A DNA stretch of 64,000 nucleotides from Candidatus Falkowbacteria bacterium (lineage in GTDB: Bacteria > Patescibacteriota > Patescibacteriia > Patescibacteriales > WJLG01): positions 261,618 to 325,617 of the forward strand of contig CAVVFV010000010.1 in the NCBI GenBank assembly GCA_963747695.1. Reading direction: 5' to 3'. The notes beneath the pieces were generated by a model. That model was not told the origin of the DNA and did not search any database. It was given only the letters and a program-made list of their open reading frames with translations. The stretch's first letter is position 1; the number at the start of each line of letters is the position of its first letter. Below are positions 1 through 64,000 of the stretch, one piece after another. The position numbers were made by a program, and so were the translations under genes.

Positions 1-1884
1 CTCAAATACCACGCCTGGGAAGCCGAGGAAGTTTTCAACGGCTGCCCGGTCAAAGAAGGCGCCAAGATCCATCTCTTTTACCGAGCCATGTCCAACCGGC
101 GTAATATTTTCGGCGTCGAGATGAATGTTTCCTCGATCGGCCATGCCGTCGGCAAGTTTCAACGGCCTTTCATCTGCCGCGAACAGTTCATCAAGCCGGG
201 CGACGATTTTGATAAATATGGCTGCGAAGATCCGCGCGTGACCAAGATCGACGGCAAATATTATATTTTCTATACGGCCTTGTCCCGCTATCCTTTTACC
301 GCCGACGGCATCAAAGTCGGCGTTGGCGTCACCCGAGATTTCAAAACCGTGGAAAAACACCAGGTTACCACTTTCAATTCCAAAGCGATGGCCCTTTTCC
401 CGGAAAAAATCAACGGTAAATTTGTTGCCATCCTGACCGCCAACACCGATCAGCCGCCGGCCAAGATCGCCTTGGCTTATTTTGACGAGGAAAAGGAGAT
501 CTGGTCCAAACGATATTGGAATGACTGGTATAAGAATGTCGATAAATATAAATTGAATTTCAACCAACCGCCCGAAGATCATATTGAAATGGGCGCCGCG
601 CCGATTCGCGTCAAGGAAGGCTGGCTCCTGATTTATTCCCATATCCGCAATTATTTCCGCGGCAATCCGACTTTTGAAATCAGAGCGGTATTGCTTGATG
701 CCAAAAATCCGACCAAGATAATCGGCCGAACGGAAAACGCGCTGCTCGTCCCGGAAGAACCATATGAAATTTACGGCAAGGTGCCGAGGATAGTTTTTCC
801 TTCCGGCGCCTATGTTGACGGCGAAAATCTCCATATCTATTACGGCGCCGCCGATACTGTTTGCTGCGCGGCGAGATTTTTGCTCCGCGACGTGATCAAA
901 GACGTCCTCTCCACGCCGGAAACCGAATTTTCATTCAAGCGTTACGAAAAGAATCCGATCATCAAACCGAACCCTAAACATCCCTGGGAGGCAAAAGCAA
1001 CTTTTAACGCCGGCGCGATATATGAGGGAGGGAAAGTTCATATCCTTTATCGCGCCATGTCAAATGACAATACTTCCGTCCTGGGATATGCCTCTACGAG
1101 GGACGGCTTTACGATTGACGAACGCCTGCCCGAACCGGTCTATGTGCCGCGGGAAGATTTTGAAAAAAAAGGCGTGCCGGGTGGAAATTCCGGCTGCGAA
1201 GATCCCCGCCTGATCAAATTCGGCGATCGCATCTATATGCTTTACACCGCTTTCAACGGCACTATTCCTCCCGGAATAGCGATGACTTCGATTTCCCGCG
1301 ATGATTTTATGGCAAAACGCTGGAACTGGGAAAAGCCGGTGCTGATCTCCAGCCAAGGCAAAGATAATAAGGACGCTGTTCTTATTCCGGAAAAAATCAA
1401 AGGCAAATATTATATGCTGCATCGCCTTAACAACGGCATTGATATCCATAGCCGGGCCGATCTCAATTTCCAGCCGAATGAATTGAGCGAGGAAACCGGC
1501 TGGGCTGAACCCCGGGCCGGCAAGTGGGACAGCTGCAAAATCGGCATTAACGGCGTCCCGATCAAAACCAAATACGGCTGGCTAGCTCTCTATCACGGCG
1601 TTTCCGCCGAGGATGGATCCTATCGTTTCGGCGCCCTGCTTTTGGATCTGGAGAATCCCGAGGAAATAATCGCCCGCACCGAGAATCATATTTTTGAACC
1701 CCTAAAGGATTATGAAAAGAGCGGTCAAGTCCATAACGTGGTTTTTTCCTGCGGTTCGGTCTTAAGAGACGATACGATCTTCATCTACTACGGCGGCGGC
1801 GATACGACTTTGAACGTCGCGACGGTTTCGCTGAAAAAATTATTGGCCGAGATCTGCACCAATTGTTACGGTTGCGACTGGTAA
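1..1884 (+). CDS. Tandem-domain glycoside hydrolase family 130-like glycosidase/phosphorylase (5' end runs off the window)
   Basis: ORF 88..1884 stays open in frame back to base 1. It has two ~300-aa repeats, each with CEDPR(V/L) and Y(I/M)xYTA motifs. Translated bases 1-87 (HAWEAEEVFNG..IHLFYRAMS) parallel the start of repeat 2 (HPWEAKATFNAG..VHILYRAMS). Confidence 0.7.
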   Translation, partial: LKYHAWEAEEVFNGCPVKEGAKIHLFYRAMSNRRNIFGVEMNVSSIGHAVGKFQRPFICREQFIKPGDDFDKYGCEDPRVTKIDGKYYIFYTALSRYPFTADGIKVGVGVTRDFKTVEKHQVTTFNSKAMALFPEKINGKFVAILTANTDQPPAKIALAYFDEEKEIWSKRYWNDWYKNVDKYKLNFNQPPEDHIEMGAAPIRVKEGWLLIYSHIRNYFRGNPTFEIRAVLLDAKNPTKIIGRTENALLVPEEPYEIYGKVPRIVFPSGAYVDGENLHIYYGAADTVCCAARFLLRDVIKDVLSTPETEFSFKRYEKNPIIKPNPKHPWEAKATFNAGAIYEGGKVHILYRAMSNDNTSVLGYASTRDGFTIDERLPEPVYVPREDFEKKGVPGGNSGCEDPRLIKFGDRIYMLYTAFNGTIPPGIAMTSISRDDFMAKRWNWEKPVLISSQGKDNKDAVLIPEKIKGKYYMLHRLNNGIDIHSRADLNFQPNELSEETGWAEPRAGKWDSCKIGINGVPIKTKYGWLALYHGVSAEDGSYRFGALLLDLENPEEIIARTENHIFEPLKDYEKSGQVHNVVFSCGSVLRDDTIFIYYGGGDTTLNVATVSLKKLLAEICTNCYGCDW

Positions 1885-1909
1885 TCGCGAGTGCCATATC
1901 AATTAATCT

Positions 1910-1935
1910 AAAAGGCGCTACAAGCGCCTTTTTTG
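1910..1935. terminator. Bidirectional intrinsic terminator between convergent genes
   Basis: Hairpin AGGCGCT-ACA-AGCGCCT flanked by an A-tract and a T-tract. Confidence 0.6.
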
Positions 1936-1959
1936 TTAGCTTATTTATTCTGCGAAAAT

Positions 1960-2514
1960 TCAAAACACCTGCGCCGTAAAAATTTCCAATTTGACCTCCG
2001 GGTCATTCTTGTAACAATCCGGCGGCAAGCCGGCCTTCTGATCACAAAGCTGAGCGAGAAATTCCTCCAAATCCCAGCCGGTCTCCGCGGCCACTTGCGG
2101 CAGGAAAACACCTGTATTACGGCCGCGGGAAACGATGACGCCGTGCTCTCCTAATTTTATTTCCCGCCAATTTTTGATGGCGCGCGGTTCGGACAAAACG
2201 CTGATCTCATAATCGAGCTCTGGTAATTCTGCGACAGCGACCGGTTCAAAGCGGGTATCTTCGGTCGCGGCGGCGATCGCCATCTCGCGCACATTTTCCC
2301 AAAGCGGCCGACCAGTCGAGACAATCAAACCGATACACCCGCGTAACTCACCTTTTTTATTAATCGTCACAAATACTCCTTCGGGCCTCATCAATCGTTT
2401 ATCGGTTACTTTAAATTCGGCAATTTTTTCTTCCCTGACAAAATTCTCAACCGCCGTCTTGGCGATATTTATTAATTCCTTCCGCTGTTCCTGGTTTAAA
2501 ATATTTTTTTCCAT
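1960..2514 (-). CDS. amrA: AMMECR1-domain protein (AmmeMemoRadiSam system protein A)
   Basis: LRGCIG, DTRF.P, GEHG and FLPQV motifs. Adjacent to the MEMO-like and radical SAM partners. Confidence 0.85.
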   Translation of the reverse strand: MEKNILNQEQRKELINIAKTAVENFVREEKIAEFKVTDKRLMRPEGVFVTINKKGELRGCIGLIVSTGRPLWENVREMAIAAATEDTRFEPVAVAELPELDYEISVLSEPRAIKNWREIKLGEHGVIVSRGRNTGVFLPQVAAETGWDLEEFLAQLCDQKAGLPPDCYKNDPEVKLEIFTAQVF

Positions 2515-2529
2515 AAAATTTTTAACTTT

Positions 2530-3390
2530 TCATTTTTCATTTTTAATTGAGAAAATGACGGCGCCATATCCGACCACCGAGTCTTTGCCGCCGATCGCCA
2601 CGTCGCCACTGTTGGCATAATGCAGAATTTTCGCCTGCCAATTAAGTTTTTCCGCCAGGCTCATCCCCGTTTTGACCGCCTCCAAGCCGCACAGCAAAGT
2701 CTCTTCGCCCGGCACTCCCGCTTCCATCGTGGCCGAAACATATTCATCAAGTTCGCCAATCCGCCCCCGCTTGATCAACTTCAAAGTTTGCTGATCGATC
2801 CGTTTGGCATCCTGATAAGCCGGATAATGCGACATATCGGAGCTGATCACCAGCAAGTCTTCATCGGTCAGCGCCGTTTCCAAAGCCGCGGCCAGCTGCC
2901 GGTAATTCTTATTCTCCATATTTCCCAAAGCGATCGGCACAATCTTGAATCCCGGCTCCAAGACGGTTTGCAGCCAGGGCAATTGAACCTCGATCATATG
3001 GTCTTCGGCCTGGACCGAACCTGATGATTTGATCTTTCTTTCCGCGGCTAGCAATTTTTGGGAAAATTCCCGATCAACCAAAACAAGACCGAGCGGCGTT
3101 TGCCACGCTTCATGGTCATCGATCACCGAGCCGTCAAAATACGATGTATGCGAACTGCCGATCAAAACGACTGTTTTAAAATTCCGGCCGGCAATCGCCG
3201 CATAAGCATAAGCCGCCACCGGGCCGCTATAATCATAACCGGCGTGCGGTACCATGATGGCGCGGATTTTTTCATCGCTCTTGGATAATTTTACTTGCGC
3301 CAAATCTTTTTTTATCATCCGCGATAATACTTCGGGATCGGCCGGATAAAAACTTCCGGCGACCGCCGGCGGCCTGATTGGATTTTCCAT
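2530..3390 (-). CDS. amrB: MEMO1-family protein (AmmeMemoRadiSam system protein B)
   Basis: PAVAGSFYP and PHAGYDYSG motifs typical of the MEMO family, in the expected three-gene context. Confidence 0.85.
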   Translation of the reverse strand: MENPIRPPAVAGSFYPADPEVLSRMIKKDLAQVKLSKSDEKIRAIMVPHAGYDYSGPVAAYAYAAIAGRNFKTVVLIGSSHTSYFDGSVIDDHEAWQTPLGLVLVDREFSQKLLAAERKIKSSGSVQAEDHMIEVQLPWLQTVLEPGFKIVPIALGNMENKNYRQLAAALETALTDEDLLVISSDMSHYPAYQDAKRIDQQTLKLIKRGRIGELDEYVSATMEAGVPGEETLLCGLEAVKTGMSLAEKLNWQAKILHYANSGDVAIGGKDSVVGYGAVIFSIKNEK

Positions 3391-3436
3391 ATTTTTTACT
3401 TTTTACATACTTGTCCCGCCGCAGCGGGATTACTTT

Positions 3437-4438
3437 TTACTTCAATATTGTTTCACCGCATTTGGGACATTTACCATTCTTATCAAATCGTCTAACTTGA
3501 TAGTAGATCCGTTCAATCGCCAGCTCGCCACAATTGGGGCAATAGGTATTATCCTGATAGCCGGACGCGTAGACAAATTTCAACCCGGCGTCTTTGCCGA
3601 TTTGCCAGGCCTTGGCTAAAATATCGCGGCTGGTTTCCGGCAGCTGTTTTAAATTCCAGGAAATCTCCGGAGAAAAACGAGATAAGTGCCAAGGAGTATC
3701 TTTACTCAAATTAAGCGCAATGAACGCGGCGATTTCTTTGAACAGACCGAGGTCGTCGGAAAGCGTGGGGATCACCAGCGTGGTTATTTCCAGATGAACG
3801 CCGGCATTGAACAGCGTCCGCAAATTTTCTAAAACCGGCGCGACTTGCGCGTGGCAGACTTTACCGTAAAAATTATCCGTCATTGATTTCAAATCAATAT
3901 TGGCAGCATCCAGATAAGGAATAATGGCGGCCAGACATTCGTCAGTCATAAACCCGTTAGAGACCCAGACATTCTTGATTTTCTTGGCGCGGGCCAATTT
4001 CATAATATCCAGCGCGTATTCGGTGAAAATCGTCGGCTCATTATAAGTATAGGCGATCGATTGGCACTGTGCCCGCTCGGCGCTGGCGATTATTTCTTCG
4101 GGCGAAACGAAAGACAATTTGGTTTTATCCAGCTTGGATTGGGTGATTTCATAATTATGGCAATTGGCGCAGCGGAAGTTGCAGCCCAAAGTTCCCAAAG
4201 AAAAAGCCGTCGAACCGGGCAGAAAATGATAAAGCGGTTTTTTTTCGATCGGATCGATATTCAGCGCGGCCGGCCGGCCGTAAACCAGCGAATATAATTC
4301 GCCGTTGATATTTTTCCGCGCCGTGCAGATCCCCGCGTTGTCCGGCAAGATATGGCAAAAATGATGGCAGAGCCGGCAATCGACGGTCTGATCGCGCGCC
4401 GGCTGATAAAATTTTGCTTGAACAAAATTATTATCCAT
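3437..4438 (-). CDS. amrS: AmmeMemoRadiSam system radical SAM enzyme
   Basis: CNFRCANC (CxxxCxxC) cluster motif, PflA-like fold signature, C-terminal CPNC..CPKC zinc-ribbon-like tail, in the three-gene context. Confidence 0.85.
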   Translation of the reverse strand: MDNNFVQAKFYQPARDQTVDCRLCHHFCHILPDNAGICTARKNINGELYSLVYGRPAALNIDPIEKKPLYHFLPGSTAFSLGTLGCNFRCANCHNYEITQSKLDKTKLSFVSPEEIIASAERAQCQSIAYTYNEPTIFTEYALDIMKLARAKKIKNVWVSNGFMTDECLAAIIPYLDAANIDLKSMTDNFYGKVCHAQVAPVLENLRTLFNAGVHLEITTLVIPTLSDDLGLFKEIAAFIALNLSKDTPWHLSRFSPEISWNLKQLPETSRDILAKAWQIGKDAGLKFVYASGYQDNTYCPNCGELAIERIYYQVRRFDKNGKCPKCGETILK

Positions 4439-4489
4439 TTATTTGAAGTTAGTTACACCTATATTCTATCCGCCTGGTGTTTTATGGTC

Positions 4490-4530
4490 AAATCAAATAA
4501 AAACCCCGCGCGCTAGTGTAGCGGCGGGGC
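4490..4530 (-). terminator. Intrinsic terminator downstream of purQ
   Basis: Minus strand reads CCCCGC-loop-GCGGGG followed by TTTTTATTT. Confidence 0.55.
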
Positions 4531-4551
4531 GGCTAAATTTCTCCTCCTTTC

Positions 4552-5199
4552 TTAAACGGCTTTGATGCCGTTGGCTAAGATTGCTAGGCCGTCTTCATTG
4601 CCGAACGGCCTTTCCGGATGGTCCATTACTCCCATGATGTTTCCCTTGTCGTTGCAAAGGGCGGCGATCGTGCCGCCATTCGGAGAAAACCCATCATAGG
4701 TCATGACCACGTTTTTCTGGCCTTCGCCGACGACCTTACCGCCGCCGTGTGCCGAATAAAATTTGAGAACCATGCCTTCCAGATCTCTGGTCCAGAGGCA
4801 ATTCGATCTCTCGACTTTGTGCAAAACCGGATGGCTGCAGAACGTTCCGCTGTCATTGGTAACGAGCGACAGACCGGAGCCGAATATTTTGGCCCGCATG
4901 CCGATCTGGAAACCGTTACAGATGAATATTCCCGGGATACCCGAGGCCAGAAATTCCGACACGAGATCTTTTACCATACTGGCGGCGATAATCCCGTGAG
5001 AGATGTAATCTCCCCCGGAAAAACCGCCCGGCCACCAGACCAGATCGCAATCGGTTACCCGGACTTTTCCGGTTATCAGATCATTCACCATGACGAGTTT
5101 GGGGATGGCGCCCAGATAACGGCAGGCGGCCATCGATTCCATCTCGCAATTAGTGCCCGGCCAATACCAGATGGCGACTTTTTTCTTGTTACGCGACAT
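4552..5199 (-). CDS. purQ: Phosphoribosylformylglycinamidine synthase, glutaminase subunit
   Basis: Class I amidotransferase with a CNGFQ nucleophile elbow and HPER motif. Overlaps purL by 11 nt. Confidence 0.85.
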   Translation of the reverse strand: MSRNKKKVAIWYWPGTNCEMESMAACRYLGAIPKLVMVNDLITGKVRVTDCDLVWWPGGFSGGDYISHGIIAASMVKDLVSEFLASGIPGIFICNGFQIGMRAKIFGSGLSLVTNDSGTFCSHPVLHKVERSNCLWTRDLEGMVLKFYSAHGGGKVVGEGQKNVVMTYDGFSPNGGTIAALCNDKGNIMGVMDHPERPFGNEDGLAILANGIKAV

Positions 5200-7945
5200 C
5201 TCTCATCACCTCTCTTTCAAAGGTAGTATTCCAGGATTGGAATAAACCTTCATAGTCAAGATATCGACCTTGCACTGAAATGCCCGGCTGGTCGGTAATT
5301 TCGCCGACTAACAAGGCGTCGGCACCGAACAACTTTTCCACTTTCGCAGCCTCCGACTGTTTGACTTCCACCAGCGCTGATCCGAAACTTTCCGGAAACA
5401 GCTCGGGACACAATTGGGTTCTCACGCCCAATCCCGATCCTTCCACTCCTTCGAACAGCCGACGGAAGATTCCGCCGCAATTGATGGGAGCCGCGGAGCA
5501 GAACAAATTTCTGCCGGCTCCCCGCTCAACTTTGTCGAGGAATGGACGCGCGGCTGCGATCCCGATGCTGTCGACGGTCGGACTGAAAATGTCCAGCGCC
5601 GAAGCCAACAGCGATCCGCCCAGCGATTGAGCTTGTCTGCCGATGGCATAAAGGTAATTACCCGGTGATTGCCAGCAATGCAATCTTAATTGCCGAGCGT
5701 CCTTGATTTTGCCCATCGCATAGATTGCCACGCTGATCGGCACATTAATCACGACTCCGCGATGTTCAGCGGAACCGGACGAACTATCCTTGCCGGTGAT
5801 GAACGGTGTCCGCAGTTTTTCAGACAGATCCGAAATACTTTGGACTTGCTCTCTCAAATACCAGTACGCGTAAGGATCCAGGCATGGCGTGTAAAAATTG
5901 TCCGCCAGGCAGATGTCATAGAGATAGACCCCGGCCACTACTTGCGTGACGATCGCATCCAACATGGCGTTGATCGCCGCATTGACCGGATTGGCGTCGA
6001 ATTGCCACGGACTGTAGCTGAAACTGTGCGTCAGCCCGTAATTCTTGCCATAGACCGGCTTTTGCACGGCCAAGGCTGAAGGGATGTTATAATTCTTTCC
6101 CCACAGCGGGCCCTGAAAACTAATGCCTTGGACTGTCGAGTCATACTGCGTTGTCGCCCATTTCTGATTACAAATGTCGAAATGGCCGACCACCTTCTGA
6201 CCCATCTCCTGAACATTGTCCAAAGTGATCGTGGGGAATTTTGCCTCATCCTTGGCCTGGGGCGGAACTATCACTTTGACGTCCGCGGGCAAAGGACAAC
6301 GATCGAAATACTTATACGGCATATCGAAGAGAATTTCACCGGACAGGGGCATAGCGGCAGAATATTTTTTGATCGTCGGATCATCGATAAACTGCAACCG
6401 CCCATTACCGGTGAAGACGCCGATAACCGTCGCTTCCAACCCGTACTTCTTGTAAATCTTCATCGCCAGTTTGAGTTTGGCCGGTATGATGCATTCGGCA
6501 AACCGTTCCTGGCTTTCTCCGCTGACCACGATCTTCTTCGGTAAACCGGCGCACTTCAAGGGTATATGCGCGGTGTTGATCAATACTCCGCCGCGATAGG
6601 ATCCCCAGGCATACTTTACCGGCTCTCCGAGCTCGCCAAAAGCGGAAGGAAAACCAGCCGCGCCGAAATCATTCCCGGCTCGGGCGCATCTTTTGTCCCG
6701 GAGCTCTCTGGTGGCGCGCATCTGCCTTTGCTCAGGCGTCGGATTGCCGATCTGAACGTGACAATTGTCGCCCTCATCAGTATGCTTATCCTGTTTAATG
6801 GAGCTTTCCAAAGCGCCCATAAAACCGTCATTCCCGGTTTTGCCGCCGGAAATTACGGCCAGGTCGCCTTGGCGCGGAACGCCCCGATGGGAGAATTCCT
6901 CTTTGGTCATCCCCACGGTTATTCCCAGCGCAAACGGCTTGCCGGTGAAGCCGGGATGACTGAGCATCCTAGCCAAGAGCATCGGAATGCCCATCGGATT
7001 GCCGTAATCCCGGATCGCCCGCACGGTATCGCGCGCGATAATACAGGCTGACAACACACAATCAGCAATTTCGCCGTACTTCTTCTGGGCGAATTCGCCG
7101 ACCGCCGTCATCTCGATATTGCCGATCGGGATGGCTCCCAGGGCAAACCGCAAGATATCGCGGATTACGCCGCCGATCTTCGTGAGCTGTCCGCCGTAAG
7201 CTTCTTTGCCGGCGGGACTATTGTGAGTTTCTCCCTTCAAGACCGCGACCAACTTCTTGAAGAATTTCCAACCGCCGGCATTGTCGATAAACGCCGATTT
7301 CATATTGCGGTTTTTGATTCTCATGGTCGCGCCTTTGAGGATCTTGAACAACCCGAGTTTTTTCCATTTGGTATGGTTGCAGTGATCAGACCATCTGACC
7401 GCGAAAATATACAGCCAGACGTCGCTGACCCGAGGGATATTTTCTTCCTTCTGGATTTTGACCAGTTCCTCCATTTGCTCCCTGTCCATCGATAACCGAT
7501 AGTTCTTGGAGAGGGCCAGCAATTCATCGGTCGACATACCGGTCAGATCGAAATATTCGATCGGCTGGGCGGATCCTCTGGGCCGCAAGGTGGTCATATC
7601 CGGTTCTTTGTCTTCGAACCAGACTTGCACCATCCGGTTGCAGGTCACACCTTTGGCCGAACCATTGTAATACCGATGAGCGACTTTGGCCGCCAGGACC
7701 TCGACGCCGTATTTACGGCAAGCGCCGCAAATCTCGTCGCTGGCCGGATCGACCACGCCATTGTGATACATCAGATGAAGGAAGTGGCCGTCCGGCATTT
7801 TTTCCACGATCCTTTCGGTATTGGCATCGTGAAAAAGTTCATTCGCCAAAGTGGCAATGTCCGGATCGGGCTGCTCAATCTCCAAATGATACACCTTGTA
7901 AACATCAGTCTCGCCTTTGGGGGCGACAGCAATACTGTAGATCAT
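5189..7945 (-). CDS. purL: Phosphoribosylformylglycinamidine synthase subunit PurL, with ~170-aa N-terminal extension (possible PurS fusion)
   Basis: ETHNSP..GG.IRD motif and duplicated AIR-synthase-like domains. At 918 aa it is longer than typical small PurL proteins. The N-terminal assignment is inference. Confidence 0.8.
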   Translation of the reverse strand: MIYSIAVAPKGETDVYKVYHLEIEQPDPDIATLANELFHDANTERIVEKMPDGHFLHLMYHNGVVDPASDEICGACRKYGVEVLAAKVAHRYYNGSAKGVTCNRMVQVWFEDKEPDMTTLRPRGSAQPIEYFDLTGMSTDELLALSKNYRLSMDREQMEELVKIQKEENIPRVSDVWLYIFAVRWSDHCNHTKWKKLGLFKILKGATMRIKNRNMKSAFIDNAGGWKFFKKLVAVLKGETHNSPAGKEAYGGQLTKIGGVIRDILRFALGAIPIGNIEMTAVGEFAQKKYGEIADCVLSACIIARDTVRAIRDYGNPMGIPMLLARMLSHPGFTGKPFALGITVGMTKEEFSHRGVPRQGDLAVISGGKTGNDGFMGALESSIKQDKHTDEGDNCHVQIGNPTPEQRQMRATRELRDKRCARAGNDFGAAGFPSAFGELGEPVKYAWGSYRGGVLINTAHIPLKCAGLPKKIVVSGESQERFAECIIPAKLKLAMKIYKKYGLEATVIGVFTGNGRLQFIDDPTIKKYSAAMPLSGEILFDMPYKYFDRCPLPADVKVIVPPQAKDEAKFPTITLDNVQEMGQKVVGHFDICNQKWATTQYDSTVQGISFQGPLWGKNYNIPSALAVQKPVYGKNYGLTHSFSYSPWQFDANPVNAAINAMLDAIVTQVVAGVYLYDICLADNFYTPCLDPYAYWYLREQVQSISDLSEKLRTPFITGKDSSSGSAEHRGVVINVPISVAIYAMGKIKDARQLRLHCWQSPGNYLYAIGRQAQSLGGSLLASALDIFSPTVDSIGIAAARPFLDKVERGAGRNLFCSAAPINCGGIFRRLFEGVEGSGLGVRTQLCPELFPESFGSALVEVKQSEAAKVEKLFGADALLVGEITDQPGISVQGRYLDYEGLFQSWNTTFEREVMRDVA

Positions 7946-8014
7946 TTACCTGCTCCTTTCTGAATTTTCAGTTTTTTCGATAAAATTGATACTCCATCCT
8001 TTCTGATAAGATTA

Positions 8015-8701
8015 TTATTTTGCGTCAGTCTTTTGCTCATCGAGAATTTTCATCGCGGCGATATTCACCGCAGTCGGCAGGATTGCCCATTCGTAAGGCA
8101 GGACGTGCTGCTGCAGCCGTTTGGCCGCCTCAGTGATATCGATGGCGCCATTGAGCCGATCAAGAATTATCCGCTGGGGAATTTTCACAAAGGCGCGCAG
8201 CAGCGGTTGGCCGCAATCATAATCAAGCGTGGCCTCATGAACAGTAGGATACGTAAAAAAATCATCTCCCGGCTTTTTCTTTCCCCGGTTGATCAAATCG
8301 ATCACGTTTTCCAAAACCCGCTCGTGGACCTTCAACCCGTACATTTTGTTGCCGCCGAAATCATGCGGATCGGCCGGATGGATGTTCCACATCGCTACTC
8401 CGGGAATCGGATAAATCTTCACGATGCAGCCGAGCAAGAAAAGCAGTTTGATCTGTTCCTCTTGAACATAGCCGGCCAAAAGCGCGTTAAGTCCGGCAAC
8501 GCCGTTTTCCTGGCGGTCGAATATTTTCGTCGTCACCTTCAGTATTCTAGCCTTATCCAGGCCTCCGGCGACGCGATTAGTGCTGATGAGACTCACCAGC
8601 TCAATATTGGGAATAAACCCCGCGACATACTTTTCCATCACCGCATTGGCATCAGTGCCTGATCCGGAAATGACTAACGCCGTCCTAACCTTGCCTTCCA
8701 T
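8015..8701 (-). CDS. purN: Phosphoribosylglycinamide formyltransferase-like protein
   Basis: N-terminal ISGSGT.ANA and NIHPA.P motifs of the formyltransferase fold. First gene of the pur cluster. Confidence 0.7.
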   Translation of the reverse strand: MEGKVRTALVISGSGTDANAVMEKYVAGFIPNIELVSLISTNRVAGGLDKARILKVTTKIFDRQENGVAGLNALLAGYVQEEQIKLLFLLGCIVKIYPIPGVAMWNIHPADPHDFGGNKMYGLKVHERVLENVIDLINRGKKKPGDDFFTYPTVHEATLDYDCGQPLLRAFVKIPQRIILDRLNGAIDITEAAKRLQQHVLPYEWAILPTAVNIAAMKILDEQKTDAK

Positions 8702-8731
8702 ACCGTCTCCTCTCTTTGAATTTAGTGTTTA

Positions 8732-8760
8732 TTTTTATCTTCAAGATTCTCAATTGTCAA
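8732..8760 (-). promoter_or_regulatory. Candidate sigma70-type promoter for purN-purL-purQ
   Basis: Minus strand reads TTGACA, a 17-nt spacer, then TAAAAA. It lies about 30 nt upstream of the GGAG RBS and the purN ATG. Confidence 0.3.
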
Positions 8761-8832
8761 AGGGCCGACATTCAATTTAACCTCTTTTCCGTCCGAAAGT
8801 CAAATCAAAAAACATTAACGATTCACTTGGTC

Positions 8833-8866
8833 AAAAACAAAAAACAGCCCCCAAAATGGGAGCTGT
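8833..8866 (-). terminator. Intrinsic terminator after the small membrane protein gene
   Basis: Minus strand reads ACAGCTCCC-ATTTT-GGGGGCTGT followed by TTTTTTGTTTTT. Confidence 0.6.
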
Positions 8867-8872
8867 TTCGTA

Positions 8873-9130
8873 TTATCTGATGGGGAAATAGATGAGTAAC
8901 CCGAGCGTGCTATGGATCAGGGCCAGAGCAATGGTAGTGTAGGCTAAAAATCGATGCGTAGCGAAAGTGATGATCGGCGGTTTGGCATGGCCGGAAAAAA
9001 CCAGATAGCCGACCGTCGCCGTGCCCAGGAGCGACAATAAAGTTAAGATGCCCAGGTACATAATCAGCGGATAACCGAAGATTGGATAATAAGTGATATT
9101 GAGTAGCATAATCAAAAAAGCTATTGTCAA
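8873..9130 (-). CDS. Small hydrophobic membrane protein (3 predicted TM segments)
   Basis: 85-aa ORF of almost pure hydrophobic helices immediately downstream of the cupredoxin gene. No recognised family. Confidence 0.45.
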   Translation of the reverse strand: MTIAFLIMLLNITYYPIFGYPLIMYLGILTLLSLLGTATVGYLVFSGHAKPPIITFATHRFLAYTTIALALIHSTLGLLIYFPIR

Positions 9131-9180
9131 ATAATTTTTTTGTCGGTCTTATAATCTTTTTTAAAAGAGGCCCCAAACTT

Positions 9181-9741
9181 CTACTTAACGATAACTTTGC
9201 CGGTCATTGAGGGATGGATGGCGCAATGGTAATCATAAGTTCCGGCGGCGGTGAATTTCTGCGAGAACGAATTGCCCTGGCTTAAAGGCGCGGAATTGAA
9301 GGAAGCGGAGGCGATTTGATGCGGAACCGGATCAAGATTGGTCCAGACTACGGTGTCGCCGACTGCCACGGTAACTTGCGCCGGGTTGAAAGCAAAATTT
9401 TGAATATTGATTTGAACCTTTGCTGCAGCCGGAGGCGTAACCGGTATAGGTGCCGGGGTCGGAGCGGGAGTCGGAGTAGGTGCCGGGGCGGGCGGAGGAA
9501 CCGGAGGCGTCGCCACCGACGAAGTATTTATTCCGACCGATACCGGCGCCGAAGTCGCGGTAGGATAATTCGGCGTGGGGGTCGGCGTAGGCTGAACCGC
9601 GGCTGGCGTTGGCGGGGCAACCGTAAATCCGCCGGAATTGTCCGCCGGCGCGACATTGAGAGCGGCCGGCTTAGTCGCGCAGCTATTGGCCGCGAGCATC
9701 ACCGCCGCCAAAAGCAAGGAGAGCACTAAGAATTTTTTCAT
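9181..9741 (-). CDS. Cupredoxin (plastocyanin/amicyanin-like blue copper) lipoprotein with Pro/Thr/Ala-rich linker
   Basis: Signal peptide ending LAANSC. Type-1 copper ligand pattern H(PHQI)...C-AI-H-PS-M in the C-terminal beta-sandwich. Confidence 0.75.
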   Translation of the reverse strand: MKKFLVLSLLLAAVMLAANSCATKPAALNVAPADNSGGFTVAPPTPAAVQPTPTPTPNYPTATSAPVSVGINTSSVATPPVPPPAPAPTPTPAPTPAPIPVTPPAAAKVQINIQNFAFNPAQVTVAVGDTVVWTNLDPVPHQIASASFNSAPLSQGNSFSQKFTAAGTYDYHCAIHPSMTGKVIVK

Positions 9742-9944
9742 AAATTTTATTTATTAACTTATTTAAAATTGACGATTAATCAATCCGGGTGTAAAATTCC
9801 TTTTACCCCCACCCCAGGTATTAAAAAATTACCGGCCCGGAGTCCTTCTTGATTCGGCCAGATATATTATACCACGTAATTGACCCTGGCAATAACTAAT
9901 GATAAGATTATAATTCCGATAAACATTCGTCAAATTTAACTAAT

Positions 9945-10361
9945 ATGAAAAAAAATGTCGTCATAATCATCCTCGGCTTGCTCGTCTTACTGGCTATTTC
10001 CGCCTTCATCGCCATCAGATATAGTCCAAACATCCTGATCACGGCGCCGGCCAAGAATATCGCCGGCGGAACCCAAGGTACCTCCAGCAATATCATCCTT
10101 TTTTACGGCAATGGCTGCCCGCACTGCGCCAATGTCGAAAAATATTTGTCCGACAATCAAGTCGCCGCGAAGATCAATTTTACGCAGAAGGAAGTTTTCA
10201 GTAATCAGACTAATACGGCGCTCTTGGGGGACAAGGCCCATAGCTGCGGCCTCAATGCCACCAGCGTCGGCGTGCCTTTCCTTTGGGACGGTTCCACCGG
10301 CAAATGCATCGAAGGCGATCAGCCGGTAATAGATTATTTTTCCGCTAAGCTAAAACAATAA
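9945..10361 (+). CDS. Membrane-anchored thioredoxin-fold protein (CPHC active site)
   Basis: N-terminal TM anchor followed by FYGNGCPHCANVEKY, a thioredoxin/DsbA-like CxxC motif. Confidence 0.65.
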   Translation: MKKNVVIIILGLLVLLAISAFIAIRYSPNILITAPAKNIAGGTQGTSSNIILFYGNGCPHCANVEKYLSDNQVAAKINFTQKEVFSNQTNTALLGDKAHSCGLNATSVGVPFLWDGSTGKCIEGDQPVIDYFSAKLKQ

Positions 10362-10362
10362 A

Positions 10363-10896
10363 ATGAAAAATAAATACGCTCTATTTTCAATTCCCTTTTT
10401 ACTTTTTACTTTTTACTTTTTACTTCCGCATGCGGCTTTAGCCGTCTGCCCGGTCTGCACCGTGGCAGTCGTCGGCGGCATCGAGTTATCTCGTTACCTC
10501 GGCGTTGACGACAGTATCACCGGCCTTTGGGTCGGCGGTTTGACCGTTTCGCTGATTTTCTGGACGATCGACTGGTTCAATCGAAAAAATATCCGCTTCA
10601 AAGGCCGGAAAATCCTGACCACTATCGGCTATTATGCATTAGTAGTCTTGCCGCTCTATTTTTTAAACATCATTCATCTGCATATTCCCCGCTATGAAAC
10701 TTTCTGCAGCTGCGGTATCGACAAGATGACAGTGGGTATCGCGGCCGGCAGCATCGGTTTTTTGATCGGCGCCCTGCTTTATGAAGAGGTTAAAGCAAAA
10801 AACAACGGCCATGCTCATTTTCCTTACGAAAAAGTCGTCTTCCCTATTTTACCGCTGATTATTTTAAGTATTATTTTTTATTATTTAACCAAGTAA
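10363..10896 (+). CDS. Polytopic membrane protein with CPVC and CSC cysteine motifs
   Basis: The start lies 2 nt after the stop of the Trx-like gene. ALA-VCPVC follows the signal-like N-terminus, then 4-5 TM helices. No recognised family. Confidence 0.5.
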   Translation: MKNKYALFSIPFLLFTFYFLLPHAALAVCPVCTVAVVGGIELSRYLGVDDSITGLWVGGLTVSLIFWTIDWFNRKNIRFKGRKILTTIGYYALVVLPLYFLNIIHLHIPRYETFCSCGIDKMTVGIAAGSIGFLIGALLYEEVKAKNNGHAHFPYEKVVFPILPLIILSIIFYYLTK

Positions 10897-11040
10897 TGCA
10901 ATAAGTTGACATCTATAATACGAATACTGCGAATTATATGCTAATACTACGAACTCCGCGAACCGAATCCCCTTTAGGTGAAATTTGTTAAATTGTTCGC
11001 TGTATTCGCGAAAAAATTTATAGTATTCGCATCATTTTTT

Positions 11041-11577
11041 ATGAATGATAATAATCCCATCAAAAACCTTAACGAATTGATCGCCAAGGCCGACCAGATG
11101 AAAAAACAGGAGAAAATGGATTTGTCGTCCGACGAAGATCTGTCGATCGCCATCATGAACTTAATTTCAATCGAGGAGCATTTTTTCTTCACCGGCGCCA
11201 AAACCGGCAAGCCGGAGTATTTCGATCTGCTGCAAGAAGTCCGTAAGATGCGCGGCGACCTATTGCGCAAAATCGTCAAAAATCCCGAAGGGGAAGAATG
11301 GTGCATCTCCAAGCATTTGTTGGCCGCCTCGATGCGTTTGATGGAAGTCGGCACCAAACAACAGGGCATGGGAAAAAAAGAAGAAGCCCGCGATTTATTT
11401 GAAAAATCTTTTAATCTTTATTCCCTTTTCTGGGGAATAAATATGAAAGTTATCAATGTCGGGGATATCAAAAAGATCGACGATAACGCTTTGAACAAAG
11501 CTGATACGGAAAAGAAAGGTTTCATGGGGAAGCTGGGCGAACTGGTAAAGAAAGTAATCAACTGCTGCATTGAATAA
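11041..11577 (+). CDS. Hypothetical protein
   Basis: ORF 10978..11577. The ATG at 11041 (MNDNNPIKN) is preferred because the upstream part lies in an intergenic word-repeat region. Confidence 0.5.
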   Translation: MNDNNPIKNLNELIAKADQMKKQEKMDLSSDEDLSIAIMNLISIEEHFFFTGAKTGKPEYFDLLQEVRKMRGDLLRKIVKNPEGEEWCISKHLLAASMRLMEVGTKQQGMGKKEEARDLFEKSFNLYSLFWGINMKVINVGDIKKIDDNALNKADTEKKGFMGKLGELVKKVINCCIE

Positions 11578-11670
11578 AATATTTTAAAAAACCGCCAACC
11601 ACTCTTGAGCGGTTTTTTGGTATAAAAAAACTCCCCGAATCCGTAGATTCGGGGAGATGACGGCTGACTA

Positions 11671-13656
11671 TCAACCCCATTCAATCGTCGACGGCGGCTT
11701 ATCGGAAATCCGATAAACTACAGAGCCGGCGCCATCAAGAACCTCTTTTCTTATTCGCTGCGCTGTAAGGCTGAGAAAACCCCAGGGCAATTCAGCCGCT
11801 TGAGCGGTAAAACCATTGACGCTCCAGACCGACCAAAGGGCGATCATCGGACCGCTTTTCGCATTTTTAGCAGTCGGCATGATCCGATAAACCACTGCCC
11901 CGACTTCGCGGATCTCGTTGGTTAATCGCTTCGCCGTCGCCTTGAGAAAATCCCAGGGCAATTCAGCCGCGCCAACGATCAAAGACTCGCTGACCCGATC
12001 GGCCCATAGCTCGATAACCATACCGTTCGTCGCGCCGTCGCCTTTGGTACAAGTAGTTACCGATCTGGTCACTACCGCGCCATAGTCGAACAGTGATTGC
12101 TCAAACTGCCAACGTTGAACTTCGGCAGTGTAAATATTCGCGACTCGCCAAGCGACTTTTTGTCTGATCTCATCCTCTTCTCCTTCGATCTGGAATCTTT
12201 CCGTCAAAGGTACAGTGGCTACTTTGGCGCTGCGGTAATAATAAGGCGGCAAGGCGACTGCTTTCGTTAACACCGCGCCAGCCTGCCAGACAGTGTGATA
12301 AAGATTCCGTCGGCGCAGTTCTTCGATATAGATACCGTCTACCTGGCCTTCGATATCAAGATTATTGGATGTAATTTCATCCTCGATTCTGACCACTTTT
12401 CCCGGACCAGGAAAAGGATGTCGAAGGAGAAGATCTTCGGGAACGCCGATTGAGCGGCCAATATTCCGTCCGCCGTCTTTGACACAATCAGAGAGAGGCA
12501 GAATTTCGGGCAAGGAAAAATCCAGATTGACGTTATGATGCAACTTGATCTGGGCTTTGTCTGCGCCGGTATTATATCCGCCGCCGGTTTCCGAGATATC
12601 AGTGTACAAAGTACCTTGGGAAATGAAGCTGGCTTTGCATCGGGCCGCCTCTCTCTCCAAAACCGGCTTATAGACATCGCGCATTGACACTCTTTTTTCC
12701 TTCATCGTAATTTTGCCTGCCAGGATTTTTAAGAAATCCTCAGTCGCGTCAACTACAGTTACCGTGATCCAGTCCTGATGGCCGAAATATTGCAGCACAT
12801 AAGACTCATCATCGGCGCGATCAATGCCCTTGATATAGACGCCGAATAGCTTGCCCTTGAAACCAGCCATGGCATTCTTCAGGAGATAAGCGCACGTGGA
12901 GGAATCCGAACCGCCGGACAAAGCCAGCAAAACATTCTTATCACCGATCTGCTTCCGCAATTCGTCGATTTTTCGTTTGGCTTTATCAGCGGCCGGAAAA
13001 CTGTCCTTGGCCTTACAGATATTGAAACAAAAATTCTTAAAAATCTGCTCACCGCAAGTCGTTTCCGTTACTTCAGGATGAAATTGGACTCCCCAAAGCG
13101 TTGCCGTGTTATCGGAACCGGCCGCCACTTCGGCATTATCGGTTTCTCCGAAGGAGTGTATCGTCGGCCCTTTTTCGATGCGATCGCCGTGACTTTCCAA
13201 GACTGGCATTTCCAGAGGACATCCGGCGAAAAGATCATAATTTCCCACGCCGTATTGTCTGAACTGATGAACGCCAAACTCTCGTTTTTTCGCCGGCGCG
13301 ACTTGACAGCCGACATGCTTCGCCCACATCTGAAATCCGAGGCAAATTCCGAGCACCGGAATGCCAAGATCAAAAATCTTTTCATCAAACGGCGGCGGAT
13401 CAGTATGAACCGATGCCGGACCTCCGGAAAGGATTATCCCAATCGGATTTATTTCTCTGACATCATCTGCGACAATACTTGCCGGATCGGCTACCATACA
13501 AAAAACGCCGAGTTTTTCCAGCGCCTGCTTGATCAGATGGTCGAATTGACTCCCCATTGAAAAAAGCAAAAACATCTCTTCAGTACCGCGGACTTTCTTT
13601 TCCTCAGCTATCCCGGCACGGGATTTTTCCTCAAGCCTGCTTAGGGTATAAACCAT
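11671..13656 (-). CDS. guaA: GMP synthase (glutamine-hydrolysing) with duplicated C-terminal dimerisation segment
   Basis: GATase domain, SGGSDSS PP-loop, and C-terminal KPPSTIEWG. The ELPW(D/G)FL...VVYRI segment occurs twice. The start may be the internal Met at 13575. Confidence 0.85.
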   Translation of the reverse strand: MVYTLSRLEEKSRAGIAEEKKVRGTEEMFLLFSMGSQFDHLIKQALEKLGVFCMVADPASIVADDVREINPIGIILSGGPASVHTDPPPFDEKIFDLGIPVLGICLGFQMWAKHVGCQVAPAKKREFGVHQFRQYGVGNYDLFAGCPLEMPVLESHGDRIEKGPTIHSFGETDNAEVAAGSDNTATLWGVQFHPEVTETTCGEQIFKNFCFNICKAKDSFPAADKAKRKIDELRKQIGDKNVLLALSGGSDSSTCAYLLKNAMAGFKGKLFGVYIKGIDRADDESYVLQYFGHQDWITVTVVDATEDFLKILAGKITMKEKRVSMRDVYKPVLEREAARCKASFISQGTLYTDISETGGGYNTGADKAQIKLHHNVNLDFSLPEILPLSDCVKDGGRNIGRSIGVPEDLLLRHPFPGPGKVVRIEDEITSNNLDIEGQVDGIYIEELRRRNLYHTVWQAGAVLTKAVALPPYYYRSAKVATVPLTERFQIEGEEDEIRQKVAWRVANIYTAEVQRWQFEQSLFDYGAVVTRSVTTCTKGDGATNGMVIELWADRVSESLIVGAAELPWDFLKATAKRLTNEIREVGAVVYRIMPTAKNAKSGPMIALWSVWSVNGFTAQAAELPWGFLSLTAQRIRKEVLDGAGSVVYRISDKPPSTIEWG

Positions 13657-13796
13657 AATCGCCCCCTTCTGATTGTTGATAGTTTTGAATGAGCTTTCAA
13701 TGATTGACCCCTTATCTTATAAGAAGTGGTATCATTTGTCAAAAACAAAACCCCTCACTATTTTTTGAAAGATTGTGAGGGGCTGCTGTAAAAATA

Positions 13797-14321
13797 CTAG
13801 ATGAATCTCTGGAACCGGTCGTGCGAGGCGCCGCAGATCGGGCAGACTTCGGGGGCATCCTCGCGGGCGCAGATGTAGCCGCAAACCGAGCAGCGCATCA
13901 CCGGGAAAGGGAGCTGATTGATGTCCTTGGGCTGATTTTGTTCTGCCATATATTTTTGTTTATTTTGTAATCTTATTTCTTTGTTAGGCCGGCGCTCGGG
14001 GATCGGCTTGGTCGGCGTCTTATCTTGAAATATTTTTTTGGAAACATACAAGCCGCAGTAGCAGACGCCGTATTGGAGCAAATCCGGATCGCGGTAATCG
14101 CAAGGGCAGATCGCATCCAGATCTCCTTCATAACTGCCGGATGTCATCCGACACGGGCAAAGCTGATGGCCATAACGTTTTTCATTCTTCAACAGGGCCT
14201 CGCACAAGCTTTTGGCCATTTTTTCGTTGTGATTCAAAAAATAACCCCGCCCTTCGCCTTGGATGGTGAGTTTGTTGAATAAATCTTCGGTTTCATTTGG
14301 CGGAATGACAATTTTTTCCAT
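13797..14321 (-). CDS. Ferredoxin:thioredoxin reductase catalytic-subunit-like protein fused to a rubredoxin-type domain
   Basis: CPCR..CPC..CYCGLY FTR-catalytic cysteine pattern plus C-terminal CSVCGY...CPICG rubredoxin-like knuckles. Confidence 0.75.
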   Translation of the reverse strand: MEKIVIPPNETEDLFNKLTIQGEGRGYFLNHNEKMAKSLCEALLKNEKRYGHQLCPCRMTSGSYEGDLDAICPCDYRDPDLLQYGVCYCGLYVSKKIFQDKTPTKPIPERRPNKEIRLQNKQKYMAEQNQPKDINQLPFPVMRCSVCGYICAREDAPEVCPICGASHDRFQRFI

Positions 14322-14327
14322 ATGCGC

Positions 14328-14447
14328 TTGTCATTGCGAGCGCCTCGCGTAGCAATCCGGTCTCTTCAGATGTTGACGGGGTTGCTTCGCCCGCCTCGAC
14401 TCGCCGTCTTCGGCGAGGCGGGTCGCTGTCGCTCCTCGCAATGACAA
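14328..14447. repeat. 120-bp palindromic intergenic element (MITE/REP-like)
   Basis: 13-bp terminal inverted repeats TTGTCATTGCGAG / CTCGCAATGACAA enclose an inner GC-rich hairpin CCCGCCTCG..CGAGGCGGG. Confidence 0.6.
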
Positions 14448-14454
14448 TAATATT

Positions 14455-14751
14455 TTATGCGACCAACGCCTTAAGCTCGGCTTCATTATAACCGATAATC
14501 ACTCTTTTGCCGTCATCCAAAACGATCGTCGGGAAAGACTGGTCAGGATTATATTTGGAAACCAATTCGTAAGCTTCATCTTGATCGGCGCCCTCCAAAA
14601 GATCGACCGTCAGATGACTGTAAGAAATCCCCAGTTCATCCAAAAGTTCCTTGGCTTTTTCGCACCACATACAGGTGCTCAAACCGTAAAGCATAATTTT
14701 GCTTTTCGCCGGCTTGCCCTTTACTGCTTCGATGTGTTCTTGATAAGACAT
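14455..14751 (-). CDS. Glutaredoxin-like / NrdH-like small redoxin (CMWC)
   Basis: 98 aa with LYGLSTCMWCEKAKELL, a thioredoxin-fold CxxC motif. Adjacent to the FTR-like gene. Confidence 0.75.
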   Translation of the reverse strand: MSYQEHIEAVKGKPAKSKIMLYGLSTCMWCEKAKELLDELGISYSHLTVDLLEGADQDEAYELVSKYNPDQSFPTIVLDDGKRVIIGYNEAELKALVA

Positions 14752-14889
14752 AAGTTTGGAATTACAAATTACAAATTATGAATTACAAATTTTATCCAAT
14801 AATTTATCATTTCTAATTTGTAATTTGTAATTTACTGTGGATTAAGCTATCTGTAATTTTAATGTTTTTTCCGCGCTTGTCAAACCGCA

Positions 14890-15555
14890 TTAATATGGTT
14901 TATTTAAGTCGCCGGAATTACTATAGCCGTTGCTTTCCCAATAGCCTTGGTAATTAGAATCGTCGGACAATTCGATCTTGGTAACCCACTTGATCCATTT
15001 GTAACCCCATTTATCTTCAGCCACCAACTGAAAAGGAAAGCCGTACTCCGGCGGGATGGTCGCGCCATTCATTTTGTAAGCCAAGATGATGTCATTATCA
15101 TAAAAGTAACTGAGCGGGAAAGAAGTCGTGTAGCCGTCGGCGGCATACAATATTACCGTATTGGCCGATGATTTCGGCTTGGCTTGATTAAGGAGATCCC
15201 TGACCAGTACTCCCTGCCAGAGAATTTTAGCGTTCCAACCCTCGACGCAAAAGAGCGTAACGACCTTCTGATAATTCGCAAAATTTTTGACCTGGTCATA
15301 AGTATAGCTTTGCGGCGCATCCGCCAAGCCGGTGATATCCAAATGATACGTCGAGATATCAACATGCTGCGTGCCTTTAATTGAAACCAGCGGCATATTG
15401 GCGATCGGAGACAAATTCTGCCCGTTGTAACTTTTAATTTCCACGCTGTCTAATTTAATCGGCTGGCCCAAACTGCAGCCCGCGCCCGCGGTCAGCAAAA
15501 ATACGAAAACGAAAAATAAAGCGAAAACTTTTTGTTTCATATTATTTTTTATCAA
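14890..15555 (-). CDS. Molybdopterin-binding oxidoreductase domain protein (MsrP/YedY-like), exported
   Basis: Lipoprotein-like signal (AGAGCS). FCVEGWNA..W.GV.V.DLL motif of the sulfite-oxidase-fold Moco domain. Confidence 0.6.
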   Translation of the reverse strand: MIKNNMKQKVFALFFVFVFLLTAGAGCSLGQPIKLDSVEIKSYNGQNLSPIANMPLVSIKGTQHVDISTYHLDITGLADAPQSYTYDQVKNFANYQKVVTLFCVEGWNAKILWQGVLVRDLLNQAKPKSSANTVILYAADGYTTSFPLSYFYDNDIILAYKMNGATIPPEYGFPFQLVAEDKWGYKWIKWVTKIELSDDSNYQGYWESNGYSNSGDLNKPY

Positions 15556-15787
15556 AAATTGTCTTTGTCCGCTGGAAATACCGGCGGCGATTCAGCCAGA
15601 GATGGATAATTATTAAAAGGCTTAAAGCCACTCCGCTCCAATCATGCAAATAGCTGATCGTTCGCCAAGGCAACGGATAATTATATAATCCCAAAAATAT
15701 CTGCAGCTCGGGGAATTTCATCAATCCGGTAAAAACCAAGGTGATAAAACTCAACAACATTAAGATATTCAAACAATAGCGAAACAT
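15542..15787 (-). CDS. Small membrane protein, DUF4405/YedZ-like partner
   Basis: 81 aa with 2-3 TM segments and conserved His residues. Overlaps the start of the Moco-domain gene by 14 nt. Confidence 0.5.
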   Translation of the reverse strand: MFRYCLNILMLLSFITLVFTGLMKFPELQIFLGLYNYPLPWRTISYLHDWSGVALSLLIIIHLWLNRRRYFQRTKTIFDKK

Positions 15788-15984
15788 ATTTTCCCGTTTA
15801 ATTTATCTTCTCCTATATTATAATCTACGCCGCCTTTTGCCGCAATTCCCGGCGCTCGGCCCATTTGACTGGACGGGCCATTTATTATAAGATTAGCCGA
15901 AGATATTGCCCTAAACACCGGCGATATCGCCGAACAATCGTACATTCACAATCAACTCTAAATATGGTCAGAAAGGCAGGAATC

Positions 15985-17754
15985 ATGAAGGAACAAATGT
16001 CAGCCTCGGCGGAAGTTCTCAGTATCAGAGAGATTAAGGACGGATCGGGAATCTTTCTCTTCCGTCTGCGGGTACCGGGAATTGAAAAAATAAAAATCAA
16101 AGCCGGACAATTCGTCACTTTGCGACCGCTGAACAGCAGGCGGATGAGACGGCCATTTTCCGTCGTTAAGATCGTCGGTGATGTAATCTATCTGATCATT
16201 GAAGCGGTCGGCGGAAAATCGTCTAACACGAGGCTTTATGCCAAGCTTCAACCCGGGGCGGAAATGGAAATTTGCGGACCGTGCGGCCAGGGTTTCGAGC
16301 TCCCGCCCGAAAATAATTTGATTTTCGCAAGCGGCGGCACGGGCGAAGTCGGATTGTACTCTCTGGTAAAAGACGCGATTGAAGCCGGGAAAAATATCCG
16401 CTTCCTCAAGGGCGCTCGGACGGAGCAGAAGCTGCTCGGTAACAAGATTTTGATCGATTTCGGAATTTTTCCGACCGACATCCAAAGCATTTGCGATGAT
16501 ACTCCGGTTGGCGGCGGGAAAGTTACGGATCTGTTACGCGAAGTGCTGGCCCCAAAAAAGCGGGATACCGCGGTGATCGCCTGCGGCCCGCGGCCGATGC
16601 TCAAAGCAGTTAATAATCTTTGCGCCGAGTACGGCGTACCGTGTTTTGTTTCCGTCGAAGTATTGATGGCTTGCGGCACCGGCGCTTGCCTGGGCTGCGC
16701 CATCAAAATGACTGACAAAACCTTCAAACAGGCTTGCAAACACGGACCGATCTTTCCGGCGGATAAAATTGATTGGTCGGAATTCGTCGTCGATTCGGAA
16801 ATAACCGTCAGGTCGGAAAAAGTTCCTCCGAGCGATCCCTTGTCGACTACCTTTCACGGGAAAGACGGTCGGACGCTTAAATTACGCGTGCCGATCACCA
16901 ACGGCTCGGGTTGTTTCGATGAAGAAGCGGCCCGAAAATTCGGCGGCTGTCTGGACACTCTTTTTACCAAGACAGTCACGCTCGAAGAACGCCCGGGAAA
17001 TCGCGGTCCGCGGATCTGTGAAACTGATTGCGGCGGGATGATCAATTCGATCGGTTTGGCCAATGTCGGCGTCAAGCGGTTTATCCGAGAAAAATGGCCG
17101 CTCTGGCAGGCGCTGGGCAAGCAGATCATCATCAATATCGCCGGCTCCACTTCCATGAATTATATCGAAGTGGTCGAGGAGCTTAACTCACTTCCTTGCG
17201 CCGGGTTTGAGATAAATATCTCTTGCCCCAACGTCAAAGAAGGCGGGATGGCCTTTGGAACCAATCCGGATATTGCCGCCCGCGTGGTCAGAGGAGTCCG
17301 CCAGGCAACGGATAAATTCCTGATCGTCAAATTGACGCCGAATGTTGCAAATGTTGTAGAAATCGGTCTGGCGGTGGAGGATGCCGGAGCCGATGCTGTT
17401 TCGGCCATTAATACCCTGAAAGGAATGATCATTGATACTCAAACTTTCCGGCCCAGGATCGGCTCCAATTACGGCGGCTATTCCGGCCATCCGATAATGC
17501 CGGTAGCGGTCGCCGACGTAAGTATGCTCTTTCATTCGAAGCTGAAAATTCCGATCATCGGCGGCGGCGGAATCACCGGCGTCGACGATGCGGCGCAATT
17601 TATGCTCGCGGGCGCGGCGGCGGTTTTCGTCGGTACCGAGACATTTCCCAACCAGCACGTTTTTGAGGATATCAGAAACGGCTTGCCGGAATTTCTTGAA
17701 TGCCGCGGATTGTCCCACGTCAGCCAACTGACCGGTAAGGTGAAGATGTTTTAA
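15985..17754 (+). CDS. pyrD: Fused dihydroorotate dehydrogenase electron-transfer subunit (PyrK-like) and catalytic subunit (PyrD class 1B-like)
   Basis: The N-terminal half has an FAD/NAD-binding fold ending in C..CGTGACLGC (2Fe-2S). The C-terminal half has NSIGLAN and EINISCPN motifs. The ATG at 15985 is preferred because of an AGGCAGG RBS. Confidence 0.8.
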   Translation: MKEQMSASAEVLSIREIKDGSGIFLFRLRVPGIEKIKIKAGQFVTLRPLNSRRMRRPFSVVKIVGDVIYLIIEAVGGKSSNTRLYAKLQPGAEMEICGPCGQGFELPPENNLIFASGGTGEVGLYSLVKDAIEAGKNIRFLKGARTEQKLLGNKILIDFGIFPTDIQSICDDTPVGGGKVTDLLREVLAPKKRDTAVIACGPRPMLKAVNNLCAEYGVPCFVSVEVLMACGTGACLGCAIKMTDKTFKQACKHGPIFPADKIDWSEFVVDSEITVRSEKVPPSDPLSTTFHGKDGRTLKLRVPITNGSGCFDEEAARKFGGCLDTLFTKTVTLEERPGNRGPRICETDCGGMINSIGLANVGVKRFIREKWPLWQALGKQIIINIAGSTSMNYIEVVEELNSLPCAGFEINISCPNVKEGGMAFGTNPDIAARVVRGVRQATDKFLIVKLTPNVANVVEIGLAVEDAGADAVSAINTLKGMIIDTQTFRPRIGSNYGGYSGHPIMPVAVADVSMLFHSKLKIPIIGGGGITGVDDAAQFMLAGAAAVFVGTETFPNQHVFEDIRNGLPEFLECRGLSHVSQLTGKVKMF

Positions 17755-17813
17755 TCATCTTTCTTTCAAAAAAAGCGCCTCGCTTGAATCGATTCAAGCG
17801 AGGCTTTTAAATA

Positions 17814-27617: not shown

Positions 27618-28322
27618 TTATCTATTGCTTAGCTTATCAGACAGCAAAAATTTACGCCAATTATCAGACCTGATCTTCTCCAGCTTAGCCGCTTGGCTTA
27701 CTTTGAATTTCCCCAACTCGGTACGCCTCAATCCGGCCAGATAAGCGCCGCAGCCGAGCTTAACGCCCAGATCGGCGGCGATCGAACGGATAAAAGTTCC
27801 GGATGAGCAATGAATCAGCAAGCGCAAGTCCGGCCATTTATATTTGATAATTTTTACTCGATAAATTTCAATCAAGCTCGGTTGGCGGACAATCTCGATC
27901 CCTTTCCTTGCCAGTTCGTATAATTTTTTTCCGCCGACTTTCTTGGCCGAAAACATCGGCGGAATCTGCTCTTGCTTGCCGGTCAATGCCGCCACAATTT
28001 TTTTTATTTCTTTTTTTGTGATTGGCTCGCCTGAATAGGTCTGCAAAATCTTTCCTTCCCGGTCATAAGTATCAGTGGTGATACCCAAACGGATCAGCGC
28101 CTCGTATTTTTTATCCATTTTGACGAAGCGGCTGATCTCCCGCGTCGCGGTCCGCTCGATCGCGCAGAGCAGAAGGCCGGAGGCGGCCGGATCAAGCGTG
28201 CCGGCATGGCCGATCTTTTTTACTCCGGTGATCCGGCGCAGACGGGCGATCACCCCGAAAGACGTCGGACCATCCGGCTTGTCGATCAAAATAAATCCCT
28301 CGTTTTTTGTTTCCGGCATCAT
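27618..28322 (-). CDS. truB: tRNA pseudouridine(55) synthase
   Basis: GHAGTLDPAASGLL catalytic motif. Length and order of motifs are typical of TruB. Confidence 0.9.
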   Translation of the reverse strand: MMPETKNEGFILIDKPDGPTSFGVIARLRRITGVKKIGHAGTLDPAASGLLLCAIERTATREISRFVKMDKKYEALIRLGITTDTYDREGKILQTYSGEPITKKEIKKIVAALTGKQEQIPPMFSAKKVGGKKLYELARKGIEIVRQPSLIEIYRVKIIKYKWPDLRLLIHCSSGTFIRSIAADLGVKLGCGAYLAGLRRTELGKFKVSQAAKLEKIRSDNWRKFLLSDKLSNR

Positions 28323-29213
28323 TTAACGGTTAATGAAAAAAGCTCCCGCCAAGATTATCACGATAAAAATAAATTTCTGCGCCAGCGTTTTGCGTGAGAT
28401 ATCTTCTTTGAATATTCTCGGCAATGACAAAGTCAAAACCGTTCCCATAAACAAGACGATAAGCGGCTGGGTGCTGCCGACGATCCAGACCAAAGCCAGC
28501 GGCGCGAACAGCGAAGCATAATTAAAAATAATCTTCGCGATGATATTGATGACTTCATTGATCAGATTGACTGTTAAAATCACTTTGCCGTTAATCCGCA
28601 AAGCCGCAAATATCTGTCGGCGGTAGCTTCTGATCAAAAGCATTGCCAGGGCGAGCAGCACAAAACCGCTATATTCTCAAAAACTGGTCGTCCAAAAATC
28701 AGAAGCCGTTTCGATGAATTTAAACAGAAAGATATTGCCAGCGAATAAAAAAGGTTGCCAGCGGATTCTTTTTATTTTGGATTTGAGATCAACGGTCAGA
28801 CCGATCGCCCCGAAGATGACGAGGAGCGAGGCGGCGATTTGCAGCAACGTCAATCTTTCGTGCAAAAAAATCAATCCTAAAAAATAAGAAAAAATCGGAA
28901 TCGCCTCGCAGTAGGGAGTAGCTCGCGAGGCGTCTTCTTTTCTTAACACAAAATAGTAAGGCAAAATCGCCATGACATAAACCGCCCCGGAAACCATCAG
29001 GATAAAAATATCTTGCAGCGGAATGCGCGAGACGTCCGGCCTAGCGATAATGATGGCGGGCAGCAGCAAAAAACCGATTGCGGCCGAGAAAAAAATCAGC
29101 ACGGCCAAACCGCTTTTTTGAAAATATCGGCTGACTAAATATTTATCAAAAAAAGCCGTGATGCTCCACAAAGTCGTACTCAATAACGCTAGCCAAAACC
29201 AATTCATATTCAA
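28323..29213 (-). pseudogene. EamA/DMT-family transporter interrupted by a single in-frame TGA
   Basis: ORFs 28677..29213 and 28323..28661 are in the same frame, separated only by a TGA at 28677-28679 plus 5 sense codons. Together they make about 296 aa, a normal two-EamA-domain length. Confidence 0.6.
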
Positions 29214-29362
29214 GATATCTTAATCCTTACAATGAATAAATTATATCACGGATTAAAATTATTATCGCCTTAACCTTGACAAATATTATAAAATGGTTTA
29301 TCATATTTATTCAACTAATCAAATGAATTAATCGAAACAAAAACCTCGGCCAAGGAGCTCGT

Positions 29363-29809
29363 ATGCGCAGATTAGTGATGTTTCTGTCCGTTCTTTGCCT
29401 GGTGTTCTTTGCCAATTGCTCATACTCTTGTTTCCACGCCCGGCGTAGTTCCGCTGATCCGAGGGATACCACTCCCAAAGCTTATTTGGTCGAAGCGATT
29501 GACAGCATCACTCCCGCCGCCTTCGACACCAATGTCGCCCCGATGTCCAGAATAAAGATCTTTTTCAAAAACAAGACGCAAACAGTCAGACTGGTGCCGG
29601 GGAAAACTTTCTTCGCCGTCACCACGGTCACCGAGCATTCGGAAAACGTCGCCTGCATTGCCAAATGCTCCAAAGGATCTTTTTCTCTTGTACCGGCACG
29701 GCCGTTTTATAACGGCATAAACTATCACGTCAGCATTGCCAATCTCGGCTGCGGCGATACGCTGCTATCGGGGATGATCAACTTGACGTTCAGAGTCAGC
29801 AATCGCTAA
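29363..29809 (+). CDS. Hypothetical lipoprotein
   Basis: Signal peptide with FFANCS lipobox-like cysteine. Predicted beta-rich. Confidence 0.5.
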   Translation: MRRLVMFLSVLCLVFFANCSYSCFHARRSSADPRDTTPKAYLVEAIDSITPAAFDTNVAPMSRIKIFFKNKTQTVRLVPGKTFFAVTTVTEHSENVACIAKCSKGSFSLVPARPFYNGINYHVSIANLGCGDTLLSGMINLTFRVSNR

Positions 29810-29868
29810 TTTTCAAAAGGCCCGCGAGTAATCTCTCGCGGGCCTATTTTTTTAACAAACTTCGGTAA

Positions 29869-30426
29869 TTATCTGAGGACGCCGATCTGCATATACCAGC
29901 CTTGCGGCTTCTGGCAGAGCGGGCATTTTTCCGGCGCCTCTTTGCCTTTATGGACGTAGCCGCAATTCAAACATTTCCATTCCACTTCCGTATCGCTCTT
30001 AAACATCATACCCGATTCCAGCCGGTCAGCCATCTTCACATAGCGTTCGGCATGTTTCTCTTCCACCTCGGCGATCTCATGAAAAAGATGCGCCGCTTTT
30101 TCTTCGCCTTCTTCGCGGGCTTCTCTTTCAAAATTTGGATACATCGTTCCCCATTCGAATTTTTCCCCTTCCGCGGCGTGGCGCAAATTATCCAGCGTAT
30201 TGCCCAACGGATGTATATCGTAGGTATTGGTCATCTCGGTATGCCCGGTGATCTGTTCCAATTCCTCCTTGGCATGAGCGCGCTCATTGCCGGCGGTCTC
30301 TTCAAATACTTCCGCCGCCCAGATCAAAGTTTCCTTGCGGGCGATATCGGCGTAAAAAGTATACTTGTTCCGCGCCAGCGATTCGCCGGCGATGGCTTTC
30401 AGCAGATTGGCTTGCGTTTTGCTCAT
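29869..30426 (-). CDS. Rubrerythrin
   Basis: Ferritin-like diiron E..H motifs (ERAHAKEE, EGEKFEW, EEKHAERY) plus a C-terminal CLNCGY...CPLC rubredoxin domain. Confidence 0.85.
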   Translation of the reverse strand: MSKTQANLLKAIAGESLARNKYTFYADIARKETLIWAAEVFEETAGNERAHAKEELEQITGHTEMTNTYDIHPLGNTLDNLRHAAEGEKFEWGTMYPNFEREAREEGEEKAAHLFHEIAEVEEKHAERYVKMADRLESGMMFKSDTEVEWKCLNCGYVHKGKEAPEKCPLCQKPQGWYMQIGVLR

Positions 30427-30444
30427 AAATTTATGGCTTAATTA

Positions 30445-31428
30445 TTAATGCTCTAAAACTTTTATCTCGCCTTGATTATTGGTTGCCTTGATTTTCATCA
30501 CGCCGCCGAGAGGCAAGGTCAGATAAGGGTCAGTGTGGCCAAAATCCAGATTGGCGATGATCGGCAGGCCGCGCAGCTCTTTCTTGGTGCTAATTATTTT
30601 TTCCAAAATCGGTCTGGTCATTTTTGAAGCGTTCTGAAAACGGCCGATTAAAATCCCCTTTACTCCGCTAAAACCCGGCTGATGGATCAGCGATTGCCAG
30701 TCACGGTCAAAATCCCGCGGCCAGGATTCCTCATCGTCTTCGATCAACAAGATGGAATTTTTCAAGTCAGGCCGATATTCGGTTCCTTGCAACAGATTAA
30801 AAGTACAAAGATTGCCACCGACGGTTTGTCCTTCAGCTTTTCCTTCCTGGATAATCCACCAGCCCGGATTAGGAATGAAATTCCGGTTTTCTTGATCTTT
30901 GAACCAAGCATCGTCGCTCCACTCCTGGCTCGGCAGCAGCATGAACGGTTCAGCGGCGAATAAACATTTTTGGAAATAATCCAGGGTATATTCTCCGCCC
31001 TTTTTTGCGCCAAAGGTGGAAAAATGCGGCCCTTGATAGGTAACTAACCCGGCTTTAGCGTTAAAAGCTCCATGTAAGGCCGTGATATCGGAAAACCCGC
31101 AAAAGATCTTGGGATTTTTTTTGATCAATTTATAATCGATATATCTTAAAAGCTGATTGGAATTATAACCGCCGACCACGGTCAAAATCCCTTTGACATT
31201 CTGGTCGGCAAAAGCGGCGTGTAGGTCTTCGACCCTTGAGCGGATTGAGGCCGAAAAAAAATCTTCGTCGCTTTCTTCGACGTGCCGACCAAAAGTTATC
31301 TGCAAACCCAGCGCGGCCAATTTTTCCTCGGCGATCTTTCTGGTTTCCGGCGAGATAATCGCCAGGCTGCGGGCCGGAGCGATAACGCGAACTTCATCGC
31401 CGGCTTTTAATTTTTGAGGAATGATCAT
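30445..31428 (-). CDS. LD-carboxypeptidase (peptidase S66 family)
   Basis: CGFSDITALH serine nucleophile motif and C-terminal GHT.P motif. Confidence 0.8.
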   Translation of the reverse strand: MIIPQKLKAGDEVRVIAPARSLAIISPETRKIAEEKLAALGLQITFGRHVEESDEDFFSASIRSRVEDLHAAFADQNVKGILTVVGGYNSNQLLRYIDYKLIKKNPKIFCGFSDITALHGAFNAKAGLVTYQGPHFSTFGAKKGGEYTLDYFQKCLFAAEPFMLLPSQEWSDDAWFKDQENRNFIPNPGWWIIQEGKAEGQTVGGNLCTFNLLQGTEYRPDLKNSILLIEDDEESWPRDFDRDWQSLIHQPGFSGVKGILIGRFQNASKMTRPILEKIISTKKELRGLPIIANLDFGHTDPYLTLPLGGVMKIKATNNQGEIKVLEH

Positions 31429-31438
31429 CTGTTTAAGA

Positions 31439-31927
31439 TTAAATTTTCTTATTCATAAATATGCAAGGAATTTTTTCTCCGTAAATTAAGATGATCGTCT
31501 TTTTAATCGGCTGATAGCCGTTTTTCTGGTAAAACCCGACAGCGGACAAACTGGAATTAAGCGCTAATTTTTTTATCCCTTTTTCCTTTGCCCGCTTTTC
31601 CAGGGCGGAGACGATTTTCCCGCCGATGCCGCGGCGGACTTGGCCGCAGGAAACATACATCCCGGAAATCATTTTCTTTTCAAGATTCAAAATTCCCTGA
31701 CCAATTACCGACCCCTCGTCTTCGGCGGCTAAAATAAACCGCCCGCCCGAGCTGATCATTTTCCGATAGCCAGTAGCGCTGATCGAATGCTTCAGCGCCC
31801 AAATCTGCCGTCCATTGTAAAACGGCTTGTTTAATCTGCTTATCGTAATTTTTGCCAGCCGGCTCATCGCTCCGGCATCGGCATTTTTCGCCTTTCTAAG
31901 TTTCATAACTGATCGATTATATTCCAA
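31439..31927 (-). CDS. GNAT-family N-acetyltransferase
   Basis: RRGIGGKIVSALEKRAKEKG acetyl-CoA binding motif. Confidence 0.75.
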   Translation of the reverse strand: MEYNRSVMKLRKAKNADAGAMSRLAKITISRLNKPFYNGRQIWALKHSISATGYRKMISSGGRFILAAEDEGSVIGQGILNLEKKMISGMYVSCGQVRRGIGGKIVSALEKRAKEKGIKKLALNSSLSAVGFYQKNGYQPIKKTIILIYGEKIPCIFMNKKI

Positions 31928-32029
31928 TTATATTCCAATTTCCCTTTAAAAACAATTCCTTTTGACAAAAACCGCCGCAGAGATTAAGATATCGGGAACG
32001 TCCTTTTTCTATTTACACCGGAGGTAGTC

Positions 32030-32815
32030 ATGAAAAAACATCGCTCATTCCTAACTTGCGGCTGGATCATTTTTATTGCCTTGTCAGTTTCGGCGCAAAA
32101 TGACTATTTAAACGAGAAGACTGTCACCCGCTATCTTGAAGCACATTTTTCCAGCGCCAATTCCTGGTGGCTGATTGAAGACGGGAAAGACAGCGCCTTA
32201 GCCGGAAAAATCGTGCAGCTGATCGATTATTTCGGTCGATTCAAGGGGAAGATTCCTCCCACTACCGAACTGGGTTTTTTCCTGGCTGGAAAGCCGACTT
32301 TCCGCTTCGGCTATCTTTTCGATGATTCAGTTTATTATCCGGCATCGATCAACGGGCCGAATAACAAAGCGGAGTTGTCGATCTGCTTCGTTCCTTTTCA
32401 CTATCGGAACGATCGGCCATTCGCCAGCTACGACCAAAAGGAAAAACGCTTGGTTTTTTTGGCAGTCGACTGTCCAAAAAATATTTTTGCCGCTTTCTTT
32501 TTCGGCGGGTTGCAATCAGCCGCCCTTGGCTCGACAAAAAATGATCTCAGCCTCAACCGATCCGCGCTGAAAACGGCGGCCGACATCCTCGACCGCGCCA
32601 GCGAGTATTTGTTTTTCAATTACTTAGACAGCGTCTTGGCCGCTCATCGAGGCGAAAATCCGCTGGAGCAAATCAGTGTCGATGATTTGAAAAATATCGA
32701 TACCTTGGTCGGCGCCGAGAAAATGGGTTTGGAGCTCGCCCAAGCGATCCTGCCGGTCTATGTCGAAGGGTTGAAATACCGCTTGATGATGCTGCATTAT
32801 CGCCAACAGAGATAA
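32030..32815 (+). CDS. Hypothetical exported protein
   Basis: Signal peptide (IFIALSVSAQN). No recognised family. Confidence 0.5.
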   Translation: MKKHRSFLTCGWIIFIALSVSAQNDYLNEKTVTRYLEAHFSSANSWWLIEDGKDSALAGKIVQLIDYFGRFKGKIPPTTELGFFLAGKPTFRFGYLFDDSVYYPASINGPNNKAELSICFVPFHYRNDRPFASYDQKEKRLVFLAVDCPKNIFAAFFFGGLQSAALGSTKNDLSLNRSALKTAADILDRASEYLFFNYLDSVLAAHRGENPLEQISVDDLKNIDTLVGAEKMGLELAQAILPVYVEGLKYRLMMLHYRQQR

Positions 32816-32848
32816 GCCGGGGCTTGAACAAGCCCCGGCCTTTTATTT
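32816..32848 (+). terminator. Intrinsic terminator
   Basis: GCCGGGGCTT-GAAC-AAGCCCCGGC followed by CTTTTATTT. Confidence 0.7.
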
Positions 32849-32923
32849 ATCCTTGACAAAAGAGACAGTATTTGTTAATATTTTATCAAACAAAAACCTT
32901 TTCTTCTCACAAAAGGGGACAAA

Positions 32924-33427
32924 ATGAAAAAAAATCCGATCCTTAAACGTGTCGCAGATTTGGGAGACTGTATCGCTATTGATTTACCTCCTGATCTGAA
33001 AAACCTCATTCCCGTGAAAGACGGCATGGTGATCAAAACCGAAACGCATAATCATCCGAAAGCCGGCCAGCACGACGAATTGGCGCAGGCCGAGGTCTAC
33101 CGGCGCGCAAATGACCATAGCCATTTTACTTCTTTTGCCCACCAGGGAATGGCCAGAGGTGTAATAGATAAAACTCCCGTTGCGCCCCCACTCTCCAATG
33201 ATCAGAAACCTTCACTTGTCGTCCCGCCCGATAGCGGCGCAACTAACCCGAATTCCGTGATCGGCAAACCATCCGCCATTCTCGAATCAAAAAGCAATCT
33301 GATTGGCGTTCGCTCACCGTCGCGCTGCAAAATAATCGGTAACGCAAAACCTCGAAAAAAAAGACAAGTTATCGCGACCATCATCCGCCAAGGCAATATC
33401 TCGGAAATGGGGATAGTGGAAATTTAG
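32924..33427 (+). CDS. Hypothetical protein
   Basis: 167-aa ORF preceded by AAAGGGGA. No recognised family. Confidence 0.45.
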   Translation: MKKNPILKRVADLGDCIAIDLPPDLKNLIPVKDGMVIKTETHNHPKAGQHDELAQAEVYRRANDHSHFTSFAHQGMARGVIDKTPVAPPLSNDQKPSLVVPPDSGATNPNSVIGKPSAILESKSNLIGVRSPSRCKIIGNAKPRKKRQVIATIIRQGNISEMGIVEI

Positions 33428-33441
33428 CGGCCAACAACAAA

Positions 33442-33475
33442 CCCGGGAACTTTTTGCTCCCGGGCTTTTTATTTT
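33442..33475 (+). terminator. Intrinsic terminator
   Basis: CCCGGGA-loop-TCCCGGG followed by CTTTTTATTTT. Confidence 0.65.
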
Positions 33476-33591
33476 GTATTTTGCATAATTGTGAGGGTCG
33501 GCGAATTCATTTCGTGACCCGAGCCTCCTTGGAAGGGGGAGTATTGATACCGCCGCGGCGGGACTGTCAAGGCGTTTCCCCCTCAAAAGTT

Positions 33592-35352
33592 TTATTCCAT
33601 AAATCCGCCAGCCTGCAATTCCCAAAGATGGCGATACAAGCCGTTTGGTTTCTTTTCCAATTCTTCGTGCGTGCCTTCTTCTTTGATTTTTCCTTCATCG
33701 ATGAAAATTATCCGGTCCATCTTGCGGATGGTCGAAAGACGATGAGCGATGACGATCACAGTCTTTTCCTTCATCAATTTCTCCAAAGCATCCTGAATCA
33801 AGCCTTCCGATTCTGAATCAAGTGAGGAAGTCGCTTCGTCCAAAACCAAGATCGGCGCGTTGCGCAAAATCGCCCGGGCGATGGCGACGCGCTGGCGTTC
33901 GCCACCGGACAATTTGATGCCGCGCTCACCGACAAAAGTATCATAGCCTTCCGGCAGGTCTTCGATGAATTCATGGCAATGCGCCATTTTCGAAGCTTTG
34001 ATTATTTCCGCTTCGGAAGCTCCCGGGCGGCCATAACGGATATTTTCCTTCAAGCTGCGGTGGAACAGGACCGGATCCTGCGGCACCAGGCTGATATTTT
34101 TCCAGAGGCTTTCCTGGGTAACGGCGGCGATATTCTGGCCGTCGATCAAAATTTTCCCGCCGGTCAGATCAAAATTCCGCAAGAGTAATTTTATCACGGT
34201 GGTCTTGCCCGCGCCGGAAGGGCCGATCAAAGCGATCTTTTCTCCGGCTTTGATCCGCAGATTAAAGTCGGACAAAATTTTTCTGGTTTCATGATAGCAG
34301 AAAACAACTTCTTTGAATTCGATTGCGCCGTCTTTTACTTCGAGTTCCTTGGCGCCCGGATGATCAAGGATGTCCGGCACGGTTTGCAAGAGCGTGGTCA
34401 TTTCTTCGGCGTCGGAAAAAGACCGATAAAAAGTCCTCACCATCCGTCCGAATTGCCAAGACTGGCCGATGATCATGATCACGTATGATTGCACCAAGAC
34501 GAAATCGCCGGGCGTAAACGAACCGTTCCGCCAAAGACGAACGGCGAAGATCAACAGGCCGAATTCCAAAAAAACCATCAACAGCGAGGAAGTGCCGTTG
34601 AATAATTCTTCCGTGCTCCAGGCATACTGCATTTTTTTCCTGGTATCTTCAGTCAGATCGGCGAAGGATCTGTTTTCGCGCTTATGCCCGTTGAATAATT
34701 TAATGCTGGAAAAATTAGTGATAGTATCGGATAAAAAACCGGTGGTTTTGGAAATCGCTTCAGTTTCCATCACATCAAATTTGTATTTCCAGGTGGCAAA
34801 GAAAAAATTCAGAGTAAAAAATATCGCCAGCCAGATCAACGTCGCCAACCCCATCGCCAGATTACGGTAAACGAGGACCGAGACGATAACCGCCATTTCG
34901 ACGATCATCGGCAATAAATTCCAGAAAAAATTATCAGTGATCGTTTCAAAGGCGCGGGTGAAGTAGTTGACTTTTTTTACCAGCGAGCCGGAAAAATTAT
35001 CGGTGAAAAAAGAAAAAGATTGCAGATGCAGATGTTTGAAGCTGGCGTTATTCATTTCGGCGATCAGGCGGGATACGATCCTGATATCCAGAATGATGGC
35101 GATGCGCCAAAGCGCCCAGCGCAAAAAAGACAAACCGGCCGCGATCAGCAACAAAATCAGAGCGCTATGAAAAATCTCCGCTCTCACGCCCGGCGCGGAG
35201 ATTACGTCGATGACCCGCTTAAAATAAATCGGCACGATGGCTTCGAAAACGCTCGCCGCCATAATGCAGATGGCCACGGCAAAAAACACCACCTTCCGTT
35301 TGCCGATATGGCTCCAATAGATCTTGATTGTCGTAAATGCCTTGCTTTTCAT
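33592..35352 (-). CDS. ABC transporter, fused permease/ATP-binding protein (type I exporter, MsbA-like)
   Basis: Six N-terminal TM helices. Walker A GPSGAGKTT, signature LSGGERQR, Walker B ILVLDEATS. Confidence 0.9.
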   Translation of the reverse strand: MKSKAFTTIKIYWSHIGKRKVVFFAVAICIMAASVFEAIVPIYFKRVIDVISAPGVRAEIFHSALILLLIAAGLSFLRWALWRIAIILDIRIVSRLIAEMNNASFKHLHLQSFSFFTDNFSGSLVKKVNYFTRAFETITDNFFWNLLPMIVEMAVIVSVLVYRNLAMGLATLIWLAIFFTLNFFFATWKYKFDVMETEAISKTTGFLSDTITNFSSIKLFNGHKRENRSFADLTEDTRKKMQYAWSTEELFNGTSSLLMVFLEFGLLIFAVRLWRNGSFTPGDFVLVQSYVIMIIGQSWQFGRMVRTFYRSFSDAEEMTTLLQTVPDILDHPGAKELEVKDGAIEFKEVVFCYHETRKILSDFNLRIKAGEKIALIGPSGAGKTTVIKLLLRNFDLTGGKILIDGQNIAAVTQESLWKNISLVPQDPVLFHRSLKENIRYGRPGASEAEIIKASKMAHCHEFIEDLPEGYDTFVGERGIKLSGGERQRVAIARAILRNAPILVLDEATSSLDSESEGLIQDALEKLMKEKTVIVIAHRLSTIRKMDRIIFIDEGKIKEEGTHEELEKKPNGLYRHLWELQAGGFME

Positions 35353-35496
35353 AAAAAATTACGGCTTCGGGCGCGAAAGCCCAAGCCGGTTATACTAATA
35401 TATACGTAAATGAACGTAAATCGTTACACTTAAAAAGCGGCCGCGACTATCGTCGTGACCGCCTGTTTCTAATTTACTCTAACCCTCCAGTATTGA

Positions 35497-36819
35497 CTAC
35501 TTGGCGGGTTGCAGTTCGACAGCCAGCTCTTCCTTCAAAACCCGGAAGATCTCTGCCACCGGATCGGGCGACGTGAGAAACTGTCTGCCCCCGACGAAGA
35601 AATTGCCGCCGTACTCCTTTGCTCCGGCAAAAGTACCGGTCCGTTTTTGTTCATTCTTACCTGCTTCGGGAGAGCGAAGCGCGGGAATGACAATAACCGC
35701 TTCGGGATATTTCTTCCGCAGCATTGCCGCTTCTTCGGCTGAGCAGACAAAGCCGCGCGCCCCCGCGTCGTAGGCGATCTGCGCCAGCTTCTCCACTTGG
35801 GGCAGCGGCAGGCGACAGAAAATCTCCTCGGACTGCGGGCCAATTGAAGTCAGAACCGTTACTGCCAACACAATGGTCGGAGTTCCAGCCATTCCTTCGA
35901 CTGCAGCCTTGACCATTTCACCGGCACCGGAAGCGTGAACGGTAACTGCCCAAGGCGGCGTTTTCCGCAAACGGTTACAGTAATTTGTTATGGTGGGAGG
36001 AATGTCGTGCCACTTGGGGTCATACATTACCCGCGCGTAGACGGAAAGGTCAGCGATCAATTCGTTTACATTGTCAATCATGGAAAAATCATTAATTTTG
36101 GCAATGCAACCGCTTGGACGCAGACGATCAAGTAAGGAAAAAACTTCTTCCCGTGGCTTGCCGTCATAGGCAACGATCAAGGGATTGATCTTTTCGAGTT
36201 CCGGATCGCAGCGTTCCATCAGTTTGTTTTCGACGAGAAAACGACGCACATGATGCAACGTCATTCCGGCCCAGACTTCGACATCGCCGAAACCGGCTTC
36301 GGCCAGCTTCTTCTGCCAGCCCTGCTGACGGTCGACCAAAACTACGATCGCGACAATGACGGCTCCGACCGCCCGAAGTTCCGTAAGCGGCGCCAACTTC
36401 GAAGCGCCGTCGGTTACGACGTCGTCAACGATCACCACTCGGTCACCGCGTTTTATATCGCCGATCAGTTTCCCTTTTGTTACGCGTCCAAGCTTGGCCT
36501 CTTCCCTGATAGTTACCAGCGGTATGCCGGTGATGACGGAAAGATGGCCGGCCAGCGGACTGACCGCGTCCGGCACTTCGACGATCCGATCAACATGCAG
36601 CCGCCGCACCGGATTTTCGTATAGCCCGGCCAGGTAGCCGATCAGTTCAGGATGGCTGCGCATGTCGCGCAAGTTGATGTACACGTCAGTAGAGCCGCCT
36701 TTTTTGAGCGGCAAGCTCCGCTTGTTGTCCCACTTGATAATACCGGTTTTTACCATCTTCTGGCACGCCTCTTCCTGCTCGAGTTCGGCCAGCCAAGGAG
36801 AATCGCTGATCTTCTTCAT
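35497..36819 (-). CDS. Bifunctional orotate phosphoribosyltransferase / orotidine-5'-phosphate decarboxylase (UMP synthase-like fusion)
   Basis: N-terminal PRTase motif VVIVDDVVTDGAS. The C-terminal half has DPKWHDIP and OMP-decarboxylase-like motifs. The Met at 36819 is preceded by an AAAGGG RBS. Confidence 0.75.
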   Translation of the reverse strand: MKKISDSPWLAELEQEEACQKMVKTGIIKWDNKRSLPLKKGGSTDVYINLRDMRSHPELIGYLAGLYENPVRRLHVDRIVEVPDAVSPLAGHLSVITGIPLVTIREEAKLGRVTKGKLIGDIKRGDRVVIVDDVVTDGASKLAPLTELRAVGAVIVAIVVLVDRQQGWQKKLAEAGFGDVEVWAGMTLHHVRRFLVENKLMERCDPELEKINPLIVAYDGKPREEVFSLLDRLRPSGCIAKINDFSMIDNVNELIADLSVYARVMYDPKWHDIPPTITNYCNRLRKTPPWAVTVHASGAGEMVKAAVEGMAGTPTIVLAVTVLTSIGPQSEEIFCRLPLPQVEKLAQIAYDAGARGFVCSAEEAAMLRKKYPEAVIVIPALRSPEAGKNEQKRTGTFAGAKEYGGNFFVGGRQFLTSPDPVAEIFRVLKEELAVELQPAK

Positions 36820-36931
36820 ATCAACCCTTTCGTTAAGGTGAATATTAGTTATGCGTGTTAAAAAAGTACATTCCAATCATCACAATTTATCCGATAATTA
36901 CAACAAAGTCAATAAGTTGAAAAAGGTGTCG

Positions 36932-37399
36932 TTATTTTTTCAAGATGATATTTTCACCAAGACTTATTCCCATTTTTTTAACCAGACCTCCGTTAACTTC
37001 CAAAACGTATTTCGCCGGGGCGGCTGATTGATAGGTCGGACAGGGGTCAGCGGTGCAGGGTAAAAAATTATTTTTAAGATCGACGATCTTTTGGTCGGCC
37101 GAGATGAAAATCATATCTAGGGGGATCAAAGTATTCTTCATCCAGAAGGATTGGATCGACTCTTGGGGAAAAATAAATAGCATGCCGGAATCGGCCGGCA
37201 ACGACGGGCGATACATCAAGCCTCTAGACCATTGGGCCGGAGTCTTAGCCAATTCAGCGTGAATGATAAAATTCGGGTGGCTCGCCGACAAAACATCGAT
37301 CGTCTTAGCTTTATAGAAAAATAAAAACAAATAGGCCGCGCCGGCGGCGATAATTATCAGGCTGAAAAAGATTATAAAACTCCTGTTTATAACTTTCAT
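36932..37399 (-). CDS. DUF192-family protein
   Basis: GLMYR..L....GMLF.F......FWMKNT..PLD..F motif pattern with an N-terminal TM anchor. Confidence 0.7.
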   Translation of the reverse strand: MKVINRSFIIFFSLIIIAAGAAYLFLFFYKAKTIDVLSASHPNFIIHAELAKTPAQWSRGLMYRPSLPADSGMLFIFPQESIQSFWMKNTLIPLDMIFISADQKIVDLKNNFLPCTADPCPTYQSAAPAKYVLEVNGGLVKKMGISLGENIILKK

Positions 37400-37485
37400 A
37401 TCAACATAATTACTCGGTAGGAACGCGATACCTTGCGTTCTACAGCCGACGTTTCAATACCCAAGGAACGCAAAGTATTGCGTTC

Positions 37486-38382
37486 CTACGAATTAATAAA
37501 TGGATTTGGTTGATTAAAATCCGGCAAAAATATTTCGCCCGCTTCCGGCTCCTGTGTCCAGCCATTCTCCAGTCCAAGTTCAATTTTTTTCTTTTCCGCC
37601 GCCGCGATTTCTTCGGGCGATATTTGCCGGCTCAATTCCGGAAATTCGGCCGCGCGATTCACCCCGCCTTTTCCGGAAAGGGAGGGGTAAACCGGGAAAT
37701 ACTGGCTCATCAAACTCAAATGGATTTTTTTATCAATAGCGGCGATCTTTTCCAGCGCAGAAAAAGTATTGGGCAAATTATTCGGCAATATCATGTGCCG
37801 AATGATCAAACCTTTTTTGGCCAAGCTATTATCATCAACAGCCAATAAACCAACTTGCCGATACATTTCCCTGATCGCCTTATCCGCCACCTCGGAATAC
37901 TTTGGCGCGTGCGAATATTTCGCCGCCGCGACATCGTCCCCATATTTAAAATCGGGGAGATAAATATCAATCAACCCTGCTAAATCTTTAATCGCCTCGA
38001 CCGATTCATAAGCGTTGGAATTCCAAGCCAGCGGAATTTTTAATCCTTTTTCTTTGGCCAGAACAATCGCCTGCTTTATTTCCCGCCGCCACGGTGTGGG
38101 AGTCACTAAATCAATATTAGCCGCTCCCTGCTTTTGCAGATCCAACATTATTTGTGCCAATTCTTCGACCGAATATTCTTTGCCCAAATTTTCCCAACTG
38201 ATCTGCCAATTCTGGCAAAAAACGCAATGCAAATTACAGCCGGAAAAGAATATCGTCCCCGCTCCGAATTTCTCCCCTCCTTCCGAAGGAGGGGTTTGGG
38301 GGTGGTTTGCCTGTCCGACTAGCGGCGGTTCCTCGCCGAAATGCTTGCCGAACCAAGCAATTTTGATTTTTCTTTCAGCCAT
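37486..38382 (-). CDS. Radical SAM protein (PflX/PflA-like), carrying two palindrome-encoded in-frame inserts
   Basis: GCNLHCVFCQNWQIS CxxxCxxC motif. The inserts PPSEGGEKF and SLSGKGGVNRA coincide with GC-rich palindromes. Confidence 0.75.
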   Translation of the reverse strand: MAERKIKIAWFGKHFGEEPPLVGQANHPQTPPSEGGEKFGAGTIFFSGCNLHCVFCQNWQISWENLGKEYSVEELAQIMLDLQKQGAANIDLVTPTPWRREIKQAIVLAKEKGLKIPLAWNSNAYESVEAIKDLAGLIDIYLPDFKYGDDVAAAKYSHAPKYSEVADKAIREMYRQVGLLAVDDNSLAKKGLIIRHMILPNNLPNTFSALEKIAAIDKKIHLSLMSQYFPVYPSLSGKGGVNRAAEFPELSRQISPEEIAAAEKKKIELGLENGWTQEPEAGEIFLPDFNQPNPFINS

Positions 38383-38429
38383 ACTTAAAGCTTACAACAA
38401 AAGGCGTTCCAATGAAACGCCCTCTGCCC

Positions 38430-38795
38430 TTGTCGGGGTACTGGGATTCGGTCACGGCTCTCGTCGGCTTCCGCCTCCTCGGCCGCGAACCCCGCCTCGC
38501 GATGCGGCTCGCCAAATGCTCGCCACATATCGCTCCGGCATTCAAATCCCATCGCGAGCCAAGCAGTTGGCTCGCTTTACCCCGACAAAAAAACGGCTTA
38601 GGCCGTTTTTCCTTGTCGGGGTACTGGGATTCGGTCACGGCTCTCGTCGGCTTCCGCCTCCTCGGCCGCGAACCCCGCCTCGCGATGCGGCTCGCCAAAT
38701 GCTCGCCACATATCGCTCCGGCATTCAAATCCCATCGCGAGCCAAGCAGTTGGCTCGCTTTACCCCGACAAAAAAACGGCTTAGGCCGTTTTTCC
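38430..38795 (-). repeat. Tandem array (2 x 183 bp, identical) of tRNA-linked GC-rich element, subfamily 1
   Basis: Period 183 bp measured at 38430, 38613 and 38796. Each unit carries tRNA-Pro acceptor strands, a T-loop copy and a terminator-like hairpin. Confidence 0.85.
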
Positions 38796-38798
38796 TTG

Positions 38799-38884
38799 TC
38801 GGGGTACTGGGATTCGAACCCAGAACCTTCCACCTACGTTCCGAGGCGGAACTTCGGTGGACGCAGCACGCACCTTCGTGAAAA
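38799..38884 (-). pseudogene. tRNA-Pro 3' half (anticodon stem 3' strand to acceptor end) with a 38-nt hairpin insertion
   Basis: Minus strand reads GGTGCGTG + TCCACC...GGTGGA hairpin + AGGTT-CTGGG-TTCGAAT-CCCAG-TACCCCG-A. No matching 5' half adjoins it. Confidence 0.7.
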
Positions 38885-38961
38885 TGGTCGGGGTACTGGG
38901 ACTCGAACCCAGAACCTCACGCACCCGAAGCGTGCGCCATAGCCAATTAGGCCATACCCCG
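38885..38961 (-). tRNA. tRNA-Pro(CGG), CCA encoded
   Basis: Acceptor CGGGGTA/TACCCCG, anticodon arm CACGC-TTCGGGT-GCGTG, T arm CTGGG-TTCGAGT-CCCAG, A73, CCA. Confidence 0.9.
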
Positions 38962-39028
38962 ACCATTTTCGCGAATTTAAAAAATAATGTAAGCACCTTT
39001 ACCCGCCGAAGCGATTAGCGAAGGCGGG

Positions 39029-39064
39029 CGAAGCGTGCGCCATAGCCAATTAGGCCATACCCCG
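39029..39064 (-). pseudogene. tRNA-Pro 5' fragment (first 36 nt)
   Basis: 36/36 identical to 38926-38961. It then diverges into the hairpin CCCGCC...GGCGGG. Confidence 0.75.
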
Positions 39065-39188
39065 AAAAAACAATTAAAAATTAAAAATGAAAAGTTAAAA
39101 ATTTAATATATAATTTCAGCCTACAGTATAAACAGTCTGTCGTCAATAAAAATATTTTTAATTTTGCATTTTTAATTTTTAATTGTTT

Positions 39189-39273
39189 TGGTGGGCATGG
39201 AGAGACTCGAACTCTCAAGGATTGCTCCGTACGCACCTGAAGCGTATGCGTCTACCAATTTCGCCACATGCCC
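39189..39273 (-). tRNA. tRNA-Leu(CAG), CCA encoded
   Basis: Acceptor GGGCATG/CATGCCC, anticodon arm TACGC-TTCAGGT-GCGTA, long variable arm, T arm GAGAG-TTCGAGT-CTCTC, A73, CCA. Confidence 0.9.
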
Positions 39274-39382
39274 GAAATAGTATCTCGTATTTAGTATTTG
39301 GTATTTCGTATATAAATTTTCTGTCTGGCTCGTTCTTCTTCAAATAAAATTAAAAATCAAAAAACTGATTTTCGATTTTATG

Positions 39383-39455
39383 AGCGGGAGACGGGGCTTG
39401 AACCCGCTGCCTCAACCTTGGGAAGGTCGCGCTCTACCAGATGAGCTACTCCCGC
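39383..39455 (-). tRNA. tRNA-Gly(CCC)
   Basis: Acceptor GCGGGAG/CTCCCGC, anticodon arm CGACC-TTCCCAA-GGTTG, T loop TTCAAGC, U73. No encoded CCA. Confidence 0.9.
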
Positions 39456-39501
39456 CTCTCATCGTCTTGTTTGCTCGTCCGCCTTGGGCGGAGGAAGCAA
39501 A

Positions 39502-39526
39502 CATTCTACCGTTGAATTACTCCCGC
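39502..39526 (-). pseudogene. tRNA 5' fragment (Gly-like acceptor plus D arm)
   Basis: Minus strand reads GCGGGAGTAATTCAACGGTAGAATG, followed by the palindrome TTTGCT..TCCGCC-CAAG-GCGGA..AGCAAA. No T arm. Confidence 0.6.
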
Positions 39527-39569
39527 CGTCATTCGCCGGAACCTCAGCGAAGGCGAACTTCGCCAAATC

Positions 39570-40253
39570 CTAATTATCAATATGTTTAATTCCAATTTCC
39601 GGAAAAACAACCTCTTCGCCAGTCGAAAGCAGAAAAGCCACGGTTGCCGCAACTTCTTTCGTATCTAAGGCATTATTCATGTCTTTTTTTAAGCCCATCT
39701 TTTCAAACATCTTTGTTTTCATTTTTCCCAAATAGAGACCAGTAACCCTAATATGATATTTTGATAATTCCTCCTGAATCGATTTAGTAAATCCGGTTAT
39801 TGCCCATTTGGAGGCGGTGTAAACGGATCTATCCGCCTTGGCGTAAAGCCCTGCTTGCGAAACGACATTGATGATAAAACCATTCTTTTGTTTTTTCATA
39901 ATCGGCACAACTTTTTGAGTAAGCAAAATTGTTCCTGTCGTGTTAACAGCGATTACTTCTTTAATTTTTTCGGCGTCACTTTGGTCAATGCCTCCCTCAA
40001 TCCAAAGCCCGGCATTATTTATCAAGCAATCAATTCTCTGATATTTTTTCTCAATTGCGCTTACCGCCGATTCAATTTCCTTTTCACTGGAAATATCACA
40101 AACCAAAAAATCGCATCCTAATTCTTTGGCCGTCTGTTTCAACTTGACGCTGTCATGAGCAAGCAAAATAACACTGTAATCGGATGCCAATTTTTGGGCA
40201 ATCTCCCTGCCTAGCCCATCGCTACCTCCGGAAATGACGACTACTTTTTTCAT
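39570..40253 (-). CDS. Short-chain dehydrogenase/reductase (SDR) family oxidoreductase
   Basis: SGGSDGLG cofactor motif, NNAG, and YTASKWA catalytic YxxxK. Confidence 0.85.
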   Translation of the reverse strand: MKKVVVISGGSDGLGREIAQKLASDYSVILLAHDSVKLKQTAKELGCDFLVCDISSEKEIESAVSAIEKKYQRIDCLINNAGLWIEGGIDQSDAEKIKEVIAVNTTGTILLTQKVVPIMKKQKNGFIINVVSQAGLYAKADRSVYTASKWAITGFTKSIQEELSKYHIRVTGLYLGKMKTKMFEKMGLKKDMNNALDTKEVAATVAFLLSTGEEVVFPEIGIKHIDN

Positions 40254-40272
40254 AGATAATAATATTATCTTG

Positions 40273-40343
40273 TGGACCTAGGCGGAGTCGAACCGCCGCC
40301 TCTGCAATGCGAATGCAACGTCATACCGCTAGACTATAGGCCC
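40273..40343 (-). tRNA. tRNA-Ala(CGC)
   Basis: Acceptor GGGCCTA/TAGGTCC with G3:U70, anticodon loop TTCGCAT, T arm GGCGG-TTCGACT-CCGCC, A73. No encoded CCA. Confidence 0.9.
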
Positions 40344-40351
40344 GCAAACTT

Positions 40352-40476
40352 TGTGGACAATACTGGGCTCGGTCACAGCTCTCGCTCGCTTCCGCTCGCT
40401 CGGCCGCGACCCCGCCTCGCCGTCTTGCTCGCCAAATAGCTCGCAAGACATGGCTCCGGCATTCGAGCCCTGCCCC
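40352..40476 (-). repeat. tRNA-linked GC-rich element, subfamily 1 (solo copy belonging to tRNA-Val)
   Basis: Its first 21 nt (TTGTGGACAATACTGGGCTCG) equal the tRNA-Val 3' end at 40511-40531. The core is collinear with the 183-bp units. It ends in GGCATTCGAGCCC, an inverted tRNA-Val T loop. Confidence 0.8.
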
Positions 40477-40513
40477 TAAAATATTTATCTGACGAAGGTC
40501 AGTAAATATTTTG

Positions 40514-40587
40514 TGGACAATACTGGGCTCGAACCAGTGACCTCTGCAATGTGAATGCAGCGCTCTAACCAACTGAGCTAATTGTCC
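40514..40587 (-). tRNA. tRNA-Val(CAC)
   Basis: Acceptor GGACAAT/ATTGTCC, anticodon arm CTGCA-TTCACAT-TGCAG, T arm ACTGG-TTCGAGC-CCAGT, A73. Confidence 0.9.
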
Positions 40588-40607
40588 GAAACGCCAGAAA
40601 ATTAGCG

Positions 40608-40670
40608 TGTCGGGGTACTGGCCCCGCCAGCCGGCGGGGTCTCCGCTTCGCTCCGAGAATCTCACCACTC
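40608..40670 (-). repeat. Degenerate element remnant ending in a tRNA-Pro-type 3' end
   Basis: TGTCGGGGTACTGG (as in the 38430 array) is followed by the GC-rich hairpin CCCCGCC-AGCC-GGCGGGG. Confidence 0.5.
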
Positions 40671-40675
40671 ACTTG

Positions 40676-40746
40676 TCGGGCTGCGCGGAATCGAACCGCG
40701 GCTACATGCACCCCATGCACGCGTACTACCATTATACGACAGCCCG
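40676..40746 (-). tRNA. tRNA-Pro(GGG)
   Basis: Acceptor CGGGCTG/CAGCCCG, anticodon arm CGTGC-ATGGGGT-GCATG, T arm CGCGG-TTCGATT-CCGCG, A73. Confidence 0.85.
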
Positions 40747-40760
40747 CTATTAAGGCGCGC

Positions 40761-40806
40761 CTGTCCCGCCTTCACGGCGGGATACTACCGCTATACTATA
40801 CCCCGC
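40761..40806 (-). pseudogene. tRNA 5' fragment (GCGGGGTA acceptor plus D-arm-like) fused to a GC hairpin
   Basis: Minus strand reads GCGGGGTATAGTATAGCGGTAGTA, then TCCCGCC-GTGAA-GGCGGGA. No T arm or 3' acceptor strand adjoins it. Confidence 0.55.
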
Positions 40807-40932
40807 CCCTCACCATTTTTCACAAAAAAATCGAACGCCTCCGTAAACTAAAAACGACCTTTTGAATAGTTTACGAAAAATGGTGAGGGGTCGTTTTTAA
40901 TACTATAAAACTTTACCAAAAAAAGCAAGAAA

Positions 40933-41094
40933 TCAGTCTCTTGACTGGAAAAAATCGCAATGGCCGTTGGGCGGGACTTCGCATTTGGCCTCCGAGCAGG
41001 CTCCGGTTTCCGGATCAAAACCGGTGCAACGGGAACATTCATTGTCGGGATTGGACCAGTCGGCGACAAAATTGGCTTCGATTTCGTGAGACAT
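40933..41094 (-). CDS. Small cysteine-rich protein (53 aa), HiPIP-like C-x2-C...C...C pattern
   Basis: Hand-translated as MSHEIEANFVADWSNPDNECSRCTGFDPETGACSEAKCEVPPNGHCDFFQSRD. Below the 60-aa ORF-track cutoff. The competing 73-aa ORF in another frame looks non-protein-like. Confidence 0.45.
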   Translation of the reverse strand: MSHEIEANFVADWSNPDNECSRCTGFDPETGACSEAKCEVPPNGHCDFFQSRD

Positions 41095-41125
41095 ACTTAT
41101 TATCAGATTAATTTTTAATACTGTA

Positions 41126-42154
41126 TTATTGCGCGGTCGAGGTTGCCTCCGGCGTTAAAATTTTGAAACTCTGGGCCATGCCTTCCAGAACCAGATTGAT
41201 CTTTAAGCGATCAAACTGCTTGATCCCCTGTTCGGGAGGGTAATTCAAAATATCGTTGGAATGGATGATCGACTCGACGGCATAGCATTGGCCATTGTAA
41301 ACAGTCCGGTAACTGGTGACATCGTAATAATTTCCAACGCCGGCGTCGGTGAAAATTATTTTGGTGAAATTGCGGTTGCCGATTATCACCTTGGTGGTGG
41401 TGGCAAAATTGCCAAAGTCCGAGATCAGGCAATTCTTGACCGCGCCGGGATCGGCGCTTGTCCCCACCGAAAATTTGGCTTCGCCGAAATTAGTTCCCGG
41501 CATAAATGAGCGGGGAATATTCACGACCGCCAGCAATAGACCAGTGCTGGAGGAATTATAACTCCAGTCTTGGGAAAAACCGATTTCTCCGCCGGAGAGA
41601 ACGAATTGGCTGGGATGGGAAAAAGAGAAAGTATTTTCCTCGTCCGTATATGTATTGATATCTCCGGAAGATGTCTGGTTGCCGGCCACGCAATTGGTAT
41701 AGGTAGTAATATCTTTTTGCGTCAAGAAAGCGTTATCGCCCTTGCTTACCAGAACCGTCGTCCCCGATTCATAGCGGATCCCCGAACCGGACCTAACTTG
41801 CGGCAAGGTCGTCGTACTGCCGTCTTTAAAGATCAGACTGACCGAACTCGAACCGTAATTAGCGCGCAGCACGCCCTCCTGACAAAAATATTTGATGATA
41901 TTAGAACTGGTGGCCGCCGTGCAATCCTCTTCCCAAGGCCGCAGGCATTTCTGCTTGACTTCGCACCAAGAATATCCGGCTGAACCGATACACCCGTGCG
42001 CGTCACGGTCATTGCCGACTAATGATCCGGCTGGAGTAGGATTACTCATCTTTTCCAGCCAGGGGAATTTTTGCCGGTTAAGATACAGATATCCGCCGCC
42101 GACAACCAAGACAATAATAATGATCAAAACAAAGGTTAAAAATTTATCTTTCAT
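41126..42154 (-). CDS. Membrane-anchored exported protein with MliC-like (lysozyme-inhibitor fold) domain
   Basis: N-terminal TM anchor. The central segment LRANYGSSSVSLIFKDGSTTTLPQVRSGSGIRYESG..VLVSKGDNAFL matches the MliC pattern. Confidence 0.55.
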   Translation of the reverse strand: MKDKFLTFVLIIIIVLVVGGGYLYLNRQKFPWLEKMSNPTPAGSLVGNDRDAHGCIGSAGYSWCEVKQKCLRPWEEDCTAATSSNIIKYFCQEGVLRANYGSSSVSLIFKDGSTTTLPQVRSGSGIRYESGTTVLVSKGDNAFLTQKDITTYTNCVAGNQTSSGDINTYTDEENTFSFSHPSQFVLSGGEIGFSQDWSYNSSSTGLLLAVVNIPRSFMPGTNFGEAKFSVGTSADPGAVKNCLISDFGNFATTTKVIIGNRNFTKIIFTDAGVGNYYDVTSYRTVYNGQCYAVESIIHSNDILNYPPEQGIKQFDRLKINLVLEGMAQSFKILTPEATSTAQ

Positions 42155-42214
42155 AGGTTTAATGATGTGTTTAATTACGCCTCAATTATAGCAGCTTTTA
42201 GATTTAAAAAACAA

Positions 42215-42814
42215 CCTGACGCAGGTCGGACTGATTCGGTCACGGCTCTCACTCGCTTCCGCCTCCTCGGCCTCGACCCCGGCTCGCGGTGCTCGGCGCC
42301 GGAATGCGCCTCGCACAACGCTGCGCCTTTCGAATCCTCTCATTTTCCATTCTAACTTAAAAGACCTGACGCAGGTCGGACTGATTCGGTCACGGCTCTC
42401 GTCGGCTTCCGCCTCCTCGGCCTCGACCCCGGCTCGCGGTGCTCGGCGCCGGAATGCGCCTCGCACAACGCTGCGCCTTTCGAATCCTCTCATTTTCCAT
42501 TCTAACTTAAAAGACCTGACGCAGGTCGGACTGATTCGGTCACGGCTCTCGTCGGCTTCCGCCTCCTCGGCCTCGACCCCGGCTCGCGGTGCTCGGCGCC
42601 GGAATGCGCCTCGCACAACGCTGCGCCTTTCGAATCCTCTCATTTTCCATTCTAACTTAAAAGACCTGACGCAGGTCGGACTGATTCGGTCACGGCTCTC
42701 GTCGGCTTCCGCCTCCTCGGCCTCGACCCCGGCTCGCGGTGCTCGGCGCCGGAATGCGCCTCGCACAACGCTGCGCCTTTCGAATCCTCTCATTTTCCAT
42801 TCTAACTTAAAAGA
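42215..42814 (-). repeat. Tandem array (4 x 150 bp) of tRNA-linked GC-rich element, subfamily 1 (tRNA-Ser copy)
   Basis: Period 150 bp measured at 42215, 42365, 42515, 42665 and 42815. Copies 2-4 are identical. A 40-nt run is identical to the 183-bp units. Each unit carries an inverted 15-nt copy of the tRNA-Ser T-loop/acceptor region. Confidence 0.85.
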
Positions 42815-42843
42815 CCTGACGCAGGTCAGGTCTTTTAAGTTAG

Positions 42844-42930
42844 CGGAGATGAGAGGATTCGAACCTCTGATGCCCTTACGGACATACCGCATTTCGAGTG
42901 CGGCCCATTCGACCACTCTGGCACATCTCC
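42844..42930 (-). tRNA. tRNA-Ser(CGA)
   Basis: Acceptor GGAGATG/CATCTCC, anticodon arm CCGCA-CTCGAAA-TGCGG, long variable arm, T arm AGAGG-TTCGAAT-CCTCT, G73. Confidence 0.9.
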
Positions 42931-43124
42931 ATTTTTTAATTACAAATTATGAATTATTAATTATAAATTTTATGGATATTAGTTAATCTACTATTTAAAC
43001 TACAAAGAGTCAATATTGCTAATTTGCCAAAATTTTTTAATACCCGCTTTTGACAAAATTCGACGCGGGTGATAATTTAAAGCGTTGATCTTTGCTTGAC
43101 TGAACATTTTCCTGGAGGTAAAAA

Positions 43125-43448
43125 ATGTATTATTACAGTAAGAAACATCACAAAAAAATAAATGTCAGGGTAAGGGAAGGTTTACGGATGATCGTTGAGG
43201 AAGCGACCGGTAATTTTTCATTCGCTTATCCGAAAAATTCGCCGCTCGCGGAGGCAACACTGTTCTGGGAAACAGCCAGCAATACGGCAGTCATGAAACC
43301 GGAACAATTGAGCAACGGCAAAATCAATTATTTAACGGCGGCCAATCTCTGCGCAAATCTGTCTGGCTTAACGGCTTTCCCGGAAGAATTCAAAGAGAAA
43401 GACAAATATCGTGAATTCGTTTTTGCCAAAACGTCCAATAATCTTTGA
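43125..43448 (+). CDS. Hypothetical protein
   Basis: 107-aa ORF preceded by GGAGG. No recognised family. Confidence 0.4.
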   Translation: MYYYSKKHHKKINVRVREGLRMIVEEATGNFSFAYPKNSPLAEATLFWETASNTAVMKPEQLSNGKINYLTAANLCANLSGLTAFPEEFKEKDKYREFVFAKTSNNL

Positions 43449-43467
43449 AGCCAACCAATCATAACGC

Positions 43468-44964
43468 TCATTGAACCTTCCGCCCGCCAATCGGAAGGTT
43501 TTTATTTTTTTCAGAAATTAAAGCCAGCATGGCGACCAGAATCCAAAACAATGCAGCTAAATCATTTTTAAAATACGGCACATCGACCAAGCCATGGACA
43601 ACAATCACAATCATTGCCGCTAATAAACCAAGATGTAAATATTTATATTCATTTCCCTTAATTGAAAATTTAAAGTTGACAATTGAAAATTTTATTATTA
43701 TCCATGCAAAAATAAATAATCCCGCCAAACCCAGCTCGCTCCAAAAATTCAAAATGATGTCGTGCGGATATAAATATATTTCCACCGGCTGCCAAGTGCG
43801 GGCGCGAACGGCGGCGCTGTTAATCGTATCCTGATGAAAATTAGGATCCGTACCATCATCATAAAAAAAACCTTTCTGGTGATACGGCGCCACGGCAGTT
43901 TGATAATTCCCCAAACCCACGCCTAAAATTTTTGCGTTGCCGTTTAACATCATCAAAGTTTCCTTCCATTGCAAGCGGCGGATCTGACCGGAAAGATCAT
44001 GGGCCGTAATTTTTCTGATGAGCGGTTTCTCGATCGGTGGATAAAAATAGATTCCCGCGCTGGCCACCAGGACAATGATGATAGCCGCGATCCGCGCTTT
44101 TTTATTGGCGTATAAACAAAAAATAAAGGCGGCGGCGGCCAGACCGATCAGGGCGCCGTCGGATTTGGCAAAATAAATCGCGGCTAATGACAAAAGGATG
44201 ATAAACCCCAAAAAGGCTTTGGATAAACCGATCGCAGAAATTCTTTCTTTTGGTAGCGGATAACAGATTTTCTCCTCAAACGGCGTGCATTCCTTTTTGG
44301 CCGGCAGTAATAAGAAGCTGAACAGGACCGGAATGATGGGGCCAAGATACAGGCCGACCGCGTTGGGATAGCCGAAAAACGAGACCGCCCGGCGCGTGGC
44401 TGCCGCGGCCCAGAGCGGATTATCAATCCCGATCCCGGTGAACTTTTGAAAAATCGCGTAGGCGGAAACAAGCAAGGCGCCAACCGCCAAGCTCAAGCCG
44501 ATTTTATTCAAACCATTCTTGCCGGGAAGAATATTGAGGATCAAGACATACAACAAGGCTGGTTCAAAAAAATAGGCCTTCCACAAACCCAAAGAAGCCG
44601 CAGAGAAATGAGGCAGACTGGCCGCGAAAAGTGAAACGATCAACAATAAAATGATTTCAATCCCAAAAGGATATTTTCGCCGGCCTTCCGCGCTGCCGCC
44701 CTTTCGCCACGGGCTGTTCATTAAAAAATCTTTAACTGAATATTTACCGTGCAAAAAATCCCAAAACTTTGTTTTGAAAACAAACCAACAAAAAAAAGCG
44801 ATCAGGATCATCGCCTCCAAAAGCGTCAGCGGGACTAATATTTTGAATCTAACCAAATACAAAGGCAGGCCGGCGATGACGAGCATCACGGCCCAGTCTG
44901 ACCTTTTGAGCGACAAGACAAAAAAGGCGAGTAAAAATATGGCCAAAAATATTGCGTAACTCAT
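43468..44964 (-). CDS. O-antigen ligase/polymerase-like (Wzy_C family) polytopic membrane protein
   Basis: About 12 TM helices with a central periplasmic loop, typical of O-antigen ligase-like proteins. Confidence 0.5.
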   Translation of the reverse strand: MSYAIFLAIFLLAFFVLSLKRSDWAVMLVIAGLPLYLVRFKILVPLTLLEAMILIAFFCWFVFKTKFWDFLHGKYSVKDFLMNSPWRKGGSAEGRRKYPFGIEIILLLIVSLFAASLPHFSAASLGLWKAYFFEPALLYVLILNILPGKNGLNKIGLSLAVGALLVSAYAIFQKFTGIGIDNPLWAAAATRRAVSFFGYPNAVGLYLGPIIPVLFSFLLLPAKKECTPFEEKICYPLPKERISAIGLSKAFLGFIILLSLAAIYFAKSDGALIGLAAAAFIFCLYANKKARIAAIIIVLVASAGIYFYPPIEKPLIRKITAHDLSGQIRRLQWKETLMMLNGNAKILGVGLGNYQTAVAPYHQKGFFYDDGTDPNFHQDTINSAAVRARTWQPVEIYLYPHDIILNFWSELGLAGLFIFAWIIIKFSIVNFKFSIKGNEYKYLHLGLLAAMIVIVVHGLVDVPYFKNDLAALFWILVAMLALISEKNKNLPIGGRKVQ

Positions 44965-45012
44965 AACGCGTAGCGCGTAACGATTCTGCCGTTATGCGTT
45001 ACGCGTTATGCG

Positions 45013-45996
45013 TTATGTGCCGGTCACTGCCAACATATACAAGCCGATGATGATCAGCAAGGCGCCGATGACTTTTTGAAACAAGACTTCGCCGCCCAGT
45101 TCTTCTTTCAGCACTTTTGGATATTTGGCGGACAGGAACATCACGATGACGAAAAGGAAGATATATTGAATGCCCTGCAAAGCGTTGGTGACGGCCACGC
45201 TGCCCATGCTGACCGCCCGATTCAAAAGAATAAAAGCGAAGGCGGCCAGACCGCGGATCAAGAAAAAGAGCACCAAATTTTGCGGCTTATTGCTGTGGCC
45301 GACATGCTTTTCTAAAATCAATTTGCGCCACGACGGGATCAGCAGCATCAGATGCACGCCGATGAAACTGCCCATTCTCGACCAGACAAAACCGCCGATA
45401 AACGGCTGGGTGGAATAGACATATTTGATCAGCACATAGAATACCGCGAAGAAAAAAGCCGCCACCACCGAATTGACGATCAATCGGCTGTTGGGGCGGT
45501 ACTCGGCGTGAATTCCGCCTAAGGAATTGCCAAAAACAGCGCGAACCCGATTGGCCACGGCATGCAGCTCATAAAACCTGGTGTGTTTGACTGAGATCAG
45601 CACACCGCCGATGATCAAAATCAAGAATGCCAGCAATTCCCGTTCGGTCAGCTGCTCGTGCAGAAAGAAGAAACCTAGGACAAAACTGAAAACGGGGATC
45701 AGCGCCCCGACGATCGGCACGACGCGCGTCGCTTCCGACTGATGCAAAGCTTTATACCAAAAAATCAAAGTCGCCAAAAAAATCAGGCCAGCCAGCAAAT
45801 CAACCCCCAGCTGCTGCCAATTAGGAACCCAGGGGTCGAGGAAAAGCAGGAAGATATTCAAGAAACTCCAAATGCCCACATAAAAAGCATAAGCGACCGA
45901 AGAGTGGACCTTCTTGGAAAGCAAGAATTTATCGCCGACATAGACGCCGGCATTGATCAGATAAGAGATGGAGGCGATGGCTAACCACATAATCAA
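45013..45996 (-). CDS. DMT/EamA-family transporter
   Basis: 10 TM helices in two halves. ATRVVPIVGALIPVFSFVLGFFFLHEQLT is typical of the end of an EamA domain. Confidence 0.55.
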   Translation of the reverse strand: MIMWLAIASISYLINAGVYVGDKFLLSKKVHSSVAYAFYVGIWSFLNIFLLFLDPWVPNWQQLGVDLLAGLIFLATLIFWYKALHQSEATRVVPIVGALIPVFSFVLGFFFLHEQLTERELLAFLILIIGGVLISVKHTRFYELHAVANRVRAVFGNSLGGIHAEYRPNSRLIVNSVVAAFFFAVFYVLIKYVYSTQPFIGGFVWSRMGSFIGVHLMLLIPSWRKLILEKHVGHSNKPQNLVLFFLIRGLAAFAFILLNRAVSMGSVAVTNALQGIQYIFLFVIVMFLSAKYPKVLKEELGGEVLFQKVIGALLIIIGLYMLAVTGT

Positions 45997-46033
45997 TTAA
46001 GAATTAAGAGGGAAGAATTAAAAAATATATTTA

Positions 46034-46642
46034 TTATAACTTTTTTTTAAAATTCTTCACCGCTTTTATAAAAATCGCGGTATCGGGAAATTTTTTCCAA
46101 TCCCAATCGGATTTGCCCGCCAGAGAGGCGATAACTCTTCTTAAATATTGCGCAGGCAGCGGCGAATTAACTTCCGCGACATATCTTTTCCCGACAGGCG
46201 CTTCCACAAAAAAATATGATGACTTTGCCTTCCGGTTTATTTTTCTCAAAGGCGCAAATGCTCTTATTTCTCTGAGTTTAAAAAACTTCTTAAGATATCT
46301 AATGATATCAACTTCGAGCGGCACAAGGTGAAAATGGGCATGATCAAGGCAGCCGCCACCTTTGAAACAACCGAGGCGAGGGCCGTGTTCAAAGACGACA
46401 ACTTCGGTTTTATAAAATTTAGTCAACTTTATCTTCACCCTTTCCAAAATTTTTTCCAACTCTTTTTCTAACGGCGCCGGAATATCTCCGACTCCTTGAT
46501 AGTGTTTTTTTGAGCAGAGCAACAAATATCCTTCAATCCCCATCGAACCGAGAGCCGGAACTACAAAAAAATTTTTACTTTCCAATAAAATATTTTCTTT
46601 TTTTACCAGCTCTTCTCCTAAGGCGCAGCAAGGTTCCTCCAT
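46034..46642 (-). CDS. HIT-superfamily nucleotide hydrolase/transferase-like protein
   Basis: DHAHFHLVP histidine-triad motif. Confidence 0.65.
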   Translation of the reverse strand: MEEPCCALGEELVKKENILLESKNFFVVPALGSMGIEGYLLLCSKKHYQGVGDIPAPLEKELEKILERVKIKLTKFYKTEVVVFEHGPRLGCFKGGGCLDHAHFHLVPLEVDIIRYLKKFFKLREIRAFAPLRKINRKAKSSYFFVEAPVGKRYVAEVNSPLPAQYLRRVIASLAGKSDWDWKKFPDTAIFIKAVKNFKKKL

Positions 46643-46656
46643 ACAACTCTTCTCTC

Positions 46657-47889
46657 TTAATTCTTAATTCTTATCTGATTGTCGCGGCAGATTTCCGCGT
46701 AGACCGCGGCGCTCGGTCGGGCCGTCCGCTTGAAAGTCTGGCGATCCACCGAATAGAGGCCGAATTTCATCGCATATCCCGCCGCCCATTCGAAATTATC
46801 CAAGAGCGACCAGTGAAAATAACCGCGAATATCTTCTCCTTCCTCGATGGCTTGGTGGACATAGCGCAGATGATCGACGATGAATTTTGCGCGTTTGGAA
46901 TCGGTTGCATCAGCAATACCATTCTCCATGATATAGATCGGCTTATTGAAACGCCGCAAATCTTTTAGGATGCCGTAAATGCCTTCGGGAAAAATCTCCC
47001 AGCCGAAATCGTTGACTTCTTTGCTCAGATTCTTGAGAAAGGGCGGATACCAGACGATCCGATTGGAAAAATAATAATCCAAACCGATGAAATCACATTG
47101 TTTATGCACCAGACTGATAAACAAATTATTGCAAACCAAATTCAGAAACCAAGCCAGCAGTATTTCCGGAAACAACCAGGCTCTAGCCGGATAAAAATTA
47201 TCACCCAAGTGAGTGAAGCCGACGTTGGTGCGCAAGTTTGCCCGATGGATAATTTCATACGCTTTTTTGTGCGCCGCAGCGAGATTTAAGAAAGTCTTCG
47301 CTCCCAAGAACCAATTCTTCTTATTCGGCGGGAACTCGCCGATAAAATAACCTTTATGTACATGGATCGTCGGTTCGTTGACCGTAATCCAGAAATCGAC
47401 CAGATCGCCTAATTCAGCCACGACAAATTCGACATAGCGAGCGTAATAATCAACGATCTTCTTATTCGCCCAGCCACCTTCGTTAACGACCCAGAGTGGG
47501 TTGGTCCAATGCCAGATTGTCAGCACGACCTTGATATTTTTTTCTTTTAGATTCATCAGAGCTTTCCGGTAATGTTCGATCTCGGCACGATTAAATTCTC
47601 CTTCCTTAGGTTCGATCCTGGCCCATTCGATCCCCAACCGATAGGCACCGCAATTCAAAGCTTTGACCATTTCCGCATCTTCTTCGTAGCGGTTATAAGA
47701 ATCGCAAGCGGTACCGGCGACAAAATCGCGATAATTCAATTTCTTTTTACGCAATTCCTTCAGCCTTTTTTCCGACATCTCCCACTGGCTCCAATCATTG
47801 GTGATGCCGCCTTCGATCTGATAAGCCGAGGTGGAAACCCCCCAAAGGAAGCCTTCGGGAAATTTTAAAATTTTCTGTTCATTTTCCAT
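46657..47889 (-). CDS. Glycoside hydrolase family 1 beta-glucosidase
   Basis: TVNEP (acid/base) and YIMENG (nucleophile) motifs, plus FLWG..SAYQIEG at the N-terminus. The Met at 47889 is preferred as the start. Confidence 0.9.
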   Translation of the reverse strand: MENEQKILKFPEGFLWGVSTSAYQIEGGITNDWSQWEMSEKRLKELRKKKLNYRDFVAGTACDSYNRYEEDAEMVKALNCGAYRLGIEWARIEPKEGEFNRAEIEHYRKALMNLKEKNIKVVLTIWHWTNPLWVVNEGGWANKKIVDYYARYVEFVVAELGDLVDFWITVNEPTIHVHKGYFIGEFPPNKKNWFLGAKTFLNLAAAHKKAYEIIHRANLRTNVGFTHLGDNFYPARAWLFPEILLAWFLNLVCNNLFISLVHKQCDFIGLDYYFSNRIVWYPPFLKNLSKEVNDFGWEIFPEGIYGILKDLRRFNKPIYIMENGIADATDSKRAKFIVDHLRYVHQAIEEGEDIRGYFHWSLLDNFEWAAGYAMKFGLYSVDRQTFKRTARPSAAVYAEICRDNQIRIKN

Positions 47890-47997
47890 ATTGGCATTAT
47901 AGCAAAATCTTTGTGCTTTTGGAATTATTGGCCAAAAACAAAAAACATCCTGATCAGGATGTAAAAATTCCCTCGACACTAAGCTCTTTATTACTTC

Positions 47998-49404
47998 TTA
48001 CTTCCCTGTCCGCCTTGGGCGGATGACTTCTGCCTTAAACAGATCGCCCCGTTCCTTATAATTCTTAAAACAGCCGAAACTGGCGCAGCCGGTCGAGAGC
48101 AGAACGATGTCGCCGAGTTCAGATTCTTGTTTGGCGATTCTAACAGCGTCTTTCATATTATTGACTACTCGTAACCCATAACTCGTAACCCGTAACTCTT
48201 TTTTTAACCGCTCGGACCCTTTACCTTTGAATAATATTAAAAATTTTACTCGCTTATTTATTTCTTGGGCGAATTTTTTGAAATCCGAGCCTTTGTTGGC
48301 GCCGCCGGCCAAGAGAATGATATTTTTCTTTCCCGCGAATGATTTCAAAGCGATAACGCTGACATCCGGCACCGTGGCAAAACTGTCATCAAAATAGCGC
48401 ACGCCGTTAATTTCGGCGACAAATTCCAGGCGATGCGGCAAGCCTTTGAAATTTTTCACTGTCCGAGCCACGATTATCGGCTTGATCTTCAAAATCTTAG
48501 CCACCGCAACTGCGGCGGCGATATTCTCCTTATTATGTTTGCCGATCAAATTGCTGACTAATTCCGATTTTCCGTAAACAATAACCTTTGCCGGAGTTCG
48601 GACGCCGTAATCCTTAATCTGCAAATCTTCATTGACAACTAGATAATCTTTCTTGGCCTGATGAGCGAAAATATTCGCTTTGGCGGTCCAATAATCTTTC
48701 ATCGATTTGTGATAATTCGGATTGTGCGGATCAGCTGGAGCCAGATGTTCTTTGAATAAATTAGTTACCACGGCGATGTGTGGGCTAATATCCAAATCTT
48801 CCAATTGAAAGCTGGATAATTCCAAAACAACATAATCATCCGGCTTAATTTTCTCGATAAATTCAAACGGCGCATTGCCAATATTCCCACCGAGAAAAAT
48901 ATGGCGCTTTCGTAGGAACGCAAGATTTTGCGTTCCTACCTTAAGAATTTCATAAATCAGCGACGAGGTTGTCCCCTTGCCTTTCGATCCGGTGACGCCA
49001 ATGATATTTTTCGTCGGACATAATTGAAAAAATAATTTCATCGGGCTGGATATTTCCACGCCGGCTTTCTTAGCCTTGAGCAGATTGGGATTAAAAAGCG
49101 GGTAGCCGGGCGAACGAAAAATAATGTCAAAATCCGCCAGATGCTTATCGTAATCCTTGCCGGTCATCAAATTTATCCCCGGCATTTTATTCTTCCGCGC
49201 CAATTCCTTAATCTCCAAAAACCGATCGCCCAATTCCGCCGCCGATTTCGGATCGCAAACCGTAATATGCAACCCTTGCCCCGCCGCAGTCTCCGCCGCG
49301 TGACTGCGGCGCAATAAATATTTCACCAACGCCAAATTCTCCACCCCCAACCCGAGCATGGCAATCTTCTTATTCTGCAAAAATTTTAATTTATCCTTTA
49401 TCAT
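47998..49404 (-). CDS. murD: UDP-N-acetylmuramoylalanine--D-glutamate ligase
   Basis: GVTGSKGKGTT P-loop, Mur ligase middle and C-terminal domains. Carries two repeat-derived in-frame inserts. Confidence 0.85.
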   Translation of the reverse strand: MIKDKLKFLQNKKIAMLGLGVENLALVKYLLRRSHAAETAAGQGLHITVCDPKSAAELGDRFLEIKELARKNKMPGINLMTGKDYDKHLADFDIIFRSPGYPLFNPNLLKAKKAGVEISSPMKLFFQLCPTKNIIGVTGSKGKGTTSSLIYEILKVGTQNLAFLRKRHIFLGGNIGNAPFEFIEKIKPDDYVVLELSSFQLEDLDISPHIAVVTNLFKEHLAPADPHNPNYHKSMKDYWTAKANIFAHQAKKDYLVVNEDLQIKDYGVRTPAKVIVYGKSELVSNLIGKHNKENIAAAVAVAKILKIKPIIVARTVKNFKGLPHRLEFVAEINGVRYFDDSFATVPDVSVIALKSFAGKKNIILLAGGANKGSDFKKFAQEINKRVKFLILFKGKGSERLKKELRVTSYGLRVVNNMKDAVRIAKQESELGDIVLLSTGCASFGCFKNYKERGDLFKAEVIRPRRTGK

Positions 49405-49460
49405 GCGTTTTTCTTACTTCTTAATTCCTACTTCTTACTTTCTTGTCCGCCTTGGGCGGG

Positions 49461-52295
49461 TTACTTCTTACTTTCCAGCTTTTCCAATTCTCCCCAACTC
49501 TCCCCGATCTCAATATCCACCACGACCGGAACTTTTAATTTTAAGATGTTGCGCATGATGTCCTGAATGCGGCCGGCCGCTTCTTTCATCTTGTCTTCGC
49601 GCATCTCGAAAACCAGTTCGTCATGGACTTGGATTATCATCTTCACGCTCTCGGAATATTTTTCGTCAATTAAATTTTGAGTGAGGATCATCGCCTTCTT
49701 GATCATATCGGCGTTTGTGCCTTGTAGCGGCGTGTTGACGGCCATCCGTTCGGCGGCGGCGCGGACCGGCGCCACTTGCGAAGTTATCTCCGGCAAGTAA
49801 CGGCGGCGGCCAAATAAAGTTTCGACATAACCATTCTTGCGGGCGAAGGCCACCATATCTTCGGTATAGGTCCGGATATTCTTGTAGAGATCAAAATAAT
49901 GCTCAATGAATTCCTTGGCGCGGTTCAACGGCATATCGGTATTCTGCGCCAGGCCATAAGGTCCTTGGCCGTATAAAATCCCGAAGTTGATCGCCTTGGC
50001 TTCCTGGCGCATCTTTTTAGTAACGTCTTCGATCTTTACATTATTAATGGCGGCCGCGGTGGAAGTGTGGATGTCCAGGTTGCGCTCGAAGGTATCGATC
50101 ATCCTTTTGTCGCCGGACAAATGGGCGGCCAGGCGCAATTCGATCTGCGAATAATCGAGCGACACGATTTTCCAGCCTGGTTGGGAAATAAACGCCTTAC
50201 GGATTTCCTGGCCGAGTTCGGTGCGGATCGGAATATTCTGCAGATTCGGATCAGAAGAAGAAAGACGGCCGGTCGCGGTGACAGTCTGGTTAAAGCTGGT
50301 ATGGACGCGGCCGGTGATCGGATTGACGAGCAGCGGCAACGCCTCAATATAAGTAGATTGTAATTTAGCCAATTCGCGATACTCCTGGATCAACGGGATT
50401 ATTTCGTGCTCGTGCTTTAATTTTTCCAATTCATCGGCGGCGGTCGAATAACCGGTCTTGGTATGGCCGATGCCGGCCGTGGAAATATTTAATTTCTCAA
50501 ACAAGACTTCTTTCAATTGCTGGGTGGAATTAATATTAAATTCGCCGCCGGCCAAAGCATAAATCTTTTTTTCCAATCCCGTGATCCGCTTGGCTAATTT
50601 TTTATCCATCGCCGCCAAAAAATCCTTATCAATTTTCACGCCATTATCTTCAACGGTGGCCAAAACCGGCACCAGCGGCATTTCGATTTCTTCGAACAGC
50701 TTGGTCAGTTCTTTGTCGCGCAGATGCTTAGCCAATTTAGCTTGCAGCCGGTGGGTGAAATCCGCGTCCTCGCAGGAATAGAGCGCCAGCTTGGCCGTCT
50801 CCACCGTGGCAAAAGTTTTCTTATCCTTGCCCGATCCGAGCAAATCTTCCGTGCTGATTTTTTCAAAACTCAACTCGGAAAAAGTCACGGCATCCAGATT
50901 ATGCTGCCTGGTGCCCGGATTCAATAAATACGAGGCGATCATCGTATCAAAATCGATTCCTTTCATATCAATCCCGGCGTGCCGCAGAACGCGCAAATCA
51001 AATTTGATATTATGCCCGCACTTCTTGATCTTCTCATCTTCCAAAATCAGTCTCAACTTTTCCAACCAAGGGTTAATATTTTTTGAACTAGTTTTTTCTT
51101 TAGTGTCAAAAAGACTATTTTGATTTTTCTTCTCTCTTATCTCCTCTCTCTTAACTGAAACATAATAGGCCTCCCCTTCGCGCCAAGAAAAACTGATGCC
51201 GAGCAATTCTTCCAGCAGCGGATCAAATCCGGTCGTTTCCGTATCGATCGTAAATTCTTTTTGCTTAGCAAGCGCCGCCAAAAATTTGGCGAATTTTTTA
51301 TCATCGTCAACTAAAGTATATTTGAATTCAGTCCGATTGCGCTCGAACTTGTCCGCCGTGGCCTGCGCATACGCGGCTTTATCGGAAACTTTGAAATGGG
51401 CGGAAACCAGATCCTGCACCCGCGGCAGTAACGATTTGAAACCCAGCTCGCTGAAGAGCCCGGCAACTTTTTCGCGGTCAAAATCATAAGCGCGGCATTT
51501 TTCCAAATCGAATTTTATCGGTACATCCAGTTTAATGGTGGCTAGATCTTTTGATAAATAGGCATCTTTCTTATGTTCAAGCAATAAATCAACAACCCGG
51601 GGCGGAATTTGGAATTTGGAATTTGGAATTTGGAATTTTTTATACAAATTATCCAGCGTCCCAAATTCTTGCAAAAGTTTAGTCGCGGTTTTTTCGCCGA
51701 TGCCGCGGACGCCGGGAATATTATCGGACGGATCACCGCGCAAAGCTTTGTAATCGATCATCTGGTCCGGCGCGAGGCCGTATCTTTCTTTGACTCGGGC
51801 GTCATCATAAACAACGCTTTCGCTTAAGCCATGCCCCATGGTAAAAACTTTGGTCGAAGAGTCGACCAGTTGCAAAGTATCCATATCACCGGTGACGATT
51901 ATTTTTTCCACTTCCGGACCGACCGTCTTATCGATCGTGCCGATCAGATCATCAGCCTCAAAACCTTGCAGCTCGAAAATCGGGATATTGAAAGCCTTGG
52001 CCACCTCTTTGACGCGCGGAATCTGATCATAAAGATCTTGCGGCGCCTTAATTCTGGTAGCTTTATATTCTTTATATTTAAGATGACGGAAGGTCGGACC
52101 TTTCATATCCAAAGTCAGGGCGATATAATCCGGTTTCAATTCGCGCCAGGCCTTCAATAAGACCGCGGAAAAACCATAAACTGCGTTGACCAATTCGCCG
52201 TCTTTGGTGCGCAAAGTCGGCGGCAGAGCGTGAAAACTGCGGTGGATCAAAGCGTTGCCGTCGATAATGACTAATTTTCCTTTCTGTTTAGACAT
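49461..52295 (-). CDS. polA: DNA polymerase I (5' nuclease, 3'-5' exonuclease-like and polymerase domains)
   Basis: 5'-nuclease GIGEKTA H3TH motif. Polymerase motifs DYSQIELR, RR.AK..NFG..YG and QVHDE. Confidence 0.95.
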   Translation of the reverse strand: MSKQKGKLVIIDGNALIHRSFHALPPTLRTKDGELVNAVYGFSAVLLKAWRELKPDYIALTLDMKGPTFRHLKYKEYKATRIKAPQDLYDQIPRVKEVAKAFNIPIFELQGFEADDLIGTIDKTVGPEVEKIIVTGDMDTLQLVDSSTKVFTMGHGLSESVVYDDARVKERYGLAPDQMIDYKALRGDPSDNIPGVRGIGEKTATKLLQEFGTLDNLYKKFQIPNSKFQIPPRVVDLLLEHKKDAYLSKDLATIKLDVPIKFDLEKCRAYDFDREKVAGLFSELGFKSLLPRVQDLVSAHFKVSDKAAYAQATADKFERNRTEFKYTLVDDDKKFAKFLAALAKQKEFTIDTETTGFDPLLEELLGISFSWREGEAYYVSVKREEIREKKNQNSLFDTKEKTSSKNINPWLEKLRLILEDEKIKKCGHNIKFDLRVLRHAGIDMKGIDFDTMIASYLLNPGTRQHNLDAVTFSELSFEKISTEDLLGSGKDKKTFATVETAKLALYSCEDADFTHRLQAKLAKHLRDKELTKLFEEIEMPLVPVLATVEDNGVKIDKDFLAAMDKKLAKRITGLEKKIYALAGGEFNINSTQQLKEVLFEKLNISTAGIGHTKTGYSTAADELEKLKHEHEIIPLIQEYRELAKLQSTYIEALPLLVNPITGRVHTSFNQTVTATGRLSSSDPNLQNIPIRTELGQEIRKAFISQPGWKIVSLDYSQIELRLAAHLSGDKRMIDTFERNLDIHTSTAAAINNVKIEDVTKKMRQEAKAINFGILYGQGPYGLAQNTDMPLNRAKEFIEHYFDLYKNIRTYTEDMVAFARKNGYVETLFGRRRYLPEITSQVAPVRAAAERMAVNTPLQGTNADMIKKAMILTQNLIDEKYSESVKMIIQVHDELVFEMREDKMKEAAGRIQDIMRNILKLKVPVVVDIEIGESWGELEKLESKK

Positions 52296-52396
52296 ATGAT
52301 TATCAGTTACCTAATTATATCACAATCTTCTGAATAAAATTAAAGCCGTTGTTATTCCTTGAATGAACAACAACGGCAAATTTTTAACCGGTCTCA

Positions 52397-52738
52397 TCAC
52401 TTCCTCCTGGCGGCTGCGGTTTGAAAAAATTCCCGGGCGTTGGGCTGATTAGCGTCTTCGGCCGGAATTTCATCATAGGCCTGAAAAATTCTTGTTTTCA
52501 AGGCCAACGCTTGCGCGATTTTTTTCCTGATTAAATCCAATCGTTCGTTCTTGACCTCGCTCGCGACATTAGCTGCGGCTTTTTCAGCGTCAGACAATTT
52601 GGTTTCGGCGGCGAGTACTGCTTCCATGGCCTCCACCAGCCGATCAACTTTTTTTTCTTCAAGCGCTTTGTCAATCGCCACTGCCGCTTCCAGGAAAAGA
52701 TCAGGAACCGTCTGGCTGTTAAAATCGCTGGTTAACAT
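52397..52738 (-). CDS. Hypothetical alpha-helical protein
   Basis: 113-aa ORF preceded by GGAGG. Ala/Glu/Lys-rich. Confidence 0.4.
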   Translation of the reverse strand: MLTSDFNSQTVPDLFLEAAVAIDKALEEKKVDRLVEAMEAVLAAETKLSDAEKAAANVASEVKNERLDLIRKKIAQALALKTRIFQAYDEIPAEDANQPNAREFFQTAAARRK

Positions 52739-52841
52739 CTTTCACCTCCTTTCCGGAAGTTTTAAAAAATGGAATAAAGGGCTGTCTACCGCTAATCTAT
52801 CACACTTTTCGCAGAAAATCCAGAGCGGCTTCCGGGCGGGT

Positions 52842-53747
52842 TCAAGGACAATTCTTCGCCTTGCGCCAACCGGCCTGAACCGCTTCCGCTTCAGTGCAAA
52901 ACCATTTTTCGCCTTTGCTTTCGTCGATTACCGTCTGATCATAATAATCGCAGCCGGGAACGTGATAGATTTTCTCGCCGCTCGCGCTGATATTCCCTTT
53001 GATCAAACAATTATTAGCTGCCGTTGCCGGAAAGGAACTTGAACGCGCCGGCGATAAAGTGACCGCGCTTGGCGGAAAATTTACGCAAGCGCCCGGCGCC
53101 CAGAGCCCCGCGTGATTTTCCTGGGCCAATTTTTGCGCGGTTTTGAATTCTTGTTGATATTGATAAGGAACTTGATAAGTATATTCATAAGCAAAACCGT
53201 CCTGGATTGCCTCCAGATTATAAAATAATCCGTCGCTCCGCCAGACATAGCGTAACGACCTTCCATATATATCTTTATCATCCTGGCTCGGGTCGGCGGC
53301 GATCCGTACCTGCTGTCCATCAAGTAATTTTTTGGCATTATCAGAAGCCTCTTTACCAAAACATTCGACCGGCTTCCGCGGATCCACTACTTCCGGCGTG
53401 TTGATGCCGATCAACCGCAACCGCTCGGTCTTACCATTAATTAAAATATCAATCGTATCGCCATCGACGACCTTGATTACCGGATAAAACTGCGAATTCG
53501 ATTCCCCTCTCGAGAGGGGTGGCGCCGCCGCGGCGACGGGGTGTGTTATCGCGGCAGAATCCGAAGCGATCGAATTTTGGACTGACAACTTTTCCAAAAC
53601 GACCTGACTGACTGCGGCCGCCACCGGTTCTGCCACCGTCTTGTCTGTCGTCACTGCCGGATAAGATCCGAAATGCAACCGGGACGCCAAAATTAAAAAA
53701 ACAAAACCCGCCAGCAATAAAAACAAGGTTTTGTTTTTTCTCCGCAT
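52842..53747 (-). CDS. Secreted thermonuclease (SNase fold) with C-terminal Cys-containing domain
   Basis: VVDGDTIDI...RLIGINTPE SNase motifs, an N-terminal TM/signal, and a C-terminal IKGNIS..GEKIYH.PG...Y....I.....WFC.EAEA..AGWR motif. Confidence 0.8.
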   Translation of the reverse strand: MRRKNKTLFLLLAGFVFLILASRLHFGSYPAVTTDKTVAEPVAAAVSQVVLEKLSVQNSIASDSAAITHPVAAAAPPLSRGESNSQFYPVIKVVDGDTIDILINGKTERLRLIGINTPEVVDPRKPVECFGKEASDNAKKLLDGQQVRIAADPSQDDKDIYGRSLRYVWRSDGLFYNLEAIQDGFAYEYTYQVPYQYQQEFKTAQKLAQENHAGLWAPGACVNFPPSAVTLSPARSSSFPATAANNCLIKGNISASGEKIYHVPGCDYYDQTVIDESKGEKWFCTEAEAVQAGWRKAKNCP

Positions 53748-53759
53748 ATCTTTTCTTAA

Positions 53760-54395
53760 CTATTCTAAAGTCTCAAAATAATCCGCGGCGGCGGTTATCA
53801 GATCGCTCGGTTTTTCAACAATTCGGAATGGTTTCCCTTGCCGCAAGGTTTTCGGAAAATGAAACCCCCAAGTGACGGCAATCGCTCCCACGCCCATCTT
53901 TGCCGCCTCGCGCATATCACCCAGCGTATCAGTGATAAAAACACAATCATCCGGGATGATGCCGTATCTCTCAAAAACCATTTTAATTTTTTCAACCTTG
54001 CTTTGATGAATATCATTGCCCAAAATTTTCGCGAAATGATCCGCCAACCCGGCTTTTTCCAAAAAATTCTGAATCGGGCTGGTGATAGTGGAAGATACAA
54101 CGACCAAAAAATAATTTTTTTCCAACGCGATGATCGCCTCTTTTATGCCGGGCACTATTTTGACTTCCTTTTCCATCCGCGGGATATATTCCGCGAAAAA
54201 ATCAATCCCGTGCCGGCATTCCTTGGTATGTCCGTTTACCGGATCTTCCCAATCATTAATATTTCCGTCAAAGCGCCGGCGATAATCTTTTTCGCTCAAC
54301 CGCGGACAAATCATTTTATTAATTTCAAAAGCTAACCCGTAAGAATCGGCGATGACGCCATCGAAGTCAAAGAGTAAATATTTTTTCATGCTCAA
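53760..54395 (-). CDS. HAD-superfamily hydrolase (phosphatase-like)
   Basis: LLFDFDGVIADS motif I, SS motif II, and a late GD..D motif. Confidence 0.8.
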   Translation of the reverse strand: MSMKKYLLFDFDGVIADSYGLAFEINKMICPRLSEKDYRRRFDGNINDWEDPVNGHTKECRHGIDFFAEYIPRMEKEVKIVPGIKEAIIALEKNYFLVVVSSTITSPIQNFLEKAGLADHFAKILGNDIHQSKVEKIKMVFERYGIIPDDCVFITDTLGDMREAAKMGVGAIAVTWGFHFPKTLRQGKPFRIVEKPSDLITAAADYFETLE

Positions 54396-54885
54396 TTGGA
54401 TTTTTAATTATTTTGGTGAGTTGTCTTATGTCGCCGGGAGTTGTCAGATAGATTCCGTGGCCGGACGGCAGCGTATATAAAGTGATATGAGTCGGCGGCA
54501 CTTCAATTTCTAGATGGTATTTTTTATTTAATAACGTAAAAAAATTATCCAAGAAAGAAACATCCGCCATGATAACCACCGTTCGCCGCTCATTTTGCTC
54601 GACAAATCTGAATTCATCGCGGAAAGCCGTCAGAGAAACATCGTGCGCCTTGGTAAATTCGCAAAAATCCTTGATGACTGACTTGGCAAAATCCGGAATC
54701 GCAATCTTATTTTTTTCAATGATCTTTCCGATGCAAACCAGGCTGACATGAAAAGATGATCTCAACGCCAATCGATATCCTTCAACTTCAATCTCGCGCG
54801 GCAAATCCCTTAACTCTACCGGCAGCACAATATTCTCCCACTCCAGAAGATATTTTTTCTTCCCGCAAAGATATTTATTTTCCAT
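54367..54885 (-). CDS. 2H-phosphoesterase-superfamily protein (LigT-like)
   Basis: Two HxS/Tx motifs (FHVSLV and THITLY) at the appropriate spacing. Confidence 0.5.
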   Translation of the reverse strand: MENKYLCGKKKYLLEWENIVLPVELRDLPREIEVEGYRLALRSSFHVSLVCIGKIIEKNKIAIPDFAKSVIKDFCEFTKAHDVSLTAFRDEFRFVEQNERRTVVIMADVSFLDNFFTLLNKKYHLEIEVPPTHITLYTLPSGHGIYLTTPGDIRQLTKIIKNPIEHEKIFTL

Positions 54886-54894
54886 AAAATAAAG

Positions 54895-55347
54895 CTACGC
54901 CTCTAATTTAATGCTGTCATTGGTGACAATTTTGCCGTAAAAATCTAATTTTTCTTGGGTATTATCGTTGATGCCTAAACTCAAATAACTTTTATCCTCC
55001 GCTTGATAATCCCAGAATCTTTCGCTATCGCCTTTTTTAAAAATCTCTTCTCCTTCAATTTCTTCGGCGACGGCATGGGCCGCATACTGAAATTTGAATT
55101 TCTTTCCGTCAAAGTCAAGCTCGGGCGGAAATGGCTGTTGAAAATGCGTTGGCGTTTCTTTAACCAAAAGAAAGATATTTTCTTTCAGGTCATCGGCAAA
55201 AACATAATCGTCGCTCAGAAAACATTTGATATAAAAACTGCCATCGTCAAACCTGAATTTGACCACTTCTTTAACGATAAAATCCCGGCCCTCAACCGAC
55301 AATTTAATGTTTGGTTTAATTTTTGAGCGAAACTCCTTTACTTCCAT
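54895..55347 (-). CDS. Hypothetical protein
   Basis: 150-aa ORF. No confident family. Confidence 0.4.
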   Translation of the reverse strand: MEVKEFRSKIKPNIKLSVEGRDFIVKEVVKFRFDDGSFYIKCFLSDDYVFADDLKENIFLLVKETPTHFQQPFPPELDFDGKKFKFQYAAHAVAEEIEGEEIFKKGDSERFWDYQAEDKSYLSLGINDNTQEKLDFYGKIVTNDSIKLEA

Positions 55348-55371
55348 AGATAGCCCCGGCTATGAATAAAA

Positions 55372-55836
55372 TTATTCCGTTTCTAAACTCTTTTCCCAGC
55401 CCTCAATGACTTGCAAAGCCTGATTCTCTAATTCTAAAAAATGAATAAGCTCGATAGGGTGTCGTGTAAGTCGATTGATTGAATTAAGATCGTGCTTTCC
55501 TTCGTAGTGTTGTTGGGAAACTCGTTCACGGCTGCAAGCATAAACTATTTTGGGTACAGAAGCCCAGATTGAAGCAGAGAAACACATCATGCAAGGTTCC
55601 AGCGAAGAGTACAAGACAACCTTTCTTAAATCCCTAGTTTGCAATTTTTGGCATGCCTCACGTATTGCCGCCGTTTCCGCATGGCTTGTCGGGTCATTAA
55701 GTTGCTTGCCGTTGCTTATTCCAGAAGCCAAAATTTCTCCGTTTTTAACAATGATTACTCCAACGGGAAAACCACCCAAAGCAACAGACTCCTTTGATTT
55801 TTCTATCGCAACTTGTAGAAATTTTGCGTCATCCAT
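55372..55836 (-). CDS. CMP/dCMP-type zinc deaminase (TadA/guanine deaminase-like)
   Basis: HAETAAI and PCMMC zinc-binding motifs. Confidence 0.8.
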   Translation of the reverse strand: MDDAKFLQVAIEKSKESVALGGFPVGVIIVKNGEILASGISNGKQLNDPTSHAETAAIREACQKLQTRDLRKVVLYSSLEPCMMCFSASIWASVPKIVYACSRERVSQQHYEGKHDLNSINRLTRHPIELIHFLELENQALQVIEGWEKSLETE

Positions 55837-55886
55837 ATTTTAAAAAGATGTTTGTCCACGACAAAGGTCAGATTGAAAAAAATATG

Positions 55887-55924
55887 TGGACCAGAGGAGG
55901 TTCGAACTCCTTACCTCCGCGTTG
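55887..55924 (-). pseudogene. tRNA-Ala-like 3' fragment (anticodon stem 3' strand to acceptor end)
   Basis: Minus strand reads CAA-CGCGG-AGGTA-AGGAG-TTCGAAC-CTCCT-CTGGTCC-A. It pairs with the 5' fragment at 56136-56156, including G3:U70. Confidence 0.65.
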
Positions 55925-55939
55925 TCCCGCACCTTTTTG

Positions 55940-56011
55940 TGGAGATAAGGAGACTCGAACTCCTGACCCTCGCGTTGCAAACGCGATGCTCTACCACTGA
56001 GCTATATCCCC
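55940..56011 (-). tRNA. tRNA-Ala(TGC)
   Basis: Acceptor GGGGATA/TATCTCC with G3:U70, anticodon arm TCGCG-TTTGCAA-CGCGA, T arm AGGAG-TTCGAGT-CTCCT, A73. Confidence 0.9.
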
Positions 56012-56135
56012 AAAAAAAGGTGCGGGACGGCGCTCCCTGTCCCGCTCCAGTTTTCAATATTAAAACAAAGATTTGTTTTTTTTATATATTATTTAAAATT
56101 TCGAACCCTATTCTTCTGCAAAAACTGGGGCGGGA

Positions 56136-56156
56136 TACCAACTGAGCTACTGGCCC
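56136..56156 (-). pseudogene. tRNA-Ala-like 5' fragment (acceptor plus D stem/loop)
   Basis: Minus strand reads GGGCCAG-TA-GCTC-AGTTGGTA, then diverges into TCCCGCCCCAG. Confidence 0.6.
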
Positions 56157-56283
56157 AATTCATAAATAACCAATAATCAATATCAAATATCCAATAAACA
56201 TTCAAGTCGAATAATTTTTGAATATTAATTTATTAAAATATTTTTTTGATATTGGTTATTTGATATTTGATATTTTTTTCTAA

Positions 56284-56535
56284 TTATCCTCTTCCGGCAT
56301 TGATCAGCGGCGACAAGAGCCACATCATAAAATCGCCGAAAACATTAGTCGCGAGCATCACTCCGATGATAAAGACCAAAATTCCCAACAACTTATAGCC
56401 CAGGCGCGATCCGCCTTCGGTGCCTAAATATTTTTCAAAGAAACCGACTCGACCGAACATATTTAACATCGCCTCTGATTTAATTGTGATCAGCGCGCCG
56501 ACTACGGCAAGCACCAAGCCGAGGATGATACTCAT
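56284..56535 (-). CDS. Small membrane protein (2-3 TM)
   Basis: Hydrophobic 83-aa ORF downstream of the M23 peptidase gene. Confidence 0.45.
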   Translation of the reverse strand: MSIILGLVLAVVGALITIKSEAMLNMFGRVGFFEKYLGTEGGSRLGYKLLGILVFIIGVMLATNVFGDFMMWLLSPLINAGRG

Positions 56536-56559
56536 AAGATTTAATTGATTAAATTATTT

Positions 56560-57888
56560 TTATCTTAAATAATCCAACGGATTATACAGCTTGCCGTTGA
56601 TATGTACTTCAAAATGCAAATGCGGACCGGTCGAATTTCCGGTCGAGCCGATCAGGGCGATCACGTCGCCCTTTTGCACCACATCGCCTTTCTTGACCAA
56701 TAATTTGGAGGCATGGGCGTAGCGGGTGAACATCCCGCCGCCGTGATTGATCTCCACCATATTCCCGTAACCGACCGTGCTCCAGCCGGCAAACTGGATC
56801 GTCCCCGATTCAGCGGCATAGATCGGCGTTCCCAACGGATTGGCGATATCGATTGCCTGATGCTTCCAGGAAAAATATTGCGTAATCGTGTGGGTGACGG
56901 TCGGCCAAAGCAGCTTCCCCGCGGCGGCGACAACTTTACTCGGACTTAACAAACTTTTGAGCACGTTCAGCGGATTGTAAGCTGCGGCTGTTTTGGAGGC
57001 GGGCGGCGCGTAATAAATTTTGACGCCTCCCGGGATGAACAGGCTTTGTCCCAGCGCCAATTTCGTATCATCCGGCAGATTGTTAGCCGTTAAAATATCA
57101 CTGGAATCGACGCCGAACTTATTGGCGATCGACCCGAGCGTTTCCCCTTTGGCAACCTTATAAGTAATTCCAGTCGATGGCAAGATTACCAAAGTATCAC
57201 CAGGCCTGATTAAACTGGTGGCGCTCAAATTATTTTCCCAAAGGATCGTATTGACGCTGATATCAAAATTAACCGCGATTGAACTGATCGTATCGCCCGA
57301 CTGAACCGTATAATTGATCGATGATTTGCGCGTCTTTATGCTCTTTTGGGTCGTGGCTACTTCCGGCTTAACCAGCATCCCGTCGTTCTGTGAACCCAGA
57401 TCGGCCAAGCTGGTATCTTCTTCGACCGGAGTGGAAGTGGCAATGGTCATTTGATTAACAGCCACTTCGCCATTGTTCAAATATTGCGTCCCAGTTTGCG
57501 GCATCGCCACGCCGGTGGCGGCCGTTTCTTCGATCAGCCCGCCATCGTCGGTGCTGCCGACTTCACTGGTGATCAGTCCGGCAATGATGGTTTTCCCGGC
57601 GTTATCAAACAACGTTTTGGCGTTGGCTTGCTGGCTCATGATGCCGGAGGCGCAGATAATCGCCACCAAGATCGCCAAAAAAATATGCACTGTCTTACGG
57701 CTCACCAAAAAAGAAAAGAAATTTCCGCCCAGCCGGCTCCAGCCGACTTTCTTGGCAAAAGAAAAATAGGCCAGATAAGCCTTGGCGAATAATTTTAAGA
57801 AGATAAATTTGCCCAACGCGATCAAGGGTCTGGCCGCCAATGACAAAAAAGCCGCTAAAAAGGTTTTGAGCCAGGAGAGCAGCTTCAT
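56560..57888 (-). CDS. LysM-domain M23-family metallopeptidase
   Basis: Two LysM repeats (YTVQSGDTISSIA, YKVAKGETLGSIA). M23 HxxxD/HxH motifs (GNSTGPHLHFEV). Confidence 0.9.
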   Translation of the reverse strand: MKLLSWLKTFLAAFLSLAARPLIALGKFIFLKLFAKAYLAYFSFAKKVGWSRLGGNFFSFLVSRKTVHIFLAILVAIICASGIMSQQANAKTLFDNAGKTIIAGLITSEVGSTDDGGLIEETAATGVAMPQTGTQYLNNGEVAVNQMTIATSTPVEEDTSLADLGSQNDGMLVKPEVATTQKSIKTRKSSINYTVQSGDTISSIAVNFDISVNTILWENNLSATSLIRPGDTLVILPSTGITYKVAKGETLGSIANKFGVDSSDILTANNLPDDTKLALGQSLFIPGGVKIYYAPPASKTAAAYNPLNVLKSLLSPSKVVAAAGKLLWPTVTHTITQYFSWKHQAIDIANPLGTPIYAAESGTIQFAGWSTVGYGNMVEINHGGGMFTRYAHASKLLVKKGDVVQKGDVIALIGSTGNSTGPHLHFEVHINGKLYNPLDYLR

Positions 57889-58147
57889 AATTATCAGTAA
57901 TATTTCGACGATAATCCGCTTGATTGTCTCGTTTTTTCGGGGAATATTATTTATCGGTTACGGCTCTCATCTTAACATTTAAAAGACTGGCGGTCAATTT
58001 GAGTTGCGCCAAAATTCTACTGTTATATTGCTATATTGTTTGACTATTTTTCTCGTTGCGCAGCAATATGGCAATATAACAATATAACAATTCGATTGTC
58101 CTTTAAAAAACTTTGTGCTAAAATTATGGTATGTTAATAAACTAATT

Positions 58148-58333
58148 AAAGGCGTCTGAGGGACTGTCGCCAAATACAGTTTTCGGCCTAAATTCTTATC
58201 TTTCGGCAAATTTCGTAAAAAATTTCTTAGCTGATAAACCATATCACCTAAAAAATTTTTTACGAAATTTGCTCGAAATCTAAAAATTTATGCTCGAAAG
58301 AGTATTTGGCGACAGCCCCTAAAAAGCGTCTTT
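58148..58333. repeat. ~185-bp imperfect palindrome (MITE-like, or a long 5'-UTR hairpin) upstream of the pilin-like cluster
   Basis: Outer arms GGGACTGTCGCCAAATAC / GTATTTGGCGACAGCCCC. Inner arms CGGCAAATTTCGTAAAAAATTT / AAATTTTTTACGAAATTTGCTCG. Confidence 0.6.
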
Positions 58334-58349
58334 AGAGGGGAGGTGAATT

Positions 58350-58736
58350 ATGAACAAAATCGTCAAGTATTTAATGATCGTGGCCATGGTTTTGGCCATC
58401 GCCGTACCGGTCCTTTCCATGCCAGCTTTGGCAACAACTCTGGATCTGGGCACCAGCTATGTCAACAATCAGGTAACCGGTCTGGGCACCAATGATCCGC
58501 GCACCATCGCGGGTATCGTCATCCGCATCGCCTTGGGTTTCCTCGGCGTTCTGGCGGTAATCATCATCCTGATCGGCGGTTTCAAATGGATGACCGCGGC
58601 CGGCAACGAAGAGCAGATCGAAGATGCCAAGAAAGTTTTGATGGCCGGAATCATCGGCTTGGTCATTATCCTGGCCTCCTGGGGTATCGCCACCTTTGTC
58701 CTCACCAGCCTACTCACGGCGACGACAGGCTCTTAG
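58350..58736 (+). CDS. TrbC/VirB2-like (T4SS_pilin-type) small membrane protein, paralogue 1
   Basis: Signal peptide, variable region, then the conserved LG.LGV....I.GG..WM.A.G.E..I..AK......IGL.I.... Confidence 0.7.
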   Translation: MNKIVKYLMIVAMVLAIAVPVLSMPALATTLDLGTSYVNNQVTGLGTNDPRTIAGIVIRIALGFLGVLAVIIILIGGFKWMTAAGNEEQIEDAKKVLMAGIIGLVIILASWGIATFVLTSLLTATTGS

Positions 58737-58852
58737 TAATTTTTCCAAAACTAGTTTTAGGAAAATTGGTGGGTCTTATTCCTAAAGTAAGACTCACTGC
58801 CTTGGACAGAAATATTTTGTGTTCAGAGCAGTAAAAAATTCATCATAAAAAT

Positions 58853-59314
58853 ATGTCGGTAAAAAAAATCAGCTTGTTTTTTCTGGCCCCGCTTCTTCTT
58901 TTAGGAATTTTTGTGTTATTTTCTACTGCCCAAGCTTCCGCTCCTGACCACAGATTAATTGCTCAAACCACCCAAGGAGACGTTAACAATGCCGCAGATA
59001 AACTCAATTCTCTCCAGGATACCACCCAGGGAAATTATGGCCTGGATGAAGCCTCGCAAAACACACCCTTGATTGATAACACGCCGCAGCAGATCGTCGG
59101 CACGGTAATCGGCGCCGCCCTTTCTTTATTGGGCGTGATTTTCTTTTTACTGATCATCTACGGCGGCCTGCGTTGGATGCTCGCCCAAGGCAATGAGCAG
59201 GAAGTGGAAAAAGCCAAAGAGGTGCTGATCGCCGCGGTAATCGGCCTTATTATCGTCCTCTCCGCCTACGCCATCACCACCTTCATCGGCACGCAATTGA
59301 CCGGCGGCAAATAA
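58853..59314 (+). CDS. TrbC/VirB2-like small membrane protein, paralogue 2
   Basis: Same C-terminal two-helix module (IYGGLRWMLAQGNEQEVEKAKEVL). Confidence 0.7.
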   Translation: MSVKKISLFFLAPLLLLGIFVLFSTAQASAPDHRLIAQTTQGDVNNAADKLNSLQDTTQGNYGLDEASQNTPLIDNTPQQIVGTVIGAALSLLGVIFFLLIIYGGLRWMLAQGNEQEVEKAKEVLIAAVIGLIIVLSAYAITTFIGTQLTGGK

Positions 59315-59372
59315 AATCTCCGCTCTTAAGATTATTACACCAAATATTTTAACCTAATCATCAAGCCCCCCG

Positions 59373-59738
59373 ATGTTTATTCTTTCCCCCCTTGTTTCGC
59401 TCCACAGCAAACTCATCGCCTACAGTTTTGTGGAAAATAGCGGCGTGAATGAAACCGCCAACCAGGCCGGTTTCTCCGGCCCGTCCGGCCAAGCCGGCGT
59501 CACCTCCATCACCGGCACGGTTATCAGTGTGATTTTGTCGTTGCTCGGCGTGATTTTTTTAGCCCTAACCATCTACGGCGGAATAATGTGGATGACAGCG
59601 GAAGGCAAAGAAGAGCGGATCGAGAAAGCCAAGAATATCATTATCAACAGCGTAATCGGACTGGTTATCGTGATGGCCGCCTATGCCATCAGCTACTTTG
59701 TCATTAATGCTTTAACCCAAGCGCCGCCGACAGTATGA
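59373..59738 (+). CDS. TrbC/VirB2-like small membrane protein, paralogue 3
   Basis: Same module (IYGGIMWMTAEGKEERIEKAKNII). The N-terminus is atypical and the start is uncertain. Confidence 0.6.
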   Translation: MFILSPLVSLHSKLIAYSFVENSGVNETANQAGFSGPSGQAGVTSITGTVISVILSLLGVIFLALTIYGGIMWMTAEGKEERIEKAKNIIINSVIGLVIVMAAYAISYFVINALTQAPPTV

Positions 59739-60130
59739 AAAAATTTTTTGGCCTACAAATTATTCCTATCCTCTTTTACTTATTGGCTGTTTCTTTTTTT
59801 CCTGTTCAAGCAGCCGGTAATTTAAGTAATGCTTTTGATACGAACACCCTTAGCGCCGCCTCCGGAAACACCGCCAATGCCGGTACCGATGTCTATCAAA
59901 TTATCGGAACAGTGATCCAAGCTTTGCTCGGCCTGCTGGGAGTCATCTTTCTCTCGCTCATAGTTTACGGCGGGGTCAGTTGGATGCTGGCCGAAGGAGA
60001 AGAAACTAAGATTGAAAAAGCGCAAGGAATCATCCGTTCGGCGATTATCGGCTTGGTCGTGGTGGTTGCCGCCTACGCCATCAGCTTCTTCGTAATCGGC
60101 GCGCTAAATAAAGCCGCCTTGGGTAAATAG
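59735..60130 (+). CDS. TrbC/VirB2-like small membrane protein, paralogue 4
   Basis: Same module (VYGGVSWMLAEGEETKIEKAQGII). 4-nt overlap with paralogue 3. Confidence 0.7.
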   Translation: MKKFFGLQIIPILFYLLAVSFFPVQAAGNLSNAFDTNTLSAASGNTANAGTDVYQIIGTVIQALLGLLGVIFLSLIVYGGVSWMLAEGEETKIEKAQGIIRSAIIGLVVVVAAYAISFFVIGALNKAALGK

Positions 60131-60159
60131 CGATTATTCCTTCAAAATATTTCAATTGT

Positions 60160-60552
60160 ATGAAAAAAATAATCAAAAGAATTTCTGTCTTGGCGAGTCT
60201 GCTTGTTTTTTTAGTGCTCCCTTATTTTGTTTTCGCTGATTCTCCGATCAACGCTTTGCAGAACGTGGGCAATGCCGCCGGTTACAGCAAAACGACCAAC
60301 GAAACGACCATTTCGGTCATCGCCGGCACAGTTGTCGGCGCCGTCTTAGGCTTGCTGGGCGTCATATTTATCATTCTAATAATCTATTCTGGAATAATGT
60401 GGATGACGGCCTCAGGCGATGAAGCTAAAGTTGAGAAAGCCCAGAAAATCTTACGAAATGCTATTATCGGATTAATCATTACGGTAAGTGCCACAGCAAT
60501 TTATCTTGTGGTTGCGCAAATTTTCTCCGTAACAATCGGCAACCCTTCTTGA
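60160..60552 (+). CDS. TrbC/VirB2-like small membrane protein, paralogue 5
   Basis: Same module (IYSGIMWMTASGDEAKVEKAQKIL). Confidence 0.7.
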   Translation: MKKIIKRISVLASLLVFLVLPYFVFADSPINALQNVGNAAGYSKTTNETTISVIAGTVVGAVLGLLGVIFIILIIYSGIMWMTASGDEAKVEKAQKILRNAIIGLIITVSATAIYLVVAQIFSVTIGNPS

Positions 60553-60632
60553 TTACGAATGCCCGGCGCCTAACAAAAGAGATGCCCGAGGAGGAAGAAA
60601 TATCACTTATTGATTAATATATCATTAAAAAT

Positions 60633-61043
60633 ATGAAGAATGCTTTAAAGGTAAAGATCTTTGCTTTCATAATACTGCTTTCTGCCCTTTTTACCTCAAG
60701 CTTTGCCAATGCCCAAGTCCCCGGCAGACAAGATCAAAATGCTGCCTTTGCCAAGGCCGCCAACCTAAACACTGGCAGTTCCGTTGGATCGATCATTGGA
60801 GTCCTCATTACTGCCGCGCTTGGCCTTTTGGCCGTAATTTTTATCATCTTATTGATCATCGCCGGTTTCCAGTGGATGACCGCCGAAGGCGATGAGGAAA
60901 AAATCAATAAAGCCAAGCAGACCATCAGCCGCGCCATCATCGGCCTGGCGATCGTCATCGCCGCCTATTCAATCACCTACTTCGTCTTTAATGCCTTAAG
61001 CAGCGCGTCGGTCGGCGGAACGCATACGGTCGGCGGCAGCTGA
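60633..61043 (+). CDS. TrbC/VirB2-like small membrane protein, paralogue 6
   Basis: Same module (IIAGFQWMTAEGDEEKINKAKQTI). Confidence 0.7.
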   Translation: MKNALKVKIFAFIILLSALFTSSFANAQVPGRQDQNAAFAKAANLNTGSSVGSIIGVLITAALGLLAVIFIILLIIAGFQWMTAEGDEEKINKAKQTISRAIIGLAIVIAAYSITYFVFNALSSASVGGTHTVGGS

Positions 61044-61125
61044 ACAAATCAAATTATCCACTATCTCAAATATATGAAAAGGACCATCAAATTCGATGGT
61101 CCTTTTAAATTTCCGACTTTGGGTC

Positions 61126-61647
61126 TTAATTTGCCCATACGTGCCAATGGCCGATCTTGCCGTGAGATTTATCGACTGGCGATGGAACGTGGAAGATATG
61201 AAACCTGGAGTATCCTTCCAGAAAAGAAAATTTTGCCTCGTATTTACCGGGAGGAAGCAAAAGCGAATCGGCGACATAATCCAGATTGTATTGCTGGGTA
61301 GTAAACCGTTCGTTCTGAACAGAATTCAAACGGCCTGTCCCCATCACCACTCCGTCCCGATCATAAATTTTCCAATCAACCGCCTCGCTGAAGCACTCAT
61401 TAAATATAAACCCGCGATAGCCGGTGCTGTCACCATAGACCGGTAATTTCTTGATCCGATGCATACTTATATGCCTTTCCAACGAATGCCGATCAAGATA
61501 ATTGGCATTAGAATCGAGTTCATAGCCGATCCCCTTGGGCCCGTAATTGGCAACATTTTGCCGATAATCCCAGGCCGAATACGAGGCACACCCGCAAATC
61601 ACCGAGAGCACCGCCATCAGCAATGCCAGTTTAACTAACGGATTCAT
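61126..61647 (-). CDS. Hypothetical lipoprotein
   Basis: Signal peptide with LSVICGC lipobox. No recognised family. Confidence 0.5.
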   Translation of the reverse strand: MNPLVKLALLMAVLSVICGCASYSAWDYRQNVANYGPKGIGYELDSNANYLDRHSLERHISMHRIKKLPVYGDSTGYRGFIFNECFSEAVDWKIYDRDGVVMGTGRLNSVQNERFTTQQYNLDYVADSLLLPPGKYEAKFSFLEGYSRFHIFHVPSPVDKSHGKIGHWHVWAN

Positions 61648-61974
61648 ATGATCTCCTTTGAAATTGGGTTTAGGTACAAACTATTAAAATAATAGCAATT
61701 TTAACTTAGCATAATTAATGCTAATTGTCAACTATACCCCTGCATGATATCTCAATCTTCATCTTATTAATGATTCCCCCATATAATTAAGCACGGGCAA
61801 TCAAACATCTATCAAATCTCGTCGAAGCTAGAGCGAGATTATGCGATCCCTGCCTACCGGCAGGCAGACGCCACTCGCCAGTAGCCGAGGCGGCCATGGC
61901 TTCCTCCCAAGGCGGACAAGCTGGCGGCTTTCACATAAAAAAATTCGCATTATCTAAATTCGTATCATTCGTAG

Positions 61975-62010
61975 TAAAAAAAGAGGCCCAGACGGGCCTC
62001 TAATTTTTTA
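61975..62010. terminator. Orphan bidirectional intrinsic terminator in an ORF-free region
   Basis: AAAAAA-AGAGGCCC-AGAC-GGGCCTCT-AATTTTTT. No annotated gene ends nearby on either strand. Confidence 0.55.
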
Positions 62011-62707
62011 TAAAAAAATAATTAAATAGGCCTAGTTCTGAGCCCCGACCTTAAAATATAAATTGTTTATTACTCTACCTTATTCCAATTTATTTTTCAA
62101 GGCTGGATAATCTTACTATCGACTTAGGTAAGATCGGCCTTCTATCCATCTTTGTAGAACCTGAATAAACTTGAGAACATCAGATCCTGCTATTTTTTTA
62201 TTTTTGTTTTTGCGTCGTGTCGATTCCGACAAGTTAAGACGAATAGAAAGCAAAGAAATTTCTCCTAGTATTTTTTCTAAGGGAGATTTCTCTTGACTCG
62301 GTTTTCAAAGATCAGGAAAGGACTATAAATCTCGTTAAGGAACCATATTATTGTCTATTAATATAATACCATATCTAAAATTGCACGTCAATAATAAGTC
62401 AAAAACATCGCGTTACCGCTACTTAATTATCTAAAATTAGCAAAAAAGCTGTATACAATTTGTATACAACTTTTAAGTTATGCACTGCTTTAGTCCACTC
62501 TGGCGTAGACTAAAGTCGGATACTTATGCACTCAAAACACAGGTTATCCACAGTTTCCTTCATCTTTAGTACACTCTAAAGTGGACTTAAATATCATCGT
62601 TTTAGCCTCATTTTCGAATACAAAAGTCCACTTTATAGTGGACTTTAGATGCATGAATAAATTATTCATTCAGGAATAAAAAACCTTAAATCGTAATAAG
62701 ATGGATC

Positions 62708-62829
62708 GCTCTGGGTAATCCCGCGGCAGTCTCGGGATGCCGACTTTGCGTCGGCAGAATCTCCGCTACATCGGCCCCTGGCCGTGAGCGGATCCGCGCA
62801 CGCCTACGGCGACTTCGCGGAGAACTCAC
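62708..62829 (-). repeat. tRNA-linked GC-rich element, subfamily 2 (tRNA-Cys copy)
   Basis: The minus strand starts GTGAGTTC (like the tRNA-Cys T stem plus loop) and ends GATTACCCAGAGC (like the tRNA-Cys 3' end GATTCTCACCCAGACC). The start of the core, CCGCGGCAGTC, matches the Arg-linked element. Confidence 0.6.
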
Positions 62830-62862
62830 AAAAAAACAGCCAGCTATAAAATAGCTGCTGTC
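62830..62862 (-). terminator. Intrinsic terminator after tRNA-Cys
   Basis: Minus strand reads CAGCAGCTAT-TTTA-TAGCTGGCTG followed by TTTTTTT. Confidence 0.6.
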
Positions 62863-62869
62863 CAGTTTG

Positions 62870-62940
62870 AGGTCTGGGTGAGAATCGAACTCACGATAAG
62901 GGTTTTGCAGACCCTTGCCTTACCACTTGGCGACCAGACC
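62870..62940 (-). tRNA. tRNA-Cys(GCA)
   Basis: Acceptor GGTCTGG/CCAGACC, anticodon arm AGGGT-CTGCAAA-ACCCT, T arm GTGAG-TTCGATT-CTCAC, U73. Confidence 0.9.
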
Positions 62941-63096
62941 AAATCAGAAACTTGAAATTGGAAATGAGTAAATCCAATTTTCTTAGAATTAGCTGCAACG
63001 ACTTTTTTCCTCCTTAGCTTGCTTTAATATACCAAACCGTTAAAACAAAAACAAGGGATTGCCCTTGCCTTTGTTGAAATTTTTTTATATCAAATG

Positions 63097-63687
63097 TTAT
63101 TCCAGTACTTCCATTTTGGCAACCTTAACGCCGAAACTTTTCGCATCAGCGCGGCTCAACATCCAAACATCGGCATGCTCTGATCCGTAGCGGGCATTCA
63201 TCCGGTCTCTGACCACAAAAACTCTGTCTCCGAAAAGCTCGGGGAATCTGACCTTGGTTCCCATCTTAATGCCATTTATAGCCACAGTATCTTCCTGAGC
63301 ATGCTTGCATAAATCAAACCCGTTGGCGGTTACACAGGGCGTCTGGTCGGTCTGGCCGATATCAGAATTATACGCGGTAATTACCGCGGTAACCGTATAT
63401 TTAGCCTCCAGGCCCTTGTTTTGGGGCAAATGGCTGCTTTCAGACTGCTCGCTGCCATCAATCATTACCTGGGGATTAAGGATATCAATTATGCTAAACC
63501 CTTGATTTTCCGGCGCCAATTGATAATTAGTAATATTACCCGAACTAATGCTGGGATTTTCCGTATCAGCAAAAGTCGGAACCGGGAATAGGATGAAATT
63601 AGCTAACATAAGCAAGGAAATTAAGAGAAGTAATCTCTCGATTAGCTTGTTTTGGGCTAATTTTACATATTGTCTAAAATTGTTCAT
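63097..63687 (-). CDS. 3D-domain (MltA/YuiC-like) cell-wall protein
   Basis: N-terminal TM/signal. C-terminal TAYNSDIGQTDQTPCVTANG...VAINGIKMGTKVRF...VVRDRMN pattern of 3D domains. Confidence 0.7.
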   Translation of the reverse strand: MNNFRQYVKLAQNKLIERLLLLISLLMLANFILFPVPTFADTENPSISSGNITNYQLAPENQGFSIIDILNPQVMIDGSEQSESSHLPQNKGLEAKYTVTAVITAYNSDIGQTDQTPCVTANGFDLCKHAQEDTVAINGIKMGTKVRFPELFGDRVFVVRDRMNARYGSEHADVWMLSRADAKSFGVKVAKMEVLE

Positions 63688-63869
63688 AATTTTGTGGAAA
63701 CAAAAAATCCTATCATCAAGATAGGAGATATCGTTAATCGAATATCAATGCAGCATAGCATATTTAAACAATCTTGTCAATACTACTAGGCTGCGACGTA
63801 TTATATCTTTTTAGCATACCTGCTAATAAAAATCAAGGGCTCCGGTGCTCAACGGCAATATTTCCCGAC

Positions 63870-63900
63870 AAAAAAAGACCGGGCCGCTGCCCTGTCTTTT
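63870..63900 (-). terminator. Intrinsic terminator after the partial gene at the window end
   Basis: Minus strand reads AGACAGGGC-AGC-GGCCCGGTCT followed by TTTTTTT. Confidence 0.5.
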
Positions 63901-63910
63901 TAAAATTATT

Positions 63911-64000
63911 TTACTTGGACGGCTCAACGGTAATGACTTTATTCTTATCGCGGTCGAGGATCCGGTTAAAAATGAATAGCTGCTGCAAAATAGTTAGTAA
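63911..64000 (-). CDS. 3' end of an unidentified gene (continues beyond the window)
   Basis: Open minus-strand frame ending ...QQLFIFNRILDRDKNKVITVEPSK-TAA at 63911-63913, followed by a terminator hairpin. Confidence 0.35.
   Translation of the reverse strand, partial: LLTILQQLFIFNRILDRDKNKVITVEPSK

Follow-up and report, generated by a model that had tools for sequence, protein, structure and literature searches.

Tandem units behind a tRNA-Pro locus of Candidatus Falkowbacteria are probably copies of a mobile structured RNA element found across the Patescibacteria

The window analyzed here is a 64-kb stretch of a Candidatus Falkowbacteria contig that carries a tandem array next to a tRNA-Pro locus (38428..38816, minus strand). 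An earlier note had claimed two identical 183-bp units, and this is upheld by Tandem Repeats Finder (TRF), which reports a period of 183 bp and 2.1 copies (the count as assembled, the repeat being perfect) with 100% matches and no indels; the array includes a third copy of a 20-nt tRNA-Pro 3' segment. An independent short-read contig (L167) ends in the array interior, which fits a repeat at this position and gives no copy count. All unit parts listed in the note were recovered on the minus strand at exact coordinates. The first element copy, copy A (38614..38767), consists of a left arm CGGGGTA (38761-38767), a hairpin termed HP0 (GCGAGCC-AACTGCTT-GGCTCGC, 38737-38758), the 5' strand of a helix termed P1 (GGGATTTG, 38726-38733), a GC-rich core (38634-38722, made up of P2 at 38675-38722 and P3 at 38634-38674) and the P1 3' strand (CGAATCCC, 38626-38633), after which AG-TACCCCG-ACA extends to 38614. 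Copy B (38431..38584, minus strand) is copy A shifted by 183 nt (TRF), and a covariance model of the element matches both copies at 125 bits (38621-38743 and 38438-38560). The repeat unit also contains a candidate terminator, a hairpin AAAAACGGCC-TAA-GCCGTTTTTTT followed by a T run (38770..38793, minus strand) that is paired in the predicted fold and has a second copy at 38587-38610. A different hairpin (GGCGTT-TCATTGG-AACGCC followed by TTTT; 38399..38421, minus strand) closes the array and stands upstream of a radical-SAM gene that starts at 38382 (ORF list and Pfam).

The tRNA-Pro locus itself is rearranged. The resident tRNA-Pro(cgg) gene is split into an orphan 5' part (positions 1-35; 39029..39064, minus strand) and a displaced 3' part running from position 36 to the 3' end (38797..38874, minus strand), and joining the 5' part to the sequence from 38874 onward restores the anticodon arm CACGC-TTCGGGT-GCGTG. 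Within the split gene sits an intact tRNA-Pro(cgg) with the T loop TTCGAGT and an encoded CCA (38885..38961, minus strand; ARAGORN and Rfam). The displaced 3' part has a 38-nt GC-rich hairpin insert in its variable loop (approximately 38829-38866) and a T loop, TTCGAAT, that is the same as in the uninterrupted ortholog of a relative (locus L168). Its final 20 nt are the first copy of the direct repeat: the 20-mer TGTCGGGGTACTGGGATTCG recurs there at 38797-38816, and its identity with tRNA-Pro begins at C56, so that the break lies in the T loop, both as the note had claimed.

A covariance-model search, proposed in the earlier note, was run and locates seven copies in the window, each of them on the tRNA (minus) strand. 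Two follow tRNA-Pro, four tRNA-Ser(cga) and one tRNA-Val(cac). The five further copies had not been linked to the array in the note, which missed that the element occupies three loci of the window and that its family is widespread. The single copy (40359..40481, minus strand; 106 bits) lies between tRNA-Val(cac) (40513..40587, minus strand; ARAGORN and Rfam) and tRNA-Ala(cgc), and its direct repeat CGAGCCCAGTATTGTCCACAAA equals tRNA-Val from C56. The Ser-linked array (42214..42827, minus strand) follows tRNA-Ser(cga) (42843..42930, minus strand; ARAGORN and Rfam) and has a period of 150 bp with 4.1 copies at 99% matches (TRF). Its cores, scored at 107.6 / 89 bits by the covariance model, lie at 42676-42798, 42526-42648, 42376-42498 and 42226-42348, the last being degenerate. 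The 5' arm of these copies, ATGAGAGGATTCGAA, is the reverse complement of tRNA-Ser 54-68, while the 3' arm is shortened to CGAATC, and hairpins stand at every unit boundary. The repeat unit in the window arrays comprises the element, the direct repeat and the hairpin. Two-copy arrays are also present in four other loci (L003, L013, L115 and L117). The eight ORFs that flank the window units are housekeeping genes (Pfam).

Tandem units behind a tRNA are known from the tyrT/tyrV locus of E. coli, where TRF finds a 178-bp period with 3.1 copies and 95% matches; these repeats overlap the last 19 nt of tyrV and are annotated as the ncRNA rttR. According to the tyrT papers of 1978-1981, they are reportedly part of the tRNA transcript, from which a small RNA is set free. 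The present units resemble RttR/rtT in standing in tandem behind a tRNA on the tRNA strand, in their similar length and in that each ends in a tRNA 3' segment. However, rtT is confined to one locus of enterobacteria, whereas copies of the present element are dispersed over many Patescibacteria and follow 18 or more kinds of tRNA; the present element also has a covarying three-way-junction core and an inverted 5' arm matched to its host gene. No match to the Rfam RtT model was found in the window. The E. coli outline, together with the visibly rearranged Pro locus and its orphan tRNA-Pro halves, would suit a purely local duplication in which unequal crossing-over of neighboring tRNA-Pro genes produced repeats that fold by chance and belong to no family. 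Such an origin is highly improbable given that the same core stands behind tRNA-Val and tRNA-Ser in the window and at 160 or more other loci of many lineages, with structural covariation. Family extent and covariation refute local duplication as a complete explanation; unequal crossing-over is likely the cause of the tandem state only.

The element belongs to a large Patescibacteria family of GC-rich elements of approximately 125-160 nt that are probably non-autonomous insertion elements. At least 170 copies were collected from about 160 public contigs, almost all of them from Patescibacteria. An exact 23-mer of the element occurs at 46 genome loci, nearly all labeled as Patescibacteria metagenome-assembled genomes, and a scan with a P2 motif returned at least 120 metagenome loci; since conserved motifs served as bait in both scans, sequence conservation and the limits of the family are biased. 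About 95% of copies lie directly downstream of a same-strand tRNA. Among 132 copies, 101 are within 250 nt of it (median gap 55 nt; 18 amino-acid identities), and copies of the HP0 type stand 2-10 nt from the tRNA end. Several apparent non-tRNA hosts proved to be tRNAs with group I introns that ARAGORN had missed (L002, L020, L037 and one copy of L095). About 3% of copies stand behind protein genes (S18, S9 and topA). The earlier note had named units at loci unrelated to tRNA genes as evidence against its reading; with so small a share of copies behind protein genes, this evidence is therefore just marginal. An exact direct repeat of at least 10 nt accompanies 101 of 171 copies (median 20 nt). 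It begins at C56 in 60 of the 83 copies that could be scored and runs 0-60 nt beyond the tRNA end. Between one and at least five copies occur per contig, and their position is fixed relative to the upstream tRNA while the downstream genes are heterogeneous.

One Pro unit folds at -101.6 kcal/mol when read on the minus strand (z = -7.1 relative to shuffles), and less stably, at -84.9 kcal/mol, on the plus strand. Both nested helices proposed in the earlier note form in the predicted minus-strand fold, in which the 7-bp acceptor-like helix CGGGGTA/TACCCCG stacks on P1. The family architecture consists of HP0 followed by a three-way junction with P1 as the closing helix and the arms P2 and P3, both of which bear tandem G-A internal loops. 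In P1, the 3' strand repeats the final ~20 nt of the upstream gene in direct orientation (C56 to the 3' end for tRNAs), and the 5' strand is the reverse complement of approximately tRNA 54-65. Of the 26 pairs in the RNAalifold prediction, 18 show compensatory changes. Across 102 distinct sequences, in an alignment (A2) that was fitted to the covariance model, 95.3% of cells are paired compared to 72.5% in shuffles, both sides change in 23 of the 26 pairs, and the covariation score is 0.432 versus 0.112, a value reached by none of 500 shuffles, with slid partner columns scoring 0.05-0.08. Cells with G-U or U-G (87) outnumber those with A-C or C-A (26), which favors the tRNA strand. The structural part of the first option in the note, a family of structured RNAs, has strong support: the two helices and two further ones covary over more than 100 sequences. 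The covariation pattern, the G-U pairs and the tandem G-A loops indicate that the units are RNA and not protein-coding. To judge from the sequences, selection maintains a defined fold in the RNA that the tRNA strand of the element would give.

The description of the units as tRNA-mimicking holds for the terminal helix alone. The Rfam tRNA model has no match at E <= 10 and the term is therefore limited to that helix; a free 7-nt T loop, a D arm and an anticodon arm are absent, neither ARAGORN nor Rfam calls a tRNA in the units, and T-loop nucleotides 56-60 are paired within P1. The acceptor-like outer helix is present in the Pro units and is only weakly a family feature, with a family-wide complementarity of left arm and tail (3.77) that is barely above that of permuted controls (3.50 +/- 0.08). 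In mascRNA/MALAT1, plant tRNA-snoRNA dicistrons and viral tRNA-like structures, tRNA-like 3' modules act as processing signals. By analogy, the ends of the present RNA might be set by RNase P, RNase Z and the CCA-adding enzyme acting on the acceptor/T-arm-like helix. In contrast to those modules, however, the element has no unpaired T loop, its acceptor-like helix is found in a subset of copies, and the Rfam tRNA, tmRNA and mascRNA models do not match the units.

The units match no described RNA family. A search of the whole window with Rfam 15 (4227 models) at the gathering score returned tRNA genes only, and at E <= 10 over 38200-43200 the unit cores were without a match apart from isrK/Erse hits at chance level (11-20 bits). 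The models include tRNA, tmRNA, RtT, mascRNA and group I and II introns as well as hammerhead, twister, hatchet, pistol, HEARO and IS605-orfB. Literature searches, which covered few subscription journals, found no description of the element, and it is apparently undescribed so far. A riboswitch or 5' leader was rejected because the downstream genes form no coherent set and the position is tied to the upstream tRNA. TIGR arrays contain two variable spacers between conserved repeats and adjoin a Nop-domain Tas protein (PMC12045711). The present units are not TIGR guide arrays because they lack variable spacers (Pro units are 100% and Ser units 99% identical), and the eight flanking ORFs are housekeeping. 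A group I intron in a tRNA was likewise rejected, with no RF00028 match at the units and 170 of 171 copies outside an intact tRNA.

Evidence for repeated movement between tRNA genes comes from comparison among loci. The earlier note had suggested looking for empty sites at related loci, and L168, which has the same seven tRNAs in the same order, has no covariance-model match and thus lacks a copy at all three tRNA sites. A different insert stands behind the tRNA-Ser of L168 (2905-3062), with the ancestral terminator hairpin pushed to its distal end; it has no relative among the collected loci. When cores were paired with their closest counterpart at another locus, the two host tRNAs had the same anticodon in 4 of 123 cases (chance, 3.5%), and vertical inheritance of the element with a given tRNA was rejected because this sharing is at the chance rate. 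Two cores of L104, one behind tRNA-Arg(tcg) and the other behind tRNA-Lys(ctt), are identical except at two positions, and their 5' arms (AGAGAATCG and GTAGGATTCG, respectively) each complement their own tRNA. In 25 further pairs the cores are at least 90% identical and the 3' arms differ; most of these pairs stand behind different tRNAs with host-matched arms, and one pair is the same genome sampled twice. Part of the signal of within-genome spread could instead come from concerted evolution among the copies of a genome. The L095 copy behind tRNA-Ser(cga) bears on its 5' side a 21-nt stretch from tRNA-Ser(tga), covering variable arm and T stem; its 3' arm is that of Ser(cga), and its P1 is weakened.

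Small, non-autonomous, dispersed repeats whose presence varies are known as Correia elements in Neisseria, ERIC/IRU in enterobacteria and palindromic elements in Rickettsia. The terminal inverted repeats of such MITE-like repeats form a long RNA helix, and they are often co-transcribed with their neighbors. The present element is likewise small, non-autonomous, dispersed, and present or absent between relatives. However, the Correia, ERIC and Rickettsia repeats have fixed inverted repeats recognized by a transposase and short target duplications of fixed length, while the terminal helix of the present element is target sequence that differs per site, its conservation lies in an internal junction, and it spans phylum-level lineages. 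A MITE was rejected since the terminal helix varies with the host tRNA while the cores are 90-98% identical. Nor is its target duplication of one fixed, short length: it starts at C56 and continues 0-60 nt past the tRNA end.

The unpaired junction and loop nucleotides are nearly invariant, a conservation that exceeds the need of a passive hitch-hiker and suggests a function beyond the present account. The P2/P3 core may be a protein-binding site, a ribozyme or a processing signal. One possible explanation, although considerably less probable than movement, is a family of host-beneficial small RNA genes with a core that acts in trans or in cis, for example as a protein-binding RNA, a stabilizer of tRNA or ribosomal-protein transcripts, or a regulator that pairs with the cognate T arm. 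The terminal helix would let RNase P, 3'-end enzymes and the CCA-adding enzyme mature the RNA from the tRNA co-transcript, and T-loop homology would lead to duplication and movement as side effects. Such genes would account for the strong covariation and the invariant nucleotides, for the constant placement on the tRNA strand with an HP0-type gap (2-10 nt) that equals the spacing of tRNAs in operons, and for the copies after the highly expressed S9 and S18 genes; the spread over many Patescibacteria lineages with small genomes and the 7-bp acceptor-like helix of the Pro units also fit. However, the close syntenic relative without the element at all three tRNAs means that no single copy is indispensable, copy number ranges from one to at least five per contig behind seemingly arbitrary host tRNAs, and the downstream genes have no common theme. 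The acceptor-like helix is barely above permuted controls across the family, and perfect tandem amplification would be unusual for a dosage-sensitive RNA gene.

A 2002 study by Williams (Nucleic Acids Res.) is said to describe integrative elements that use a T-loop sublocation of tRNA genes. Elements with tyrosine integrases that target tRNA genes leave a direct repeat from the T loop, keep the tRNA intact and may accrete in tandem. This was the second option of the earlier note, which is supported with respect to genomic behavior and not supported with respect to the classical integrase mechanism. The repeat of the present element starts in the T loop at C56 (60 of 83), as in these elements, L168 lacks a copy at the three tRNA sites, and the phylogeny of the inner core is uncoupled from tRNA identity. 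However, unlike the islands and prophages that target tRNA genes, the element is ~130-160 nt, has no integrase of its own or nearby, has a 5' arm made of inverted target sequence and a structured RNA core, and has some non-tRNA targets. No homolog of a tyrosine or serine recombinase was detected by tblastn in the 64-kb window, in agreement with the note. All-against-all clustering of 802 ORFs from ~160 loci revealed no recurrent recombinase near the element. The most frequent neighbor, at 11 loci, is a small membrane protein of unassigned function with a weak match to DUF3093, followed by an HTH protein (8 loci), serine recombinases (6) and XerC/D-like proteins (4) at varying distances; an associated protein was rejected with the top neighbors in 11 or fewer of ~160 loci. 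A phage vector was also rejected, as the P2 motif has no match in 2.9 million viral contigs and one unit has no blastn match among 50,697 phage records.

An integrase could still be encoded elsewhere (chromosome, phage or plasmid) and recombine an attP-like site with the T loop, duplicating the tRNA 3' end and building arrays by repeated integration. The fixed start of the repeat at C56 and its extension to the tRNA 3' end would be explained, as would the XerC/D-type recombinases at some loci; the Ser insert of L168 displaced its terminator hairpin distally, as expected of insertion into a T loop with a 3' end borne by the element. Nevertheless, such a classical miniature integrative element is unlikely: the four tyrosine and six serine recombinase ORFs among the 802 are not consistently near the element, no recombinase was detected in the window, viral contigs and phage records gave no match to the element, and the 5' arm, inverted target sequence, changes with every new target, which a fixed attP would not do. 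The S9, S18 and topA insertion sites have no T loop, and the repeat extends variably, from 0 to 60 nt past the tRNA end. Each option of the note is partly supported and neither is complete.

The Patescibacteria also carry group I introns (RF00028) in the anticodon loop of their tRNAs, including position 35/36, that are self-splicing and mostly without homing endonucleases (PMC13011429). The element shares with these introns the organisms, the genes and the nature of a structured RNA insertion, but it matches no intron model, lies outside the tRNA in 170 of 171 copies and is too small for a group I core. One copy, in L095 (3341-3498; contig Ga0075868_11), interrupts the T loop of a tRNA-Ser(tga) gene that is complete in other respects and has no intact counterpart next to it; by eye this gene has a poor variable arm and it may be a pseudogene. 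Removal of each of the 171 copies in silico followed by ARAGORN restored a tRNA once, at this gene, and a T-loop intron as the general state was thus rejected; the host tRNA remains intact because its 3' part is duplicated. A reading of the element as a mobile RNA resembling an intron, either a small ribozyme or the RNA of a ribonucleoprotein, is doubtful, at about the same low level as an integrase acting from elsewhere. Such an RNA would insert at the RNA level between U55 and C56, guided by pairing of its 5' arm with tRNA 56-65, and would be fixed in DNA by reverse transcription and recombination. The arrangement of tRNA, element and repeated 3' end would survive because it leaves the tRNA intact. 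The 5' arm does pair with the sequence after the insertion point in both tRNA and protein-gene hosts, the conservation of the core is like that of a catalytic or ribonucleoprotein RNA, and the richness of Patescibacteria in self-splicing tRNA introns is unusual (PMC13011429); the L095 copy within a T loop also agrees. However, a tRNA is interrupted in only 1 of 171 copies and that gene is perhaps a pseudogene, Rfam has no match to a known ribozyme family, the placement of one junction at each end of P1 matches no known splice-site geometry, and ORF clustering found no reverse transcriptase associated with the collected loci. An equally tentative proposal is a new class of mobile RNA that chooses its target by base pairing, in which a ~100-nt ribozyme or ribonucleoprotein core with a rewritable 5' guide arm would insert at U55/C56; the guide would pair with tRNA 56-65 or with the 3' end of another gene, and the RNA would rarely be a T-loop intron.

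The preferred reading, to which we assign a probability of approximately 0.6, is that a non-autonomous mobile structured RNA element was amplified at this locus by unequal recombination, with the tandem units as its copies. The element would be co-transcribed with the tRNA and fold as RNA. The T-loop sequence of its 3' arm would then recombine or switch template with the T loop of another tRNA gene, giving a new copy in which the 3' arm is set first. Hairpin-templated (quasipalindrome-type) repair, nucleated where the palindromic TTCGAA pairs, would next rewrite the 5' arm with the 3' arm as template. The long direct repeats (tRNA 3' end and hairpin) would finally allow the unequal recombination that results in two-copy and four-copy arrays. 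We infer the recombination and template-switch steps from their end products, with no intermediate, circle or enzyme encountered, and expression of the element, the ends of its RNA and its processing from sequence. HP0 is conserved in sequence yet often lies between two target-derived segments (the left arm and the P1 5' strand), and simple fold-back copying fails to explain this.

The genomes of Patescibacteria are tiny, yet this window of 64 kb contains seven copies of a structured element of 125-160 nt that recurs in many lineages. With strong covariation and no Rfam entry, the element is a concrete candidate for a new RNA class. Both of its ends are made from the target, one as a direct and the other as an inverted copy, and are rewritten on moving, which none of the integrase att sites, transposon inverted repeats or introns predicts; pairs with near-identical cores make the mechanism of rewriting testable. 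If target choice by base pairing were true, the rare T-loop form would be a bacterial tRNA intron without known precedent, both in its place outside the anticodon loop and in not belonging to group I. The elements and the tRNA fragments that they carry break short-read assemblies, and the orphan tRNA 3' ends that they leave resemble integrase att sites. In genomes that bear the element, tRNA annotation and the prediction of genomic islands can be misled as well.

The repeat behind tRNA-Pro that the earlier note described by eye has 183-bp units with 100% matches and zero indels (38428-38816, Tandem Repeats Finder), and its 2.1 copies are those of the source assembly alone because an independent short-read contig ends within the array. 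The tRNA genes near the repeat all lie on the minus strand, where each of the listed unit parts is recovered, and the description was accurate. The unit reads CGGGGTA, followed by the hairpin GCGAGCC-AACTGCTT-GGCTCGC, then GGGATTTG and the GC-rich core; its 3' portion reads CGAATCCC-AG-TACCCCG-ACA, and the units are separated by the hairpin AAAAACGGCC-TAA-GCCGTTTTTTT. The 20-mer said to be copied from the tRNA-Pro 3' end was located at 38797-38816, where it terminates an orphan tRNA-Pro 3' part, with tRNA identity from T-loop C56. The minus strand of one unit folds at -101.6 kcal/mol (z = -7.1) with both proposed nested helices present, and the plus strand at -84.9 kcal/mol.

A 150-bp repeat (42214-42827, 4.1 copies, Tandem Repeats Finder) lies immediately behind tRNA-Ser(cga). 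Over 40 nt its units are identical to the Pro units, and the adjoining ~55 nt differ and fold alike. An alignment of 43 cores (A1) gave an RNAalifold consensus, and the covariance model (R1) built from it was run on the window without filters. Its seven matches are all on the minus strand: tRNA-Pro is followed by two copies and tRNA-Ser by four, of which the last is degenerate, and a previously unrecognized single copy separates tRNA-Val(cac) from tRNA-Ala(cgc) at 40359-40481. Thus, the element is carried by 3 of the 11 tRNA genes of the window. The arrays are 61-64% G+C versus 46.6% for the window.

The consensus on A1 contains 26 pairs, and pairing is kept through two-sided changes in 18 of them. 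In the alignment of the copies that R1 found in metagenomes (102 distinct sequences), which favors structure in a covariation test since it is fitted to R1, 95.3% of cells are standard pairs versus 72.5% in column shuffles, 23 of the 26 pairs show a two-sided change, and the covariation score is 0.432 versus 0.112 shuffled (reached by 0 of 500 shuffles). The score falls to 0.05-0.08 when partner columns are slid by 1-3 positions. The predicted fold of the core is credible despite the model-fitted alignment because of the effect size and the independent RNAalifold result. The excess of G-U/U-G cells (87) over A-C/C-A cells (26), together with tandem G-A internal loops on the tRNA strand, identifies this as the structured strand, and the fold is under selection on it.

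From 5' to 3', the element consists of a preceding hairpin (HP0), the 5' strand of the closing helix P1, a GAAC linker, the arms P2 and P3, and the P1 3' strand. HP0 ends ~3 nt upstream of P1. Its stem reaches 6 bp or more in 150 copies, and 45 have the loop CTGC; the hairpin is conserved, yet is often flanked on both sides by target-derived segments. The P1 5' strand is GGATTCG or GGATGAG, the latter swapping two Watson-Crick pairs for tandem G-A. The internal loop of P2 is GGA/GAG and its distal stem varies; the P3 helix has at least one tandem G-A module and the cap GGAA or GACG. The P2/P3 junction nucleotides are nearly invariant, and this core could be a protein-binding site, a catalytic center, or a processing signal. 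P1 corresponds to the inner of the two nested helices, GGGATTTG/CGAATCCC, and has good support; the outer, acceptor-like one has 7 bp in the Pro units and is in marginal excess family-wide (3.77 versus 3.50 +/- 0.08 in permuted controls). The structured small RNA family suggested in the earlier note is borne out as far as the covarying fold, the tRNA strand, and the size of the family are concerned. A host small-RNA gene that matures through tRNA-like ends is a tentative possibility, and this reading is compatible with mobility.

An exact core 23-mer occurs at 46 loci in a species-representative genome collection, nearly all of them Patescibacteria metagenome-assembled genomes (MAGs) (Yanofsky-, Magasanik-, Uhr-, Kuenen-, and Niyogibacteria; others are labelled Saccharibacteria). 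Five loci (L numbers denote loci on contigs of other genomes or metagenomes) from four MAGs are labelled Gammaproteobacteria (L001, L013, L022, and L040 and L043, which are two contigs from one MAG), and one MAG with the 23-mer is labelled Nanoarchaeia; at least one of these labels is doubtful since an L043 protein has 78% identity to a protein from an Uhrbacteria contig. The metagenome scan used the motif GCCGGAGCGATG...CGCGAGGCGG from P2 and not the 23-mer because conservation would otherwise be judged by the bait itself. It gave at least 120 loci, of which approximately seven of those listed are GC-rich coding false positives. Among the P2-motif matches listed, the 23-mer is present in just 10 of 123, and distal P3 is variable with compensating changes. 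The covariance-model search proposed in the earlier note adds to the seven window copies at least 107 copies in at least 100 metagenome loci. Family members were collected via motif baits and other genomes were compared as 8-15-kb segments. TIGR guide arrays and riboswitches were rejected as the identity of the element.

When copies were collected by profile HMM and tRNAs by ARAGORN, 101 of 132 copies were at most 250 nt downstream of a same-strand tRNA, with a median gap of 55 nt and 18 amino-acid identities among the hosts. Apparent non-tRNA copies in L002, L020, and L037 and one in L095 belong to tRNAs with group I introns, which ARAGORN misses; such introns have been described in tRNAs of Patescibacteria (PMC13011429). 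Other exceptions are contig ends or inner array members. In 101 of 171 copies, 10 nt or more (median 20 nt) exactly repeat upstream sequence in direct orientation; these repeats start at C56 in 60 of 83 scorable copies and extend beyond the tRNA end by a median of 1 nt and a maximum of 60 nt. The longest repeats, which reach the terminator hairpin, are in copies that are young by appearance (L044 and L029). The host tRNA is left intact. The P1 5' strand is the reverse complement of tRNA positions 54-65, T-loop nucleotides included, and differs from the T-stem 5' strand of the host tRNA, from which it is not copied. GCTCG in the element complements the tRNA-Val loop CGAGC, and AATCG the tRNA-Arg loop CGATT. 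The tRNA linkage assumed in the earlier note does not extend to ~3% of copies, which lie behind the protein genes for S18 (L136) and S9 (L126, L068, and L076) and topA (L119). In these copies the final codons of the protein gene recur in the 3' arm and are complemented by the 5' arm. Both arms match each host.

L168, a syntenic relative whose radical-SAM protein is 77% identical to that of the window, has the genes and seven tRNAs in identical order and gives zero matches to R1. The comparison of orthologous tRNA-Pro loci suggested in the earlier note revealed a site without the element: the next gene comes directly after tRNA-Pro(cgg), and likewise after tRNA-Val(cac). In 4 of 123 cases, a core and its closest inner core from a different locus follow tRNAs with the same anticodon (chance rate, 3.5%), and core identity has a median of 0.78 within contigs versus 0.53 between contigs; the cores do not track tRNA identity. 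In L104, the tRNA-Arg(tcg) and tRNA-Lys(ctt) cores differ at 2 positions while their 5' arms (AGAGAATCG and GTAGGATTCG, respectively) and 3' arms each fit their own tRNA. In 25 more pairs, cores of at least 90% identity are joined to differing 3' arms, and the members of most pairs lie behind different tRNAs. The L095 copies behind tRNA-Ser(cga) and within tRNA-Ser(tga) have identical cores. The former keeps on its 5' side 21 nt of the Ser(tga) variable arm and T stem, has a 3' arm from Ser(cga), and has a weakened P1; it appears to have been caught in transit, with Ser(tga) as the probable donor. The donor 5' flank with the Ser(cga) 3' arm suggests that the 3' arm is the first to change, with matching of the 5' arm following later. 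The element moves from one tRNA gene to another. Purely local duplication of the Escherichia coli tyrT/tyrV type is refuted as a full explanation and is highly improbable, and the tyrT/tyrV repeat (178 bp, 3.1 copies, annotated RttR) is the closest classical analogue to the tandem state of the element.

The miniature integrative element that the earlier note offered as an option is upheld in the C56 repeat and the movement between tRNAs, and is in keeping with the L168 Ser locus, where another insert displaced the ancestral terminator. An integrase as the driver is unlikely, however, given that the inverted arm is rewritten, protein genes are among the hosts, and no integrase recurs near the loci. 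As that note had stated for integrases, no recombinase or reverse transcriptase was detected within the 64-kb window; none recurs near element loci, and the element was not found in the phage records or viral contigs searched. The eight ORFs flanking the window elements are housekeeping. The guide-like 5' arm and the one copy in 171 that interrupts a T loop, that of tRNA-Ser(tga), are consistent with an intron-like mobile RNA, which is a doubtful reading; an RNA-guided mobile RNA of a new kind is similarly improbable.

Several tRNA loci have unusual layouts. The resident tRNA-Pro(cgg) is split precisely at anticodon positions 35/36 (minus strand; 5' part 39029-39064, 3' part 38797-38874). Group I introns at this unusual position have been reported in Patescibacteria (PMC13011429), but intron models gave no match at the locus. 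The 154-nt insert holds a complete second tRNA-Pro(cgg) (38885-38961) with the T loop TTCGAGT, an encoded CCA, and an acceptor stem extended by the flanks GAAAATGGT / ACCATTTTC. The T loop of the orphan 3' part, TTCGAAT, is that of the uninterrupted L168 ortholog; a 38-nt GC-rich hairpin in the variable loop of this displaced part (CTGCGTCCACC-GAAGTTCCGCCTCGGAACGTA-GGTGGA, ~38829-38866, minus strand) is not present in that ortholog. A tRNA-Gly-like 5' part (GCGGGAGTAATTCAACGGTAGAATGTTTGCTTCC, ~39470-39527, minus strand), in which a GC-rich hairpin replaces the rest of the anticodon loop, lies just upstream of an intact tRNA-Gly(ccc) and is the second layout of an orphan 5' half plus intact gene in this cluster. 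In L140 (~60-330) the element is flanked by a tRNA-Pro(ggg) 5' part, which ends in the anticodon loop, and by a complete tRNA-Pro(ggg) downstream. This is a 5'-half duplication and not the usual 3'-end one, and it resembles the split tRNA-Pro of the window. The short version in the L095 tRNA-Ser(tga) T loop (3341-3498, minus strand) has no intact copy adjoining; the Rfam tRNA model spans the site with an 80-nt insertion (37 bits), ARAGORN calls the tRNA once the insert is removed in silico, and the gene could be a T-loop intron carrier or dead. In L168 (2905-3062), tRNA-Ser(cga) and a hairpin are followed by a different ~150-nt insert. It too starts GGATTCGAAC, and at its end the tRNA-Ser 3' end is repeated, with the ancestral terminator hairpin next. 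This insert follows the same insertion logic with unrelated cargo, and the cargo has no relatives among the collected loci.

Relative to a 76%-identical homolog, the radical-SAM protein (gene 37486-38382, minus strand) carries 14 and 10 extra residues at two in-frame insertions (~38266-38307 and 37651-37680), which coincide with the short GC-rich palindromes …CCCCTCCTTCCGAAGGAGGGG… and …CCGCCTTTTCCGGAAAGGGAGGGG… and recall the Rickettsia palindromic elements that insert in frame in genes. The tRNA-Ala/tRNA-Gly spacer of L168 (6441-6582) contains repeated GC-rich hairpins (GCCCGCCGAAG…CGAAGG), and similar short motifs surround the tRNA-Pro locus of the window. These genomes may therefore hold another family of small palindromic repeats. 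An ORF adjoining tRNA-Arg(tct) and tRNA-His (19850-20467, minus strand) is 33% identical to an HTH protein family found in 8 element-bearing loci, often beside tRNA group I introns, and may be a homing-endonuclease-like gene.

Read-through from the tRNA promoter would transcribe the element. Recombination or template switching of CGAATC in the 3' arm with GTTCGAATC, which is near-universal, in another tRNA gene would give a new copy with the C56 junction, a duplication up to the first switch site, and occasionally a donor 5' flank. Hairpin-templated synthesis, as a quasipalindrome-type template switch, would then bring the 5' arm into line with the 3' arm in a single step; it would be nucleated by palindromic TTCGAA pairing and proceed on the strand that complements the RNA. 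Such a one-step correction is preferred to point mutation because cores 2 positions apart have arms 4-8 apart. The tRNA 3' end and the hairpin together form direct repeats of 23-50 nt that would permit unequal recombination, which may account for the perfect 2-copy and 4-copy arrays in the window and the 2-copy arrays in L003, L013, L115, and L117. Confidence in the anatomy and mobility is much higher than in the read-through, T-loop recombination, and 5'-arm correction, and a mobile structured element as a whole has a probability of roughly 0.6. The element resembles tRNA-linked repeats, tRNA-targeting integrative elements, and MITE-like repeats that fold as transcripts, but differs from each in the tests that define it. 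It belongs to a widespread family that matches nothing in Rfam or the literature searched, and we class it as a small non-autonomous insertion element tied to tRNA genes.

What the first reader, a model, noticed from the sequence alone, without database searches (positions are those of the whole stretch)
38799..39064. Complete tRNA-Pro(CGG) gene nested between the 5' and 3' halves of another tRNA-Pro gene
Seen in sequence, on the minus strand, in order:
- 39064 to 39029 is the first 36 nt of a tRNA-Pro, from the acceptor through the anticodon position. It is 36/36 identical to the start of the complete gene 103 bp downstream.
- The hairpin CCCGCC-TTCGCTAATCGCTTCG-GCGGG and an AT-rich stretch.
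- The complete tRNA-Pro(CGG), with encoded CCA.
- Immediately afterwards, a 3' half starting at the anticodon-stem 3' strand (GGTGCGTG). It carries a 38-nt hairpin insertion at the variable-loop position and has a different T loop (TTCGAAT rather than TTCGAGT).

The outer halves share complementary acceptor strands (CGGGGTA/TACCCCG). The tandem 183-bp elements copy the outer (GAAT) version, not the inner gene.

Inference: a resident tRNA-Pro was split in its anticodon loop, the other classical integrase crossover site, by a ~150-bp insertion that brought its own CCA-encoding replacement tRNA. Alternatively it arose by partial duplication or gene conversion.
Basis: partly seen in the sequence, partly recalled or inferred. 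Interest (0 to 1): 0.7.

Follow-up and report, generated by a model that had tools for sequence, protein, structure and literature searches.

The report
Proline tRNA nested inside split copy
In this ultra-small (Patescibacteria) bacterium, a complete working proline tRNA gene sits inside the anticodon arm of an older copy of the same gene; the arrangement is real, recurs in related genomes, and is conserved far better than junk DNA should be, but nothing shows that the outer pieces are ever rejoined.

Summary
On the minus strand: a 36-nt 5' piece (39064-39029), a 154-nt insert holding a complete CCA-encoding tRNA-Pro(CGG) (38961-38885), then the matching 3' piece (38874-38799) with a 38-nt hairpin after the anticodon stem.

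It is not an assembly artefact. The same architecture occurs in L022/L036/L037 and, more diverged, in L017.

Five syntenic relatives (four organisms) have a simple tRNA-Pro(CGG) at this position. Their T loop and trailer match the outer pieces, so the outer gene is the resident one and the inner one the newcomer. Flanks argue against simple tandem duplication.

It is not a group I or bulge-helix-bulge intron. No recombinase gene was detected in the 64 kb.

The non-tRNA parts differ by about 7% between the window and L022, against 49% at neutral sites. The unit is therefore either constrained or recently exchanged.

Best reading: DNA-level insertion or replacement at the anticodon loop, with the unit then carried as a block, possibly using the tRNA halves as homology arms.

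The locus belongs to a wider pattern in these genomes: tRNA remnants with GC hairpins at loop positions, and a covarying ~113-nt element, absent from Rfam, copied after tRNA 3' ends.

The parts
39029..39064 (-). Outer (resident) tRNA-Pro(CGG), 5' piece: acceptor 5' strand, D arm, anticodon-stem 5' strand, loop through the second anticodon base (standard position 35)
   Evidence: 36/36 identical to the inner gene's start. The spacer in front of it resembles, by eye, the one in front of the simple gene of L027.
39002..39028 (-). H1 hairpin (CCCGCC-16 nt-GGCGGG) inserted exactly at 35/36. Together with TAAA (39001-38998) it forms a 31-nt module.
   Evidence: Conserved in L022 and L017 with 2 compensatory pairs. 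The same module sits at 35/36 of a tRNA-Pro(GGG) 5' remnant in L009.
38993..39001 (-). TAAA + GGTGC. GGTGC equals tRNA positions 36-40, so this is the continuation of the 5' piece and the first copy of the junction repeat.
   Evidence: TAAAGG(T/C)GC is present in all nested loci and in L009. AAGGTGC also occurs at 38876-38870.
38962..38992 (-). AT-rich leader of the inner gene. Its last 14 nt (38975-38962) pair with the trailer.
   Evidence: Inverted repeat I4. The pairing is kept through 3 double changes in L017.
38885..38961 (-). Inner complete tRNA-Pro(CGG), T loop TTCGAGT, encoded CCA. This is the presumed working gene.
   Evidence: ARAGORN. Rfam RF00005, 60.9 bits, E=1.2e-11.
38875..38884 (-). 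Trailer TTTTCACGAA. Together with ACCA it is complementary to the leader.
   Evidence: Identical in L022. The ACCATTTTCAC trailer is also present after tRNA-Pro(CGG) in L014.
38799..38874 (-). Outer tRNA-Pro(CGG), 3' piece: positions 36-43, hairpin insert, variable loop, T arm (TTCGAAT), acceptor 3' strand, A73
   Evidence: Its T loop and ACAAG trailer match the simple genes of L026/L028 and L027.
38829..38866 (-). Hv: 38-nt hairpin inserted between positions 43 and 44 of the outer 3' piece, with a 3x3 GAA/GUA internal loop
   Evidence: There is a compensatory A-U to U-A change in L022. L017 has a different hairpin at the same site with the internal loop flipped.
38770..38794 (-). Terminator-like hairpin AAAAACGGC-CTAA-GCCGTTTTTTT after the outer gene
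   Evidence: Read from the sequence. Not called by the simple scan. L027 has a similar trailer and hairpin.
38616..38798 (-). 183-bp unit 1: terminator, inverted copy of the tRNA 3' end, hairpin with loop CAACTGCTTG, ~113-nt structured core, then a direct copy of the outer tRNA 3' end from mid T loop plus CAAGG
   Evidence: TRF period 183, 2.1 copies. Covariance model R1, 120.6 bits.
38433..38615 (-). 183-bp unit 2, same as unit 1

Best explanation
**What it is.** This is a DNA-level gene-within-a-gene.

The last gene of a conserved Patescibacteria tRNA operon is Pro(GGG)-Val-Ala-Gly-Leu-Pro(CGG). Its final member, the resident tRNA-Pro(CGG), was broken in its anticodon arm. The breakpoint is 35/36, with GGTGC (positions 36-40) present on both sides.

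The break was made by insertion of a small cassette: AT-rich leader, a complete tRNA-Pro(CGG) with CCA, and a short trailer. The inner gene is the working tRNA. The two outer pieces are the halves of the old gene, and each also carries a GC-rich hairpin at a loop or junction position (H1 at 35/36, Hv at 43/44).

**Shown**
- The outer pieces are the resident gene.
- The inner gene is the newcomer.
- The arrangement recurs in two lineages.
- It does not meet the features of a known intron type.

**Inferred**
- The insertion came from recombination at the anticodon loop. This could be a tRNA-targeting recombinase acting in trans, or illegitimate or homology-facilitated recombination with incoming DNA.
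- The whole unit is then inherited, and probably passed between related genomes, as a block. The conserved tRNA halves would serve as homology arms, much as intron-containing alleles spread.
- The outer pieces are not rejoined into a tRNA.
For: 1. **Comparative context.** Five syntenic relatives from four organisms (L011, L026, L027, L028/L029) carry one simple tRNA-Pro(CGG) between tRNA-Leu and the radical-SAM gene. Their T loop TTCGAAT (L026, L028) and trailer ACAAGAAAAA plus hairpin (L027) match the window's outer 3' piece. The window's spacer upstream of the 5' piece resembles L027's by eye.
2. **Not tandem duplication.** The inner leader and trailer are unlike the native flanks.
3. **Atypical CCA.** By eye, only 2 of the 11 tRNAs in the window encode CCA.
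4. **Trailer seen elsewhere.** The same ACCATTTTCAC trailer follows tRNA-Pro(CGG) in L014, next to a displaced 3' fragment. L023 has the same flanks and an empty site.
5. **Recurrence.** The architecture recurs in L022/L036/L037 and in L017, which has a different operon context and whose relatives L016 and L021 lack it. H1, TAAAGGTGC, the GGTGC repeat and a hairpin at 43/44 are homologous across them.
6. **Block behaviour.** In window versus L022, the unit from the first base of the 5' piece to ACAAG is about 95% identical, while the adjoining spacers are unalignable. L022's upstream spacer resembles L014/L023, whereas the window's resembles L027.
7. **Remnants are common in this clade.** 5' remnants ending at position 35 occur in L006, L009 Pro(GGG) and the window's tRNA-Gly. 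3' remnants occur in L014 and L007. L017 has layered remnants.
8. **Precedent for the breakpoint.** Viral contigs L031 and L033 show what reads as a tyrosine-integrase C-terminus (read from the sequence, not domain-tested), followed by a tRNA-Pro 3' half that begins at the anticodon-stem 3' strand.
Against: - No integrase, transposase or homing endonuclease was detected in the window.
- The insert is only 154 bp.
- The tRNA 26-mer, the inner trailer and the element core were not found in viral contigs.
- There is no att-like repeat beyond GGTGC.
- The non-tRNA parts of the unit differ by about 7% between the window and L022 (my count). Four-fold degenerate sites of the adjacent gene differ by 49%. 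A decaying scar should not be this well kept unless it was exchanged recently.
- Helices keep pairing through double changes: 13 of 87 pairs.
- The inner T stem matches the host lineage in both lineages (CTGGG versus CCGAG). A transfer model therefore needs gene conversion between the inner and outer copies.
- 5'-only and 3'-only remnants elsewhere allow a two-event origin.
Confidence: 0.5

Rival explanations
1. Two separate events rather than one insertion. An upstream remnant (5' part plus H1) and a downstream displaced 3' half were left by different integrations or replacements at the same hot spot. They look like the two halves of one gene only because both break at the anticodon loop, which is the fixed crossover point.
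For: - 5' remnants occur without any 3' remnant in L006, L009 (both Pro genes), L016, L021 and the window's tRNA-Gly.
- 3' remnants occur without a 5' remnant in L014 and L007.
- L017 carries an extra, older 5' remnant orthologous to those of L016 and L021, so events do stack up.
- L031 and L033 carry integrase-adjacent tRNA-Pro 3' halves.
Against: - The two pieces abut exactly, and the GGTGC overlap is the same in all three nested loci of two lineages.
- No tRNA-Pro(CGG) locus with H1 but without the 3' piece was found among about 30 loci.
- It needs an element that supplies a 5' half, which from my own knowledge is unusual.
Confidence: 0.2
2. The architecture is a functional RNA. One transcript folds as a tRNA within a tRNA. 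RNase P and 3' processing release the inner tRNA. The outer halves, held together by the acceptor stem, anticodon stem and leader/trailer helix, would then act as a processing scaffold or tRNA mimic, or be ligated into a second tRNA-Pro-like species with a long extra arm.
For: - The predicted minimum-energy fold of all three loci is a nested cloverleaf.
- The window fold has z = -6.4, with 0 of 200 shuffles folding as well.
- The consensus fold has 13 of 87 pairs with compensatory changes, in the leader/trailer helix, H1 and Hv.
- Non-tRNA parts differ about 7% against 49% at neutral sites.
- Conservation starts and stops at the outer tRNA ends.
- The only acceptor change in L022 gives a G-U pair.
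- The GAA/GUA internal loop of Hv is kept, but flipped, in L017.
- All hairpin insertions seen in remnants lie at loop or junction positions.
Against: - No known bacterial pathway removes such an insert.
- The 5' exon would end in G and the insert in A or T.
- There is no bulge-helix-bulge motif, and the UUCG/CGAA helix of the window is absent in L017.
- Close relatives do without the arrangement.
- With Hv the joined product is not recognised as a tRNA.
- Only three independent sequences are available, two of them close.
- Leader/trailer pairing is also native to un-nested genes (L016, L021).
- Palindrome-templated mutation can produce compensatory changes without selection (own knowledge).
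Confidence: 0.15
3. Local tandem duplication or triplication of the tRNA gene, followed by deletions and gene conversion, without any foreign DNA.
For: - L016 shows a true tandem repeat of a 5' portion plus leader.
- Inner and outer T stems co-vary by lineage, which implies gene conversion.
Against: - The inner gene's leader and trailer do not resemble the native upstream spacer or trailer, as a tandem copy should.
- Two deletion end points would have to coincide at 35/36.
- The same H1 module occurs in a different isoacceptor's remnant (L009).
Confidence: 0.08
4. A self-splicing group I intron, which is known at 35/36 of Patescibacteria tRNAs, or an archaeal-type bulge-helix-bulge intron.
For: Same phylum and same position 35/36 as the experimentally spliced introns of tRNA-Asn, Asp and Tyr (PMC13011429). 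The insertion is clean, with no long duplication.
Against: - No Intron_gpI hit at E<=1.
- 154 nt is shorter than known group I introns (own knowledge), and half of it is a tRNA.
- The 5' exon ends in G, not U, and the insert ends in A or T, not G. Both U and G are stated as consistent features in PMC13011429.
- No conserved bulge-helix-bulge motif.
Confidence: 0.02
5. Assembly artefact across near-identical repeats.
For: Short-read contigs do break at these repeats. L001 ends at the 183-bp units, and L037 starts inside the inner gene.
Against: The full nested order is assembled independently in the window, L022, L036 and L017. These carry lineage-specific differences that preserve the architecture.
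Confidence: 0.01

Closest known systems
Partial tRNA gene copies left at integration sites of tyrosine-integrase elements (attL/attR in tRNA genes, with anticodon-loop and T-loop crossover classes). Background on such fragments: RNA Biol 2023, PMC9897764. From my own knowledge: Williams 2002 (NAR), and phage 16-3 integrating in a tRNA-Pro(CGG) gene.
   Same: - tRNA fragments bounded at the anticodon loop.
- The displaced 3' half keeps the native downstream flank.
- Empty sites exist in relatives.
- tRNA-Pro 3' halves lie next to integrase-like genes in viral contigs.
   Different: - There is no integrase or cargo.
- The insert is 154 bp and carries a whole tRNA instead of only the 3' part.
- A 5' half is left upstream.
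- The junction repeat is only GGTGC.
- The scar is conserved well below the neutral rate.
Group I introns at position 35/36 of tRNA-Asn/Asp/Tyr genes in Patescibacteria (Nakagawa et al., mSystems 2026, PMC13011429)
   Same: Same phylum, same unusual site (35/36), and a clean interruption of a tRNA gene that standard tools miss.
   Different: - No group I core.
- 154 nt long.
- G instead of U before the site.
- No terminal G.
- The insert contains a tRNA.
Disrupted tRNA genes of archaea and red algae: split tRNAs of Nanoarchaeum, multiple or non-canonical introns, permuted tRNAs (reviews PMC3978253 and PMC4090602)
   Same: - A tRNA gene in pieces.
- Complementary sequences next to the break.
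- Insertions at several loop positions.
- A nested cloverleaf fold is possible.
   Different: - The organism is a bacterium.
- No bulge-helix-bulge motif is present.
- No splicing endonuclease was seen in the window.
- The pieces flank an intact copy of the same tRNA, so no joining is needed for function.
Miniature non-autonomous elements and REP-like palindromes (MITEs, cis-mobilisable elements, REP/BIME arrays); named from my own knowledge
   Same: - Small GC-rich hairpins such as TCCGCC-N4-GGCGGA recur at many sites.
- Tandem arrays of a short structured unit occur.
- The units carry no coding capacity.
   Different: - Here they sit at loop positions of tRNA remnants.
- The arrays copy the 3' end of the upstream tRNA.
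- No cognate transposase was identified.

Membership tests
tRNA (inner gene) | Cloverleaf with a score above the Rfam RF00005 gathering threshold, and an anticodon called | tested here: met
   60.9 bits against a threshold of 29. ARAGORN calls tRNA-Pro(cgg).
tRNA (outer gene, as encoded) | Recognisable as an intron-containing or pseudo tRNA by a tRNA finder | tested here: not met
   ARAGORN intron and low-threshold modes call only the inner gene. The joined halves are called only after the 38-nt hairpin is also removed.
Group I intron | Catalytic core detectable with RF00028 | tested here: not met
   No hit at E<=1 in 36000-43500.
Group I intron | U as the last base of the 5' exon and G as the last base of the intron | tested here: not met
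   The 5' piece ends in G. The insert ends in A (window, L022) or T (L017). The rule is as stated in PMC13011429.
Bulge-helix-bulge (archaeal-type) intron | Two 3-nt bulges separated by a 4-bp helix at the two junctions, conserved among homologues | tested here: not met
   The window has a 4-bp UUCG/CGAA helix with one GGU bulge, but no second bulge or helix. The helix is absent in L017.
Bulge-helix-bulge (archaeal-type) intron | Splicing endonuclease and ligase encoded by the organism | not testable with these tools
   Only 64 kb of the genome is available. No such domain was found among the 60 ORFs of 110 aa or more scanned.
Integrase-mediated island in a tRNA gene | Presence/absence polymorphism, with the intact tRNA at the empty site in relatives | tested here: met
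   L011 and L026-L029 have a simple gene in the same synteny.
Integrase-mediated island in a tRNA gene | Recombinase gene in or next to the insert | tested here: not met
   The insert is 154 bp. No integrase or transposase domain was detected in the window.
Integrase-mediated island in a tRNA gene | Direct repeat of the att core at both junctions | tested here: inconclusive
   Only GGTGC is shared by both junctions in all three loci (AAGGTGC in the window). That is too short to tell from microhomology or a 5-bp target duplication.
Tandem duplication | The duplicated copy carries the native flank of the original | tested here: not met
   The inner leader and trailer differ from the native upstream spacer and trailer seen in L027 and L028.

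The most novel reading that the evidence does not exclude
These Patescibacteria may have a bacterial counterpart of the disrupted tRNA genes of archaea.

On this reading, the outer halves and their loop-positioned hairpin modules are parts of a functional RNA. After the inner tRNA is cut out, the halves stay paired through the leader/trailer helix. They are then either joined or used as a two-piece tRNA-like molecule with a long extra arm.

Such a molecule could be a second CGG-anticodon species with a class-II-like arm, or a tRNA mimic. The remnant-plus-hairpin structures and the ~113-nt covarying element copied after tRNA 3' ends would belong to the same RNA-level system.
Probability: 0.1. 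Interest if true: 0.9.

Novelty: new variant of a known kind. Interest (0 to 1): 0.6.

Why it matters
tRNA genes are classic landing sites for mobile DNA. The usual outcome is a restored gene plus a displaced 3' fragment next to a large island.

Here a tRNA gene is split in its anticodon and rescued by a complete copy carried inside the break. The whole package is kept with little change in genomes whose neutral sites are near saturation. This happens in bacteria with very small genomes, where junk is not expected to last.

If the unit is mobile, it behaves like an intron-style selfish insert that needs no splicing because it brings its own gene. If it is functional RNA, it would be the first tRNA-in-tRNA precursor in bacteria.

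In practice, such loci and the many hairpin-studded remnants around them can mislead tRNA annotation and genome-completeness estimates for Patescibacteria. They also break short-read assemblies.

Tried and rejected
- **Group I intron:** rejected on four tested features.
- **Bulge-helix-bulge intron:** the partial motif in the window is not conserved in L017.
- **Sigma-70 promoter in front of the 5' piece:** the TTGACG...TATACT I noticed has a spacer of about 10 nt and was not called. The scan found only weak 9/12 matches and no more sites than shuffles would explain.
- **Phage origin:** the tRNA 26-mer, the inner trailer and the element core have no exact match in viral contigs. A looser T-arm/acceptor pattern found integrase-adjacent tRNA-Pro 3' halves in L031 and L033, but these are GC-rich contigs of unknown host and do not share the cassette.
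- **Terminal inverted repeats or target duplication for a transposon:** the cassette ends are not inverted repeats. The only inverted repeat is the extended acceptor helix, and it is offset from the left junction.
- **A −35 role for TAAAGGTGC:** no resemblance to TTGACA.
- **Second nested-looking locus at tRNA-Ala(TGC):** relatives fetched through the neighbouring deaminase were not syntenic, so it could not be followed.
- **Recombinase, ligase or endonuclease genes:** Pfam scans of 60 ORFs of 110 aa or more in the window found none.
- **Covariance model of the tandem-unit core:** it found no copies beyond those already seen by HMM.
Full report
**1. Observation**

- The 36-nt 5' piece (39064-39029) is identical to the start of the complete gene (D5).
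- The hairpin is at 39028-39002.
- The complete tRNA-Pro(CGG) with CCA is at 38961-38885 (ARAGORN; Rfam tRNA 60.9 bits).
- The 3' piece starts 10 nt later, at GGTGCGTG (38874).
- A 38-nt hairpin (38866-38829) sits between positions 43 and 44.
- The outer T loop is TTCGAAT, and the outer gene ends at A73 (38799).
- The two 183-bp units that follow end in the outer version of the tRNA 3' end plus its trailer CAAGG.

Three details are added.
- The inner gene lies in an extended helix, with a 14-nt leader/trailer complement (I4).
- After the hairpin the 5' piece continues with TAAA+GGTGC (positions 36-40). GGTGC therefore flanks the cassette on both sides.
- The joined halves are a perfect tRNA-Pro(CGG) only if the 38-nt hairpin is also removed.

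**2. Organism and context**

An exact-pattern scan with the core of the tandem units hit only Patescibacteria and Saccharibacteria MAGs.

The window carries a tRNA operon, Pro(GGG)-Val(CAC)-Ala(CGC)-Gly(CCC)-Leu(CAG)-Pro(CGG). The same order is found in many metagenomic relatives.

Pfam scans of 60 ORFs of 110 aa or more in the window found housekeeping genes. They found no integrase, transposase, homing endonuclease, RtcB or splicing endonuclease.

**3. It is real and it recurs**

A metagenome scan with a 26-mer of the tRNA returned 21 loci.
- L022 has the same nested architecture in the same synteny, with the radical-SAM gene downstream, but without the 183-bp units.
- The L022-type locus is also assembled in an NCBI MAG (L036) and partly in a Logan contig (L037).
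- L017, from a lineage with a different arrangement (Pro(CGG) next to Pro(GGG)), has the same architecture with more divergence.

L017 shares these features: a 5' piece ending at position 35, a homologous hairpin plus TAAAGGTGC, a leader/trailer complement of different sequence, the inner tRNA, a 3' piece from position 36, and a different hairpin at 43/44.

Misassembly is therefore excluded for the architecture. It is not excluded for the unit copy number, because L001 breaks there.

**4. Which copy is resident**

Syntenic relatives were fetched through radical-SAM homologues, and L011 came from the 26-mer scan. All have a single uninterrupted tRNA-Pro(CGG).
- Their T loop is TTCGAAT in L026 and L028.
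- L027's trailer is ACAAGAAAAA followed by a terminator hairpin.
- The window's spacer upstream of the 5' piece resembles L027's by eye.

All three match the window's outer pieces. The inner gene differs: its T loop is TTCGAGT, it encodes CCA, its trailer is TTTTCAC, and its leader is foreign.

The outer gene is therefore the resident one and was interrupted. Simple tandem duplication is not supported, because the inner flanks are not copies of the native flanks.

The trailer ACCATTTTCAC also follows tRNA-Pro(CGG) in L014, next to a displaced 3' fragment. L023 has the same flanks and an empty site.

**5. Not an intron of a known kind**

Patescibacteria do have experimentally spliced group I introns at 35/36 of tRNA-Asn, Asp and Tyr. 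These have U before the site and G at the intron end (PMC13011429). Here four features fail:
- The base before the site is G.
- The insert ends in A or T.
- It is 154 nt long, and half of it is a tRNA.
- RF00028 gives no hit at E<=1.

The window has a 4-bp UUCG/CGAA helix with a GGU bulge at the 3' junction. There is no second bulge, and the helix is lost in L017.

**6. The unit is not decaying**

Between the window and L022:
- The radical-SAM gene is 82% identical in protein.
- Only 51% of its four-fold degenerate sites are identical.
- The other spacers of the operon are unalignable.
- The nested unit is about 95% identical from the first base of the 5' piece to ACAAG.
- By my count from the alignments, there are about 9 substitutions and 3 indels in roughly 125 nt of non-tRNA sequence, or about 7%.

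The upstream spacer of L022 resembles L014/L023, whereas the window's resembles L027. The unit therefore sits in a mosaic context.

Either the unit is under constraint, or it moved between lineages after they diverged. Transfer could use the tRNA halves as homology arms. It would need later gene conversion, because the inner and outer T stems are both CTGGG in the window lineage and both CCGAG in L017.

**7. RNA fold**

- All three loci fold, as minimum-energy structures, into a tRNA within a tRNA.
- The window fold has z = -6.4, with 0 of 200 shuffles folding as well.
- The consensus fold has 13 of 87 pairs with changes on both sides.

This is suggestive but weak, for three reasons.
- Only three sequences are available. 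Four of the covarying pairs are the T stems, which are constrained in any case.
- Leader/trailer pairing is also present in un-nested genes of L016 and L021.
- Palindrome-templated mutation can mimic compensation (own knowledge).

**8. A wider pattern**

A systematic search for partial copies near every tRNA in the fetched loci, followed by inspection, shows that such remnants are common in these genomes.

5' remnants upstream of complete tRNAs:
- L006 ends at position 35 and carries two hairpins.
- The L009 Pro(GGG) remnant has the same H1+TAAAGGTGC module at 35/36.
- L009 Pro(CGG), L016 (two in tandem) and L021 also have them.
- The window's tRNA-Gly locus has positions 1-35 of an L027-type gene, a 15-nt hairpin at 35/36, positions 36-43, and then a complete L028-type gene.
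- L017 has an additional older remnant orthologous to those of L016 and L021.

3' remnants with T-loop insertions occur in L014, L007, L008 and L036.

Every hairpin insertion I could place lies at a loop or junction: 7/8, D loop, 26/27, 35/36, 43/44 or T loop. That is about eleven placements and none inside a stem. My way of recognising remnants, by intact blocks, biases this count.

The tRNA loci are thus recurrent sites of insertion and replacement, and the remnants persist.

**9. The tandem units**

Each unit has, in order:
- a terminator;
- an inverted copy of the upstream tRNA's 3' end;
- a hairpin with loop CAACTGCTTG;
- a ~113-nt GC-rich core;
- a direct copy of the tRNA 3' end from mid T loop.

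Copies follow tRNA-Pro(CGG) (2), tRNA-Ser(CGA) (4, period 150) and tRNA-Val(CAC) (1) in the window. They also occur in L002, L003 (after tRNA-Ser), L004 (after the initiator tRNA, ending in ACCA), L011, L017 and L024.

The core has a consensus structure with 12 of 27 pairs changed on both sides. No shuffle out of 500 reached the observed value on four of five measures. It has no Rfam match. It is a structured nucleic acid of unknown role.

**10. Verdict**

The integrase mechanism is unproven. The insert is composite, and its unexpectedly strong conservation leaves open both recent exchange and an RNA-level role.

My confidence estimates are:

| Explanation | Confidence |
|---|---|
| DNA-level single insertion or replacement | 0.5 |
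| Two-event DNA origin | 0.2 |
| Functional RNA architecture | 0.15 |
| Tandem duplication | 0.08 |
| Known intron types | 0.02 |
| Assembly artefact | 0.01 |

Noticed in passing
window 42214-42827 (minus), after tRNA-Ser(CGA) 42843-42930: A second tandem array: 4.1 copies of a 150-bp unit sharing the same conserved core as the 183-bp units (GGCCGAGGAGGCGGAAGCCGACGAGAGCCGTGACCGAATC). Here the copy of the tRNA 3' end is truncated, whereas L011 keeps it in full.
   Followed up: partly
window 40362-40474 (minus), between tRNA-Val(CAC) and tRNA-Ala(CGC); also about 19511-19690, between tRNA-Arg(TCT) and tRNA-His: A single diverged copy of the same element ends in an exact copy of the tRNA-Val 3' end (40371-40354). 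After tRNA-Arg there is a longer, different GC-rich element that ends in a copy of the tRNA-Arg 3' end (19530-19511).
   Followed up: partly
element family: window, L002, L003, L004, L011, L017, L024: The ~113-nt core is a covarying structured element with no Rfam match. 12 of 27 pairs are compensatory, and no shuffle out of 500 reached the observed value on four of five measures. It is always placed after a tRNA and terminator and ends with that tRNA's 3' end. Together with the inverted copy upstream, it can form an acceptor/T-stem-like helix.
   Followed up: partly
window 56156-55887 (minus), around tRNA-Ala(TGC) 56011-55939: A second nested-looking locus. In order it has:
- the 5' acceptor and D arm of another tRNA-Ala-like gene (56156-56136);
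- a terminator-like hairpin with a T run (56045-56012);
- the complete tRNA-Ala;
- a trailer complementary to 17 nt of the leader;
- a 3' piece from about position 36 (55924-55887), whose acceptor strand pairs with the upstream piece, including G3:U70.
   Followed up: partly
window 39526-39469 (minus), upstream of tRNA-Gly(CCC) 39455-39382: Remnant of a different tRNA-Gly(CCC) allele, the type that is intact in L026, L027 and L022. It has positions 1-35, a 15-nt hairpin TCCGCCCAAGGCGGA exactly at 35/36, then positions 36-43. A complete tRNA-Gly of the L028 type follows.
   Followed up: partly
window 40805-40755 and 40621-40608 (minus), on either side of tRNA-Pro(GGG) 40746-40675: Upstream is a tRNA-like 5' piece (CGGGGTATAGTATAGCGGTAGTAT) followed by a hairpin, conserved in L012, L019 and L023. 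Downstream is a fragment ending in CCAGTACCCCGACA, which is the 3' end of tRNA-Pro(CGG), not of Pro(GGG). In L007, L008 and L036 the corresponding fragment carries a conserved double hairpin in the T-loop position.
   Followed up: partly
window 48009-48023 and 49446-49460; many tRNA remnants in L007, L008, L009, L021, L036: A small GC hairpin, TCCGCC-N4-GGCGGA, recurs at loop positions of tRNA remnants and at two intergenic sites flanking polA in the window. It behaves like a REP-like miniature palindrome.
   Followed up: partly
L021/L025, between tRNA-Pro(CGG) and tRNA-Pro(GGG): A small ORF resembling a GIY-YIG (URI) nuclease, judged from the sequence only, with an in-frame TGA. L017 has the structured element at the same place.
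   Followed up: no
L031 about 900-1311 and L033 (viral contigs): What reads as the 3' end of a tyrosine-recombinase gene, followed by a tRNA-Pro 3' half that starts at the anticodon-stem 3' strand. This looks like an attP. The host is unknown and the contigs are GC-rich.
   Followed up: partly
window 58350-61043 (+): Six consecutive small genes, each with a T4SS_pilin (PF18895) domain.
   Followed up: no
window 1960-4438 (minus): AMMECR1, Memo and a radical-SAM gene lie side by side, which is the AmmeMemoRadiSam arrangement. The radical-SAM gene next to the nested tRNA (37486-38382) is a different one, of the pyruvate formate-lyase activase type.
   Followed up: no
window 39382-40746 and relatives: The conserved operon holds only C34/G34 isoacceptors: Pro GGG, Val CAC, Ala CGC, Gly CCC, Leu CAG, Pro CGG. 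By eye, only tRNA-Leu and the inner tRNA-Pro encode CCA among the 11 tRNAs of the window.
   Followed up: no

Follow-up and report, generated by a model that had tools for sequence, protein, structure and literature searches.

The window, the whole 64,000-nt stretch of the Candidatus Falkowbacteria contig that was analysed, carries a solo copy of a repeated element between the genes for tRNA-Val(CAC) and tRNA-Ala(CGC), as the initial annotation had proposed. Both genes are on the minus strand and, because this is true of all the tRNAs in the window, the element is read on that strand. It occupies the spacer between the two tRNAs, and tRNA-Ala starts 6 nt beyond its distal repeat copy (a2). The features of the locus are:

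40513..40587, minus strand: tRNA-Val(CAC), the host gene (ARAGORN; Rfam tRNA model, 70.9 bits)
40510-40531, minus strand: proximal copy (a) of a direct repeat, the 3' part of tRNA-Val from C56 plus 3 nt of trailer (from the sequence)
40478..40512, minus strand: terminator-like hairpin, AAAATATTTACTGAC-CTTC-GTCAGATAAATATTTT on the minus strand (from the sequence)
40462..40476, minus strand: a', GGGGCAGGGCTCGAA on the minus strand (from the sequence and the predicted fold)
40372..40461, minus strand: conserved GC-rich core of 90 nt, a three-way junction (covariation, RNAalifold and MFE)
40350..40371, minus strand: a2, the exact 22-nt distal copy, from C56 of tRNA-Val to 3 nt past the discriminator (from the sequence)
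40272..40343, minus strand: tRNA-Ala(CGC), the next gene in the same tRNA cluster (ARAGORN, Rfam)

The direct repeat had been described as the identity of 40351-40371 (TTGTGGACAATACTGGGCTCG) with 40511-40531. This was confirmed, with a true extent of 22 nt (40350-40371 and 40510-40531), and the identity does end inside the T loop, between U55 and C56. A 14-mer from the 3' end of tRNA-Val is found at two sites only in the 64 kb, which are the proximal and distal copies. Within a', GGGCTCGAA is the exact complement of U54-C62 of tRNA-Val; in the predicted fold the GGGCA of a' pairs with UGUCC, the acceptor 3' strand, and a2 supplies the 3' side of P3 and P1, the closing helices. The AT-rich hairpin next to tRNA-Val is present at 40478-40512, but it does not separate the element from the tRNA, as had been suggested. 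Its centre (CTGAC-CTKC-GTCAG) recurs at the tRNA-Ser of the window, at L005 (tRNA-Asp) and at L019, and with compensatory changes at L008 (tRNA-Asp); because it recurs behind unrelated tRNAs in other genomes, the hairpin is part of the element.

In total, the window holds seven copies of the family, one at tRNA-Val, two in tandem at a tRNA-Pro fragment and four in tandem at a tRNA-Ser gene. The core marker GGTCACRGCTCTCG gave 8 matches in the window against 0.38 expected, and seven of them fall on the copies at Pro (2), Val (1) and Ser (4). The eighth match, at 57956, has 2 mismatches, was missed by the covariance model and was taken as a chance occurrence. The remaining features of the window are:

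38428..38816, minus strand: two identical tandem units of 183 nt, long type, at the tRNA-Pro fragment (TRF)
38431-38566 and 38614-38749, minus strand: covariance-model matches to the Pro units
38785-38872, minus strand: tRNA-Pro fragment (3' half) bearing the Pro array
42214..42827, minus strand: four tandem units of 150 nt, short type, downstream of tRNA-Ser(CGA) (TRF)
42843-42930, minus strand: tRNA-Ser(CGA), host of the Ser array
19508..19723, minus strand: related element with another core, between tRNA-Arg(TCT) and tRNA-His (from the sequence)

Units within the tandem arrays are 99-100% identical. Each Pro unit is made up, in this order, of a terminator hairpin, an acceptor 5'-like strand (GUCGGGGUA), the hairpin P2 (GCGAGCCAA-CUGC-UUGGCUCGC), GGGAUUUG, the core and CGAAUCCCAGUACCCCGACA. 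In the Ser array, a' (AUGAGAGGAUUCGAA) is complementary to tRNA-Ser at 15/15 positions, the distal copy is reduced to CGAAUC, and each unit finishes with a terminator-like hairpin. The Arg-linked element was not detected by the family covariance model. Its hairpin is palindromic, its a' (GGAAUCGAA) occupies 19663-19671, a P5-like module is part of its GC-rich core, and 17 nt copied from the 3' end of tRNA-Arg lie at 19511-19527.

About a dozen further loci were found in Saccharibacteria/Patescibacteria genomes and in metagenomes, after Ser, Met, Asp, Gly, Val, Arg and Lys tRNAs. The family has so far been seen only in Patescibacteria-type sequences, and the named source genomes are all Patescibacteria. 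These relatives share the strand of the tRNA and the junction GUGAC|C(G/A)A:

L002: behind tRNA-Ser
L003: behind tRNA-Met
L005 and L008: behind tRNA-Asp
L009: behind tRNA-Ser(GGA)
L006: behind tRNA-Gly and tRNA-Val(TAC)
L016: behind tRNA-Arg
L017: behind tRNA-Arg and tRNA-Lys, including an Arg-Met spacer
L019 and L020: further members with the same-strand layout and junction

Another 10 protein-cluster representatives contain the translated core followed by variable tails. A 26-position core pattern was present in 3 of 185,579 species genomes, so that the occurrence is patchy, and there are several loci per genome. Altered copies include the internally deleted Val copy of L006, nested insertions (L003, L001), a chimera (L016) and truncated units (L017, L008). 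One truncated unit of L017 has an a' of Arg type and lies behind an intact tRNA-Lys. L010 and L011 are flanked by IS3-type copies only. L004 was discarded as a chance match in a GC-rich coding region.

A complete unit, of about 135-185 nt overall, usually begins with the hairpin and continues with a', the conserved GC-rich core and a2. The segment a' complements the 3' half of the T loop and the 3' strand of the T stem of the host tRNA and, in most copies, the acceptor 3' strand as well; in some copies a conserved hairpin (..AA-CUGC-UU..) interrupts it. Each host tRNA has its own version of the closing helix. All the terminal helices listed in the initial annotation were found (GGGCTCG/CGAGCCC at Val, GGGATTTG/CGAATCCC at Pro and GATTCG/CGAATC at Ser), and the covariation of the ends with the adjacent tRNA holds beyond them, with 6-19 consecutive complementary bases between a' and the adjacent tRNA at the nine tabulated loci; the a' of L016 matches its tRNA at 12/12 positions. 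Exact direct repeats of 17-25 nt, covering the tRNA 3' part from C56, were observed for Val, Pro, L002, L003, L005 and the Gly copy of L006. Where a' departs from the plain tRNA complement, pairing is kept, with U·G in Pro and L002 and, in L009, L010 and L017, with tandem G·A where GAG stands in place of UCG.

It had been foreseen that the inverted box might be missing from most copies. Instead, every copy that keeps the 5' part of the element has an a'; it is lacking only from L001, the internally deleted tRNA-Val(TAC) copy of L006 and the truncated second copies of L008 and L020. At three to four loci (the Ser array, L009, L016 and a truncated unit of L017), a' fits the real tRNA even though the distal copy has degenerated or comes from another tRNA. 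Because of the state of the distal copy in the Ser array, L009 and L016, the a'/a2 closing helix is not always kept, and the relevant pairing of a' could be with the tRNA or its gene. One informative case hints that a' may reach past the repeat boundary (GAA against UUC; GCA against UGC in L003).

On the tRNA-sense strand, a' is predicted to pair with a2, and the fold shows an acceptor/T-like double helix closing a three-way junction. One arm of the core (P4/P5) has an AU bulge, tandem G·A and a GAGC..GCGA apex, and the long hairpin P7/P6 (GUCGC-GGC-CGAGCGAGC-GGAA-GCGAGCGAG-A-GCU-GUGAC) has tandem G·A, a GGAA loop and a conserved G·U. The sense strand of the Val copy has an MFE of -66.1 kcal/mol (z -5.28), compared with -43.3 (z -1.18) for the antisense strand. 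With RNA parameters, the sense strand folds 7.5-23 kcal/mol better in 11/11 members tested, and with DNA parameters there is little asymmetry. When the hand-drawn structure was combined with a MAFFT alignment, 82% of the cells were paired and 20 pairs displayed double changes, against 9.3±1.7 in shuffled alignments (0/500) and 3-10 in slid controls. In the model alignment of 15 distinct sequences, double changes were found in 26 of the 42 pairs (11.3±1.7 shuffled, 6-10 slid), and one G·U pair is retained in 14/15 sequences. Folding with RNAalifold, as suggested in the initial annotation, recovered the same helices independently of the hand-drawn structure. These aligned changes show that compensatory substitutions maintain the structure.

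The initial annotation had inferred either a structured RNA closed by a T-arm-derived helix or an element bounded by inverted copies of its T-loop target. The results support that inference and fit the structured RNA best, with two complications. The element also brings a hairpin and lies between two direct copies of the tRNA 3' end, an arrangement shared with integrated elements, and at the three to four loci named above a' agrees with the real tRNA and the distal copy does not.

With Rfam 15, only the 11 tRNAs of the window passed the gathering score, and at E <=10 over 38300-43000 nothing credible overlapped the core. No BLAST match to the Pro unit was found among annotated phages and plasmids, nor any match to two core patterns among viral contigs. 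A 16-mer was found in 25 viral contigs, of which the covariance model accepts only L020 as a true member; it lies at the edge of an IMG/VR contig, and its flanking genes are cellular. Pfam scans revealed no recombinase, transposase or reverse transcriptase in the ORFs of the 64-kb window or in the flanks examined (L001, L002, L003, L005, L007, L008 and L020). When homologues of the neighbouring SDR gene were followed (closest 68% identical), no empty site was seen, the comparable neighbourhoods not being syntenic; there is one syntenic relative contig (JGI 3300075153, 61.7 kb), on which the genes for MliC, SDR and radical-SAM proteins follow the gene order of the window. Nor was any circular junction observed.

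Several known classes of structured RNA were considered and rejected. The group I introns of Patescibacteria tRNA genes interrupt the anticodon loop (35/36), have lengths of ~200 nt or more and are recognised by Rfam Intron_gpI (PMC13011429). They resemble the present family in being GC-rich structured RNAs tied to tRNA genes in the same phylum, but the family leaves the tRNA upstream intact and uninterrupted, is shorter, ends in ..GUGAC (C, not G) and has no Intron_gpI match. HDV-like/theta and small self-cleaving ribozymes were excluded, since no Rfam ribozyme appeared at E <=10 and the consensus fold amounts to a simple three-way junction; the CGAA that follows the final helix recalls J4/2 of the HDV-like fold, but the P1/P3 arrangement is missing. 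Likewise, GAGCCGU resembles domain V of group II introns but is on the wrong strand of a longer helix, and the GGAA loop recalls the apex of SRP RNA, for which there is no Rfam match. A retron ncRNA was rejected because the element is followed by tRNA-Ala or terminators, with no RT in any flank examined.

On balance, we lean towards the view that these units form a previously undescribed family of small non-coding, non-autonomous repeats that target tRNA genes, encode a structured RNA and lodge 3' of their hosts. The folded molecule would be RNA, derived from the transcript of the tRNA cluster or from each unit up to its own terminator. From its distribution and patterns of decay, the family probably spreads, or once spread, as a selfish insertion joined to the tRNA between U55 and C56; with a complete 3' end on either side, the tRNA stays intact. 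Both a' and a2 would be gained by copying of the target and not by point mutation, since exact complements of 12-19 nt at several unrelated tRNAs are hard to reach otherwise. Unequal recombination between units may enlarge the arrays, and the mobilising enzyme would be supplied in trans. The Arg-type a' beside the intact tRNA-Lys of L017 does not fit a simple exchange at 55/56 by an element-borne 3' end.

This mode of life is similar to that of MITEs, REPINs and IS200/IS605-derived PATEs, which are also small, non-coding, multi-copy, intergenic and decaying, presumably moved in trans, and have ends able to pair. In the present family, however, the pairing ends change with the target tRNA, and the core is a complex junction instead of a simple palindrome. 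Since there are no fixed terminal inverted repeats and no fixed-length target-site duplication, the duplicated segment starting at a fixed C56 and varying in length (17-25 nt), the units are not MITEs.

A bolder form of the same view, which we regard as rather unlikely, is that the repeat is a self-propagating inserter guided by nucleic acid, with a' as the guide pairing with the 3' third of the chosen tRNA or its gene. Insertion between U55 and C56 would copy the target both inverted (a') and direct (a2), so that each jump would re-programme the element for its new host and leave the tRNA intact, the chemistry being carried out by a trans-acting enzyme or possibly by the RNA core itself. The units also resemble the omega/reRNA of TnpB in that a conserved structured scaffold stops exactly at the element boundary and leads into target-derived sequence (17-25 nt) differing at each locus. 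Unlike that system, there is no TnpB, IscB or TnpA nearby and no Rfam match to IS605-orfB/HEARO; a' sequesters the would-be guide, and the units have a direct repeat. Descent from IS200/IS605, or an omega-RNA identity, was rejected on this basis, with no TnpA or TnpB in the window or flanks and a left hairpin (CTGAC-CTGC-GTCAG) unlike P6/P7.

Returning to the structured-RNA repeat, its main competitor, which deserves only modest weight, is an element that folds as single-stranded DNA, either where the lagging-strand template is exposed or within a small circle. The stem formed by a, the hairpin and a' would imitate the duplex tRNA gene, beginning at position 54 and reaching the end of the gene, the core would serve for recognition or priming, and a host or helper recombinase or an HUH nuclease would swap strands between U55 and C56, as at attC, CTXphi attP(+) and IS200/IS605 ends. 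Indeed, a' best matches the proximal tRNA and together with the hairpin makes a 40-45-nt imperfect palindrome from T54, the junction is at a fixed nucleotide within the loop of a potential T-arm hairpin, the units form tandem arrays and lack coding capacity, and the sense strand is G-rich and, with a plus-strand GC skew that is uniformly negative across the window, would be the lagging-strand template. In attC and CTXphi attP(+), too, two inverted segments form a stem imitating a duplex target, exchange takes place a few bases away from the base of the stem, structure is conserved while the sequence varies, and arrays occur. There is hairpin logic in the units, but no GTTRRRY core was noticed and no intI was found in the window; the family has neither integron integrase nor dif site, its stem copies a tRNA gene, and its core has no counterpart among those sites. 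The strand asymmetry, which hardly appears with DNA parameters, argues against a DNA fold, as do the conserved G·U, the AU bulge and the GNRA-type loop, features typical of RNA that would spoil a mimic of duplex DNA. The change of UCG to GAG, which replaces Watson-Crick pairs by tandem G·A at the foot of P3, is of the same kind. Furthermore, no gene of the HUH, Xer-type or integron integrase classes was seen in the vicinity, IS200/IS605 ends give no direct repeat, and the left and right hairpins of the element are dissimilar.

There is a slim chance that the units are ordinary double-stranded mini integrative elements, or the remnant attachment region of a larger one, in which a tyrosine or serine integrase encoded elsewhere would recombine an element-borne tRNA 3' end with the tRNA gene and the core would be cargo or an arm region. 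Integrase sites in tRNA genes are classically marked by a direct repeat from the T loop to the end of the tRNA, and such a repeat is present here with the tRNA left intact, but the scans of the window and of the flanks examined showed no integrase gene within or next to the element. Tandem arrays separated by repeats are also known, as in the ssrA islands of Dehalococcoides, which use the tmRNA gene as attachment site (PMC3146451). In addition, the units carry their own terminator-like hairpin, which moves with the element beside the proximal copy, and the acceptor stem of the L009 tRNA-Ser has an A·C mismatch, as would be expected if its 3' end were foreign. On the other hand, units of 135-185 nt, devoid of genes, have the same boundaries in many genomes, with no larger version seen, and an integrase site needs neither an inverted tRNA 3' end nor a covarying three-way junction. 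At L016 and L017, intact tRNAs adjoin units whose a' or a2 belongs to another tRNA, and the phage and plasmid searches point away from such elements, the one viral-collection member having cellular genes beside it.

That the units are immobile genes for host-serving, tRNA-like small RNAs, for example a processing or decoy RNA cut by RNase P/Z and duplicated with the tRNA clusters, is improbable. They do lie inside tRNA operons (the Val-Ala spacer and the Arg-Met spacer of L017), their acceptor-like and T-like helices stack like a tRNA minihelix, a2 finishes in CCA in some copies (L019), and selection on structure is strong. A comparable acceptor-like stem, stacked on a T-stem-like helix and with a tRNA 3' end, is known from the tRNA-like domain of tmRNA, viral 3' tRNA-like structures and the bacterial Y-RNA-like YrlA. 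In the units, however, the T-loop nucleotides are paired, leaving no T-loop elbow to be read by tRNA enzymes, the helix opens into a three-way junction, and the stem sequence is copied from the neighbouring tRNA. As ARAGORN and RF00005 report genuine tRNAs only and none of the units, a tRNA or tmRNA identity was rejected. The patchy distribution, with a different host tRNA in each genome and many decayed, truncated or chimeric copies, is also against a resident gene, and an exact copy of the adjacent tRNA calls for a copying mechanism and not for gene divergence. Finally, protein-coding repeats, suggested by array units of 150 and 183 nt (multiples of three), several open frames and array-spanning gene-caller ORFs of 152, 176 and 244 aa, such as also occur in public protein sets, are hardly credible and were rejected, because the frames are open on both strands owing to the GC content, the differences between copies are paired helix changes and not third-position changes, indels between members shift the frame, no Pfam domain is present, and the "proteins" read through tRNA sequence.

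The units define a new family of structured RNAs or elements in the Patescibacteria, a phylum of tiny genomes in which selfish DNA is thought to be scarce. Public databases list them wrongly as proteins (P0001-P0005, P0126-P0135), and they leave a clutter of tRNA fragments that confuses tRNA annotation in these genomes. The rule that the family follows is unusual, since a junction of ~90 nt is conserved while the closing helix takes on, in both strands, the sequence that fits the adjacent tRNA, and it points to a mechanism of targeting or copying aimed at the T loop that known integrases, MITEs and introns do not explain.

The window is a segment of a bacterial chromosome, with products that include PolA, GuaA, PurL, a MurD-like ligase and TruB, and its minus strand carries all 11 tRNA genes and nearly all of the genes; a gene nearby has its closest relatives under names such as Woesebacteria, Komeilibacteria and "Patescibacteria group". 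The element, a small noncoding repeat located downstream from tRNA genes, is read here on the minus (tRNA-sense) strand, and at tRNA-Val(CAC) its parts are arranged as follows:

40587–40513, minus strand: tRNA-Val(CAC)
40512–40478, minus strand: hairpin, directly after the tRNA
40476–40462, minus strand: GGGGCAGGGCUCGAA, the tRNA-complementary segment (a′)
40461–40372, minus strand: GC-rich core, 90 nt
40371–40350, minus strand: copy of the tRNA-Val 3′ end (a2), then six bases and tRNA-Ala(CGC)

The repeat 40351–40371/40511–40531, proposed as a 21-mer in the initial annotation, was confirmed and extends to 22 nt. Read on the sense strand, it corresponds to the 3′ portion of the tRNA from T-loop position C56 onwards, including the acceptor strand, the discriminator and 3 nt of trailer.

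A core marker gave eight matches in the window (0.38 expected), of which seven are real: one unit behind tRNA-Val(CAC), two identical tandem units of 183 nt behind a tRNA-Pro fragment, and four tandem units of 150 nt behind tRNA-Ser(CGA). Further loci were obtained by one pattern scan each of a genome and a metagenome collection; the element was common to three genomes in the former (two Saccharibacteria and one Patescibacteria assembly). Because gene callers translate the GC-rich units, a six-frame profile search of a protein collection recovered more loci, and a profile run against 1.84 billion representative proteins returned ten more "proteins", in which the translated core (..PRGGVATEEAEADESCDR) is followed by a tail different in each; three of them led to L016, L017 and L019. 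A covariance model of the family (R1, built from ten members, with rough E-values) recovered the remainder. Since the collection scans relied on exact patterns, the size and range of the family are underestimated.

Loci outside the window
L001 (pattern scan): in front of tRNA-Val, bearing the 3′ end of another tRNA
L002 (pattern scan): behind tRNA-Ser(CGA)
L003 (pattern scan): behind tRNA-Met, with a nested 76-nt insert that splits the distal repeat
L005 (pattern scan): behind tRNA-Asp
L006, identical in sequence to L007 (pattern scan): behind tRNA-Val(TAC), internally deleted
L008 (six-frame search): behind tRNA-Asp
L009 (six-frame search): behind tRNA-Ser(GGA)
L010/L011, 700–1250 in L010 (six-frame search): intact long-type unit with no tRNA, between IS3-type copies
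L016, 53–300 (protein profile search): behind tRNA-Arg(GCG)
L017, 2864–3470 (protein profile search): one tRNA cluster with three units, full and truncated at tRNA-Arg(TCG) and truncated at tRNA-Lys(CTT)
L019 (protein profile search): short-type unit, upstream tRNA decayed
L006/L007 (R1): diverged member behind tRNA-Gly(GCC)
L020, 2838–3202 (R1): two units, one truncated, at the edge of the sequence available for a 34.7-kb IMG/VR contig

The L010/L011 unit is flanked by the inverted ends (..GGGTACGGATCA / TGATCCGTACCC..) of the insertion sequences. The L020 contig is classed as viral, and the genes adjoining its units look cellular (epimerase, deaminase, GDSL lipase).

In every case the core end, ..GUGAC (GAAGC in L010), directly abuts C(G/A)A of the tRNA copy, so that the junction always lies at U55|C56. 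The initial annotation held that, around a conserved core, the ends co-vary with the host tRNA at Val, Pro and Ser; all of the helices that it quoted were found in the sequence, and the co-variation is upheld across nine tRNA species.

Match of the element ends to the host tRNA at nine loci (a2 identity from C56; longest exact a′ complement; in bases)
Val (window): 21; 9
Pro (window): 23; 9+6
Ser (window): 6; 15
L002: 25; 7+5
L003: 24, across its insert; 6+6
L005: 19; 7
L006-Gly: 18; 19
L008: 11; 14
L009: 3; 10+7

For L016, outside the table, the a′ complement is 12 bases. In the long type, such as the Pro units, a hairpin (P2) divides a′ into acceptor-like and T-like strands, so that an acceptor-like stem and a T-stem-like helix would stack in the RNA. 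Departures from the exact tRNA complement tend to preserve pairing, which argues against a′ being merely a passive copy; U·G occurs in the a′ helix of Pro and L002, and in L009, L010 and L017 GAG replaces UCG, placing a tandem G·A beside the junction.

The structure, hand-drawn on a MAFFT alignment of ten members, comprises P2 (long type only, apex ..AA-CUGC-UU..), P3 (a′ paired with a2), P4 (GCC/GGC), P5 (GCG/CGC, an AU bulge, seven pairs, a tandem G·A and GC/GC) and the P7/P6 hairpin (GUCGC-GGC-CGAGGAGGC-GGAA-GCCGACGAG-A-GCC-GUGAC). In this alignment 82% of the cells were paired, against 26–37% with the partners slid, and 20 pairs were changed on both sides, against 9.3 ± 1.7 in shuffles (0 of 500 reached 20) and 3–10 when slid. 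RNAalifold, given no structure, again returned P3, P4, P5 and P7/P6, with 16 covarying pairs. When 15 distinct sequences were aligned to the model, an alignment biased towards it and concordant with the MAFFT result, 26 of the 42 pairs had double changes (against 11.3 ± 1.7; slid controls 6–10). One G·U pair is retained in 14 of the 15 sequences, and another paired position alternates among G·U, G-C and A-U.

For the sense strand of the Val copy, the predicted fold is exactly the consensus structure (−66.1 kcal/mol, z −5.28), against −43.3 kcal/mol (z −1.18) for the complement. With RNA parameters the sense strand was better by 7.5–23 kcal/mol in all 11 members tested; with DNA parameters these showed almost no strand asymmetry. 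These results point to the tRNA-sense strand as the one that folds and, less strongly, to RNA as the molecule. Because of the covariation, the retained G·U and the folding asymmetry, we regard the core as a single-stranded fold that is under selection on the tRNA-sense strand, and by these predictions the folded molecule is most likely RNA.

The hairpin centre CUGAC-CUGC-GUCAG is common to tRNA-Ser in the window, tRNA-Asp (L005) and L019, and L008 has the compensatory form CUGGC-CUGC-GCCAG; the Val loop is CUUC. As the same centre stands behind different tRNAs, the hairpin travels with the element. Together, the tRNA 3′ part, hairpin and a′ form an imperfect palindrome of 40–45 nt. In the L017 genome the element begins directly after the discriminator, with no hairpin.

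Not all units match their surroundings. Where copies differ in the window Ser array and in L009, a′ fits the real upstream tRNA, not the distal copy. The a′ of L016 matches the upstream tRNA-Arg(GCG) at 12 of 12 bases and its distal copy (CGAAUCCCUCCCUUUCCGCA) comes from another tRNA, a chimera that probably arose by recombination between two elements; 150 nt beyond it the foreign 3′ end occurs a second time. The tRNA-Lys(CTT) of L017 is intact and is followed by a truncated unit whose a′ is of the Arg type; L001, L010 and L019 have no functional upstream tRNA. With the nested insertions, internal deletions and 99–100% identical arrays, this is the look of a decaying repeat family. The key partner of a′ may be a2, closing an RNA junction, or the tRNA itself or the gene for it; both are compatible with the decayed states.

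Other tRNA-linked modules are present in the window. Between tRNA-Arg(TCT) and tRNA-His, an element at 19508–19723 (minus strand) has the same layout with a different GC-rich core. It includes a palindromic hairpin; GGAAUCGAA is complementary to the T loop of tRNA-Arg, and 17 nt at 19511–19527 repeat the 3′ end of that tRNA. The element's likeness to the main family is limited to a P5-like module, and R1 does not detect it; judged from its sequence, it suggests a wider superfamily. At 38785–39062 (minus strand), two fragments flank the intact tRNA-Pro(CGG) gene, which lies within the ∼155 nt between them. The 5′ fragment (39027–39062), 66 nt upstream, is an exact copy of nucleotides 1–35/36, a break point that coincides with the position at which group I introns are reported in Patescibacteria tRNAs (PMC13011429); the 3′ half (38785–38872) begins at the anticodon-loop G and has a 38-nt hairpin in its variable region. 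It is to this half, whose T loop reads UUCGAAU, that both 183-nt elements are attached, and not to the intact gene, whose T loop reads UUCGAGU. Immediately upstream of tRNA-Gly(CCC) and tRNA-Pro(GGG) are GC-rich 5′ pieces of pseudo-tRNAs, with acceptor, D arm and a stem-loop (39456–39530 and 40747–40805). A short GC-rich hairpin module in the tRNA-Pro(GGG)/tRNA-Val spacer (40588–40674) ends in CCAGUACCCCGACA, the 3′-terminal sequence of the other type of tRNA-Pro, and may be a heavily deleted element.

No Rfam 15 family matches the element, and tRNA, tmRNA, group I intron and known small ribozymes were all rejected as its identity. A survey of tRNA introns in Patescibacteria (2026, PMC13011429) reports only anticodon-loop group I introns, with no mention of the T loop or T arm, and full-text searching of the literature brought up no account of such elements. 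A selfish element bearing a structured RNA ranks first among the explanations and is, on balance, probable. The host tRNA is intact, the junction is fixed at 55|56, and the distribution is patchy and multi-copy. Such an element would be mobile now or formerly, its a′ and a2 arising by copying of the target, with the moving function supplied in trans; no recombinase gene was found in cis among the window genes and the flanks of the loci examined. The RNA would be produced as part of tRNA transcripts: spacers between tRNA genes house both the Val copy and L017, and each array unit ends in a terminator-like hairpin. The element also recalls the "scaffold plus flank-derived tail" of transposon guide RNAs, but its tail is sequestered and it has no nuclease gene.

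A folded single-stranded DNA site, akin to attC, CTXphi or IS200/IS605 ends, would share the single-stranded fold and is unlikely, the folding results leaning to RNA. Somewhat less likely still is an ordinary mini element moved by an integrase, with the RNA as cargo; the direct repeat is of the kind that marks integrase sites in tRNA genes, but the integrase that would define such an element is missing from the window and the flanks examined. The ends are not inverted repeats of the MITE type. That a tRNA-like RNA serves the host seems improbable beside the decayed units, even with an acceptor-like stem in the predicted fold. A coding repeat is very improbable; the element has no coding capacity. 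The array units (38375–38942, 183 nt; 42182–42916, 150 nt) are multiples of three, so the arrays are open in several frames, and they are present in public sets as hypothetical proteins, such as P0001 (176 aa). We class the element with small repeat elements that target tRNAs, among which it is a new variant; that its underlying mechanism is of a new kind is unlikely but a real possibility.

Follow-up and report, generated by a model that had tools for sequence, protein, structure and literature searches.

A tRNA-Pro(GGG) gene nested between the two ends of a resident allele, and recurrent interruption of tRNA genes at conserved loops in Patescibacteria

Results

Organization of the nested tRNA-Pro(GGG) locus

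The locus lies on the minus strand of the window, by which we mean the whole 64,000-nucleotide stretch analyzed here, and is described along that strand; sequences used for comparison carry L numbers. A conserved promoter-like region (TTGCTT-17 nt-TAGTAT, 40900..40928) is situated upstream of the resident tRNA-Pro(GGG). It includes TTCTTGCTTTTTTTGGTAAAGTTTTATAGTATTAAAAAC, which is kept in the window, L012, L014, L017 and L018, and it presumably drives the whole nested unit together with the downstream tRNAs. Between this region and the tRNA sequences there is an 85-nt inverted-repeat insert (40806-40890), followed by nt 1-23 of a tRNA-Pro(GGG) allele that we call A, CGGGGTATAGTATAGCGGTAGTA (40783..40805), which comprises the acceptor 5' strand and the D arm; the base preceding it on the minus strand (40806) is a G. 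Exactly at the D-arm break begins the left junction hairpin, TCCCGCC-GTGAA-GGCGGGA (40764..40782), with a 7-bp stem. A conserved tail, CAGGCGCGCC, and an A/T-rich spacer (40747..40763) then form the leader of an intact inner tRNA-Pro(GGG), allele B (40675..40746). The cassette trailer (40640..40674) carries a conserved segment, TCTCGGAGCGAAGCGGAGA, and GAGATTC, which is probably left over from the resident gene's T-stem 5' strand and the start of its T-loop. After the right hairpin, CCCCGCC-GGCT-GGCGGGG (40622..40639), the 3' remnant of allele A, CCAGTACCCCGACA (40608..40621), supplies the T-stem 3' strand, the acceptor 3' strand, the discriminator and CA, and a 20-nt spacer homologous to the post-gene spacer in L015 and L017 leads to tRNA-Val. 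The cassette in the window is thus about 160 nt long and is composed of a GC hairpin, ACAGGCGCGCC, a spacer, allele B and one or more hairpins in the old T-loop. The original prediction of a tRNA-Pro(GGG) nested between a 5' and a 3' tRNA fragment agrees with this arrangement; the sequence reads as described and the inner gene is supported by both ARAGORN and Rfam.

ARAGORN called the inner tRNA Pro(ggg), and against Rfam RF00005 it scored 54.8 bits (E=6.6e-10, threshold 29 bits). Its acceptor is CGGGCTG/CAGCCCG and its T stem CGCGG/CCGCG. The inner gene has what is expected of a canonical bacterial tRNA, a full cloverleaf with an anticodon arm and a score above the covariance-model threshold, and the outer gene does not. 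The outer gene gave no Rfam match even at E≤10 and, when aligned to an intact orthologue, it is without nt ~25-48 (about 25 nt gone). Because the anticodon arm is absent the outer pieces are unable to form a tRNA, and the working tRNA would be the inner gene B, transcribed from the old promoter. The two alleles differ in acceptor, D-loop and T-arm sequence, with compensated changes in three acceptor pairs and three T-stem pairs, and these differences would allow a nuclease to tell the alleles apart. We also considered a known ribozyme, intron or sRNA as the source of the flanks, but an Rfam cmscan of 36000-45000 with all families at E≤10 detected only intact tRNAs and sub-threshold noise.

The same site in related genomes

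A single uninterrupted tRNA-Pro(GGG) of allele A occupies the same promoter-proximal site in the syntenic L012/L013, in L015 and in L018, and is present as the last layer in L017. The first 23 nt of intact allele A equal the 5' fragment (23/23) and its last 14 nt equal the 3' fragment (14/14), the 5' remnant being compared with the intact gene of L012 and the 3' remnant with those of L012, L015, L017 and L018. Chance resemblance was the condition under which the original claim would have fallen, and this full identity to the ends of an intact sister-genome orthologue shows that the fragments are genuine. In the window the 14-mer CCAGTACCCCGACA occurs four times exactly and once with one mismatch, against 0.18 expected by chance. 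A description of the fragments as orphans of an additional gene does not hold, since they represent both termini of the orthologous gene resident at this site, anchored to the ancestral promoter side and to the ancestral spacer before tRNA-Val. The 5' remnant is placed relative to the conserved upstream region as in L012, L014, L016 and L017; in these four genomes the upstream flank ending in GGGTTGTTTTTATT abuts CGGGG, and in the window the 85-nt insert intervenes. As the upstream flank and the downstream spacer to tRNA-Val are orthologous, A is the resident and B the inserted allele.

In the window and in the two relatives closest to it, L014 and L016, the cassette of about 160 nt stands in place of the middle of allele A, and the nested state is common to these three closest genomes (MliC 78% identity). 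The result is a presence/absence polymorphism at one target site with shared flanks, intact in L012, L015 and L018 and invaded in the window, L014 and L016. Synteny is lost in the MliC relatives that are further removed (L031-L034), which were uninformative. In L017 there are two layers, A(1-23)-hairpin-B(1-23)-hairpin-A(full), and in both the junction follows GGTAGTA and the tail is GGGACAAGCGCGC, which indicates that one site was used repeatedly. The consensus GGGACARGCGCGSC is found at every Pro(GGG) junction (window, L014, L016 and, twice, L017), and a related sequence, GGGACAGGGAGCGCC, at the nested tRNA-Ala(TGC) (56156-55885).

Within the cassette, allele B matches the L014 copy at 71/72 positions, and a trailer 27-mer, ATTCTCGGAGCGAAGCGGAGACCCCGC (40660-40634), is identical in L014 although the preceding 14 nt are unalignable. 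The left hairpin has orthologues with the loop ATCC in L014 and the loop AAAA in L017; L016 forms a hairpin as well, although its stem sequence (TCCAGCCCCTC/GAGGGGCTGGA) differs throughout. The right hairpin reads CCCCGC-TGGATA-GCGGGG in L014, and the T-loop remnant of L016 consists of AGGTTC, two hairpins and AATTCCCAG, a precise insertion at 56/57. The remnants of allele A are 100% conserved in three to four genomes, whereas the neighbouring spacers are unalignable or saturated. If the invasion dates back to when the window, L014 and L016 diverged, the status of a neutral scar does not explain why the remnants are undecayed.

Interruption of other tRNA genes

The conserved cluster consists of seven tRNAs, Ser-CGA and the run from Pro-GGG to Pro-CGG. 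The same alternation of alleles, with hairpin-riddled relics, is seen for Val, Gly, Ser, Ala(TGC) and Pro(CGG). We collected 33 tRNA fragments, 97-100% identical to intact tRNAs, and their break points fall at nt 18-24, 33-36, 43-45 and 55-59, that is, they cluster at the D, anticodon and T loops as had been anticipated. The companion cases named earlier are real as well: the 5' part of a tRNA-Gly with its hairpin (39526-39478), and a Pro(CGG) gene represented by a 5' half with hairpin (39064-39029, 36/36 identical) and a 3' half (38874-38797). Hairpins of the (T)CCCGCC/TCCGCC type do directly follow the 5' fragments. The outer and inner Pro(CGG) copies are the same allele (36/36 and 30/31), and the outer halves are complete and abut exactly at 35/36 with the intact copy between them; no joining system was identified for these halves. 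The Pro(GGG) 3' remnant does share 14 identical nt with the 38430 array and with the 3' half of Pro(CGG), but this is no evidence of a shared event, as the two proline isoacceptors have TCCCAGTACCCCGAC in common.

Direct repeats of tRNA 3' ends are abundant after Val, Pro(CGG), Arg and Ser, and tandem 150-nt and 183-nt units follow Ser and Pro. Inserts at tRNA genes span 15-190 nt and are of at least four types: short perfect palindromes, hairpin-led tRNA cassettes, a type-B core of ~65 nt with or without a GIY-YIG ORF, and a Y-core of ~100 nt. Repeated breakage or insertion, as proposed from the window alone, therefore recurs at many tRNA genes, but the evidence does not establish the proposed single mechanism, given these insert types and a recombinase found in L024 (see below). 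A target-site-duplication model was rejected for Pro(GGG), where the 5' relic belongs to another allele than the inner gene and there is a 3' relic of its own; for tRNA-Ser of L024 and for Pro(CGG) such a model may apply. An encoded CCA was considered as a sign of an RNA or retro-copy intermediate and discarded, because CCA is variable even among orthologous intact Leu and Val genes; some element copies (L005, L007) have CCA where the gene has none.

Palindromes and Y-core elements

The palindrome TCCGCCCAAGGCGGA is identical at 39478 and 48009 and has a near-identical counterpart, CCCGCCCAAGGCGGA, at ~49440. Palindromes are also present at non-tRNA intergenic sites (3414, 48009 and ~49440). 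A perfect 20-nt palindrome, CCTGCCTGCCGGCAGGCAGG, has three copies in L016 and one in L015, always after the D-loop GGT(T)A. In the relics, hairpins are precisely inserted in the D, anticodon and T loops, and several of these are separate events. The palindromes thus have the features of miniature palindromic elements, near-identical short copies inserted precisely at unrelated sites, and their distribution suggests that they are mobile.

Downstream of Val, Pro and Ser there is a structured element of ~100 nt, the Y-core, that mimics the top half of a tRNA. The 5' arm is exactly complementary to the neighbouring tRNA in its T-loop, T-stem and acceptor 3' strand, and the units have evidently been selected to mimic the acceptor/T top half of that tRNA. 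A covariance model of the Y-core (R1) identified 21 copies in 22 sources and none at 40608-40806, and the idea that the cassette trailer holds a Y-core relic was dropped, as R1 has no match there. Scan hits in Nocardia (L003) and in the high-GC L008 were treated as chance.

Nuclease and recombinase genes

At tRNA-Ser of L014 the order is Ser(1-21), type-B core, GIY-YIG ORF, a full tRNA-Ser of another allele and an HNH_3 ORF (Pfam 2.4e-14 for GIY-YIG and 4e-12 for HNH_3). GIY-YIG genes at tRNA-Ser are also found in L019 and L024-L030. All three GIY-YIG homologue clusters that were looked up (3/3) lie 4-26 nt upstream of tRNA-Ser, and a Ser 5' fragment with the type-B core precedes the GIY-YIG gene in two of them; the core sits just upstream of the ORF. 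A more distant homologue (L031) adjoins no tRNA. The HNH protein has 105 aa. The GIY-YIG protein is 81 aa long, a bare catalytic domain with no DNA-binding domain, and its match to a group-I-intron endonuclease model is weak and below cut-off. In L024 a large serine recombinase gene (XisF/Ccr-like) abuts the 3' end of tRNA-Ser.

A nuclease ORF inside or abutting an insertion was found only in relatives, at tRNA-Ser, and neither in the cassette nor in the cluster of the window. Pfam searches of nine ORFs neighbouring the cassette returned housekeeping functions only, with no nuclease, integrase, transposase or reverse transcriptase among them, and tblastn of the L014 GIY-YIG and HNH proteins against the window gave no match. 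The 17-nt leader of the cassette is too short for a nuclease gene. A phage origin was discarded, as the Y-core, the B allele and the A/hairpin junction each had 0 hits when viral_contigs was scanned for their exact patterns.

Discussion

Our results indicate that the locus is probably what remains of a homing-type invasion, self-compensating in that the small cassette which entered the resident tRNA-Pro(GGG) A brought its own intact B. The GC-rich hairpin at the start of the cassette would have entered between nt 23 and 25, where the D arm ends on its 3' side, and the cassette would have removed the resident anticodon arm, so that the resident 5' 23 nt stayed in place and the 3' 14 nt stayed beyond further hairpins in the old T-loop. 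This is probably one instance of a clade-wide process, in which insertions would strike the conserved D, anticodon and T loops of tRNA genes and function would always be rescued by an element-borne tRNA copy, whole or partial. The likeliest driver would be homing-type mobility, where a site-specific nuclease would cut a conserved tRNA-gene motif and the break would be repaired from a donor with the insert and a resistant or compensating tRNA allele. Which allele is resident and which came in, the common junctions, the layers, the clustered break points and the association of nuclease ORFs with equivalent cassettes in relatives are all seen in the sequences; we infer the cleavage, the repair pathway and any past nuclease in the Pro(GGG) cassette. 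The window copy may be a nuclease-less version, decayed or mobilised in trans. Some observations count against homing, among them the lack of a nuclease gene in or near the window cassette, the L031 homologue away from any tRNA and the undecayed remnants. Classic homing gives clean insertions, and unlike these the present one is accompanied by the loss of ~25 nt of the resident gene. The homing activity of the 81-aa GIY-YIG protein is putative and unproven, and the origin of the short perfect palindromes falls outside the homing reading, which leaves them unexplained.

An alternative that we regard as unlikely, but to be weighed, involves no dedicated cassette: a local tandem duplication of tRNA genes, or recombination with DNA acquired from related strains at the tRNAs as the sole conserved sequence, would have been followed by deletions and by independent insertions of mobile GC-rich palindromes in the redundant copies. 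The identity of allele between outer and inner Pro(CGG) copies is in line with this, as are the palindromes at non-tRNA intergenic sites and the precise and separate nature of several hairpin insertions in relics. However, the Pro(CGG) halves abutting at 35/36 fit one insertion rather than two independent deletions, the same junction and tail recur in both L017 layers and at tRNA-Ala, and equivalent structures at tRNA-Ser have nuclease ORFs inside. For Pro(GGG), the compensated acceptor and T-stem changes relative to the resident mean that the inner allele is not a local duplicate.

That the relics are perfectly conserved and that the Y-core RNA is matched to tRNAs are hints of some function. 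One could speculate, and we consider it quite unlikely, that the Y-core, the type-B core and the undecayed outer fragments are functional RNAs or ssDNAs that base-pair with tRNA genes and so direct a minimal nuclease or recombination machinery there, or that they are top-half decoys against tRNA-targeting toxins; they would then form a new nucleic-acid-guided, tRNA-gene-specific mobile or defence class in Patescibacteria.

Integration by a tyrosine or serine recombinase, with the fragments as attL/attR duplications from decayed genomic islands, appears very unlikely. Direct repeats of tRNA 3' ends starting in the T-loop are a classic sign of tRNA-integrated elements; such repeats abound after Val, Pro(CGG), Arg and Ser, and the serine recombinase gene of L024 abuts tRNA-Ser. 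But integration restores the tRNA from attP and displaces the 3' piece only, and does not yield a displaced 5' fragment, a nested complete tRNA or loss of the anticodon arm. At Pro(GGG) the resident gene is not restored, the cluster in the window has no recombinase gene, the whole insert is only ~160 nt, and the layers in L017 use a D-arm junction instead of a T-loop/anticodon att core.

Highly improbable, in our view, is that the nesting is functional as RNA, as a split or intron-containing tRNA-like RNA, or as a processing clamp or top-half mimic after excision by RNase P/Z. In the MFE fold the outer CGGGGUA is indeed paired with UACCCCG, conservation of the remnants is 100% beside saturated spacers, L016 retains a hairpin despite its wholly different stem sequence, and Y-core units at these loci mimic the tRNA top half. 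Against this, the outer gene cannot decode without an anticodon arm, and for the same reason the Pro(GGG) halves do not qualify as an archaeal-type split tRNA. Furthermore, the folding z-score is only −2.4, the invariant fragments give no covariation, the 5' relics of L017 are without a matching separate 3' relic, and no bacterial tRNA splicing endonuclease/ligase context was seen. An assembly artefact or chance resemblance is next to negligible even for a repeat-rich region from a metagenome, since an independently built Logan contig (L011) agrees with the window at 100% identity over 39158-42243 (3,086 nt), so that this is no mis-assembly, the structure was also assembled in two other genomes (L014 and L016), and the 23-nt and 14-nt matches to the intact orthologue are exact (14-mer, 5 vs 0.18 expected).

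Transfer RNA genes are among the most conserved sequences of any genome, which makes them ideal landing sites for selfish DNA, so far known at tRNA genes mainly as integrase att sites and phage SegB-type nucleases. In a cellular lineage with tiny genomes we now see a seven-tRNA cluster that was overwritten repeatedly, with alternating alleles, the loser left as a nested relic and hairpins marking the wounds at three tRNA loops. We met with no account of nested tRNA fragments from Patescibacteria in the literature searched, and recurrent mobile-DNA breakage and replacement of tRNA genes in these ultra-small bacteria is apparently undescribed. If homing is the driver, "intron-less homing with a spare part" would extend to bacterial tRNA genes and would account for the turnover of tRNA alleles and the debris of tRNA pseudogenes in Patescibacteria. 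Annotation would be affected as well, since tRNA finders will overlook or wrongly count loci of this kind, and so would the use of tRNA flanks as island markers.

The homing reading has its closest counterpart in SegB of phage T6, a free-standing GIY-YIG homing endonuclease of the phage tRNA gene cluster. Its cleavage site within tRNA genes is RAWTSGAAC, it brings about the tandem amplification of tRNA units, and it is enriched beside tRNAs (PMC13096335). We read this site as the reverse complement of the T-loop GTTCGAAT. As with SegB (T4/T6), a GIY-YIG gene is found beside tRNA genes, here tRNA-Ser of the relatives, and the outcome with SegB, preferential inheritance or tandem amplification of tRNA-containing segments via short homologies, compares with the T-loop breaks at 55-57 and the tandem units described above. 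In contrast to the phage system, the present loci are in cellular Patescibacteria chromosomes, the nuclease is an 81-aa bare catalytic domain and is lacking from the window copy, insertion inside the tRNA gene leaves a nested pseudogene, GC palindromes mark the junctions, and D-arm and anticodon sites are used too.

The mitochondrial atp6 element of Allomyces macrogynus, as Paquin, Laforest and Lang are said to have described in 1994, consists of an endonuclease ORF and a foreign replacement gene end, with the resident end displaced. There, as here, an essential gene is disrupted, the replacement part is supplied and the displaced resident piece is left as a relic. The Allomyces target is a protein gene of which only the 3' end is replaced, whereas here the inserts supply whole tRNAs or 5'/3' parts, have done so repeatedly in several tRNA genes, and in most cases have no ORF.

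Genomic islands and prophages integrate in tRNA genes, where att duplicates the 3' part of the tRNA, with the anticodon loop and T-loop as sublocations. The tRNA targets, the direct repeats from the T-loop or anticodon loop and the tandem accretion are shared with our loci, which differ in the lack of a recombinase, the 15-190 nt inserts, the 5' fragments, the nested complete tRNAs and the replacement of the resident. Mobile GC-rich palindromes are found in AT-rich genomes as the GC clusters of yeast mitochondria, the double-hairpin elements of Allomyces and the Rickettsia palindromic elements. Like these, the present hairpins are short and GC-rich in an AT-rich genome, are precisely inserted, also in RNA genes, and have identical copies at several sites, but they can be as short as 15-20 nt, are perfect, are tied to the loops of tRNA copies and have no visible target duplication.

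Archaeal split, permuted and multi-intron tRNA genes are known from Nanoarchaeum and Thermoproteales. Interruption at loop positions and GC-rich complementary sequences abutting the halves are common to both, although here the organism is a bacterium, the outer gene is without an anticodon arm and there is no evident bulge-helix-bulge motif or system for splicing. The interrupted copies are always accompanied by an intact one and thus have the look of relics, not of genes.

The nested tRNA-Pro(GGG) locus

The nested tRNA-Pro(GGG) lies in a gene-dense chromosome of Patescibacteria type, where the nearby ORFs are housekeeping genes (MliC-domain, SDR, radical-SAM, DUF192, PyrF/PRT, Wzy and EamA). 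All the parts described in the original prediction, a complete tRNA flanked by fragments of another, were present in the minus-strand sequence. On that strand, a 5' fragment of the outer tRNA (G-CGGGGTATAGTATAGCGGTAGTA, 40806-40783) is followed by a left hairpin with a perfect 7-bp stem (TCCCGCC-GTGAA-GGCGGGA, 40782-40764), the spacer CAGGCGCGCCTTAATAG (40763-40747), the complete inner tRNA-Pro(GGG) (40746-40675; found by ARAGORN, Rfam tRNA 54.8 bits), a 35-nt trailer (40674-40640), a right hairpin, also with a perfect 7-bp stem (CCCCGCC-GGCT-GGCGGGG, 40639-40622), and the 14-mer 3' fragment of the outer tRNA (CCAGTACCCCGACA, 40621-40608). The MFE fold pairs the outer CGGGGUA with UACCCCG, with a z of only -2.4. 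The window and a Logan contig (run ERR11748453) agree at 100% over the 3,086 nt spanning the locus, which excludes an assembly artefact; chance is excluded as well. The window contains five copies of the 14-mer, four of them exact and the fifth with a single mismatch, where 0.18 would be expected; its sharing with the 3' copies of Pro(CGG), to which the prediction had pointed, reflects merely isoacceptor similarity.

Relatives were fetched with the MliC-domain protein adjoining the locus, and the order Ser(CGA), MliC ... Pro(GGG), Val(CAC), Ala(CGC), Gly(CCC), Leu(CAG), Pro(CGG), radical SAM was kept in all seven syntenic loci retrieved. At the Pro(GGG) position L012/L013, L015 and L018 carry a single uninterrupted gene, CGGGGTATAGTATAGCGGTAGTACGCGTCCATGGGGTGGATGTAGCCTGGGTTCAATTCCCAGTACCCCGACA, of which the two window fragments are the exact first 23 nt and last 14 nt. 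The upstream sequence ...GGGTTGTTTTTATT|CGGGG, preceded by a conserved promoter-like TTGCTT-17-TAGTAT, abuts the 5' fragment in L014, L016 and L017 and the intact gene in L012, and the promoter-like region is kept in the window too. Likewise, the ~20-nt spacer to tRNA-Val is the same after the window 3' fragment as after the intact gene in L015 and L017. Because of this exact match and the shared flanks on both sides, the fragments are identified as what is left, at either end, of an ancestral resident gene (allele A), and the inner tRNA (allele B) as the incomer. Relative to A, allele B carries compensated changes at three pairs of the acceptor stem and three of the T stem, and its D loop differs as well. 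In the window, a ~85-nt insert (40806-40890, minus strand), bounded by the 16-nt inverted repeat CCCCTCACCATTTTTC / GAAAAATGGTGAGGGG, parts the promoter-like region from the 5' relic; the place of the insert is taken in relatives by a short hairpin, AACAGCCC..GGGTTGTTTTT.

The closest relatives of the window, L014 and L016 (MliC identity 78% vs 68-71% for the others), have the same nested structure. L014 and the window agree exactly in both hairpin stems, in the tail ACARGCGCGCC and in a 27-mer from the trailer; loops and spacers are scrambled. The left hairpin of L016 has a wholly different stem sequence with the hairpin form retained, and its resident 3' relic is longer, reading AGGTTC, two small hairpins and AATTCCCAGTACCCCGACA, a precise T-loop insertion at 56/57. 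Since the nested state is common to these three genomes, it looks old. L017 is built in two layers, A(1-23), TCCCGCC..GGCGGGACAAGCGCGC.., B(1-23), TCCCGC..GCGGGACAAGCGCGCC.., A(full), so the junction directly after GGTAGTA has been used at least twice, once for B entering A and once for A entering B. The relics (23 and 14 nt) are 100% conserved in three or four genomes while the adjacent spacers are unalignable; possible causes are leader/trailer RNA constraint, selection on the element to keep its homology arms intact, or invasion that has recurred.

Fragments and break points at other tRNA genes

When all 45 intact tRNAs were compared by blastn-short with the window and six syntenic loci, 33 tRNA fragments were found outside intact genes at 97-100% identity. 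Read in context, their break points cluster at the D, anticodon and T loops, as the prediction had suggested might be checked. Breaks within the D loop or at its edge (nt 18-24) were seen for Pro-GGG A and B, Val, Ser, both Gly alleles and Ala, anticodon-loop breaks (33/34, 34/35, 35/36) for Val, Gly and Pro-CGG, and T-loop breaks (55-59) for Pro, Val, Gly, Arg, Ser and Cys, with a further break at 43/44. Every junction starts with a GC hairpin of (T)CCCGCC, TCCGCC or CCTGCC type, which bears out the earlier claim that such hairpins directly follow the 5' fragments, and L016 holds three copies of a perfect 20-nt palindrome, CCTGCCTGCCGGCAGGCAGG, each after the D-loop GGT(T)A. Val, Gly and Ser each have two or three alleles, with one intact allele and relics of another per genome. 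The nested Pro(GGG) is one case of a general process across tRNA genes.

At window 38797-39064 (minus strand) a tRNA-Pro(CGG) is nested within a second copy of itself, an arrangement common to L016. The outer 5' half (nt 1-35, 39064-39029) is followed by the hairpin CCCGCC..GGCGGG and the inner gene, and the outer 3' half (38874-38797) starts exactly at nt 36, with a 38-nt hairpin inserted at 43/44; CCA is encoded in the inner copy and not in the outer 3' half. Duplication followed by random palindrome insertion and decay, a less likely reading, suits Pro(CGG) in part, but it is at odds with outer halves that meet exactly at 35/36, with the foreign origin of allele B and with the repeated junction. 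A tRNA-Ala(TGC) is similarly nested within another tRNA-Ala with G3:U70 kept: on the minus strand the outer 5' piece GGGCCAGTAGCTCAGTTGGTA (56156-56136) leads into TCCCGCC, the 15-nt inverted repeat GTCCCGCACCTTTTT / AAAAAGGTGCGGGAC flanks the inner gene on both sides, and the outer 3' piece (55918-55885) consists of the T arm and CTGGTCCACA.

The intact type-1 tRNA-Gly(CCC) is immediately preceded by a relic of the second allele (type 2, intact in L016 and L018), spanning acceptor to anticodon arm (39526-39470, minus strand) with the 15-nt palindrome TCCGCCCAAGGCGGA inside the anticodon. Identical or near-identical short palindromes (TCCGCCCAAGGCGGA; TCCCGCTGCGGCGGGA) were found at 48009-48023, ~49440-49455, 3414-3429 and 39478-39492, at gene ends and within tRNA relics. 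ACA(A/G)G comes after every one of them, and they resemble a family of scattered hairpins, either REP/GC-cluster-like elements or terminators. An intergenic D-arm-like 16-nt match to tRNA-His (ATAGATTAGCGGTAGA, 15/16, 52785-52800, minus strand) may be another tiny relic or chance.

Nucleases and tRNA-linked cores

No nuclease, integrase or transposase gene was found in the window tRNA cluster. The orthologous tRNA-Ser locus of L014 (4862-5700) reads Ser(1-21), a ~65-nt GC-rich type-B core, an 81-aa GIY-YIG ORF (Pfam E=2.4e-14), a complete tRNA-Ser of another allele, a 105-aa HNH_3 ORF (E=4e-12) and the resident trailer. Homologues of the GIY-YIG protein are Patescibacterial; three clusters were looked up (63-85% identity; 12 loci, at least three gene neighbourhoods), and in 8/8 loci scanned the ORF ends 4-26 nt upstream of tRNA-Ser; besides L014, this placement is seen in L019 and L024-L030. 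The Ser 5' fragment and type-B core precede it in two of the three clusters, and the third has tandem units of type-B core plus Ser 3' half behind the tRNA, as in L026 and L027. A partial tRNA-Cys in the window (62752-62828, minus strand) carries the ~65-nt core in its T-loop (GAGTTC|core|GATTCT), and this core appears inverted in relatives, between tRNA-Ser 5' fragments and the GIY-YIG ORF. Since it is found in both orientations and is inserted precisely into the T-loop of incomplete tRNA copies (Pro(CGG) in L014, Cys in the window), the type-B core acts at the DNA level.

Integrase att duplication is an unlikely origin of the nested structure. It accounts for the 3' repeats, and in L024 a large serine recombinase gene (XisF/Ccr-like, 1789-3009) abuts or overlaps the 3' end of tRNA-Ser(CGA); integrase-type elements therefore coexist in the clade, which suggests that classical integrative elements also use tRNA-Ser(CGA). 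It leaves the 5' relics, the nested complete tRNAs and the missing recombinase unaccounted for.

The most novel object in the region is the Y-core, a ~100-nt three-way junction. On the minus strand it follows tRNA-Val (40357-40476), Pro(CGG) as two tandem 183-nt units (38436-38555, 38619-38738) and Ser(CGA) as four tandem 150-nt units (42224-42343, 42374-42493, 42524-42643, 42674-42793). One strand of its closing helix is the exact complement of the adjacent tRNA's T-loop and T-stem 3' strand, and the other repeats that tRNA in direct orientation, from C56 through its 3' end. In fuller units an acceptor 5' strand stands in front, together with a hairpin whose loop reads CAACTGCTTG, so the unit mimics the acceptor/T 'top half' of the adjoining tRNA, with the core in place of the T-loop. 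Pattern scans of other Patescibacteria and Saccharibacteria contigs recovered it behind tRNAs for Ser, Met, Ala, Asp and Gln; compensatory changes in 15/30 pairs (13-sequence alignment) show that it covaries with tRNA identity, and a covariance model recovered 21 copies in 22 sources, untrained ones included. Neither an Rfam nor a viral search gave a match to the Y-core. In L017 (400-930) tRNA-Ser(CGA) is missing upstream of MliC and degenerate Y-core units stay (671-791, 93 bits), implying loss of the tRNA with its satellite elements left in place. A GC-rich structured element of ~190 nt after tRNA-Arg(TCT) (19511-19723, minus strand) is a third core type; it opens with GGAATCGAA, complement of the Arg T-loop, and its last 17 nt (19511-19527) repeat the 3' end of tRNA-Arg in direct orientation.

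A proposed mechanism

We propose that a nuclease would recognise a conserved motif of tRNA genes, in the D loop or the T loop, and that the break would be repaired from a donor bearing the insert and a compensating tRNA. Diverged alleles would require the whole tRNA from the donor, because a chimeric acceptor stem would not pair. Between identical alleles a 5' or 3' part would suffice, giving structures that resemble target duplications, such as Ser(1-21)...Ser(full) in L024 and the T-loop direct repeats. The ends of the resident gene would persist as relics; a role for these as a functional split or clamp RNA is improbable, and they are unable to encode a tRNA. The window Pro(GGG) cassette would be a nuclease-less version of the invading element. 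The data show which allele is resident and which the incomer, the common junctions, the layering, the clustering at loops and the linkage to nucleases in relatives; we infer cleavage, the repair route and, for this cassette, any nuclease, past or in trans. The resident gene has lost about 25 nt, its anticodon arm, which is not expected of clean homing.

Taken together, the finding is real and largely explained: a self-compensating cassette has overwritten a resident tRNA gene from the inside. Cassette invasion of a tRNA gene, taken whole, is a reading we consider fairly probable, and the nuclease-homing step specifically is put forward more tentatively. Such a cassette would represent a new form of homing or 'spare-part' mobile DNA, in a lineage whose tRNA genes are a battleground. 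As a published precedent, SegB of phage T6, a GIY-YIG homing endonuclease, is significantly enriched beside tRNA genes, cuts within them at RAWTSGAAC and drives tandem amplification of tRNA units via short homologies (PMC13096335). We read its site as the reverse complement of the T-loop GTTCGAAT.
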